Notes: generated by a model from the sequence alone, not told the origin. DNA of 47,983 bases from Candidatus Hermodarchaeum yapensis (GCA_016840405.1 JAEOSK010000020.1:1-47983); one strand, 5' to 3'; numbered from the stretch's first letter, positions 1 to 47,983 are shown. Program-made: numbers and translations.

Positions 1-9537: not shown

Positions 9538-9753
9538 TTATTTGTTCCCAAGATAGAAAATCAAACCCAAAACAAAGAACACACCGACAAACATGACGAC
9601 AAGCACTGTAAGTTCAATATCTAAAAACAAAACAGCTACTGGTGTGCCAATCAAAAGGTAGGGAAAGACAAGAATCGTAATAATCAGTGCCAAAAAGACT
9701 AGTCCAATCATCCATCCACGTTGCCGGCGACTAAACATCGAATACTCCACCAA
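9538..9753 (-). CDS. Small two-TM membrane protein
   Basis: Two hydrophobic helices in 71 aa. Confidence 0.65.
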   Translation of the reverse strand: MVEYSMFSRRQRGWMIGLVFLALIITILVFPYLLIGTPVAVLFLDIELTVLVVMFVGVFFVLGLIFYLGNK

Positions 9754-9915
9754 TTATCGGTTCAAGGGGATTCTCACGACATAGTTCCTTTAAGGTTTTC
9801 GTCATTGGTTAATCTTTACGTTTCAAAAATCAACCAATCCAGAACAGATTTCATGAGGAAGGCTTTTGTAACCTCCATCAAAAGAAACCCCACTCTAAAC
9901 TTAGGTGAACTCTGA

Positions 9916-10878
9916 GTGCTCGTCATACCTGCCCTATTAACCTTAATCAGTGGCATCCTATCGGGTATCGGACACTCCATTCAACGATACGGGCTAGACG
10001 CCCTACCCGAACTAACACCCCAGACATTCTATCGACGGCATATCCATCTTCTCATTACCATATTTACTACACCCATCTGGTTACTCGGAGGTATCCTCGC
10101 CGTATCCGGAGCCGTATTCAGATGGCAAGCCTTCTCAATGGGAGATGTAAGTCAACTCAAACCCCTAACCAACATCAACATCCTCGTCGTCGTAATAGTT
10201 GGCCTATTGTTCCTCCATGAACGTGTTGGACGCTTTGAATGGATCGGAATCTCAGGATTACTTGCGGGTGTCTTTATCCTCAGTATTTCCGCAGAAGAAC
10301 GGATTATCGACGTGTACAACCTTCCTTGGTACCTCACTTCAACCATTCTGTGTTTAATCCTAGTTGCGATCTTTGGCTTCATAGGCTCCCAGCTTGGTCG
10401 AAGTTCACGGGAAAAAGAGTTGTTCTTTGCTATGAGCGCAGGAACCCTCTATGGGATCGCCACGATTTTTCTCAAGGCTATGACCATCGAAGTCATCCAG
10501 GTCTTGGGGTATTTTTACATCTTAGATCCTGTATCACTCTTTGTGCTAGTCACTCGAGGGTCATTCTGGTTGTATCTCTCAAGTTCCGTAGTAGCCTATT
10601 TCCTCCTCCAATGTGCCTACTCTCATCGTCGAGTCTCAGTCGCCTTTCCAGTGAACAACTCACTGTCAACGGTGGTCCCCATCGTAATCTCCGTCGTAGT
10701 CTTTGGTGACTTGATTCTCATTCCGGTTGGTGCGCTGTTGCTCTTCCCATTTTCTTACATCCGCATCATCGGAATCGCAACCATCATCGCCGGGGTTCTG
10801 CTGCTTCGTCGATTCCAGGGGAAAACCTATGATTCATCTGCTGACGACGAAACCACAATGACTGCTAGCAAGCAATAA
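9916..10878 (+). CDS. DMT/EamA superfamily transporter (NIPA-like)
   Basis: About 9-10 TM helices; FLHERVGRFEWIG motif; two internal DMT repeats. Confidence 0.85.
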   Translation: MLVIPALLTLISGILSGIGHSIQRYGLDALPELTPQTFYRRHIHLLITIFTTPIWLLGGILAVSGAVFRWQAFSMGDVSQLKPLTNINILVVVIVGLLFLHERVGRFEWIGISGLLAGVFILSISAEERIIDVYNLPWYLTSTILCLILVAIFGFIGSQLGRSSREKELFFAMSAGTLYGIATIFLKAMTIEVIQVLGYFYILDPVSLFVLVTRGSFWLYLSSSVVAYFLLQCAYSHRRVSVAFPVNNSLSTVVPIVISVVVFGDLILIPVGALLLFPFSYIRIIGIATIIAGVLLLRRFQGKTYDSSADDETTMTASKQ

Positions 10879-11028
10879 GAAGTTGCTAACAAGCAGTAAG
10901 AAATTGTTTAGTTGCCCACCGAATCAAATGACAAACTATTTCAGGAAGGGATGTGGGTGCTGTCGGTACAACTGTTGAGCCAGTTGCATGGGACGCCACA
11001 GAAGGGTGTATTGGGTGGAGAAACCCGC

Positions 11029-11235
11029 CTAAGCGCCGTCCTCGATGTCTCTCTCGTTTTTCTTCTTCCACCAACAGGTTCGGTAAGCAGAGTACCAAGC
11101 TCTCAAGACAGTGGAACCATATAGAATGAGTACTGAAGACGGATGGATGTACAAGCCCCATAACAAGGCACTCACACACCAACCAGTAACGACCAGAGCG
11201 ATCACAACGTAATCTGCCTTTTTCACCTTCAACAC
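11029..11235 (-). CDS. Small membrane protein
   Basis: Two hydrophobic segments and a basic C-terminus in 68 aa. Confidence 0.45.
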   Translation of the reverse strand: MLKVKKADYVVIALVVTGWCVSALLWGLYIHPSSVLILYGSTVLRAWYSAYRTCWWKKKNERDIEDGA

Positions 11236-11278
11236 TATCGCGGACGTTCTCTCTTTTTTGGCTGTGGTTTTTGTCTTT

Positions 11279-11376
11279 TTCTAACGCCGGTGTTACGTTG
11301 CGCTTCGGTGCCTTTTACTACTTTCGCGAAGCAACAAGGTTTTATTTTACATACACTTCGTGAGTAAAAGTTAGCC
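11279..11376. other. attC-like imperfect inverted-repeat site
   Basis: Bounded by TTCTAAC and GTTAGCC; internal arms GTTGCGCTTCG/CGAAGCAAC and TTTTACT...CGAAG/CTTCGTGAGTAAAA. Confidence 0.35.
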
Positions 11377-11400
11377 TTATTGCCTTACGATACTTTCGGT

Positions 11401-11844
11401 TTAGTCCTCTTCTTCCGCCTTGCGGTTGCTAGGCATGATTCTCGGTTTGGCACGATTCACCACTAAGGCCGCTCCGAAGAGAACAATGCTGTTGAAGGGA
11501 ACCAAGAAACCACCGTACACCACCATAAAGATAGCCATGACAAAATAAATAACGCCAACCACAAGGGTGGGGAGTAACCCGTACCATACGTACCGGATGT
11601 TCTTGCTGCGCAAAAACCAGCCCCAGCCCACCAACACCGACGCCACCATAATCAACCACGCCACCCGAGCACCTCCAGCCCCAGTCCAGCTAAGTATTAT
11701 TAGGCTCACCACGGAATTCCCCCAGTAGAGTTGAAAAGTAGGCCAAAGCGTCACACCAAGAGGGGGAATCATGTACCCGATCCAGACCATGGCAAAGGAC
11801 AGGGAAACCCAAATTCGTTCGTGATACTGAACCAACCCTTCCAT
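11401..11844 (-). CDS. Hypothetical multi-pass membrane protein
   Basis: 147 aa with 4-5 hydrophobic helices. Confidence 0.7.
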   Translation of the reverse strand: MEGLVQYHERIWVSLSFAMVWIGYMIPPLGVTLWPTFQLYWGNSVVSLIILSWTGAGGARVAWLIMVASVLVGWGWFLRSKNIRYVWYGLLPTLVVGVIYFVMAIFMVVYGGFLVPFNSIVLFGAALVVNRAKPRIMPSNRKAEEED

Positions 11845-11881
11845 CTCGACAAGTATCTAGTCAACCTCGCCTGAAAAATTT

Positions 11882-12076
11882 TGTCGAAGGTGTGGGGCAG
11901 AACATAGAGTGAGCAAACGCAAAAGAAAGCTGGTTTGCCAGAGTTGTGGTTTAATTATGGATGGAAAAAAATATGTTTCTGAAATCCCCAAAACGCCGAG
12001 GACTGAGACTGGGGACCTATTTGAAACACTTCGACGTGGTGGAAGACGACCTGCTCTCGTGAAAAGAAAAGGATAG
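11882..12076 (+). pseudogene. Start-less zinc-ribbon ORF remnant
   Basis: Translates CRRCGAEHRVSKRKRKLVCQSCGLIMDG...KRKG*; in-frame TAG at 11858 and no canonical start before the first CxxC. Confidence 0.35.
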
Positions 12077-12103
12077 GCTATATCGCTTGTATTTGTTTAT
12101 CTG

Positions 12104-13531
12104 ATGACTTTTAAGGAAAAAAGGAGTTTAACAGGTAGCGAGATACCGCCATACCCACTCATCAGGAAAGGCAAGGTGAAGGGCATGCATCGATTCTTAG
12201 CACAATTGAATGAAGCATGGAAGGCTGGATACGAATTAGTCAAAAAGAGTCCAGTCATTCTAAAACGCACCGACATCAATTCCGTAATGTCACATTCTGG
12301 AAAAATCATGAATGAAAGACGAATTCGTGAAGCACTCGAAACAACCATTGAACTACGAGAAACCGGGGCTGCTGCTATCTCAGATGCATCCCACCAGTCT
12401 CGAAAAGGGCGAACGGATTTCTATCCCACACTCGAACACGCCCACACAATAAATCGAATTTTAGAAATCGAATACCCCGATCACTATGATGAATGGGAAT
12501 ACATCTTCAACGAAACCTCCTGGGGATTACCCCAGTTTGGCTATCTGATCAAAGGACGCAACGTCTTGAGTAATAACATCCGATTTGCACCTTGGGAACT
12601 CAAAGTGCCAGAAGACCTGAACGATACCCCTCCTGTTCAACTTGTTGAAAAACTCCGGGATGCTGGACATCAAGTGTGCTACATTCAGGACGCCTTCCCT
12701 TCTGCTCATCGAGGTGGTAACAAGAAAGATACATCCATGTATGAACTTCCGGCGTTTCTTAAACAACGAGGGATTCCCGTCTTCCCATCTCGCCACTTTG
12801 CAAAAGAGATGGAAAAGTTTGCAAAAATAAACGAACTCATCAATCACAGCAAAAAAGTCGTCGTCGCCCTTTTTGGGGGAAAAGTAACTGATTACCTGGA
12901 AATCATAGCCCTTTACCAACGTCATGATAATGTAGAATTCCTAGCTGGGTCATTACTTAGCCTCGTCTACCTTAAAACCCAATATCCATCTCTAACCTTC
13001 GGAGTTAATGACGAACGATTCTTCCAAGATATTGGCAAAAAGGAATTAGCCCAGTTCAACAGACTCTATGATCCCGACCGAGTGCATCTCGCGAAAGATA
13101 TCATCATCACCACACCTGATGAGATACTCACCAAGACATTAGGTCCAAAAATGAAACTCCGATATGAGGTCCAAGGAATCGGACCCAAAACCGTCGATTA
13201 CTATACAGAGGTGGTGAAGGGTGCTCAATTGCTCATGGTTAATGGCTGCCCGTTCAACATTCGACGCTTCGAAACCTTTGGAGGTTACTTCAAGGACTTC
13301 ATGACCCGAGTACGAAAACGAAATGGTGGTCTAAAAATCTATGAATGCGGAGGCGATGCAATCACTGCCATCAAATTCGCCGAAGTAAAAACAGATATCA
13401 GCTCCACAGCCGGCAAACTGGGTCTCCTAGCCCCAATGATAGAAACCCTAGATGATTTGAAACAACACGCTCCAGCCGTTGTCCCCCTTATCGAATTGAA
13501 TCAAGCATTTCCTCTAAATGCTTCAAAATAG
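12104..13531 (+). CDS. Divergent phosphoglycerate kinase-family protein
   Basis: RTDINS, RIREAL, SHQSRKG, NIRF, QDAFPSAHR, GGKVTD, IGPKT, GGD and STAG occur in the order of the PGK motifs. Confidence 0.8.
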   Translation: MTFKEKRSLTGSEIPPYPLIRKGKVKGMHRFLAQLNEAWKAGYELVKKSPVILKRTDINSVMSHSGKIMNERRIREALETTIELRETGAAAISDASHQSRKGRTDFYPTLEHAHTINRILEIEYPDHYDEWEYIFNETSWGLPQFGYLIKGRNVLSNNIRFAPWELKVPEDLNDTPPVQLVEKLRDAGHQVCYIQDAFPSAHRGGNKKDTSMYELPAFLKQRGIPVFPSRHFAKEMEKFAKINELINHSKKVVVALFGGKVTDYLEIIALYQRHDNVEFLAGSLLSLVYLKTQYPSLTFGVNDERFFQDIGKKELAQFNRLYDPDRVHLAKDIIITTPDEILTKTLGPKMKLRYEVQGIGPKTVDYYTEVVKGAQLLMVNGCPFNIRRFETFGGYFKDFMTRVRKRNGGLKIYECGGDAITAIKFAEVKTDISSTAGKLGLLAPMIETLDDLKQHAPAVVPLIELNQAFPLNASK

Positions 13532-13569
13532 AATCAACGAAATTGAAGCAGACTTCAGATTCTTGTATA

Positions 13570-15669
13570 TTACGAAACGGTTTTTCCGCAATGACCACAG
13601 AAAATCGCATTCGGAGTAAGAGGAGCACCACAATGATAGCAAAAGCCTGACCGTGTTGAACCAGTTGGTACTAGTGACTCTTCAGTGGGTGGAGGGGAAT
13701 AATCCGCTGGTGGAGGCCTATATGCTGGATTATGTTGTGCAGGAACATATTCCGGCGCTTCTTGTCTCCTTCGTCGTTGTAATCGCCAACACACAAAGAG
13801 AACCACGATTAATATGATCGCCGCGCCTAGAATCACCCAGACAATTGTCCCCATTCCTGATAATGGAATGGAATAATATGACCCCGAATTATCATTGGTT
13901 GTCGTCCTGTTAGCGGCATCAGTCACCGTCACATAATATTGCACTGACATCTGTCCTAGATAGTCAAGAGGATGAAATGTACCCAAAAGACCTCGCCATT
14001 GCGTTCCTGAAACGAAGGTCATTCCAACTCGATACCAGGTAGTATCGCCTTGTCGCTGGAAGAAAATTGTAGCATTGACAATCCAAGTGTCATCTGAGGC
14101 TTCCAAAGTGATAATAATCGAGTCACCAAACCCCGCTACCTCTGGCAAATGTGAAACAGAGTGGATAACCGGAGCAGCAAGATCGACAAAGAAACGAGAT
14201 TGGATGCTTAGTCGTCGACCCGTTCCCGCTAGTTCCATAATTAGAGTAGCATTATGGGCTCCAGCTGAAAGACCAATCGCATCATAAGTTGTACCTATGC
14301 CTGTATAACTCAGAGTGCCGTCAACAAGTAATTCAAAGTGGTCAATTCCAGGTCCGGCCGCGGAGCCTGTCCATTCAATCGTGACATTGGGAGATAGAAA
14401 GACGGCTCCATCCAGGGGGTTGAGGAACTCCATGAATGCCCGAATAACTGAGACATTATAGGCTTGACCGACTTCTCCCTCGACAATCATGGAAAATTGT
14501 CCTATTGATGACACATAAGAATCGACTTCACCTGCTCCAATATCAAAAGCACCATCATCTTTCGAAGGCGTCAGCGGATGCGAATCTATGACTTGTACAA
14601 TCCCATGACCAGACTCAAGGGTTTCGTTGATAAATGTGACAATTACTCCTTCATCGGGCAAAGAGGCATCATAACCGATTTGACGTCGGACTTCAATCAA
14701 GAAATACTGATCCGCTGTAACTGGGATTTTCAATAAGTGAACTCCTGTTGTTGAAAGCTCCAGTGGATCAATTAGAGTGGTAGCATCTGTAGCTACTTCG
14801 AACAATCGGCTGCCATTAACCCAACCCATTTCAGTCTTACACCATCCCATCATGTGGGCTGGCTGTTCTCCTAGACCAGCTGGTCCATTCCAAGATCCTG
14901 CAGCCATCAATCCCCAATGGTCCACAAAATGTCTTTCTGCGGGTGTTACATCATACAAGTCCGGAAGACCAAGATCATGTCCAAATTCGTGGGCAAGTGT
15001 ACCAACATTTGAAAGATCACCCGGATAACTCTCTTCAGGGCTGACAGAGGCTCGGGTAATTGTTGTCCCATCGACATTTATTGTAAAGCCTGACCATTCA
15101 CTTGACCAATAATCTTGCCAATCATGGCTCAGCTCTTGTCCCTGTCCAGCATGAATAATGGTAACGCCATCATAGGCGTTAAAATTGACGTAGGGATCTG
15201 CTTCATTGATGGCATCTTCGACGAGTTCAAATTTAGGGTCACTAGGGTGGGAGGTACCTTCAACGTAATATGATCGTTCATGTCCTAGTGGAAGCCATGC
15301 AGTCGTATCGCCATCGATGCTAACCGCACCATAGGAAATCTCATCATAATAAGCATCTAGTTCAGGAATCGAATTGACTTCAACATCATTTGAAGAGAAA
15401 GTATGCGTTTTGTCATCAAATTCCACTAAAATCACAATTAGGTTATATGTTCCTACTGCATCCATTGGTGCATACATCACTTCAGGAGGTAGTGGGTCGT
15501 CCAACCCAATTCGTGAAACAACATACTGAGGTGAAACAGAATCACTTCTCGCCTCCTGGTTCGAACTGGTAGAACCAATTCCTAAAGGTGTCACAAAAAG
15601 TGGTGCAAAAATAAGTATCAACAAAAGGAGGGGGAAGAGTTGTTTTTTCCGTATAGACATCATGGACAT
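13570..15669 (-). CDS. M6 family (immune inhibitor A-like) metalloprotease, membrane-anchored, with C-terminal zinc ribbon
   Basis: Signal peptide; ILVEFDD; YYDEISYG; IIHAGQG; HEFGHDLGLPDLYD; WGLMAAGSW; TM helix followed by RRRR; CYHCG...FCGHCG. Confidence 0.92.
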   Translation of the reverse strand: MSMMSIRKKQLFPLLLLILIFAPLFVTPLGIGSTSSNQEARSDSVSPQYVVSRIGLDDPLPPEVMYAPMDAVGTYNLIVILVEFDDKTHTFSSNDVEVNSIPELDAYYDEISYGAVSIDGDTTAWLPLGHERSYYVEGTSHPSDPKFELVEDAINEADPYVNFNAYDGVTIIHAGQGQELSHDWQDYWSSEWSGFTINVDGTTITRASVSPEESYPGDLSNVGTLAHEFGHDLGLPDLYDVTPAERHFVDHWGLMAAGSWNGPAGLGEQPAHMMGWCKTEMGWVNGSRLFEVATDATTLIDPLELSTTGVHLLKIPVTADQYFLIEVRRQIGYDASLPDEGVIVTFINETLESGHGIVQVIDSHPLTPSKDDGAFDIGAGEVDSYVSSIGQFSMIVEGEVGQAYNVSVIRAFMEFLNPLDGAVFLSPNVTIEWTGSAAGPGIDHFELLVDGTLSYTGIGTTYDAIGLSAGAHNATLIMELAGTGRRLSIQSRFFVDLAAPVIHSVSHLPEVAGFGDSIIITLEASDDTWIVNATIFFQRQGDTTWYRVGMTFVSGTQWRGLLGTFHPLDYLGQMSVQYYVTVTDAANRTTTNDNSGSYYSIPLSGMGTIVWVILGAAIILIVVLFVCWRLQRRRRQEAPEYVPAQHNPAYRPPPADYSPPPTEESLVPTGSTRSGFCYHCGAPLTPNAIFCGHCGKTVS

Positions 15670-15846
15670 AGCTTTTACCTCTGTAGCCCTTCTTCTCCAT
15701 GTTCTGTGAATCATATATCATGTTATGTCGAAGATATACAACGCACTAACAAACCTCTAAAAATCCCAGTGATAAACTTTCGGTTCTACCTACCAGAGAA
15801 ATCGGATTTCTGGTTCCCTCGCAATTAACAAGCTTCCAGAGAAGAA

Positions 15847-16407
15847 CTATGGGGGACCACGCCGTTGGGTATGGTGATTATACATCATTTTCGCCAAAGT
15901 ATTGAAAGCTGTCGTAACATGGTGTCCCGTCTTCGCCGATGTTTCATCATACTGAAACAGCCCAAGCTCCTTTGCAACCTTTGATCCCTGTTCAGGAGTC
16001 ACCTTCCGATTCTTCTCTAAATCCGCTTTGTTTCCTAATAATATGAGAAGCGGCTCTGGTCCTACGGCCTCACGAAATGCATCAACCCATCGAGGAATTG
16101 TTTCAAGGGTCTGTGGACGAGTTAAATCAAATACCAGAATACCACCTGAGGCGCCCTGACAATAACGGGTTCGAAGATCTCGAAAAATATCTTGCCCCGC
16201 TAAATCCCAGATTAATAACTTGAAAAGCTGATTTTCGATTTTTGCATCATAGGTGCTTATATCAATACCAAGTGTACGGCGATAATCGCGATCAAATTTC
16301 CCAGTTACATATTTGTTAACTAGACTAGTTTTTCCAACTGCGGCTTCTCCTAAGGTGACAAGCTTGTACACAGCGTCAAAACGTTTTTCTTCATCAGGAA
16401 TACTCAC
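15847..16407 (-). CDS. Rab-like small GTPase (Ras superfamily, Asgard-type eukaryotic signature protein)
   Basis: G1 GEAAVGKTS, G2 TLGID, G3 WDLAGQ, G4 NKAD, G5 ETSAK; no C-terminal Cys prenylation motif. Confidence 0.93.
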   Translation of the reverse strand: MSIPDEEKRFDAVYKLVTLGEAAVGKTSLVNKYVTGKFDRDYRRTLGIDISTYDAKIENQLFKLLIWDLAGQDIFRDLRTRYCQGASGGILVFDLTRPQTLETIPRWVDAFREAVGPEPLLILLGNKADLEKNRKVTPEQGSKVAKELGLFQYDETSAKTGHHVTTAFNTLAKMMYNHHTQRRGPP

Positions 16408-16492
16408 TGCTCAACCTCCATATCCTGAAAGGAAATCTATCATAATTTAGGAATGGTGTCCCTATAAGGCTTCCCAACACTCCTCCAGTATC

Positions 16493-16876
16493 TCATTTTT
16501 GAGTTAATAAGTCTTTCAATTTCTCTTCGTATTTTTCATACAGTTTCAACAGCTGCTGACCGAGTTCAGTTAAAGCCGTACCACCACTCCCCTCTCTGTA
16601 ACCTCGGCGCTTTTCAACAATTGGCGCGCCAAGTCGTTCTTCCACCTTCCGAAGATATCCCCACGCAAATCGATACGAGGGCGATTCCATTTCACCTAAC
16701 TCATCTTCGGGGAGCGATTTCACCGCCTGACTTATCGACCCATATTCATCAATGCCACGCAACAGAAGTGCCCCTCCCCGTCCTAATATCAGTTCACCAT
16801 CCAGCTCAAACCAAAACTTCGCCTTCGGCACCAACGTCTCAAGTAACGGGGGAGTATTTTTTTTCATTTTCTTCAT
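16493..16876 (-). CDS. ModE N-terminal-type winged-helix transcriptional regulator
   Basis: LGRGGALLLRGIDEYGSISQA...SYRFAWGYL...GGTALTELG. Confidence 0.9.
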   Translation of the reverse strand: MKKMKKNTPPLLETLVPKAKFWFELDGELILGRGGALLLRGIDEYGSISQAVKSLPEDELGEMESPSYRFAWGYLRKVEERLGAPIVEKRRGYREGSGGTALTELGQQLLKLYEKYEEKLKDLLTQK

Positions 16877-17048
16877 ACCTCACCTATCTTGTCATCGAAC
16901 CACAACTAGACTCGCTATAGACAATTGTTCACACTTTATGAAGCTCTCATTACCTCAAATACCTACTGGCATTTGATCAAGCCTGACGCTCCGAAAACTC
17001 TTAACCCATCGCATCCCAACACACATACATTACGCTGAGGACAATGCC

Positions 17049-17801
17049 ATGCCAACCACTACTTTACCCTGGACAATCATCAGCTCACTAAAAGCGCTCC
17101 TTGGCGAGGACTATTCCATCACTGCCTTCGAAAGGCTCCCCAGCCGAAGAAATGAAGTCTTCAAAATCACCGGAACTCAACCTACAAAACCAACACCCAA
17201 AATCCTAATCGCAAAGTTATACCATCAACCCGGAATCGCCCACGAAACGTCCGTACTGAAAACAGCACAAGAGCACCAGATACCCGTCCCACAGGTTATT
17301 GGAACCACCTCCGATGTATTGGTTCTCGAATACATTCCTGGCCCAAATCTCTGTGACCTCATCAACGAAGGCCCAGACCCCAACTACGGACAACTCCTTG
17401 CCTCTTGGCTAGCCAAGTATCATACTGCCTTCCAACGTAATGATACACAAACCCTCATCAAAGGAGATTCACGCATTCGAAACTTTCTCTATCACCACGA
17501 CCACCTAGTTGGAGTTGATTTTGAAGAAAGCCACATTGGTCCTTACTTCGAAGATCTGGCGGTTGCATGTGCCTCCATATTGGACACAGACCCACTGTTT
17601 ACAAAAGAAAAACTCCAACTTTGCAGTATTTTTGTCGAAACATATGCTCCCCTTCACCAAATCGCGGACATACCTCGACTGAAAACAGCTGTGACCACAT
17701 TCATGATCAAGGCTCTGTGGAAAACCGCTGAACGAAGAGGTAATCCACCCGATCTTATTGAGAACATTTCACTTCTGGAAAAAGATGAAATCGTTTTTTA
17801 A
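17049..17801 (+). CDS. APH/RIO-like kinase-fold phosphotransferase
   Basis: SRRNEVF, IAKLY, LVLEYIPG, KGDSRIRNF catalytic loop, VDFEE. Confidence 0.85.
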   Translation: MPTTTLPWTIISSLKALLGEDYSITAFERLPSRRNEVFKITGTQPTKPTPKILIAKLYHQPGIAHETSVLKTAQEHQIPVPQVIGTTSDVLVLEYIPGPNLCDLINEGPDPNYGQLLASWLAKYHTAFQRNDTQTLIKGDSRIRNFLYHHDHLVGVDFEESHIGPYFEDLAVACASILDTDPLFTKEKLQLCSIFVETYAPLHQIADIPRLKTAVTTFMIKALWKTAERRGNPPDLIENISLLEKDEIVF

Positions 17802-17985
17802 CAAAGAATTTTGACATCGATTCGAGGATTCATCTTGAGTTAGGCAAACAGCGAGATTATTCAGAAAATATGAAATGTGCCGATTTCCACGCTAATTATT
17901 AGCCAAAAGCCTTTAAGTCGCCTCCATGCCATCAGAAACAACTCTTAAACAGAGTTGAAACAATAAAAACTATGAAGTGAAAAAA

Positions 17986-18309
17986 ATGTCTGACACTGCA
18001 AAGACTCTGGTGTTAATTGGCGGAATCCTCAACCTGCTCCTCGCCATCGGCATGATTGCTCTCTTTGCCATCATGTTCGGGTGGATGCTCTTAGATCCAA
18101 TGCTGATGATGTTTGCATTACTGGCTGGTGGAGTTTTTATCGCTCTAGCTGTACTCGGTCTGCTCTTTGGTATCTTACCTCTCATGTGGCGAGATAATCC
18201 AGGAGCGCATCGTGTTGGTCTCATCATTTTAGGAATTCTGTCCTTAGGCACCATTGGCGGACTCCTACTACTCATCGGTGGCATCATCGCTGAGGAAGAG
18301 AAGGCTTAG
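17986..18309 (+). CDS. Small multi-TM membrane protein
   Basis: Gly-rich hydrophobic helices ending GGLLLLIGGII. Confidence 0.75.
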   Translation: MSDTAKTLVLIGGILNLLLAIGMIALFAIMFGWMLLDPMLMMFALLAGGVFIALAVLGLLFGILPLMWRDNPGAHRVGLIILGILSLGTIGGLLLLIGGIIAEEEKA

Positions 18310-18331
18310 AACCCATCGCTACCTCGATCAA

Positions 18332-18352
18332 ATTCTTTTTCCCTTTTTTTAT
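18332..18352 (+). terminator. Oligo-T archaeal terminator
   Basis: TTCTTTTTCCCTTTTTTT shortly after the stop at 18309. Confidence 0.5.
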
Positions 18353-18473
18353 TCGTTTAACTAGAGAGAAGGTTCACCGGAGTTTCGAGTCATTGACACA
18401 ACCTTTATGGAGGCATCATGCTAGGAGTGAAGCAGATTATTAATCGATCCGATTGATGAAGAAGGTGTACGTT

Positions 18474-19502
18474 TTGGGTGTTAAACTAGCGCCCCTTGTT
18501 ACTCCACAGGTGTTAACCCTAGAGGCATTGAGGGGGCGTTCTTTCGCCGTGGATGCAGCTAATCAGCTTCATCAGTTTCTAGCGTTGATTCGGACACCTG
18601 ACGGAGTGCCATTGAAAGATCGTGAGGGGCGCGTGACATCGCATTTGGTGGGACTCCTATATCGAACAACACGGCTTATCACGGAGTATGATTTGAAACT
18701 TATTTTCGTCTTTGATGGGAAACCTCCTGATTTGAAATCAGACGAAATTGAAAAACGTCGGGAGCAACGGACTCGGGCAGAACACGAATATCAGGAAGCG
18801 GTAGCGAAGGGGGATATGAAAACTGCCTGGTCGAAGGCAGTGGCTACAGGGCGTCTAACTCGTTCAATGGCTGAAGAAGCCCAACAGGTATTAGCTTACC
18901 TGGGCATTCCCTACGTTCAAGCACCTGGCGAAGGAGAAGCCCAAGCGGCCTATATGGTTCAACGGGGAGATGCCTGGGCCACAGCAAGCCGTGATTTTGA
19001 TACACTCCTTTTTGGGACCCCCAGACTTTTGCGCTACCTCACTCTTACTGGAAGAAAACGACTTCCTAGTAAAGGCACTTCTGTTCCCCTCCAACCCGAA
19101 CTCATCGACTTGAATAAATTCCTCTCAGAGTATAATATCAGTCGTGAACAATTGGTTGATATGGCGCTTCTCATTGGAACTGATTTTAATTCTGGCGTAC
19201 CGCAAATTGGTCCGAAAACTGCGTTGAAACTAATCGTGGAAAACAATACCTTGGATAATCTGCCTGGTAAAATCTTAGAACAGCTTCCACCCAATTATCA
19301 TAAAATACGAAGAATTTTCTTAGACCATCCTATCTCAGATGAGTATGATATTGCACCAAAGCCCATCGACAAGGACGGGTTGATTCAATTTCTTTGCCAT
19401 GAGCGAGGATTCTCAGAAACTCGCGTAACGAATGTTGTAGATCGTTTGTTGAAAGCCAAAGAGGGTCAACAGCAACAAAGCCTCGATGCCTGGTCTGGCT
19501 AA
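18474..19502 (+). CDS. fen: Flap endonuclease 1
   Basis: TTG-start MGVKL; AVDAANQLHQFL; VFDGKPP; EGEAQAA; SRDFD; LIGTDFN H3TH; C-terminal PIP box QQSLDAW. Confidence 0.97.
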   Translation: MGVKLAPLVTPQVLTLEALRGRSFAVDAANQLHQFLALIRTPDGVPLKDREGRVTSHLVGLLYRTTRLITEYDLKLIFVFDGKPPDLKSDEIEKRREQRTRAEHEYQEAVAKGDMKTAWSKAVATGRLTRSMAEEAQQVLAYLGIPYVQAPGEGEAQAAYMVQRGDAWATASRDFDTLLFGTPRLLRYLTLTGRKRLPSKGTSVPLQPELIDLNKFLSEYNISREQLVDMALLIGTDFNSGVPQIGPKTALKLIVENNTLDNLPGKILEQLPPNYHKIRRIFLDHPISDEYDIAPKPIDKDGLIQFLCHERGFSETRVTNVVDRLLKAKEGQQQQSLDAWSG

Positions 19503-19511
19503 TCTTTTGGG

Positions 19512-21116
19512 TTATAGTGAGAGAAGGCTTGTCCAATAGTCAGCTACTTGTTCTCTCGTTTCATAGGTTAAGAGTCCATAATTGGCTAGTTGTCGAGTAC
19601 CACGTTGAACGTGTTCAGTACTGAAAGGTCGAGTGATCCAATCCGCTCCGCGAGCTTTGTCATCCAGCGTCTGTCGGAACAGGGGGCTAGCTCTGATTTC
19701 AGTTCGAAGCAACTGAATCAATTGTTCTCCAAAAACGTCATCATAAAATTTCACGCTGTATTGGGTTTGGGACCCTTCATTGAGCCGGAGTGGAGGAATC
19801 ACACCATATCGTCCCTCACCTTGACCAATTTTTACAGCAAAAATCGGGATAACTAACCGCATAAGTGGCAGATATCCTTGCAATGTGTCAGCTGGGGCAC
19901 TGATGGTCTCAAATTGTTGCTGCTCGCCTTCAAGTTGGTCTCTTAGCTTCTTGGTGGCACCCTTCAATTCAGTGTGTAACTTTACTGTTGCTTCCCGAAC
20001 CATGCTTAGTTCAGCTAGTTGAGCATCAGTGGCTTCCTCTTCTCTGGGTTGCCGCGTGTACGTTATTGTCCCACTGGGGAACGGCGAAGGGCTAGGTGCT
20101 GCTGGCTGTAACAATGGCTCCTCCTGACCCCACTGAGACTGAAGCTTAGCTTCATGAAGTTGCTCGCTTTTTTGTTCAAGATTTTTAATGGCTTGTTGGA
20201 TAATCTCTTGAAATGCACTTGTCGTGTTCTGCAATTCAAGTAAACGTGTTTTTACATTTGCCAGATGCCATTCGGCTTCTATGGGTTTAGTTTGAATTTG
20301 ACTAACTAATCGGCGACACTGCTCGGACGAAACCCCGAGTGATTTTTCTAACTGGCTAATTAAACCAACAAGCTCGCCGGAAATCCGTTCCTTTGTTTGG
20401 TCCAACTCCAGAGAAGGCTCCTCCGCGAAAAATGATGGGTCCGGTTCACTTTCAATATGTGGTGCCTCCCATCGAAGAGTCGCCCCTGGAGACATCCGAT
20501 CCTGTCGGGCATCAAGGAGACGAATCTGTTCATCTACAAATTCATCAATCAAAATCTCTGCTTGACCTAACTGGGCAAGTTCGTCGTCAAGCCGTGCTCG
20601 TTCGTTCCGAAATAGAATTCCTACATCATGAATCTCTTTGGTCGAAAGACGTGAGCTTAAACAAACATCTTCTCGGGGTGGTGCTATAGCTGAATCAACG
20701 AGTAGTCGCAATGTTTCAATCATGGTTGGTAACATGGCATTACGAATGACAATCAATTCACTAGTCGGCTTCTCAAAGGTTTGAATAAATTCCCCTAGGA
20801 GCTTTGGAACCAGCTCCATTTTCTCGATACTACGAAGTTTTTCTCGCATCTGAACAAGCGAAGGAATTGAGGAGTGACGAACCGAAATGGTAGGTTCCCC
20901 GACTCCACTGATTATTAAACTCCGACCTGGTAAGGCATGAACCAAGAAGAAAGGCACGTATACTCGGGATAAATACACATAGGGAATGGGTTCTTGCACT
21001 TGTGTTCGTAAATACATTAGAGCAGAAACCAAATCAGCTTCTGGTGTGGACGAAAAGCCATTCTTCATGGCTTCAGGAGGACCCTGAATAAATGAAGCAA
21101 CCTTTGTAATGGCCAC
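19512..21116 (-). CDS. Hypothetical coiled-coil protein
   Basis: Long central heptad-rich region flanked by two similar beta motifs; GTG start after GGGGTGG. Confidence 0.75.
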   Translation of the reverse strand: MAITKVASFIQGPPEAMKNGFSSTPEADLVSALMYLRTQVQEPIPYVYLSRVYVPFFLVHALPGRSLIISGVGEPTISVRHSSIPSLVQMREKLRSIEKMELVPKLLGEFIQTFEKPTSELIVIRNAMLPTMIETLRLLVDSAIAPPREDVCLSSRLSTKEIHDVGILFRNERARLDDELAQLGQAEILIDEFVDEQIRLLDARQDRMSPGATLRWEAPHIESEPDPSFFAEEPSLELDQTKERISGELVGLISQLEKSLGVSSEQCRRLVSQIQTKPIEAEWHLANVKTRLLELQNTTSAFQEIIQQAIKNLEQKSEQLHEAKLQSQWGQEEPLLQPAAPSPSPFPSGTITYTRQPREEEATDAQLAELSMVREATVKLHTELKGATKKLRDQLEGEQQQFETISAPADTLQGYLPLMRLVIPIFAVKIGQGEGRYGVIPPLRLNEGSQTQYSVKFYDDVFGEQLIQLLRTEIRASPLFRQTLDDKARGADWITRPFSTEHVQRGTRQLANYGLLTYETREQVADYWTSLLSL

Positions 21117-21234
21117 TTTGCCACCCCAGGATAATAAGCCTACCCGCAAATTGAACAACACAGGGCGAAGTATAATCTTTTTGGCTAAGGTCTTCAACAA
21201 GGTTAGAAAAATAATTCTTCGGAATTGAATTCAA

Positions 21235-22605
21235 ATGACACAAAAGATACTGATAATTGGTTGTGGCACAGCCGGCGCGGCTGCAACGTTAATGGCGAGA
21301 AAAACTAATCGCAAAGCTGAAATCACAATACTCCAAAACGAATCACTACCCGAATACAGTCGATGCGGCTTACCCTATACCATCAATCGCAAAATACCCC
21401 AACTTGAAGATGTTATCATTCACCCCAACTCGTTTTATACTGGAAAACTCATCCGAGCCGACCTCCAGTTGAACACAGAAGCAACGAAAGTCGATATAAA
21501 GGCTAAGAATGTCACCACAAAAGATAACCAAGGGCAAACCAACACCCTTCCTTTCGACTCTCTGGTTTTTGCTACTGGTACACAACCTAGTATTCCACCA
21601 ATTGATGGACTTGATGCATCACATGTTCATCGACTTCATACATTCGAAGACGCTCGACAATTGCAAACCCTCGCAAAGAAAGGAACTGAAGTTGCAATAA
21701 TCGGCGCGGGGCTAGTCGGACTCGAAACTGCTGAAGCCTTTCACACTCTAGGCTTGAACGTCACAGTCATCGAGTTCCTCAACCAAGTTCTCCCCGCCAT
21801 GATCGACGAAGAGCTAGGGTTCATCGTCAAAGAACAAATGGAAGCCAAAGGGGTCACAGTCAAACTAGGAACTGCTGCAAAAGCAGTCGCAAAATCCCAT
21901 GTCTTGGTTGCGGATCGAGAAACCCAGAATGAAGAGAAAATTCCTGCTAGCTTAGTGGTTGTTGCTACAGGTGTGCGAGCGAATACAACATTAGCCAAAG
22001 AGAGTGGCATCAAAATTGGTGAACGTGGGGGCATTTTGGTGGACAATCGAATGGAAACCAACGTCAAAGACATCTATGCTGCAGGAGATTGTGCCGAACA
22101 CCTTGATTTGGTAACACAACAGTCAATCGTTTCCGGTCTTGGTTCCATAGCATTAAGGCAAGGGGAAGTAGCAGGAGTTAATGCAGCCGGAGGTAGTGCA
22201 GAACTACCTGGCGTTGTCTTGGCTAGAACAACTCATCTCTTCGGGTTAGAAATCGCCGGAGTTGGTCCCACACGTGTCGCCGCTGATCGTGCTAACCTCC
22301 CAATATTAGCTGGCAAATTCAAAGGGATGCCCACCGCCGAATACTATCCCAGTGACGAAGAAGTTACAGTCAAACTCTTAGCAAATAAAGAAACAGGACG
22401 ATTCCTTGGCGGACAAGTCGTTGGACCATGTGCCCATCAACGCGTGAACGTCCTCAGCGCTGCGCTCTCAACAAATATGACAATTCGACAAGTAGCAGAT
22501 CTCGAAACCTGTTATGCTCCCCCGGTTGCCCCAATTCGTGAACCAGTAACGCTCGCTGCCCAAATCCTAGCTCTACGTTTCGAAAAGATGAAACAACGAA
22601 AATAA
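21235..22605 (+). CDS. CoA-disulfide reductase / NADH oxidase family flavoprotein
   Basis: IIGCGTAG FAD motif, YSRCGLPY redox Cys, IIGAGLVGLE NAD(P)H motif, YAAGDC, ETCYAPP. Confidence 0.93.
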   Translation: MTQKILIIGCGTAGAAATLMARKTNRKAEITILQNESLPEYSRCGLPYTINRKIPQLEDVIIHPNSFYTGKLIRADLQLNTEATKVDIKAKNVTTKDNQGQTNTLPFDSLVFATGTQPSIPPIDGLDASHVHRLHTFEDARQLQTLAKKGTEVAIIGAGLVGLETAEAFHTLGLNVTVIEFLNQVLPAMIDEELGFIVKEQMEAKGVTVKLGTAAKAVAKSHVLVADRETQNEEKIPASLVVVATGVRANTTLAKESGIKIGERGGILVDNRMETNVKDIYAAGDCAEHLDLVTQQSIVSGLGSIALRQGEVAGVNAAGGSAELPGVVLARTTHLFGLEIAGVGPTRVAADRANLPILAGKFKGMPTAEYYPSDEEVTVKLLANKETGRFLGGQVVGPCAHQRVNVLSAALSTNMTIRQVADLETCYAPPVAPIREPVTLAAQILALRFEKMKQRK

Positions 22606-22623
22606 GAACCAAAAACCAACCAT

Positions 22624-23073
22624 TCACTCACTTTGCTTTAACTTCTCTATGGCTAAAGCCACTCCTTGAATTATCGCTTCGGGCTTAGGTGGACAACCCG
22701 GAACATACACATCTACTGGGATTGCTGTATCCACACCACCTACAATTGTATGAGTCTCTTCGATGTTTGCCCCTTCTCCTTCAACAAAAATCCCTCCAGT
22801 ACACGCACAAGTTCCTAATGCAATAACCTTCTTTGGAGCAAGCATCTGATCAAAAATCCGTTTCACAAAGACCTTCGAGTGTTTGGACACACAACCATTC
22901 GTTATGAGAATATCTGCATGACGAGGATTTTGTTTCCACAGCACCCCTAGACGCTCAACATCGAATCGAGGTGTCAATACATCCAGAACCTCAATATCAC
23001 AGTTATTACAGCCACCCGCATGGAGGACAGCTATCCAAGGCGATTTTCCACGAGCCCAGCTCATAATACCCAT
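22624..23073 (-). CDS. Group 4 [NiFe]-hydrogenase small subunit (NuoB/EchC/MbhJ-like)
   Basis: GGCNNCDIE, PRHADIL, GTCACTGG, VPGCPP. Confidence 0.95.
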   Translation of the reverse strand: MGIMSWARGKSPWIAVLHAGGCNNCDIEVLDVLTPRFDVERLGVLWKQNPRHADILITNGCVSKHSKVFVKRIFDQMLAPKKVIALGTCACTGGIFVEGEGANIEETHTIVGGVDTAIPVDVYVPGCPPKPEAIIQGVALAIEKLKQSE

Positions 23074-23085
23074 CCATCTTCCACC

Positions 23086-23670
23086 TCAATATCGCAAGTC
23101 CTTCAGGTCCTTGGTGCTCATCGTTCCCTTCAACACGAAGACTCGTTGAGCAAATACTAGCAACACCAGAATGAGAATGCTCGAAAAGAACATCAACATT
23201 GCTTCAATCATAATATCGAACCCAGGAATTAGCAAATGAATCGAACAAATCAAAATCGATAAGCTAGCCACGCTCTTTCTCAAATCGGTCTTGGTCAACA
23301 GTCCAAAGACCCCAATCATGATTAATACCCATTCTATCCCACCAACACCCAGAACGTTAAACGAGATGACATATGTGATAATTCCAAACACAAAGAGTAA
23401 ACCAATAGAAAAAACAGGGTGCATGAGGGGCGGCTCTTCCGATTGTTTTGTATGAACCGTTGTAATGAAAATAGCGATTGGAACGAGAACGATTGCATAA
23501 ATGGCAAGGGGAATTATTTCCATGAAGGTCCCTTCAAGAAATGCTCCAATGATGAAAAAGGCACCGAGAATCCCGAGCAAAACAGTGACAATCCGAAAAT
23601 CGCGGATTTCAATGATGGCAACTGCTATGATAAGAATGATCAGTCCAATAATCAGATTCAGGTCTCCCAC
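23086..23670 (-). CDS. Membrane subunit of hydrogenase complex (HyfE/NuoJK-like)
   Basis: About 7 TM helices, ending LKDLRY; inside the operon; GTG start overlaps upstream stop. Confidence 0.75.
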   Translation of the reverse strand: MGDLNLIIGLIILIIAVAIIEIRDFRIVTVLLGILGAFFIIGAFLEGTFMEIIPLAIYAIVLVPIAIFITTVHTKQSEEPPLMHPVFSIGLLFVFGIITYVISFNVLGVGGIEWVLIMIGVFGLLTKTDLRKSVASLSILICSIHLLIPGFDIMIEAMLMFFSSILILVLLVFAQRVFVLKGTMSTKDLKDLRY

Positions 23671-24224
23671 CTCTGCGAATAATACTTCTGAGTATGCGTA
23701 TTCAACTGGTAACTTAACTTTCTCCGACAATCAACACAAAGATTCTCATACTTGGCAAGATCAGCTGCTACTTCATCCACAATTCGAGGATCGATGTTTT
23801 CCAAAATGCGTTCCTTCACTTTTGCTAAGTGTTCTTTTGTAGATACAACTGCATTGCATTCCTTACATCGAACTAGTTTGAACTCGATTGAGACATCTGC
23901 CTCCTTCTTATCATAAGCAGCCAGTTCAAACCTATCAGAAAGAGCAATACCATCTTCTGGGCAAATGTCCTCACAGCGACCACAGAATATACATCTGGGG
24001 TAATGAATACTTAGTCGGCGAGTTTTTCCTTTATCTTCAATGGAAATCGCTTTAGCGGAACAGCACACCGCACAGGCACCACAACCAATGCAGTTATCGT
24101 CTTTGAACTGGGGAAGTCCACGAATGCCAGGTGGAACATGACTGGGCGGACCATGAGGATATTTCGTAGTAGCTGGCTTGAAGAGAGCCTTCAATGCTTC
24201 CTTAATTGCTGTAATTTTAACCAT
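23658..24224 (-). CDS. NuoI/HycF-like 2[4Fe-4S] subunit with extra Cys pairs
   Basis: CIGCGACAVCC, CIFCGRCEDICP, CKEC, CVDC. Confidence 0.93.
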   Translation of the reverse strand: MVKITAIKEALKALFKPATTKYPHGPPSHVPPGIRGLPQFKDDNCIGCGACAVCCSAKAISIEDKGKTRRLSIHYPRCIFCGRCEDICPEDGIALSDRFELAAYDKKEADVSIEFKLVRCKECNAVVSTKEHLAKVKERILENIDPRIVDEVAADLAKYENLCVDCRRKLSYQLNTHTQKYYSQRWET

Positions 24225-24225
24225 T

Positions 24226-25206
24226 TCAGAATCCCACCACAATTCGGATCAAGGAAATGAGAGCGAAAGCCAAGCACACTGTCAGGAACCACTTGAACAC
24301 ATGGCTAATCCGATATCGAGCACTAGCTACGTGAATTATTGTCATTATGATGGTAATGCTGAGACACTTGAGGAGAAAGACTAGAATACTAATTGGAAAA
24401 ATCAGACCCGAGCCTCCCCCCAGGTAGAGGTCAACAAAGAGGGCGGTGAAGACATAAAATCGAAAGAGTCGAGCTAGCTCAAAGATTCCTAATAATGGTC
24501 CTCCATATTCGGTAAGTGGTCCAGCAAAGATTTCTTGCTCAGCCTCAGGAATATCGCCAAAGGGTCGCATCCACGATTTCGTCAGTAATGCCAGGAAAAG
24601 GGCTAAGGCTGCGAATGGATAGTGGAAAATAAACCAATTCGGAAGAACGGTCCACAAGAAATTACCCTCCTGAGCTAAGATGACATCGGTAATTGAGAGT
24701 GTGAAACCGTAACCACCGCGAGCCAGAGCAAGGGGCGGAATGAGAATCGCAATAGCAAGAGGAAGTTCCACACTGAGAATAATCGCAACTTCTCGACTCG
24801 CCCCGATCTTTCCCCAAGGTGAACCAGATGCCCATCCTGCAATGACAAAGGCGAGAGAGAACATCACGGAAAAGTAGAGAACCACAATAAGGTCCCACGA
24901 CAGGGGACCAGGCCAGTAAGGGATTCCCGGGGGAATCATAAAGCTGAGAATGAGGATCGCGCTTAACGCTACTAAGGGTGAAAGAATATACAGAAATTTA
25001 TTGGCTAAACACGGAATGAAACGTTCCTTACCAAATAATTTGATAATGTCTGCGACTGGTTGAACCAAAGGAGGTCCACGTCTAGCCTGTAATCGTGCGG
25101 ATAATTTTCGAAATACCCAAGCGCCTACCCAACTGAAAAAGAAGGCTAGTCCAATTGCTGCAAAATAAAGCCCTAAGATGAATAGAAAGTCCACAAGTGT
25201 TACCAT
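24226..25206 (-). CDS. NuoH/HycD-like membrane subunit
   Basis: RKLSARLQARRGPP...QPVADIIKLFGKE, GASRE, PEAEQE, GPLTEYGG; TAATG coupling with upstream gene. Confidence 0.95.
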   Translation of the reverse strand: MVTLVDFLFILGLYFAAIGLAFFFSWVGAWVFRKLSARLQARRGPPLVQPVADIIKLFGKERFIPCLANKFLYILSPLVALSAILILSFMIPPGIPYWPGPLSWDLIVVLYFSVMFSLAFVIAGWASGSPWGKIGASREVAIILSVELPLAIAILIPPLALARGGYGFTLSITDVILAQEGNFLWTVLPNWFIFHYPFAALALFLALLTKSWMRPFGDIPEAEQEIFAGPLTEYGGPLLGIFELARLFRFYVFTALFVDLYLGGGSGLIFPISILVFLLKCLSITIIMTIIHVASARYRISHVFKWFLTVCLAFALISLIRIVVGF

Positions 25207-27053
25207 TATATCCACCCCAGGAATAGCCACAAGAGGAGCAGTAGTGCAAATAAGACAAACCAAAGTACATACATGTTGGCTAGGCCCGTGTGAGTCTTTC
25301 TCACACTATTCAACAACGATCGGAAAGGATATGCAAACACTGTCGATGAAGGTCTCACCTCATCCACTTTCAAATACGGATCATGTAATGCACCCCCAGT
25401 CATAGGCATGGTCTTATCGTCGGCTTCAACGGGTTGAACTCCCCATCGGAATCGATAGAGTACATACCCAACTACTAGACCCATGAACAATAACGTGGCA
25501 AGTAGAAAGACATCCAAGGAGACCCAGATCAAAGGATTTACCGGTGGAGGTATTGCCGCTGGTAATAGTGGATATGTTGCAGGATAGATTAAGAATCCAA
25601 GTGCCAGTTGGGGAAAAATACCGAAGAGAATACAGCCTGCTGCAAGTATCAGTGATGGGGCTACCATGCTTTTTGGTGCTGAGTGCACATCAGCATACGT
25701 CTCAGGAGCATGACCTAAGAATACGGAACATAACATGCGGAGGAAAACTCCGAAAGTTAATGCAGAAGTGAAAATCGCTATGAGCGCAAAAGTAGGCTGT
25801 CCCGCTGCTATACACGCATTATAAACCATCCATTTGCTAACAAAACCGTTTAGTAAGGGAACACCAGCGATCGCTAAAGATCCAATTAGCATAACATATC
25901 CTGTACGGGGCATGGCGTGGAGCAATCCACCTAACTTGTTGATATCACGAGTACCAGTTTCATGTTCAATTGCTCCTGCACTAAAGAACAGGACTGATTT
26001 GAAAAGGCTATGATTTAGCAAGTGGAAAAGACCCGCTGCGATTCCGCCTGCAGCAACAACGAGCCAAACGGGATCGGCAAAAAGAGTGTTGGAAGTTATT
26101 GCTAGTCCGCCGATACCCAAACCAAGAATTACATAACCCATTTGACTGACACTATCAAAGGCGAGAAGACGTTTCAGATCGTTTTGAGCGAAGGCGATGA
26201 TTACGCAAATAAGCATGGTGAGTACGCCAAGGATGCAAATTATGAGCCAGAAATTTATGCTGATGAAAAGCGAATAGAACATAAGAAGGACAAGGAACGC
26301 CGGCATTCCAGCGACTTTGATCATCATTGCATGCAGTAAAGTGCTAATGGGTGCTGGTGCAGCTGTGGATGCATCAGGAAGCCAGGTATGAATGGGAAAG
26401 GAAGGAACCTTTACAAGAAAACCGAGGAATATCAAAAAAATCGCAAGCTTACCTATGAACCCAAGAAGCAATCCAGAAGCGATCAGGAAATCAATACTAA
26501 ACACTCCAATTCCTGCAAACCCACTGATCTGAGCTTCTTGGTAAATTAAACCAAGTCCGACCACCCCAAAAAAGGAAGCAAAGATTTGAATAACGAAATA
26601 CTTCAAGGCGCCTTCGTATGATGTAGCTTTCAAATAATGAGCAATTAGTGGAGCTGAACTGATAGTGGCAAGCTCAGCAAACAAGAAGACCCAAAGAAGG
26701 TTCCAACTATAAGCCATGCCCACTAAGCTACCTAAAGTCAGAAGCACGAAAAAGCTGTAGTAACCTCTTCGTTTCTCAATATATTTGATCGAATAAACCA
26801 CAACGAGGAAGCCAATGAAAGTGGCAATGAGGGCGATTAAGTTCGTATACCCGTTGACAGTAAAGCTGAAACCTAACAAACTTGGAAGGCTAATCAGTAG
26901 AGGCAAATAAAAGAAATTGAATATCACGACAAAGAGTGCAACTCCCGTGGCTAGAACTGCTACGATATCGTTAGCTCTCGTAATTTTCATCCCAAGGAGA
27001 GAAAGGGCTGCGGCTATGTAGAATATTACAACGATGATGGTTGGGTCTATCAT
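25206..27053 (-). CDS. NuoL/M/HyfB/MrpD-like ion-translocating subunit
   Basis: PIHTWLPDA, APAPISTLLH, DLKRLLAF, NHSLFKSVLF, GGL, PLLNGFVSKW. Confidence 0.95.
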   Translation of the reverse strand: MIDPTIIVVIFYIAAALSLLGMKITRANDIVAVLATGVALFVVIFNFFYLPLLISLPSLLGFSFTVNGYTNLIALIATFIGFLVVVYSIKYIEKRRGYYSFFVLLTLGSLVGMAYSWNLLWVFLFAELATISSAPLIAHYLKATSYEGALKYFVIQIFASFFGVVGLGLIYQEAQISGFAGIGVFSIDFLIASGLLLGFIGKLAIFLIFLGFLVKVPSFPIHTWLPDASTAAPAPISTLLHAMMIKVAGMPAFLVLLMFYSLFISINFWLIICILGVLTMLICVIIAFAQNDLKRLLAFDSVSQMGYVILGLGIGGLAITSNTLFADPVWLVVAAGGIAAGLFHLLNHSLFKSVLFFSAGAIEHETGTRDINKLGGLLHAMPRTGYVMLIGSLAIAGVPLLNGFVSKWMVYNACIAAGQPTFALIAIFTSALTFGVFLRMLCSVFLGHAPETYADVHSAPKSMVAPSLILAAGCILFGIFPQLALGFLIYPATYPLLPAAIPPPVNPLIWVSLDVFLLATLLFMGLVVGYVLYRFRWGVQPVEADDKTMPMTGGALHDPYLKVDEVRPSSTVFAYPFRSLLNSVRKTHTGLANMYVLWFVLFALLLLLWLFLGWI

Positions 27054-27055
27054 TG

Positions 27056-28282
27056 TTATTTCATCCGAAAGCGCTTGGATACTTCCCGCAACGTGTTAGT
27101 TGATTGTGTCCTTGTTGTCTGGTCGGTAATTGTGGTTAATCGATCTGTACAAGCCATGCACGGATCGACTGATGCTACAGTTATTGGGACATCCGCCAAA
27201 TCCTGTCCACGCAACATGAAGAGCAGTGCATAATCGTTCAAATAGGAAGGTGTGCGAACTCTCGCCCTTTCAGGGGTGTTGGTTCCGTTTGAAACCAGAT
27301 AATACAGGAGTTCACCTCGTGGTGCTTCAACGCGACCGACTGCCTCTCCCGGAGGGAATTCTGTTACTTCTGCTCTAATGGGTCCACTTGTAGTTTTGAG
27401 TTTATCTAAGCAATATTGACTAATCTTCACAGATTCTACCAATTCACCCAAGCGAACCAGCGCCATGGAAAAGATGTCTCCATCCTCGGCGGTAATTACA
27501 TCGAATGGGACTTCATCGTATGCGTCGTAAGGATCGTCCTTTCGAACATCGATTTTCATTCCAACGGATCGAGCAACCGGACCGACCACACAGATCTTTT
27601 TCGCAATCTCTTTATCCAATGTTCCGATACCCACGGTTCGCGCATGAATGCCTCCATCCTCTAACACTGCCTTAGTCGCAGTCACGGTGGCTTTGTAGAG
27701 AACTTTAAGTTTCTCTTCAATTTTTGGAATCATGTCTTTGTCAATGTCTCTGCGTACTCCACCAATGGTATTCATGGCATAATGTTGTCGATTCCCTGAA
27801 ATGGATTCCAGTACGTCCAGGACGTGTTCACGGTCCCGCCATATCAACATGAACAAAGTCTTGAATCCAATAAGTTCCATTCCAACACCTGCCCAGAGTA
27901 AGTGACTGTGGATTCGTTCCAGTTCCGCCATGAGGGTTCGGATATAACGTGCGCGATCAGGAAGCTCAATTTCACCAAGCATTTCAACCGTACGTGTATA
28001 CGCCGTAGTATGCGCAGCACTGCAAATGCCACACACCCGTTCGAAGAGGTAGAGATTTTGCCAATAGCTCCGATCTTCGGCGAGCTTCATGATTCCCCGA
28101 TAGTTGTATCCCAATTTCAGATCCACATCTAATACCTTTTCACCTTCCACTTTCAGTTTGAAGTATTCACCTTCAAGTAAGGCGGGATGGAAGGGTCCCA
28201 GAGGTACAACATATTCAGGGGCTACAACGTCGTCAATTTGCATTGGGATGGTTTTCTTCTTGGTTTCTTTCTTTTTTGTCAT
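27056..28282 (-). CDS. Group 4 [NiFe]-hydrogenase large subunit
   Basis: GPFHPALLE; L1 ERVCGICSAAH; L2 DPCMACTDR followed by a C-terminal extension; all four Ni-ligand Cys present. Confidence 0.95.
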   Translation of the reverse strand: MTKKKETKKKTIPMQIDDVVAPEYVVPLGPFHPALLEGEYFKLKVEGEKVLDVDLKLGYNYRGIMKLAEDRSYWQNLYLFERVCGICSAAHTTAYTRTVEMLGEIELPDRARYIRTLMAELERIHSHLLWAGVGMELIGFKTLFMLIWRDREHVLDVLESISGNRQHYAMNTIGGVRRDIDKDMIPKIEEKLKVLYKATVTATKAVLEDGGIHARTVGIGTLDKEIAKKICVVGPVARSVGMKIDVRKDDPYDAYDEVPFDVITAEDGDIFSMALVRLGELVESVKISQYCLDKLKTTSGPIRAEVTEFPPGEAVGRVEAPRGELLYYLVSNGTNTPERARVRTPSYLNDYALLFMLRGQDLADVPITVASVDPCMACTDRLTTITDQTTRTQSTNTLREVSKRFRMK

Positions 28283-28714
28283 CTAACCCACTTCCTCCAA
28301 AGGCCATGCATAGGGAAGAAACAGTTTCCGGGGATCGGGATGACCTTCAAACTTGATTCCCATAAGATCCATCAATTCGCGTTCAGCCCAATTGGCAGAC
28401 CAAGCAATATTGGTAATTGAATCAATGACTGGATTTTTTCTAGGCAGTCGGACTTTCATAGAGATATGAAGGCGTTGTTCTTGGTGTGAAAAATCAAAAT
28501 GATATACAATGTCAAATCCTTGGATGCCCTCATCATTGGCTGAGATGGCAACTAATTTTCCTTCTAATTTCTTTACTAAAAGTTGAGTGATTTCTTTGAT
28601 TCGGGTTGGCTGGGACCGAATAAAAAAGCGGTTATAGTGGTCGCAGTGCTCTTCCATGTAATCCTTTTTCAACAGCTTCTTCAATTGCCCACGAATTTCA
28701 TCCATTCGTCCCAT
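28283..28714 (-). CDS. NuoC/MbhK-like subunit
   Basis: IVYHF, SITNI, ANWAERELMDLMGIKFEGHPDPRKLFLP. Confidence 0.95.
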   Translation of the reverse strand: MGRMDEIRGQLKKLLKKDYMEEHCDHYNRFFIRSQPTRIKEITQLLVKKLEGKLVAISANDEGIQGFDIVYHFDFSHQEQRLHISMKVRLPRKNPVIDSITNIAWSANWAERELMDLMGIKFEGHPDPRKLFLPYAWPLEEVG

Positions 28715-29590
28715 TTAGTTACCTCCCAGACCAAGTTTCGCAATGAGCGAGTCGGTTTTAAGACGGTGCTTGTCTAAACCGATTTCTTGGGGTTTGAAGC
28801 CCAACCCCAATGCCATCAATTCCATCAAATTGAGCATTGGGAGATCGTAGCGAATACCTTCCCTTCTCAAAAGGAGTTGGGCTTTCTCTAATACATCAAA
28901 GCACCCCGGGCATGTTGTCACCATGCAATCTGCTTTCGCTTCTTGCATCTTATCTAATTTGAACTTAGATCGCTCTTCCATTGCCTCATCTAGGGAATAT
29001 AATGAGAGAGGAAATCCGCAACAAATCTTCTCAGCACCATAATCTACGACTTTGACTCCCAACGTATCGAGGATGTCATCGAAATATGAGACGAATTTCT
29101 CATTTGGGCTCTTGTAAAGCTTACAACCATATTGTACAGCAACTTTCACTTTTGATAGAGACTGCTTAAAGGCGTCTTTCAGTGATTTCAAGCCAATATC
29201 TTCGACAATGACCTCCAGGAAATGTTTGACTTTAATCTTGCCTTCGAATTCTTTGTTAAGAGGCGCTAGCCTGGAATTCACTTCGGTTAGAAGCTGTGTG
29301 TCATTTACCAGGTTTTCTCTGGCCTCGTAGAGGGTTTCCCAGCATCCATTGCATACGGTTAATACGTCCTTACCGATTGCTTCTGCGAGTGCAAGGTTGC
29401 GGGCTGAAACGTATAGCCATGCATCGTGGTTAGCCAATCGGACAATTTCGGGGACCGGACAGCAGGTTGCTCCTTCCATGTCAATAAGTTTCATTTTCAA
29501 ACGGGGGGCAATCCGGCGAAGTGAGGCTTCAGCAAAAGGTTGCATCGAAGGAATATAACAGCCCAAAAACAATGCATAGCTCTTCGTCAT
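28715..29590 (-). CDS. hdrB: Heterodisulfide reductase subunit B-like protein
   Basis: FLGC...CCPVP...CNGC and QYGC...CCG...CPGC (two CCG domains). Confidence 0.9.
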   Translation of the reverse strand: MTKSYALFLGCYIPSMQPFAEASLRRIAPRLKMKLIDMEGATCCPVPEIVRLANHDAWLYVSARNLALAEAIGKDVLTVCNGCWETLYEARENLVNDTQLLTEVNSRLAPLNKEFEGKIKVKHFLEVIVEDIGLKSLKDAFKQSLSKVKVAVQYGCKLYKSPNEKFVSYFDDILDTLGVKVVDYGAEKICCGFPLSLYSLDEAMEERSKFKLDKMQEAKADCMVTTCPGCFDVLEKAQLLLRREGIRYDLPMLNLMELMALGLGFKPQEIGLDKHRLKTDSLIAKLGLGGN

Positions 29591-29596
29591 TGATTA

Positions 29597-29881
29597 CTAG
29601 CCCTCATCTTCTGTCTTATCATCTCTATCGCTCCAGGTGGCCTTATCATAAAGATCAGTGTCTTTCACAAGCTTTTCAAGTTCCTCTCTTGCATCTTCAT
29701 GTTTATAGGCCGTAGGAGGCTTCCGATTAATCCCAAGTGTTTCTCGAACTTTTTCACGGGTGACTACAAGCTTTGGAACATGACCCACACGGATGATATT
29801 CTCGATTGGATCTTTGAAGGACTCAGGGAGTGTTTTCACCTTTTTCCTCCAAGGATACAAGGTGAGTTCGTCATCACTCAT
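29597..29881 (-). CDS. HdrC C-terminal-like small protein lacking Fe-S motifs
   Basis: ATG 29881 overlaps upstream stop; VGHVP...VRETLGINRKPPTAYKHEDAREELEKLVKDT resembles methanogen HdrC C-terminus; no Cys. Confidence 0.7.
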   Translation of the reverse strand: MSDDELTLYPWRKKVKTLPESFKDPIENIIRVGHVPKLVVTREKVRETLGINRKPPTAYKHEDAREELEKLVKDTDLYDKATWSDRDDKTEDEG

Positions 29882-30350
29882 CAGATTTCGCCTCCATTGT
29901 CTCTTTAGCCTCTTTTCTAGAGACAACCTGTAGAGCACCGGTGCTGCAGTATTTTGCACAACGCGGGTCCCCATCGCAAAAGTCACATTTGTAACTGATA
30001 CCCAAGGCTTTCTCAAAAATTGGGACAGAGATGGGGCAGGCGAAATTGCAGGATTTACAACCAATACATCGAAGTCGATCAATTGTCACGATTCCAGTGT
30101 CAGGGTCTCTTTTGATGGCTTTGGGTTCGGTGGGACATGCCGCTTCACAGATTGGATGTTCACAATGAGTGCAGTGGGCGTTGATGAAACTAGTGGGGTC
30201 GTTAGCGTCAGGATAAATTCGAATGTAAGCTTTGTCGAGGTCTGCTTCTTCAAAATGATAAAAGGAACACGAAATCATGCAATAGTAGCAGCCAGAACAC
30301 TTCTCTGGATTGTAAACCAGCACCTTCTGTTTCAAGAAGTCATCTGACAT
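29874..30350 (-). CDS. 4x[4Fe-4S] electron-transfer protein (HycB/CooF/DmsB-like)
   Basis: CSGCYYCMISC, CTHCEHPICEAACP, CIGCKSCNFACP, KCDFCDGDPRCAKYC. Confidence 0.93.
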   Translation of the reverse strand: MSDDFLKQKVLVYNPEKCSGCYYCMISCSFYHFEEADLDKAYIRIYPDANDPTSFINAHCTHCEHPICEAACPTEPKAIKRDPDTGIVTIDRLRCIGCKSCNFACPISVPIFEKALGISYKCDFCDGDPRCAKYCSTGALQVVSRKEAKETMEAKSDE

Positions 30351-30403
30351 TCAATTCCTTCCACAGGAGAAGATAATATGTCGGAGTACTACGCACAGTT
30401 AGC

Positions 30404-30416
30404 GCCTATAAATGTA
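30404..30416 (-). promoter_or_regulatory. Putative TATA box for group 4 hydrogenase/Hdr operon
   Basis: Minus-strand TTTATAGG about 55-60 nt upstream of ATG 30350, in an 82-nt gap. Confidence 0.4.
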
Positions 30417-30432
30417 ATAATCCGACTAATTG

Positions 30433-31713
30433 CTAAGCAGTTCTTACAAAATGCACCGAACAAGAGATGCAGGGATCATAAGCACGAATGAGCATGTTCA
30501 AACGAAGCTCGGCCTCATCTTTGGATAATTCCTGGAGGACGGGAGAAAGGGATCGTACATCAGCTTCTATGTTGGAATAATTCATGGCTGTGGGTGTAAT
30601 AACATCAGCTGCGAGAACCCTTCCGCGGGCATTAAATCTGTATTCGTGGACTAGGACACCTCGTGGAGCTTCAACTGCGACTGCACCAGAGCCTGAACGA
30701 GTTTTATAATCAACGATATCGGCATGTAGGTTCTGAGTCAGGAGGTCATCAATAATTTCGATGCTCTGGTCAAGATAATGGAGATACTCGATTGCTTGGC
30801 CCAGATTCATCTGAAAGATGTCGTAACTGGGAAGTTTCAAACCCACCTTTTTTGTCATCCGTTTCGCGTTATCCGATAGCTGATCCTTCGCAACATTTAG
30901 TCGACCAAGTGAGCCGACGACAAAGGGTTTTCCTTCAACTTCACTAAATTTCGCGTGGGCATACGGTACATTACGCTCTTTGATGAGACTAGTATATTCA
31001 GATTCAGGGACTCGTAAACCTTTATCCGTGACTAAATCTCCTTCATAAAGAGGATAGTCTTTGGCATGTTTTACGGCTAAGTATTGGCTTCGTCGAACTA
31101 GTTTCGGCTCTGCAAACATTCCCATTAATTCGATTTGGGCTTCAGCATCAGGAATCGCCTCTTGAAGTCGCTTCCGCATCGATTGTAATTGTGAGGAGGT
31201 TGGGACGTGTGTGTACCCGCCGACAACGGCACATAACGCGTGGGTATGTCGTCCGCCAATGAGTTCCATAAGGTCGTTAGCCAGTTTCTTGAGCCGAAGT
31301 GCTCGTTGGACTTCTTCTTGGTATTTAGGTAGCATTTCAATAACGTTGCGTGCTCCGACATAGTCAGGAAGAGCAAGGAAGTTGATGTGCAGAGCGTGAC
31401 TCGCTAGATTATCGCCAATAAGTTGGAGTTTGCGTAACTGGTGAGTCTGTAGGTGAGGCTCGATTTGCATAGCGGCTTCAACTGCACGTAATGCTGCAAT
31501 GGCATGTGAATGACTGCAAATTCCACAAATTCGGGACATGATATGAGAGACTTCATTATGTCCATGATCTCGGAGGAAAGCTTCGAATAAACGGGTTCCT
31601 TCGGTAATTCGCATTTCGACTCGCGGTTCTTTTCCTTCTTTGAGTTCTACAAATAGGTCGCCATGTCCTTCGACACGAGCTATATGGTGGATGTCGAACT
31701 TCGCTAGAGCCAT
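30433..31713 (-). CDS. hydA: Group 3b [NiFe]-hydrogenase (sulfhydrogenase) alpha/large subunit
   Basis: ARVEGHG, SRICGICSHSH, AYDPCISCSVH. Confidence 0.95.
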   Translation of the reverse strand: MALAKFDIHHIARVEGHGDLFVELKEGKEPRVEMRITEGTRLFEAFLRDHGHNEVSHIMSRICGICSHSHAIAALRAVEAAMQIEPHLQTHQLRKLQLIGDNLASHALHINFLALPDYVGARNVIEMLPKYQEEVQRALRLKKLANDLMELIGGRHTHALCAVVGGYTHVPTSSQLQSMRKRLQEAIPDAEAQIELMGMFAEPKLVRRSQYLAVKHAKDYPLYEGDLVTDKGLRVPESEYTSLIKERNVPYAHAKFSEVEGKPFVVGSLGRLNVAKDQLSDNAKRMTKKVGLKLPSYDIFQMNLGQAIEYLHYLDQSIEIIDDLLTQNLHADIVDYKTRSGSGAVAVEAPRGVLVHEYRFNARGRVLAADVITPTAMNYSNIEADVRSLSPVLQELSKDEAELRLNMLIRAYDPCISCSVHFVRTA

Positions 31714-32495
31714 TCTATGTTTAACCTCCGTTTCAGTTGCTTCATGAACTCTTCTGCTGAGGCGTTAAACATTCGGAATTTCCGAACCACCAAGTCAAAA
31801 CTCGCGCCTTTCTGAGAGAACATGTCAATCTCAGATTCCACATTCGCCTGAGGCACCGGACCCCAACATCCTTCACATGGGAAACCTAAACTAGGACATA
31901 GGGCTCCACACCCAGCTCGCGTTATGGGCCCCAAGCACAGTTCTCCCTCTTTCATCAAGCAGACATTCTCTTTCATGCGACACTCAACACAAACCGCATA
32001 GTTCTTTTCCCGTGGCTCAGCACCTGTCAAAAGTGCTGTCAAAAATTCCACAAATTCCTGACCACTAATGGGACATCCCTGTAACTCATAATCAATTTTC
32101 ACATGGGATTTTAATGGCAAAATTTGGGGAAAGGTGTTAACATGAGAAGCGTCACCATACACGCTCTGTTTGAACTCCTCGATATTTCGTCCATTTCGAA
32201 TAGCATTTACTCCTCCTGTAGTGGCACAAGCTCCCATGGCGACTAGGATCTTAGAATTCTCTCGCAGCTCTTTAAGCCGAGTGAGCTCTGCTTCATTCGT
32301 AACGGAACCTTCAACGAAGCAAACATCATATGGACCTGGATGAGTCGCGGAACTTCCCATCCGAAATTGGACCAAATTGATATGTCCCAATATATCAAGT
32401 AGGTCATCTTCGAGGTTAAGGATTTCCAATTGACACCCAGCACAACAAGTCAACCCATAGAGGGCCACTACTGGTTTTGGTTTCCCTGTAGACAT
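31704..32495 (-). CDS. hydD: Group 3b hydrogenase delta/small subunit
   Basis: LTCCAGCQ, VEGSV, GACATTGG, QGCPI, CVEC, CLGPITRAGCGALCP. Confidence 0.93.
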   Translation of the reverse strand: MSTGKPKPVVALYGLTCCAGCQLEILNLEDDLLDILGHINLVQFRMGSSATHPGPYDVCFVEGSVTNEAELTRLKELRENSKILVAMGACATTGGVNAIRNGRNIEEFKQSVYGDASHVNTFPQILPLKSHVKIDYELQGCPISGQEFVEFLTALLTGAEPREKNYAVCVECRMKENVCLMKEGELCLGPITRAGCGALCPSLGFPCEGCWGPVPQANVESEIDMFSQKGASFDLVVRKFRMFNASAEEFMKQLKRRLNIEWL

Positions 32496-32519
32496 AACAG
32501 ACTCTCCTTAGGTCTTCGT

Positions 32520-33377
32520 TTATACCGCACCTCGCTGAGTCTTGGCTTCTTTATAGCTGAACACAGGACCATCTTGACAGACAAATTTGGATCCAACCAG
32601 ACAATGACTACAATGCCCGACACCGCATTTCATCCGACGCTCTAAGGATAAATAAACACGGTCATCAGGCAAGCCAATTTTTTCCAACTCCCGCATGACA
32701 AATTTATACATAATTGGAGGTCCGCAGACCAGTGCGTAGGTGTCTTTAGGTGAAATCGTGATTCGGTCAAAAAGGATCGTCACTACTCCGATATTTCCTG
32801 CCCAACAGTGTTCATCATCTCGGTCAACGGTTGCAACGTATTCGACATCACGACGATTATCCCAGATGTATAACTCGTCTTTGAAGAGGAGTTCTTCTGG
32901 ACATCGGGCACCGTACATGATTTGAAGTGTACCGTAATCGTCACGGTTTTCAAGAATGTCTAGAATTGCCGGTCGGAGAGGAACCAATCCAATTCCTCCT
33001 CCAATGATAACGACATTTTTTCCTTTCAGTTTCTCCATGGGCCATCCGTGCCCAAAGGGTCCACGCAATCCAACGATGCTATCCTGTGCGAGATTCTGAA
33101 GTGCATTGGTGAGGCTTCCGACCGAACGGATGCAGAAATCAAATGAACCCGTCTGATTCGGGGATGAGCAGATCCCAAATGGTGCTTCTCCATGGCCAAA
33201 TAATGATAAGAGCATGAATTGGCCGGGAATGAAGTTGAACTGCTTTTGTTGGTCTTTATTGACATATTCAACGGTGTAAAGGTTTGTATCTGGAGTCTGA
33301 GGAGTAACCCTTACAATGCGAGCCATGTTGTATTGGTAAGCGTTTTTTTCTGTACGAGTTGCAGTAGACTGAGTCAC
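32520..33377 (-). CDS. hydG: Group 3b hydrogenase gamma subunit (FAD/NAD(P)-binding, 2Fe-2S)
   Basis: PGQF, GEAPF, RGPFGHG, GGGIGLVP, VCGPPIM, LERRMKCGVGHCSHC. Confidence 0.93.
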   Translation of the reverse strand: MTQSTATRTEKNAYQYNMARIVRVTPQTPDTNLYTVEYVNKDQQKQFNFIPGQFMLLSLFGHGEAPFGICSSPNQTGSFDFCIRSVGSLTNALQNLAQDSIVGLRGPFGHGWPMEKLKGKNVVIIGGGIGLVPLRPAILDILENRDDYGTLQIMYGARCPEELLFKDELYIWDNRRDVEYVATVDRDDEHCWAGNIGVVTILFDRITISPKDTYALVCGPPIMYKFVMRELEKIGLPDDRVYLSLERRMKCGVGHCSHCLVGSKFVCQDGPVFSYKEAKTQRGAV

Positions 33378-33381
33378 CTAA

Positions 33382-34455
33382 CTAGTTCCCTCCTTTTTGG
33401 ATATCTGAAAGCAATTCAATCATATCGATGTCTGCAGGACAAGCCCGTGTGCACCGTCCGCAGCCTACACAGCCAATCTGATTGATTTGTTCTGGTTCTA
33501 TCCAGAATTTATGGTAAATGCGGAATCTCACTCGCGATGGGATAGTTGGTCGGAAATTGTGACCACCAGCAACGAGAGCAAAGTCAACGAGTTGACATGA
33601 ATCCCATTTTCGCACTCGTGCCCCTTCTTTGAGATTCAATTCTACCCGGTCACTAACATCAAAGCAGAAACATGTTGGACACACCATGGTACAGGCGCCG
33701 CATCCAAAGCATCGTCTCCCGAGGCGATTCCACATTTCAGCTTCGTAGCTTGCGTCAAATTGACTGGGAATTTCTTCAAAGCTATCAAGAGGATCTGGGA
33801 AGGTTTGATTCCGTTGGGTTAGGGTCTTTTTGACTAGTTTTGTCTGTTCTGTTGATGCAGGTGAAAACAGGATTTTACAAAATTCGACGACTTTCCTTCC
33901 AGTTTCAGTTAATACGTCCACATAGTAGGTGTTATCCAATTCAGTTAGCATGAGGTCTGCACTGTCAGTAGTGTGGAGGGTGCCTGCTGATTTACAGAAA
34001 CTGTCCTCACATGGCAATAAGCAATTCAACCCAATGATAATACCTTCTTCTCGGCGACGAGTACGATACGGATCTGGATATATCTGTGTCAAAATGAGAT
34101 CATGAAATTTAATTGCAGCAAGATCGCAGGAATGCACTCCAAAAACGAGGAATCGCTTTCCATTCCATAATGATTCAATATCGCTTTGGGCAAGGGTGTC
34201 ATGTATTGTGAGTGTGGGGCTTTGAGAAAAAGTCACCATATCCTCTGTGGGTGGAATGAAGAACTTCTTAGGCGGAAGAATAGTTGTGTCATAATCCAAG
34301 CGAAGCTGTGAACCATCTGTGATAGTATCAAACTTGAATTGGGATTGATTCGCAACCGGACCATACACCGTGAGAACTTGGGTGAGCTGCCGGACAAGTT
34401 TCGGAATATCTTTCTTCTTCAGTATGAGTGCAGCAACTTTCTTTTTCGGAGGCAC
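33382..34455 (-). CDS. hydB: Group 3b hydrogenase beta subunit (AsrA-like Fe-S)
   Basis: PPKKFF, GVHSCD, CFGCGACTMVCPTCFC, WDSC, CVGCGRCTRACP. Confidence 0.93.
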   Translation of the reverse strand: MPPKKKVAALILKKKDIPKLVRQLTQVLTVYGPVANQSQFKFDTITDGSQLRLDYDTTILPPKKFFIPPTEDMVTFSQSPTLTIHDTLAQSDIESLWNGKRFLVFGVHSCDLAAIKFHDLILTQIYPDPYRTRRREEGIIIGLNCLLPCEDSFCKSAGTLHTTDSADLMLTELDNTYYVDVLTETGRKVVEFCKILFSPASTEQTKLVKKTLTQRNQTFPDPLDSFEEIPSQFDASYEAEMWNRLGRRCFGCGACTMVCPTCFCFDVSDRVELNLKEGARVRKWDSCQLVDFALVAGGHNFRPTIPSRVRFRIYHKFWIEPEQINQIGCVGCGRCTRACPADIDMIELLSDIQKGGN

Positions 34456-34696
34456 ATAATCCACCCAGTCCACACATGTTAGTGTCTTCAGAGCTGTTCG
34501 CTAACAACCTTGTGTGCTTAAAATGTCTTAGGGTAATTCAACATAGGGGTTTTTTGCCTTTCCGAAATCACCAAAGGGCATTTATAAGCAAGGTCGTGAG
34601 CGTAAAAGACATAAAATGCCAGTTAGATTTTTTATTTTTAGTTAACCGAGTAATAACTGCTCTCCACATTGGAGGGCTTGGAAAGGGAACTAGGAA

Positions 34697-35653
34697 TTGA
34701 ATGTTTTCAAACGCAAAGCATTAGTAAGTACGATAAGTCTCGTGTTTGTGCTCTCGGTATTCATTTTACCAATACAACTTGGCGCAAACATTTCCTACGT
34801 GCAAACACGCAACACAATTGCTGTTGTCCAGACTAGCTCAGACAGCGCAATTGCCAAATCAATCGAAGAGATGAACCTTACTCGGTTCAATCACCCTATG
34901 GTCTTCATCCAAGTAAAATCTCCAGCTATCCTTCAGTCAATTGCTCAAAATAGCAAATACCTAATAACAATTTATGTCGGACATGGGAATCCAGAAGGTT
35001 TGAAAGTTGGTGCTAGCACCGTGTCATGGTCCAGCTTGAATGACTGGATAGAAAATACTGAACTGACTTTTAGTATTATCGTTTCTTGTTATAGCCGTGA
35101 AGCTGTGCCATTTGAATCGCGAAAGAGTTTCGGATTTCCAGGAGTTGTGGATAGCCGTATTGCTGGGCTGTTTACACAAATTCTGATTGCAGGCCTTTTG
35201 AATATCCTTGATGTGGTCCAGATACTGCTCGCGAAGTTCTTCACCAGCGAATTCCTTGCATTGATTCTCAATCCTCAACTGCCTCTTGCTTGGGGACCAT
35301 GGAGTGATTGGATGACGAATGAAGCTCTTAACACCATAATGACTGGTGCATTGTGGATGATTCTTGCTGCTGGTATCGTAGCGTTCCTGATTTTCATTGG
35401 ACCATATATACTCATATACCTACCAGAATTGGCGTGGCTTGTATACCTGTTAGGAACTAGTTTTGGTGCTTGGCTTTTTGGAGGAATAGTTGGCATACTT
35501 GGAGCCGTTTGCGCTAAACTAGAACTGTGGTATAGAACAAGATACGACTCTGAAACTCACCTGTTCTGGGACCAAGCGTTCTTTGCACTTAAAAGTTTAA
35601 TCTTCCACTTTTACTATTGGTATTCACCAGTTGTAGAGAATATACATTATTAG
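34697..35653 (+). CDS. Secreted protein with caspase-hemoglobinase-fold His/Cys motifs and hydrophobic C-terminal domain
   Basis: Signal peptide; IYVGHGNPEGL and IIVSCYS; Gly/Ala-rich hydrophobic helices in the last ~120 aa. Confidence 0.65.
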   Translation: MNVFKRKALVSTISLVFVLSVFILPIQLGANISYVQTRNTIAVVQTSSDSAIAKSIEEMNLTRFNHPMVFIQVKSPAILQSIAQNSKYLITIYVGHGNPEGLKVGASTVSWSSLNDWIENTELTFSIIVSCYSREAVPFESRKSFGFPGVVDSRIAGLFTQILIAGLLNILDVVQILLAKFFTSEFLALILNPQLPLAWGPWSDWMTNEALNTIMTGALWMILAAGIVAFLIFIGPYILIYLPELAWLVYLLGTSFGAWLFGGIVGILGAVCAKLELWYRTRYDSETHLFWDQAFFALKSLIFHFYYWYSPVVENIHY

Positions 35654-35684
35654 ACTTGGTAAGCCAAAGGTTTGGGTGAAAAAA

Positions 35685-36068
35685 ATGACAGAAACTCAAC
35701 CAAAGGTCTTTCTCAGTAATCGGATTTTCCGAAGTCTAATTCTAGTAGCAATGATTCTTCTTTTTGGAGGAATTATTCTAGCTATCCTCTTAGGAACGCT
35801 TTGGGTAATTGCTGTGGGATTACTATTTGCTCCTTTAATACTATTAGCTGTTTACATTGACCGTTCAAAATATCAGGCTCTCTGGTGGATTTATACTTTT
35901 ATTTGCCTTTTTGCGTTCATCATAGTTGCGACATATTTTGGACAAGCGTGGACATACCCTGGTCTTTATCCAATAGTAGTGCTTCCATTTTCTCTAATTG
36001 TGCTATCGAGTTGGTTCGTAATTGGTCTAACAGGAGAAAAATATATCAAACCAAGACGGGGTCACTAG
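35685..36068 (+). CDS. Small 4-TM membrane protein
   Basis: Four hydrophobic helices; directly downstream of preceding gene; followed by a T-rich terminator-like tract. Confidence 0.75.
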   Translation: MTETQPKVFLSNRIFRSLILVAMILLFGGIILAILLGTLWVIAVGLLFAPLILLAVYIDRSKYQALWWIYTFICLFAFIIVATYFGQAWTYPGLYPIVVLPFSLIVLSSWFVIGLTGEKYIKPRRGH

Positions 36069-36472
36069 TACCCCGTTTCTTTTTTTAATAACACATACAC
36101 CAACTCATTTCATGAATACATCAGATATAAAAAATATAACAGTGAAATATGCCTCAGTGGTTATTGGAATATTTCTTATTCAAAACAAGTTTTAATTTGA
36201 CTTTCTCGTTTCGGGATAAAAATCGTGAGTTCTTCTATGGTGCGTTCACACTTTTTCTTTTTTCGACCCCAGCAATACCACCAACCCAACATTTCACATG
36301 TTCTCCATTCCCATAACTCTCTTCAATTAGATATACCACAGTTGTTGTGATTTTTTCGATTTTCAAGAAGGAAAAAATTTAACGCAGTATCCACCATAAA
36401 AGACATAATTAGGCATCACCTTAAAGAGCAGGGATTGTGAAGCCATCAACCCAACCTAGCGAGGGATATTCA

Positions 36473-38365
36473 ATGGATGTCAACGAAGAACCACTTCCTG
36501 AACCGAAGAAAGGTGCATCTTTAGCTGAACTCTTACATGTATCTCTTCCGGCCGTAAGTCTCTATTTTGAACTGGCTACAGAACCTACAGCTTTTCCGAA
36601 GGATGAGATTAAGGAAAATCATGGTTTAACCATAAAGAAAGTGAATCAATATTTAGAGGAACTTCAAACTTGTGGACTGGTTCGCCGGAATCCGGATGAC
36701 ACCTTCGAAGCCGTCGCACCAATCGAAGCTGTCATGATTGCACTCACGCGAGTTCGAAACCTACTCCGTCAAATGCGGCAAGAATTCCCTGAAAAAATGG
36801 CTCACGGAATCCCCGGTATGCGCGATGACGCTCAAAAGAAAGTTGATGAACTTCCACTTCAAATGGATCGGTTACAGACCGACATTGATGGGTCCATGAG
36901 CAAAGTCTTTTTTGAGTTTCAAGAAAAAACCAAAACCCTTCGCCGAGCACCAAGCTTTGAGGCTTTTGCCGATAATCTGTATGCCGAACTCGTCGAAGAA
37001 GTGGACATGCTCATGATGGAAACTCGCAACCAGCTTAATGAATTCGAATCAATTGAAGCTTTCACCGCTGTCTTGAACAAGCTGAAAAACGATGTATTTG
37101 ATATCGTCAACATCTCCCTTTCAGATATGCGCGAAAAATCCTTTCGCCTTCATGAACTCGACACGTTTCGTGAAACGCTCGCAGAACTATGGAGCATCAC
37201 ACCCTCTGTCGTAGAAAGTCATCTGGCAGAATTCGAACAAGAAACAAGCACACTCGAAGCATCCCTAGGAGATCTCATGGAAACAAAGTATCGACTTGGA
37301 GCTTTCAAGGGTGTTATCGAGAATTTCACCAGGGACCACATCATGACCTCAGTGAAAAAGCTCAAAGAAAACTTCCAGACAGAGCTCACCGAGGCAATCC
37401 AAAACCACCTCAAGAATGCCCAAGACCGCTTTGAGGAAGTCTCTGTGGCTGCTCATAAGCAGTTTGAAAGTCTCAGAGAACAACTAGCTGATTGGGTGCG
37501 AAATGCTCTCGACTTAGCTTTCAATGAGGTAATTCAACGAAATCAGAAAGCAACCACAGACTTGGCGACACGATTAGAAACACTAACTCGTAGCATCCAA
37601 GAACGATTTGCCGCTGGCCTTGAAGTCTCTCTAGACAAAGTCAAATCCTCTGCACGAGAACTCGATTCAGAACTAATCAAGATACCTGAATTACTTGAAC
37701 AAGTACGGGGCAATGAAATCACTCCAAAACTCGAAGAAACCTTCACTCAAAGTGAACAACAGTTAACCCAACTCACCCGTGGGATACCGACAGCCTTCAA
37801 TGAATGGCGAACCAACTACCTTGACACCACAGAAAAACAGGTTAGCGCCATGCTCGAGGAAGCAGAAGGTCATCTTACAGTTGCCACACAAGGCATAGGG
37901 CTATTCTGGCAACGATCCAAAGAATCAGAACCCACCACCTTTGACCTCTACCAATTCGTTATTGGTGAAAAAGACTTCCAATCCTATGAAGCTAGCCTCA
38001 TTGCTCGTGCCCGCAGTCATCTCTACCTCATCCTCCCACGTGCCACTCGCATCAAAGCGAAACTCCTCAAAATGATCCCAAGTGAAGTCCGAGTACGCAT
38101 TGTTGTTACAGACTCACCGGAATCGAAATCCGTGAAAAGTATTCATAACGTTGCAGCCAAGAATCCAAACATCCAACTCCGTCATGATTCACGAGGTGAT
38201 ATTTGGGGCGTGATTCGAGACTTTGAAGAGATTCTTCTGGGGAATTCGTCTAGGGGCAAAGCCAACATTGTGGGGATTGCCTCCAGCCACGAGGACCATG
38301 TGGAACTACTCCGCTCAATTATGGAGACACGCTGGCTCCAAGCCCATAGCATTTCGAAGCCCTAA
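36473..38365 (+). CDS. TrmB-like protein: N-terminal wHTH, long coiled-coil, C-terminal PLD-like effector subdomain
   Basis: YLEELQTCGLV...FEAVAPIEA HTH end; ~380-aa helical region; LIARARSHLYLILP, VRVRIV, IRDFEEILLG. Confidence 0.75.
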   Translation: MDVNEEPLPEPKKGASLAELLHVSLPAVSLYFELATEPTAFPKDEIKENHGLTIKKVNQYLEELQTCGLVRRNPDDTFEAVAPIEAVMIALTRVRNLLRQMRQEFPEKMAHGIPGMRDDAQKKVDELPLQMDRLQTDIDGSMSKVFFEFQEKTKTLRRAPSFEAFADNLYAELVEEVDMLMMETRNQLNEFESIEAFTAVLNKLKNDVFDIVNISLSDMREKSFRLHELDTFRETLAELWSITPSVVESHLAEFEQETSTLEASLGDLMETKYRLGAFKGVIENFTRDHIMTSVKKLKENFQTELTEAIQNHLKNAQDRFEEVSVAAHKQFESLREQLADWVRNALDLAFNEVIQRNQKATTDLATRLETLTRSIQERFAAGLEVSLDKVKSSARELDSELIKIPELLEQVRGNEITPKLEETFTQSEQQLTQLTRGIPTAFNEWRTNYLDTTEKQVSAMLEEAEGHLTVATQGIGLFWQRSKESEPTTFDLYQFVIGEKDFQSYEASLIARARSHLYLILPRATRIKAKLLKMIPSEVRVRIVVTDSPESKSVKSIHNVAAKNPNIQLRHDSRGDIWGVIRDFEEILLGNSSRGKANIVGIASSHEDHVELLRSIMETRWLQAHSISKP

Positions 38366-38448
38366 GCTCGCGTAACCGACGCGCTTTTATCGAAAAGAAA
38401 ACAGAATTGCACCCAGAGACACCAAACCAAAGCTGAGTGCGATTTCAA

Positions 38449-39861
38449 GTGATAGTACGCAATATTATCGAAGAAATTGATAGAAAGTTTGACAAAACGC
38501 TTCAGCAAGTTCAAACGTTTCTTCGTCAACCAAGTATCAGTGGGACAGGAGCTGGCATTAACCAAACAATCCATCAAGTCTTAACCAAACTCGAATCACT
38601 TGGATTTGACGCAACAATCACTCCAACTCCCAGCAATCCCATACTATTCGGACAAAACCTCACCGCAGGAAAAAAAGCTTCTACAATGCTAATTCAAACA
38701 TCCATTGATGTCATGACCACGGACGGTGAAGCCCAATGGTCCGTGCCCCCCTTTTCAGCACAAATACAGGAACGGTCACAATTCGGACCCATTCTCATAG
38801 CACGGGGCGCTTATACACAGAAACCGGTACTCATGGCACTCCTCCAAACCCTCACAATTATCCAAGATGTCGGAGAAACCCTTCCCGTTAACCTCATTAT
38901 AGTTGTCGATAGCGAAGAGGAAAGCGGAAGTCCTAGCCTAACAGAATTTGTTCAAGCTCATAAAAAAGCAATAAAAAAAGCTCAAGCAGTTTATTATCCA
39001 CTTTTTGCCACGGATCGCCGAGGATTTGCCCGACTCTTTCTCGGCTCCAAAGGAATCGTCTTTTTACGGCTACATTGCCAAAGCCCCTCACTTCGTGACC
39101 TTCACTCCGCCGAAGCAGGATGGATACGTAATCCCGCTCATATCCTCACAAAAACCCTCTCCTCTCTGGTTGATATTCATGGACAACCATTAATTCCTGG
39201 GCTCCTCGACGATGTACAATCACCAACTAAGGATGATATACGCCTGCTGAATTTACTCGCAGAATCTTTTGATCCAGGAATTGCAGCCCTACAATTAGAA
39301 GCTAGCAATTTGACGATTGAAGCTGAGTCGAAACTTGATCTTCTTCGACGGTTCCTCTTTCAGCCCACTGTAAACATTTCAGGGATTCATACTGGATATG
39401 TGGGTGATTCTGCCAAGACGATTCTTCCAAACAAGGCTTCAGCACATGTCGATATCCGTCTCACACCCAATGAAAAGCCATCTCAAGTTCTACACGTTGT
39501 GAACGAACATATCAAAAATATCGGCATGGCAGAGTTCGTCAAGGTGGAACTAGGATATACAATGAACTGGGCAAAATCCAGTGACAACACTCCTATTGCC
39601 AAAGCTCTCATGAAGTCCTACTACGAGACTGGAGTTGACAATGTGGAAGTCTGGCCGATGTTCCCTTCCAGTGTTCCAATCTATGTTTATGCTGATCCAC
39701 CTCTGAGTAAACCATTTGTCATTGGTGGCCTCGGACACGGCGGCCATTCTCATGGTCGAGATGAATATGTCGTCGTCGAAGGCATTCGTCAATTCCAAAA
39801 AGGTTTCACTCACTTTCTCCACGAGTACAGCCGAATGCAAAGCAAAGGCACTGGCGGTTGA
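38449..39861 (+). CDS. M20/M25/M40 family metallo-hydrolase (dipeptidase-like), degenerate metal site
   Basis: RQPSISG, WSVPPF, ARGA, EEESGSPSL, GSKG, LHS, PTVNISG, HGRDE. Confidence 0.9.
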   Translation: MIVRNIIEEIDRKFDKTLQQVQTFLRQPSISGTGAGINQTIHQVLTKLESLGFDATITPTPSNPILFGQNLTAGKKASTMLIQTSIDVMTTDGEAQWSVPPFSAQIQERSQFGPILIARGAYTQKPVLMALLQTLTIIQDVGETLPVNLIIVVDSEEESGSPSLTEFVQAHKKAIKKAQAVYYPLFATDRRGFARLFLGSKGIVFLRLHCQSPSLRDLHSAEAGWIRNPAHILTKTLSSLVDIHGQPLIPGLLDDVQSPTKDDIRLLNLLAESFDPGIAALQLEASNLTIEAESKLDLLRRFLFQPTVNISGIHTGYVGDSAKTILPNKASAHVDIRLTPNEKPSQVLHVVNEHIKNIGMAEFVKVELGYTMNWAKSSDNTPIAKALMKSYYETGVDNVEVWPMFPSSVPIYVYADPPLSKPFVIGGLGHGGHSHGRDEYVVVEGIRQFQKGFTHFLHEYSRMQSKGTGG

Positions 39862-40661
39862 GCATGACACTCCGAGTCGAACTCCTAATTATCGGAAATG
39901 AAATTCTCTCAGGACATACATTGGATACAAATTCCCAATGGTTAGCTCAACGCCTTTTCGAACTAGCTCTACCGGTCAACCAGATACAAGTCATCGAAGA
40001 TAAAGTGGATCTCATTGCAATAGCAATACAAGAAAGTCAATTACGAGACACAACTGTACTAGTAACAAGTGGCGGGCTTGGCCCCACCTTCGACGACATC
40101 ACTGCTGAAGGTCTTGCTCAAGCCATAGGGAGTACACTTGAACTCCACCCTCTTGCACTAGAAATGGTAGCAAACCGCTATAAGACATTAAAATCGCAAA
40201 ACATCGTCGAAACAGAGGAAATCACACCTGCCCGGAAAAAGATGGCTCTACTACCTAAAGGCGCAACCCCACTCCCAAATTCTGTCGGTTCAGCACCTGG
40301 AATCGAGTTTCACTTTGGTCAAACTCAAATCTATTGCCTTCCAGGGGTCCCAGAAGAGCTATATGCCATGTTCATGGCGGCTGTTGCTCCAAAGATAGCA
40401 TCCCTAACAAACACGGTAGTCTTACAGGAAATAATTCAAGTACCTATCTTAGATGAATCAAAACTCGCACCCATTATCGATTCAGTGATGAACAATAAAA
40501 CAGGCATATACATCAAATCGCTTCCGCGCCCCTATCAATCTCGAAAGCCGTTGCGAGTAGCAATTACCGTTACTGCCAAGACTAAACGAAGGGCGAAATC
40601 ACAGTTAGAACAAGTAAGCAAGAATCTCCTAAAGATCACACAATCACACAGACAAACCTAG
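39858..40661 (+). CDS. CinA N-terminal-like (COG1058) molybdopterin-binding-fold protein
   Basis: IGNEILSGHTLDTNSQWLA, SGGLGPTFDDIT, NSVGSAPG, LPGVPEE. Confidence 0.92.
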   Translation: MSMTLRVELLIIGNEILSGHTLDTNSQWLAQRLFELALPVNQIQVIEDKVDLIAIAIQESQLRDTTVLVTSGGLGPTFDDITAEGLAQAIGSTLELHPLALEMVANRYKTLKSQNIVETEEITPARKKMALLPKGATPLPNSVGSAPGIEFHFGQTQIYCLPGVPEELYAMFMAAVAPKIASLTNTVVLQEIIQVPILDESKLAPIIDSVMNNKTGIYIKSLPRPYQSRKPLRVAITVTAKTKRRAKSQLEQVSKNLLKITQSHRQT

Positions 40662-40722
40662 CTTCGACTAGGCCTGCATAAGTTATAACAAGCAATGAAT
40701 GAATCAGCCGAAGGTTCTTTGA

Positions 40723-40932
40723 TTATTCATCAAGTTCTAAACCAAGTATTTCATCCAGCTTGCTCTCAGTTTTCTCTTCCAACTTGGAAAGGGCTTGATT
40801 GAGAAAATCCTTGATTGTGCGATTACTTTCGGGATGTTCGGCTTTCCAGGCGAGGAAAGAATTGATGAGTTCAAGTGCGTCAATTACACCCCGCATGTAA
40901 CGGGGGTCCATATTTTCAAATGGTGTTTCCAT
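40723..40932 (-). CDS. Small hypothetical helical protein
   Basis: 69-aa ORF from ATG 40932 (YMRGVIDALELI), preceded by AGGGTGG. Confidence 0.65.
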   Translation of the reverse strand: METPFENMDPRYMRGVIDALELINSFLAWKAEHPESNRTIKDFLNQALSKLEEKTESKLDEILGLELDE

Positions 40933-41209
40933 GAGTTCCACCCTATTAGTTGAACAACTCGATACCTGCTCTCTCGATTCCAGAGATTTAAAACTTCTCC
41001 CAGTCCCAAACCTAATTCTTACCATGCGAATAATCCGCAGTCATCACAAAAATTCTCACGAATAGAATATAGCACACAGACATTTTCGATTTCCTTGAAT
41101 TCCGATTTTACTAGGGGCTGGTCAACACACTACTTAAAAGAGTCCGAACAAGAGCCCTAGTAGAGGCAAATTCTCCTCGTGGAGCATGTAAGAAAGGGGA
41201 ATCGAGACC

Positions 41210-41692
41210 ATGCTCGATGAAAAAGACCGAAAGATACTACGTGAACTTGAGCGTGACTGCCGTCAACGAACCAACCAAATAGCCAAAGCTACAAACATCC
41301 CCGTGACAACCGTACACAATCGCATCAAAAAATTGTCAACCACCGGGCACATTGCGTCTTTTCGAGCTGTTCTAAGCCCCGAGAAATTAGACAAGCCTCT
41401 TGTTTCTTTTGTGTTCGTGTCCTTAAACCGAAATTCCGCTGAACAGAATGAATCCAAGACCGATAAAGAAATTATCTCAAAAATCGCATCCCACGCCGCT
41501 GTCCAAGAAGTACACACAGTCACTGGAGACTGGGACCTGCTCCTTAAAATCCGGGCAAAAGACATCGGAGAACTAGAAGGAATCATCACATCAGAACTCC
41601 GAGAACCCAAACTCATCGATCGAGCCCAAACCATCTGCGCCATGGCCACCTACAAAGAAACCACGAACTTAATTTATAATGGCGTTGGTTAA
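41210..41692 (+). CDS. Lrp/AsnC family transcriptional regulator
   Basis: LDEKDRKILREL...TTVHNRIKKL; EVHTVTGDWDLLLKI RAM domain. Confidence 0.95.
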   Translation: MLDEKDRKILRELERDCRQRTNQIAKATNIPVTTVHNRIKKLSTTGHIASFRAVLSPEKLDKPLVSFVFVSLNRNSAEQNESKTDKEIISKIASHAAVQEVHTVTGDWDLLLKIRAKDIGELEGIITSELREPKLIDRAQTICAMATYKETTNLIYNGVG

Positions 41693-41705
41693 AGAACACG
41701 CCAAA

Positions 41706-42305
41706 ATGAAACTCCTTTTTCTTGCCTCCAACTCTGAACGCCGTTCTACTCTCCTAACCCAACTAGGGCTCCAATTCCAAGTACTCTCCCCCATTGTCGA
41801 AGAAATCGAAATCTCAGCTGGAACCGATGCACAGATCATTAAAACAGTTGAAGACAACGCCCTCCGAAAAGTTCAATCAGTTCAATCAACCCAAGCTGGT
41901 CTCATCATTAGTGGCGATACACTCGTTGTCACTCGTGATAATCAGGTTCTAGGAAAACCCCAAACAGATGAAGAAGCATTTGATATGCTTCAACAACTCA
42001 ATGGAACTTGGCATCGTGTCATATCCGCAGTTGCCATAATTGATACAACCACCGAGAAATCATCAGTAAGCCATATCTGGAGTCGTGTACGTTTTCACAA
42101 CATGTCTATTGATGTTATACGACAGTACGTTTCCACAAACGAACCCATTGGCAAAGCGGGTGGATATGCAATTCAGGGAATAGGTGGGTTCCTCGTTGAA
42201 AAAGTCGAAGGCAGTTTCACAGCCGTTGTTGGAATGCCCTTCGAAATCCTAGTACCTCTCCTATCCGAGTTTGATGTACAAATCTGGCACTATTGGAAAT
42301 CTTAA
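41706..42305 (+). CDS. maf: Maf family nucleotide pyrophosphatase
   Basis: LASNSERR, SGDTLV, LGKP, KAGGYAIQG, VVGMP. Confidence 0.93.
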   Translation: MKLLFLASNSERRSTLLTQLGLQFQVLSPIVEEIEISAGTDAQIIKTVEDNALRKVQSVQSTQAGLIISGDTLVVTRDNQVLGKPQTDEEAFDMLQQLNGTWHRVISAVAIIDTTTEKSSVSHIWSRVRFHNMSIDVIRQYVSTNEPIGKAGGYAIQGIGGFLVEKVEGSFTAVVGMPFEILVPLLSEFDVQIWHYWKS

Positions 42306-42898
42306 GGGTTCGGTACAAAACTCGAAGCAATGAGATCTGCTACTCGAATGGGTTCTGGAATCCGACTCCGTGTTGCTGTTTTCTGTACGAGCTCAACAGT
42401 TTGCTCAAAGGATAATCCCGCCCATTGCACATACACCATTGCACGTCCCGGTCGAGATTCAACCGCTTTAATTGGTCCAGACTTCTCAAGCAAATCGTAC
42501 TTCTTTTTCCAAGAATCAGGATGAATCCGTTTGAATGCCTTTTTAACTCGTGCCATATCCGGTTTTGAATCCGAAACGGCAATCACGGGCAACCCGGTCG
42601 CCTGAAACAGGGTTGGGAGGTTCAAAACATTCGCTCCTGCTACAATCGTATCTCGGGTCATGATTACTCGTAATTGACCATAATGTGACGACGATTTCAC
42701 CATCTCTACAAGTCTATCCGTGGCATCATCACCATCCACTCGAATAGGAGTTTGTAAACAGCCCTCCATCCACTCACCTCCTCGAAAAACCACTCCAACT
42801 AGCCGTGTCCACTCATCGCGCCCACGATGAAACCGGGCATCATCTACACCCAAGATTCGAATTTCCCGCTTTACTGTCCGAATTTCCATCAAAATCAC
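42302..42898 (-). CDS. DUF99 family / endonuclease dU-like protein
   Basis: ILGVDD, VDGDDAT, LPVIAV, IPEPIRVADLIA. Confidence 0.9.
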   Translation of the reverse strand: MILMEIRTVKREIRILGVDDARFHRGRDEWTRLVGVVFRGGEWMEGCLQTPIRVDGDDATDRLVEMVKSSSHYGQLRVIMTRDTIVAGANVLNLPTLFQATGLPVIAVSDSKPDMARVKKAFKRIHPDSWKKKYDLLEKSGPIKAVESRPGRAMVYVQWAGLSFEQTVELVQKTATRSRIPEPIRVADLIASSFVPNP

Positions 42899-43065
42899 GC
42901 ACCTAGTCCATCAAACGAGCTCACAACCATACTTATGAAACTCAAAATATTAACCTTTCATCTAAACAAACCATATTATACTAAATCTAACCGTTTCACA
43001 TCAAAAAAAGGAACATCTATATACATCCATTCTCCCAAAACAGCGGAAAGCGGGGTTATTTGCTA

Positions 43066-43647
43066 ATGGCTTCTAGGAAGCGACCCAAAATTATTGAGGA
43101 TACAACTCTCGTACCAGTGAAACGAACGCGTGATCTCTCCAATAAACTCGCACTCCTGCCCAAGGACGAACTTGTTCTTCTCCGTCGCATCTACGACACT
43201 CCCGACGACCCTAAAGCTCAAACTATCATTTCACAAGTCCTTCTCGATGAATATTCACTTCAGGAACTCCGCCTTGCTCTTGCTGCACTCGACGGCGTCC
43301 ATGAACTCCCTCTTAGCGAAAAGCCACTCGGGTATGAAAATGTTAAACCCTGGCGTCCACCCGTAGAGCAACCCCCACTCCCACCCCAACGGATTTTCAC
43401 GCCCACAGATGAAACTCCTGCTCTCCCCTCTGCGAAGGCTACACAAGAAATTAGCGGGATACTCACCAGTATGCCCGCTTCAGATTTCCAATGGTTACTC
43501 GCACACGCCGGAGACCCTCAAGATTTTCGCTCGCGCTTGCTCATGGTGAAATATCGTCTTTTTAAATTCAATTGGGAGGATGTGACCGCAACGTTGGCTG
43601 CACTTCAGCGCACAATTCCTCCCAGCGAACCCGAAGAACCTCTCTAA
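43066..43647 (+). CDS. Hypothetical protein with two copies of a ~55-aa helical domain
   Basis: Two similar helical segments joined by a Pro-rich linker; paralog of next gene. Confidence 0.75.
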   Translation: MASRKRPKIIEDTTLVPVKRTRDLSNKLALLPKDELVLLRRIYDTPDDPKAQTIISQVLLDEYSLQELRLALAALDGVHELPLSEKPLGYENVKPWRPPVEQPPLPPQRIFTPTDETPALPSAKATQEISGILTSMPASDFQWLLAHAGDPQDFRSRLLMVKYRLFKFNWEDVTATLAALQRTIPPSEPEEPL

Positions 43648-43733
43648 TCCATTCCTACGCGGGTTTCATTCAAAACGGGAAGAAATTTAGCTAACCATTT
43701 TAATAATTAATCAATGAGTGAGGAGGGTTTCAC

Positions 43734-44354
43734 ATGGTTCTGAATAGGAACCGTCCCCCATACGTTTTATCGAAACGCGTTAAGGTGCACCGGGCAAAAG
43801 CACTCTCAGACCAATTAGCAAACCTCAGGAGCGATGATTTACGCCTCCTCAGACGATTTATTCGCGACCCCAAAGAGCCCGGGATCCAACAAATTCTCGC
43901 TAAACCCGTCCTTGCCGAATTCACCATTCAGGAATTACAGGTCGCGTTAGCCATGCTAAGTGGCGTCGGAGAACTCCCTCCCACCCAACAATTGCCACCG
44001 GCTGGAACTGTCCAATTAGGCTCACCTGTGCGTCCAACTAAACGCATAATCTCTCCTGAATTCAGCTTCATCAGCGATCACAACTGGCAAATGCCATCCC
44101 GACTCTCCCCCGAAATAGCCCAACGTCTTGAAAAAATACCTGAAGATGAATTTCTTTGGCTTGCTCAACATCTCAGACACCCCAGTGATGCCCGAACCCG
44201 GTTCATCATGATTCGCTATCACCTGTATCGCTACCCGCCAGAAGATTTGGCATCCACCATGGCCACGCTCATCCGACTCAAACGCCAAGGCCGCCGAGTT
44301 ACCAAGAAAACGCGCTCAAGACGGATGTCACTGTCCTCTCCCAAATTCCATTAA
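43734..44354 (+). CDS. Hypothetical protein, tandem paralog of 43066-43647
   Basis: LLRR...QELQVALAMLSGVGELP vs LLRR...QELRLALAALDGVHELP; RBS GAGGAGG. Confidence 0.8.
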   Translation: MVLNRNRPPYVLSKRVKVHRAKALSDQLANLRSDDLRLLRRFIRDPKEPGIQQILAKPVLAEFTIQELQVALAMLSGVGELPPTQQLPPAGTVQLGSPVRPTKRIISPEFSFISDHNWQMPSRLSPEIAQRLEKIPEDEFLWLAQHLRHPSDARTRFIMIRYHLYRYPPEDLASTMATLIRLKRQGRRVTKKTRSRRMSLSSPKFH

Positions 44355-44433
44355 GATAAGCACTTGGATTTTGCAAGCACTTTTAACTCACCCTATGTGA
44401 ATTCATTACCAGACCAAGACTAGGTGAAACACC

Positions 44434-45696
44434 TTGGAACAAATCCCCTGTGACGAACCCAACCCATACCAGGTGGCCTGTCAACAACTCGATATTGTCG
44501 CAGCCCACATGAAACTCGACCCCGATATCCTTGAACTCCTCAAACACCCCAAGCGTACTCTCATCGTCTCCATCCCCGTGAGGATGGACAATGGACATAT
44601 CAAAGTCTTCACCGGAATGCGCATCCAACACTTAGATGCCTTCGGACCCTTCAAAGGTGGAATCCGATACCACCCCGAAGTATGCCTCGACGAGGTAAAA
44701 GCCCTCGCAATCTGGATGTCCATAAAATGTGCCGTCGTGGGGCTTCCATACGGAGGAGCAAAAGGCGGTATTATCTGTAATCCAAAAGAAATGAGTGAAT
44801 CCGAACTTGAACATATGACCCGACGATTCACGCATGAAATCATCGATATCATCGGTCCATACCGGGATGTCCCCGCTCCCGATGTCTACACCTCAGCTCG
44901 AGAGATGGCCTGGATCTACGACACTTACTCAGAAGCCAAAGGATTTGCGATACCCGAAATAGTAACCGGAAAACCCATTTCAGTTGGTGGAAGCCTGGGG
45001 CGCCGTGAAGCCACCAGCCGTGGAACCGTGATTTCAGTTCGAGAAGCCGCAAAACGCATGAAACTGGATTTGAAGAATGCGACCGTTGCCATCCAAGGCT
45101 TTGGCAAAGTTGGCTACCACGCCGCAACCCTTATTTCTGAATACGGATGCAAAATCGTCGCTGTCAGTGATTCACGAGGAGGTATTTACAATCCCAAGGG
45201 ATTTGACCCCAAAGAAGTGAAGAAGCACAAGCAAAAAACCGGATCTGTTGTCGGATTCCAAGGCACCAAGAAGGTCACCAATGAAGAACTCCTTGAACTT
45301 CCTGTTGACATTCTAATCCCTGCTGCTCTGGAAAATCAAATCCTCGCGGGCAATGCGCCCCGCATAAAAGCGAAAATCATTGGCGAAGGGGCGAATGGTC
45401 CCACCACACCAGAAGCTGATGAGATCCTCTACAAGAACGGTGTCTTTGTTGTCCCAGACATTCTAGCCAATGCCGGCGGTGTAACTGTCAGCTACATGGA
45501 ATGGGTTCAAAACCTCACCCGGGAATCTTGGACCGAAGACGAAGTCAACAACAAACTCGAAGACCGAATGGTCGCTGCCTTCGACGAAGTCTACAAAGTC
45601 CACCAACAAGAAAAAGTCCATATGCGAACCGCCGCTTACATCGTCGCTCTCAAACGCATCGCAGAAGCTATCACAGACCGCGGAATCTTTCCCTAG
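44434..45696 (+). CDS. gdhA: Glutamate dehydrogenase
   Basis: GPFKGGIRYHP, GGAKGG, DVPAPD, VTGKP, IQGFGKVG, EGANGP, NAGGVTVSY. Confidence 0.96.
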   Translation: MEQIPCDEPNPYQVACQQLDIVAAHMKLDPDILELLKHPKRTLIVSIPVRMDNGHIKVFTGMRIQHLDAFGPFKGGIRYHPEVCLDEVKALAIWMSIKCAVVGLPYGGAKGGIICNPKEMSESELEHMTRRFTHEIIDIIGPYRDVPAPDVYTSAREMAWIYDTYSEAKGFAIPEIVTGKPISVGGSLGRREATSRGTVISVREAAKRMKLDLKNATVAIQGFGKVGYHAATLISEYGCKIVAVSDSRGGIYNPKGFDPKEVKKHKQKTGSVVGFQGTKKVTNEELLELPVDILIPAALENQILAGNAPRIKAKIIGEGANGPTTPEADEILYKNGVFVVPDILANAGGVTVSYMEWVQNLTRESWTEDEVNNKLEDRMVAAFDEVYKVHQQEKVHMRTAAYIVALKRIAEAITDRGIFP

Positions 45697-45789
45697 TAAC
45701 CCTTCTTTTAGAAACCATAGGAAAAACTTCGAAGAAGGGAAACGCCTCTAAGTTGATAAACCTGAATTACTAACAATACTCAGATTGGG

Positions 45790-46287
45790 GTGAAGATTTC
45801 CTTGTTGGCACAGTGGTATCAGGGGTATGAGCTAATATCTTGGATAGCCGGGTTAATCATTGTAGGAGCAGCAGCTGTAATTTGTGCCTATGCCATTAGA
45901 GATGTCATGAAGCGAACCAAGGAACCGGATGACTTTTCCCACAAACAACGACCCTTCTACACCCGACCAGCTCGCACAAGGACCAGAACAACTTCTATAG
46001 ATCAGACCATTCAACTAGCCATGTGCCCTGAATGTGAAGCCACCATCCTGGCTGAAGCCACCATATGTCCCCATTGCGGTTCACCCCGCCCTATCTGCAT
46101 GGTTTGCCATCATCCCATAGAGTTTGCTGACGCCGTTCTCATCTGCCCACATTGCCAAGGACAAGCCCACCGTATTCATATCCTCGAGTACCTGAAAGTA
46201 AAAGGGTCTTGCCCCAACTGTCAAGCAGATCTCGACGAATTCGAACTAATCCCAAAGATGAATCTCGACGAGCCAGATGAGAAATGA
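45790..46287 (+). CDS. Membrane-anchored zinc-ribbon plus RING-finger-like protein
   Basis: TM helix; CPEC/CPHC; CMVC-x11-CPHC-x4-HRIH-x10-CPNC. Confidence 0.8.
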   Translation: MKISLLAQWYQGYELISWIAGLIIVGAAAVICAYAIRDVMKRTKEPDDFSHKQRPFYTRPARTRTRTTSIDQTIQLAMCPECEATILAEATICPHCGSPRPICMVCHHPIEFADAVLICPHCQGQAHRIHILEYLKVKGSCPNCQADLDEFELIPKMNLDEPDEK

Positions 46288-46303
46288 GGCGTGCGGTTTT
46301 GGG

Positions 46304-47677
46304 TCACTCAAAGGTCCATGGATAGAGTTGTTGCAGCTCCTGCGCAGCTTCATCTATCTTTTCTTTCGGATATTTGAATGGCTCTAATTTATTGTTGATA
46401 TAGTCGTCATAGGCTTGCATGTCAAAGTGTCCATGACCACATAACAGAAAGAGAAGAATTTTCTCCTCCCCTGACTTCCGACATTTCACGGCTTCGTCAA
46501 TCACAGCCATAATCGCATGCGCTGGTTCAGGCGCTGAGATAATTCCCTCCGTGCGGGCAAAGAGCATCGCTGCCTCAAAAGTTTCAATCTGATTATACGC
46601 CTTCGTTTTCACAACACCATTATCATTCAGAACACTAATCGTTGGTGCAATCCCGTGATATCGTAAACCACCTGCATGGATTGGTGGCGGGATGAACATG
46701 TGGCCTAACGTATGCATCTTGAGCAACGGTGTCATGCGAGCGGTATCACCGTGATCATAACAGTAGTTCCCTTTAGTGACGCTAGGACAAGCCGTTGATT
46801 CCACCGCCAGAAATTCTACATCCTTCGATGTTTTCCCTGAAACCGTGTCATGATAGAACGGCCACATCAGCCCGGAGAAGCTACTGCCTCCCCCGATACA
46901 ACCAATGATTGTATCCGGGTATTCTTCAATTGCAGCAAATTGTTGCTGGGCTTCTTGACCGATCACTGTTTGATGGAGTAGCACATGATTGACCACACTC
47001 CCAATGGAATACTTCGCTTCATCATGGGTCATGGCATCTTCCACTGCCTCACTGATTGCTATACCTAGACTCCCAGGACTCTGAGGATCCGCCTTGAGAA
47101 TGGCTTTCCCACTCTTGGTCTGCCTAGAAGGGCTGGGGTACACTTCTGCGCCCCATGTCTCCATCATCACCCGTCGATAGGGTTTTTGAAAGAAACTAGC
47201 TTTGACCATGTAAACCGTTGAGTCCATCTCGAACAACGAACATCCTAATGCAACTGACGAGCCCCACTGTCCAGCGCCTGTTTCTGTGGTAATCCGTTTT
47301 ACACCATCTTGTTGGGCGTAATATGCTTGCGCGACAGCTGTATTGGGTTTATGGCTCCCTGGAGGGCTAGTCCCCTCATACTTGAAGTAAATCTTCGCGG
47401 GAGTCTTCAACGCCTCCTCTAGACGTTTCGCTCGTAACAAAGGTGTTGGGCGCCACAACCGGTAGACATCGCGCACCGGCTCAGGGATGTCAATCCATCG
47501 AGTCTTACTTGTTTCCTGCCGCAAGCACTCAGTAGGAAATAGCACAGGAGGTAGTTCAACGGGTTCCCGAGTTCCGGGGTGCAACATCGGCGGCAACGGT
47601 GCAGGGAGATCGGGTACGACATTATACCATTGTTTCGGAATTTCTTCTTCCGGTAATGAGACTTTGATTTGTGTCAT
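46304..47677 (-). CDS. trpB2: TrpB2 (type 2 tryptophan synthase beta-like PLP enzyme)
   Basis: [21 protein letters not shown] (PLP Lys), [32 protein letters not shown]. Confidence 0.95.
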
Positions 47678-47724
47678 TGTATGTTCCACCGGATTTCTGT
47701 AAGCAGAGAGCAGTTATCGTGCAG

Positions 47725-47760
47725 AGTACATATTTATACTTTACCGTACAGACATGTACA
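47725..47760. promoter_or_regulatory. TRP-box operator and TATA box in divergent trpB2/trpY promoter
   Basis: AGTACA (47725), CGTACA (47745) and TGTACA (47755) flank TATTTATA (47731-47738). Confidence 0.7.
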
Positions 47761-47826
47761 ATTACGTAAGGCATAAACCGACAAAAATCCGCAACACTAC
47801 TCAACCGAAAATAAGGACTCGATTCC

Positions 47827-47983
47827 ATGTGGAACCAAATCCGGAACTATTTCAAGGACCTCCCCGCCCAACAAAAAGTCGCCAAACTCCTCTTCGAACG
47901 CGGCTTCCAAGTAAATGATGGCGGCAACATTGTTAGTGGCCATATTGAAATTCCTCATACTCAAATCGCCAAAGAGGTTGGAG
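47827..47983 (+). CDS. trpY: TrpY-like ACT-domain regulator (COG2150), truncated by window end
   Basis: MWNQIRNYFKDLPAQQKVAKLLFERGFQV...IEIPHTQIAKEVG; divergent from trpB2. Confidence 0.75.
   Translation, partial: MWNQIRNYFKDLPAQQKVAKLLFERGFQVNDGGNIVSGHIEIPHTQIAKEVG

Follow-up and report, generated by a model that had tools for sequence, protein, structure and literature searches.

A ten-gene operon on the minus strand of the window (the whole 47,983-nucleotide stretch of DNA analyzed here, from an uncultured Asgard archaeon of the Hermodarchaeia type) probably encodes a single membrane complex of the FHL/MBH type, in which a disulfide reductase takes the place of formate dehydrogenase and H2-driven disulfide reduction would be accompanied by ion export. 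The operon is intact, running from 30350 to 22624, and its genes are translationally coupled, with every junction either overlapping or separated by at most 12 nt. Their number, order and position agree with what an earlier, sequence-only reading had reported. In the direction of transcription, the locus comprises the following features:

30407..30412, minus strand: TATA box TTTATA within the invariant ACATTTATAGG, 57 nt upstream of the g1 ATG; conserved in 7 loci
29874..30350, minus strand: g1, four-[4Fe-4S] ferredoxin of the HycB/HybA/DmsB type, 158 aa (Fer4_11, E 4e-15)
29597..29881, minus strand: g2, Cys-free HdrC C-terminal tail, 94 aa (TIGR03290, E 2e-6)
28715..29590, minus strand: g3, HdrB, 291 aa, with two CCG domains (TIGR03288, E 2.7e-68)
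28283..28714, minus strand: g4, NuoC/HycE-N-like subunit, 143 aa (Complex1_30kDa, E 2.8e-26)
27056..28282, minus strand: g5, group 4 [NiFe]-hydrogenase large subunit, 408 aa (Complex1_49kDa and NiFeSe_Hases)
25206..27053, minus strand: g6, single MrpA/D-, MbhH-like antiporter subunit, 615 aa (Proton_antipo_M)
24226..25206, minus strand: g7, NuoH/HycD/MbhM-like membrane subunit (NADHdh, E 7e-59)
23658..24224, minus strand: g8, NuoI/HycF-like two-[4Fe-4S] subunit, 188 aa (NF009053, E 3e-35)
23086..23670, minus strand: g9, membrane subunit of about 194 aa with a GTG start (weak MrpC/NuoK/MbhG likeness)
22624..23073, minus strand: g10, NuoB/HycG-like small subunit, 149 aa (Oxidored_q6, E 2e-28)

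Corrected starts place g2 at ATG 29881, where ATGAGTGA overlaps the g1 stop, g8 at ATG 24224 and, likely, g7 at ATG 25206, in a TAATG overlap with g6. The corrected g9 start, GTG 23670, is retained in all eight Asgard loci checked, four of which carry stop codons 5' of it. The nearest large-subunit homologs (85-96% identity) carry the names of Hermodarchaeia, Hermodarchaeota, Promethearchaeota, Hodarchaeota or 'Odin' MAGs, bearing out the apparent Asgard origin of the host.

The hydrogenase core is complete in its metal-binding motifs. The Ni-ligand motifs of g5 are intact, with L1 (RVCGICSAAH) at residue 82 and L2 (DPCMACTDR) at residue 373 matching the group 4 patterns RxCGxCxxxH and DPCxxCxxH/R; both are invariant among 12 relatives, and the protein bears a C-terminal extension beyond L2. 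Its top solved relatives are MbhL (6CFW_L, E 1e-82) and HycE (7Z0S_E). Pfam and NCBIfam models recover the group 4 subunit set, namely NuoB-, NuoC-, NuoI- and NuoH-like proteins and at least one antiporter-like subunit. In g10, cysteines 22, 25, 89 and 127 fit the CxxC...C...CP pattern, while the top NCBIfam model for g8, NF009053, is that of the formate hydrogenlyase Fe-S subunit, and g8 carries a C-terminal extension with an additional invariant CxxC...CxxC. The genome also encodes a HycI-type maturation protease. In the membrane arm, g6, the sole antiporter-like subunit of the operon, aligns with MrpA (7QRU_A) and MbhH (6CFW_H) and retains channel charged residues in FAELATISS, LVKVPSFPIHTWLPDA, MMIKVAG, FHLLNHSLFKS and GFVSKWM. 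For g9, Pfam returned no matches, two of nine family members match Oxidored_q2, and a profile search against the PDB yielded MbsG and MbhG as the only matches (E 0.03). Its family retains E21, KTDxRK and H145 as invariant features, and its C-terminal half appears to bear a weak resemblance to MrpC/NuoK/MbhG.

The first three genes make up the Hdr module. The g3 protein aligns end to end with the solved HdrB 5ODC_B (E 1e-57), and its cysteines 11, 43, 44, 80 and 83 and 156, 190, 191, 227 and 230 match all ten cluster ligands of the two CCG motifs that hold two non-cubane [4Fe-4S] clusters in HdrB. Its score falls below the TIGR03288 equivalog cut-off (230.3 vs 345.15 bits), and by sequence g3 is HdrB-like rather than a certified equivalog. 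It is 56% identical to the HdrB of a Culexmicrobium operon, which we equate here with Ehe, 48% identical to that of the L010 operon, and only 34% identical to the two HdrA-associated HdrB copies of its own genome. The partner g2 covers only positions 79-142 of the 144 in the HdrC model TIGR03290, contains no cysteine and aligns with residues 134-170 of a full-length HdrC from the same genome; g3 is thus accompanied by an HdrC tail rather than a two-[4Fe-4S] HdrC. In keeping with the sequence-only reading, which noted no hdrA or mvhD among the ten genes, the window holds neither HdrA nor a FlpD/MvhD match, the six FlpD/MvhD matches and the HdrA genes of the genome all lying on other contigs. 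The 16 cysteines of g1, arranged in four CxxCxxC...C groups, are invariant across 10 relatives. Interface modeling predicts that g1 docks on g8, with an ipSAE of 0.86 against 0.00 for the best control, three runs sharing at least 95% of contacts and partner pLDDT of at least 88; at the mark used, 58 of 80 solved complexes pass, as do 2 of 110 mismatched pairs.

In the complex that we propose, electrons would pass from the [NiFe] site of g5 through the proximal cluster of g10, the two clusters of g8 and the four of g1 to HdrB, ending at the two non-cubane clusters of g3, which would be held in place by the HdrC tail. The membrane arm would consist of the NuoH-like g7, the MrpC/NuoK-like g9 and the single antiporter-like g6. 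The most likely physiological reaction would be H2 + R-S-S-R' -> 2 thiols, coupled to outward translocation of H+ or Na+. This reaction is exergonic with any ordinary disulfide. Coupling in the known group 4 enzymes takes place where protons are reduced, at the [NiFe] site, and the group 4 fold is not known to power ion export by H2 oxidation. Matches to mcrA (MCR_alpha) and comA were not found in the host genome, an absence bounded by its 86% completeness; nor does the genome show an evident source of oxidized disulfide. The disulfide used by this host is probably not CoM-S-S-CoB. Given the lack of mcrA and comA matches, the earlier choice to leave the thiol/disulfide pair unnamed was apt.

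An unlikely alternative is that the complex is a ferredoxin-dependent, H2-evolving enzyme of the MBH/FHL type or a reversible redox valve, with g1 as a ferredoxin dock and HdrB as a side branch. HdrB would then allow reduced ferredoxin or H2 to reduce a disulfide as well, or thiols to feed H2 production, the latter at very low H2 and paid for by the ion gradient. Both of the nearest solved relatives, MBH and FHL, evolve H2, g1 belongs among the generic HycB/CooF-like ferredoxins with four clusters, and the Mvh-HdrA systems of the host could make or use the same thiols. Redox potentials, however, make thiol-driven H2 evolution strongly endergonic, the operon contains no ferredoxin-generating module, and all relatives in the clade retain HdrB, which indicates that it is not an optional add-on. 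Asgard complexes have nonetheless been called MBH-like by Appler 2024 (bioRxiv 10.1101/2024.07.04.601786), in agreement with this alternative.

A synteny survey upheld the linkage of hdrB to the hydrogenase. In all seven Asgard loci whose sequence extends 5' of the large-subunit gene, g1-g2-g3 and the hydrogenase stand in the identical ten-gene order, as they do in one Thermoproteota MAG, and the linkage is therefore conserved. The TATA-containing ACATTTATAGG is unchanged in seven loci whose surrounding intergenic DNA is variable, and we infer that it is the operon's own promoter. Immediately upstream of the cassette, six Asgard loci carry the group 3b hydrogenase operon hydBGDA, which is divergent from the HdrB-hydrogenase operon in the Thermoproteota relative; downstream, five loci carry a convergent gene for a CoADR-like protein, whose best model is TIGR03385 (310 bits, full length, with active-site Cys44 in YSRCGLPY). 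A distinct HdrB-linked operon, from a Methanomethylicia genome, is also trailed by a co-directional CoADR-like gene. These neighbors would fit an H2-dependent sulfur or CoA-disulfide/persulfide reductase working beside the NADPH-linked group 3b 'sulfhydrogenase' and the CoADR/NSR-like flavoprotein, a trio that would resemble SH-I, MBH/MBS and NSR of the Thermococcales. We regard this alternative as quite improbable. In three same-genus genomes lacking the cassette, hydBGDA adjoins the CoADR-like gene directly, which makes their pairing independent of the cassette; the CoADR-like score lies under the equivalog cut-off, and nothing ties HdrB to CoA or sulfur. Within a single genus, the whole cassette either occupies a fixed position between hydBGDA and the CoADR-like gene or is missing from it, having been gained or lost as one block, and its neighbors may simply mark the place of insertion or loss. 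It is likewise doubtful that a laterally mobile 'plug-in' cassette converts this NADPH/H2/thiol redox island, already in place and formed by the group 3b hydrogenase and a CoA-disulfide-reductase/NSR-like flavoprotein, to a respiration that cycles H2, pumps ions and uses a non-methanogenic thiol/sulfur carrier, which would be CoA disulfide/persulfide or polysulfide. If true, some Hermodarchaeia would gain an H2-dependent chemiosmotic metabolism that is apparently missing in the cassette-less same-genus genomes G102 and G104.

We consider it very unlikely that the substrate of the CCG protein is something other than a disulfide, as it is for SdhE/TfrB (fumarate), LutA/LldE (lactate) and GlcF, or that it is a protein-bound disulfide of the lipoyl or DsrC type. 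The second NCBIfam model for g3 is the fumarate-reductase SdhE (124 bits), followed by LdhH, TfrB and GlcF, but methanogen HdrB is by far the top match, over the full length (230 bits; 5ODC_B, E 1e-57). SdhA and GcvH adjoin Ehe (Kohtz 2022, PMC9723716), and the only GcvH gene of the host lies 2 kb from another Hdr cluster; SdhA, lactate dehydrogenase and GcvH genes are, however, absent near the operon, and GcvT and GcvP are encoded elsewhere in the genome, which points to an ordinary role for GcvH. As for an HdrA encoded elsewhere, the genome harbors six or more HdrA-like genes, spread over five contigs and in four cases carrying a fused MvhD, yet only two canonical HdrBC pairs; two of the HdrA genes adjoin their own full-length HdrC and HdrB on contigs other than the window. 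In the HdrABC structure, the two-cluster domain of HdrC contacts HdrA. That g1, g2 and g3 serve such an HdrA in a soluble bifurcating complex, instead of the hydrogenase, is extremely improbable: the operon HdrC is devoid of that domain, the arrangement of these genes with those of the hydrogenase does not change from phylum to phylum, the model supports a g1-g8 interface, and the cassette is gained and lost whole.

The preferred reading, an H2:disulfide oxidoreductase of the FHL/MBH type, combines parts of several known systems. The window shares with FHL (7Z0S) and MBH (6CFW) the core formed by HycE/MbhL, HycG/MbhJ, HycF/MbhN, HycD/MbhM and one antiporter-like subunit. Equivalents of HycB, HycF, HycG, HycE, HycD and HycC are all present, with g1 HycB-like and g8 most similar to the FHL Fe-S subunit, but the FdhF that feeds the HycB-like ferredoxin of group 4a formate hydrogenlyase is replaced by HdrB and the HdrC tail; neither the operon nor its immediate surroundings contain a molybdopterin or FdhF gene. 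The HycB-HycF pair is solved in 7Z0S, and the predictor's memory of it may be reflected in the g1-g8 model. The window has an MrpC/NuoK-like subunit in common with MBH but lacks the remaining small Mrp-like subunits of that enzyme. HdrABC-MvhAGD (5ODC) has the same full-length HdrB with both five-Cys CCG motifs and an HdrC whose C-terminal part corresponds to g2; it differs in having HdrA and MvhD and a group 3c rather than a membrane-bound group 4 hydrogenase, and in the window the ferredoxin domain of HdrC is swapped for a separate four-cluster protein.

The idea of an HdrB-linked hydrogenase is already in print, for TACK archaea (PMC9723716) and for Hermodarchaeia and further deep lineages of Asgards (bioRxiv 10.1101/2024.07.04.601786). 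The latter describes, from genomes and AF2-Multimer predictions, MBH-like group 4l/4q [NiFe]-hydrogenases "with a peripheral heterodisulfide reductase domain" in Asgards, Hermodarchaeia included; by that description the window matches them in its deep-branching Asgard host, MBH-like subunits and Hdr module. Section 7 of the preprint makes no mention of a tail-only HdrC, the gene order or the variable presence of the cassette. The Ehd/Ehe/Ehg class, to which the sequence-only reading had pointed in comparing the operon with Ehd, was published by Kohtz 2022 (PMC9723716), with the naming of Ehd credited to Borrel 2019. Ehd occurs in Methanomethylicia, and 'Ehd-like' clusters in Bathyarchaeia, Methanomethylicia and Culexarchaeia JZ-Bin-30; the proposed role of these clusters is to link the oxidation of H2 with reduction of a disulfide and with ion translocation (PMC9723716). 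In the window, as in these clusters, genes for HdrB, HdrC and one antiporter subunit sit together with those of a group 4 [NiFe]-hydrogenase.

Phylogenetic inference narrowed this comparison. The window large subunit forms a 100/100 clade with its 62% relative from a Methanomethylicia-class MAG, in which the ten genes follow the same order and no McrA match was found. The HdrB-linked operon of mcrA-bearing Methanomethylicia, which we take to be the published Ehd, falls in a separate 100/100 clade, with a large subunit 43-45% identical to that of the window, and unlike the window presents the antiporter gene first, NuoC-D fused and no match to g9. Identity, gene order, the separate clade and a host without an Mcr match thus make 'Ehd-like' a better name than Ehd proper: the kinship to Ehd stands, but orthology with the operon of mcrA-bearing Methanomethylicia does not. 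HdrB-linked large subunits branch outside a well-supported clade of HdrB-less group 4 enzymes. This non-orthology, the presence or absence of the cassette at a fixed site and the conserved TATA box are absent from the consulted parts of PMC9723716 and bioRxiv 10.1101/2024.07.04.601786. Ehe of the Culexarchaeia resembles the window in its non-methanogen host and in having g1, HdrC-tail and HdrB genes at the operon head, but follows the order g1-g2-g3-g10-g4/5-g7, with large subunits 53% identical, and the SdhA, CdhA, HdrA2B2C2 and GcvH genes that flank it (Kohtz 2022, PMC9723716) are not found at the window operon. Ehg, a cousin of the complex proposed here, is known to be expressed by a methanogen in culture (PMC12700198).

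Typing of the open reading frames with Pfam and NCBIfam, together with motif reading, showed that the ten-gene hydrogenase operon proposed by the sequence-only reading is real and complete, with intact metal-ligand motifs. Its genes run in one orientation.

Genes of the operon (22624-30350, minus strand), in order
g1 (-): Fer4_11 ferredoxin of the HybA/DmsB/HycB kind, with 16 cysteines making up four cluster motifs
g2 (-): 94-aa, cysteine-free protein; HdrC model matched over its final third alone (positions 79-142 of 144)
g3 (-): HdrB
g4 (-): NuoC-like protein
g5 (-): [NiFe] large subunit
g6 (-): single Mrp/Nuo antiporter-like subunit
g7 (-): NuoH-like protein
g8 (-): NuoI-like protein, with formate-hydrogenlyase and hydrogenase-4 Fe-S subunits as top models
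g9 (-): membrane protein, no Pfam hit
g10 (-): NuoB-like protein

All 16 cysteines of g1 are invariant across ten relatives, and the large subunit retains both the RVCGICSAAH and the DPCMACTDR motifs, followed by a 27-residue tail of the type cleaved off by a maturation protease; a HycI-type protease gene is present elsewhere in the genome. The alignment of HdrB with the Methanothermococcus HdrB structure (5ODC_B; E 1e-57) spans the full length and matches ten of ten CCG-motif cysteines, and g6 is alignable with MrpA (7QRU_A) and MbhH (6CFW_H), retaining the glutamate, the lysine residues and the histidine of the conserved transmembrane motifs. Searched alone, g9 gave zero Pfam matches; a profile built from nine relatives matched solely MbsG and MbhG (E 0.03), with NuoK matched in two of the nine members, which is suggestive of kinship to MbsG/MbhG/NuoK without establishing it.

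Four gene starts were corrected from the junction sequence. The g2 start is the ATG at 29881, which overlaps the g1 stop as ATGAGTGA; g7 starts at ATG 25206 (TAATG), g8 at ATG 24224, one base past the g7 stop, and g9 at GTG 23670, a codon kept in all eight Asgard loci examined; in four of them, stop codons interrupt the longer g9 frame ahead of this GTG. From g1 to g10, adjoining genes overlap or lie no more than 12 nt apart. The spacer ahead of g1 (82 nt) holds ACATTTATAGG, invariant in seven loci about 57 nt before the start codon, although the spacer DNA around it has diverged; this element is a putative archaeal TATA box of the operon's own.

A large-subunit profile scan of one genome per species yielded 80 loci, onto which all ten window proteins were mapped. 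The order g1-g10 is identical in seven of the seven Asgard loci that have a large subunit at least 74% identical and reach far enough upstream (L001, L003-L007 and L011; three more loci begin within the operon and were left out of this count), and L010, a locus from a Methanomethylicia-labelled metagenome-assembled genome (MAG) with a 62%-identical large subunit, repeats all ten genes in that order. This synteny survey bears out the placement of hdrB as a conserved neighbor of the hydrogenase. Other HdrB-linked layouts were found in L014 (Culexmicrobium, an operon that we equate with Ehe), L068 (a Methanoregula MAG), L055 (an unclassified archaeon) and the Asgard loci L013, L025 and L028; none of the bacterial loci among the 80 contains HdrB. 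On the maximum-likelihood tree of the large subunit, the window protein groups with Asgard loci, two metagenome proteins and L010 at 100/100 support, and HdrB-less enzymes form a separate supported clade, with support not extending to the order among the HdrB-linked clades. Members of the HdrB-less clade are the bacterial loci, one protein each from Hadesarchaea and 'Asgardarchaeia', a JGI protein with the annotation MBH alpha, and another three Methanomethylicia types, of which two have HdrB only several kilobases away.

The operon had been likened to the Ehd cluster of Methanomethylicia methanogens, a comparison that holds for design and fails for orthology. No McrA match was obtained in the genome of L010; in its class, McrA is present in 36 of 62 species genomes, and none of these 36 has a large subunit more than 54% identical to that of the window. 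Five mcrA-bearing genomes carry an HdrB-linked operon (in the order antiporter, g1, HdrB, fused NuoC-D, NuoH, NuoI, NuoB) that we take to be the published Ehd, identified without reference sequences. Its large subunit is 43-45% identical to the window's and, on the maximum-likelihood tree, falls next to Ehe in a clade of its own with 100/100 support; given this identity, the different order and the separate clade, the window operon is 'Ehd-like' in design and not an orthologue of that operon.

Orthologues with at least 73% identity occur in 11 of 400 Asgard species genomes, comprising 10 of the 19 in the window's own family (its own genome counted) and one genome of another family, and the remaining Asgard matches in these 400 genomes are all at most 53% identical. 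Within the window, the operon is flanked by the following genes.

Neighbors of the operon
30433-34473 (-): four-gene group 3b [NiFe]-hydrogenase hydB-hydG-hydD-hydA, directly upstream on the same strand
21235-22605 (+): 456-aa flavoprotein of the CoA-disulfide-reductase/NADH-oxidase/NSR family (CoADR-like), convergent with g10 and 18 nt from it
19512-21200 (-): 562-aa ORF, no Pfam hit

Three genomes of the same genus (G102, G103 and G104) present a site consisting of FEN1, the 562-aa ORF, the CoADR-like gene and hydA-D-G-B, in which about 40 nt stand in place of the 7.8-kb cassette and no Ehd-like genes lie between the CoADR-like gene and hydA.

Cassette-less sites in the three same-genus genomes
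L172:12581-15261
L173:2999-5676
L174:11431-14108

In G103, an orthologue is located on a different contig. The 7.8-kb cassette is polymorphic, present or absent at a single fixed site, and behaves as a unit inserted or lost there; together with its Thermoproteota sister sequences, this suggests lateral transfer. No target-site repeats could be made out by eye at the cassette borders, where the junctions are short and the flanks are too diverged for placing breakpoints. All same-genus loci, cassette or not, have the 562-aa ORF (63-66% identity) next to the CoADR-like gene.

The upstream hydrogenase is of the sulfhydrogenase-like, NAD(P)-linked kind, with Pyrococcus sulfhydrogenase subunits as top NCBIfam models; its position is kept in six Asgard loci, and in L010 it is adjacent but divergent. 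The CoADR-like protein has CoA-disulfide reductases as top models (310 bits, under the cut-off), carries the cysteine of the family's YSRCGLPY motif (Cys44) and is kept downstream in five of the Asgard loci; in a Methanomethylicia genome, a homologue with 34% identity (L160:5952-7304) follows a different HdrB-linked hydrogenase operon. These neighbors hint at a CoA- or sulfur-linked thiol as substrate, weakly so because both stay adjacent to each other where the cassette is absent.

An unlikely alternative is that the window HdrB serves an HdrA encoded elsewhere. The genome (2.7 Mb in 77 contigs, 86% complete, 4.4% contamination) harbors several HdrA copies, every one off the window's contig.

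Hdr gene clusters on other contigs of the genome
C58: HdrA-MvhD fusion with full-length two-cluster HdrC and HdrB
C77 (L108:556-7246, 9284-9811): hdrC-hdrB, three-subunit 2-oxoacid:ferredoxin oxidoreductase (OFOR), hdrA and mvhD
C42: group 3c Mvh and two HdrA-like genes
C73 (L110:4728-11213): HdrA-MvhD fusion with N-terminal DUF7347, then the small and large subunits of a group 3 hydrogenase
C39: HdrA-MvhD fusion

The window HdrB is 34% identical to two HdrA-linked copies of its own genome, 56% to that of Culexmicrobium (Ehe) and 48% to that of L010, and an HdrC that has lost its ferredoxin domain speaks against service to a distant HdrA. Nothing in these sequences indicates such a role, and the predicted pairing of HdrB with the hydrogenase, not with an HdrA elsewhere, stands. 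A check for mcr and CoM genes found neither mcrA nor comA in the 86%-complete genome. GcvH gained no specific support as a substrate of this HdrB and was set aside: its only gene lies off the window's contig, close to a different Hdr cluster, and the genome also has GcvT and GcvP. That cluster, on C77, shows an unusual pairing of Hdr with OFOR, with the only GcvH 2 kb away. On C73, a neighboring gene encodes a protein of 564 aa that carries a methylene-H4MPT dehydrogenase N-terminal domain. Also rejected, as a relative of the operon, was a group 4-like gene on C76 (L112:8963-10955), an orphan encoding a NuoD/[NiFe]-large-subunit-like protein of 401 aa, without hydrogenase neighbors; it adjoins a LonB protease gene and a 228-aa ORF covering the C-terminal part of catalase only.

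The g8-g1 complex was modelled with each protein given as an alignment of ten relatives, giving an ipSAE of 0.86 versus 0.00 for the best control, with three runs agreeing in at least 95% of contacts and partner pLDDT of at least 88. Of 80 solved complexes, 58 reach the pass mark, as do 2 of 110 mismatched pairs, counts that are only rough here because our own alignments were used. The predicted interface joins the C-terminal extension of g8 (residues 127-184), which carries an extra invariant CxxC...CxxC, to the second and third cluster regions of g1. A like pair, HycB-HycF from the formate hydrogenlyase of E. coli, is already solved (7Z0S), so that the result reflects likeness to that architecture and is not independent proof. 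The complex would be a machine similar to formate hydrogenlyase, but with HdrB in place of formate dehydrogenase.

We infer direction, coupling and substrate alike. In the simplest reading, the [NiFe] and disulfide sites would be joined by nine clusters (a single one in g10, a pair in g8, four in g1 and the two non-cubane clusters of HdrB), with a membrane arm of three subunits. Passing electrons from H2 to CoM-S-S-CoB or a comparable disulfide releases energy, part of which the single antiporter-like subunit could conserve. If the prediction holds, one complex would directly join H2 oxidation, disulfide reduction and ion pumping without quinone, methanophenazine or flavin-based bifurcation, bearing both on Hdr use by non-methanogenic archaea that have Hdr genes but no Mcr and on proposals of a hydrogen-based metabolism in the Asgard relatives of eukaryotes.

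The operon, well conserved and correctly read from sequence, belongs to a class already on record and adds no new kind. Ehd, Ehe, Drh, Ehg and 'Ehd-like' complexes have been described as HdrB-interacting membrane hydrogenases, in a set that includes non-methanogens, their disulfide given as unknown (Kohtz et al. 2022, PMC9723716), and a cultured Methanonezhaarchaeia strain expresses the related Ehg (PMC12700198). For deep Asgard lineages, Hermodarchaeia among them, MBH-like [NiFe]-hydrogenases of groups 4l and 4q bearing a peripheral heterodisulfide reductase domain have been predicted from genomes and AF2-Multimer models (Appler et al. 2024, bioRxiv 10.1101/2024.07.04.601786). In the 2021 paper on Hermodarchaeota, a group 4 hydrogenase and Hdr genes are listed, and the passages searched contain no link between them. 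The window offers a clean, complete cassette with a predicted promoter of its own and natural presence/absence variants in one genus, which could help to direct expression work or a comparative search for the thiol.

The survey also revealed a second HdrB-linked group 4 type in Asgard MAGs (L013, L025 and L028; large subunit 46-48% identical), ordered g1, HdrB, antiporter, NuoC, large subunit, NuoH, NuoI, NuoB; L025 and L028 form their own clade, and L013 groups with a Bathyarchaeia protein instead. In five Omnitrophota and WOR-3 loci (L017, L030, L031, L042 and L051), HydB/HydG-like genes (AsrA/AsrB-like, FAD/NAD-binding) lie directly upstream of a bacterial group 4 operon, an arrangement that suggests an NAD(P)H-linked membrane hydrogenase.
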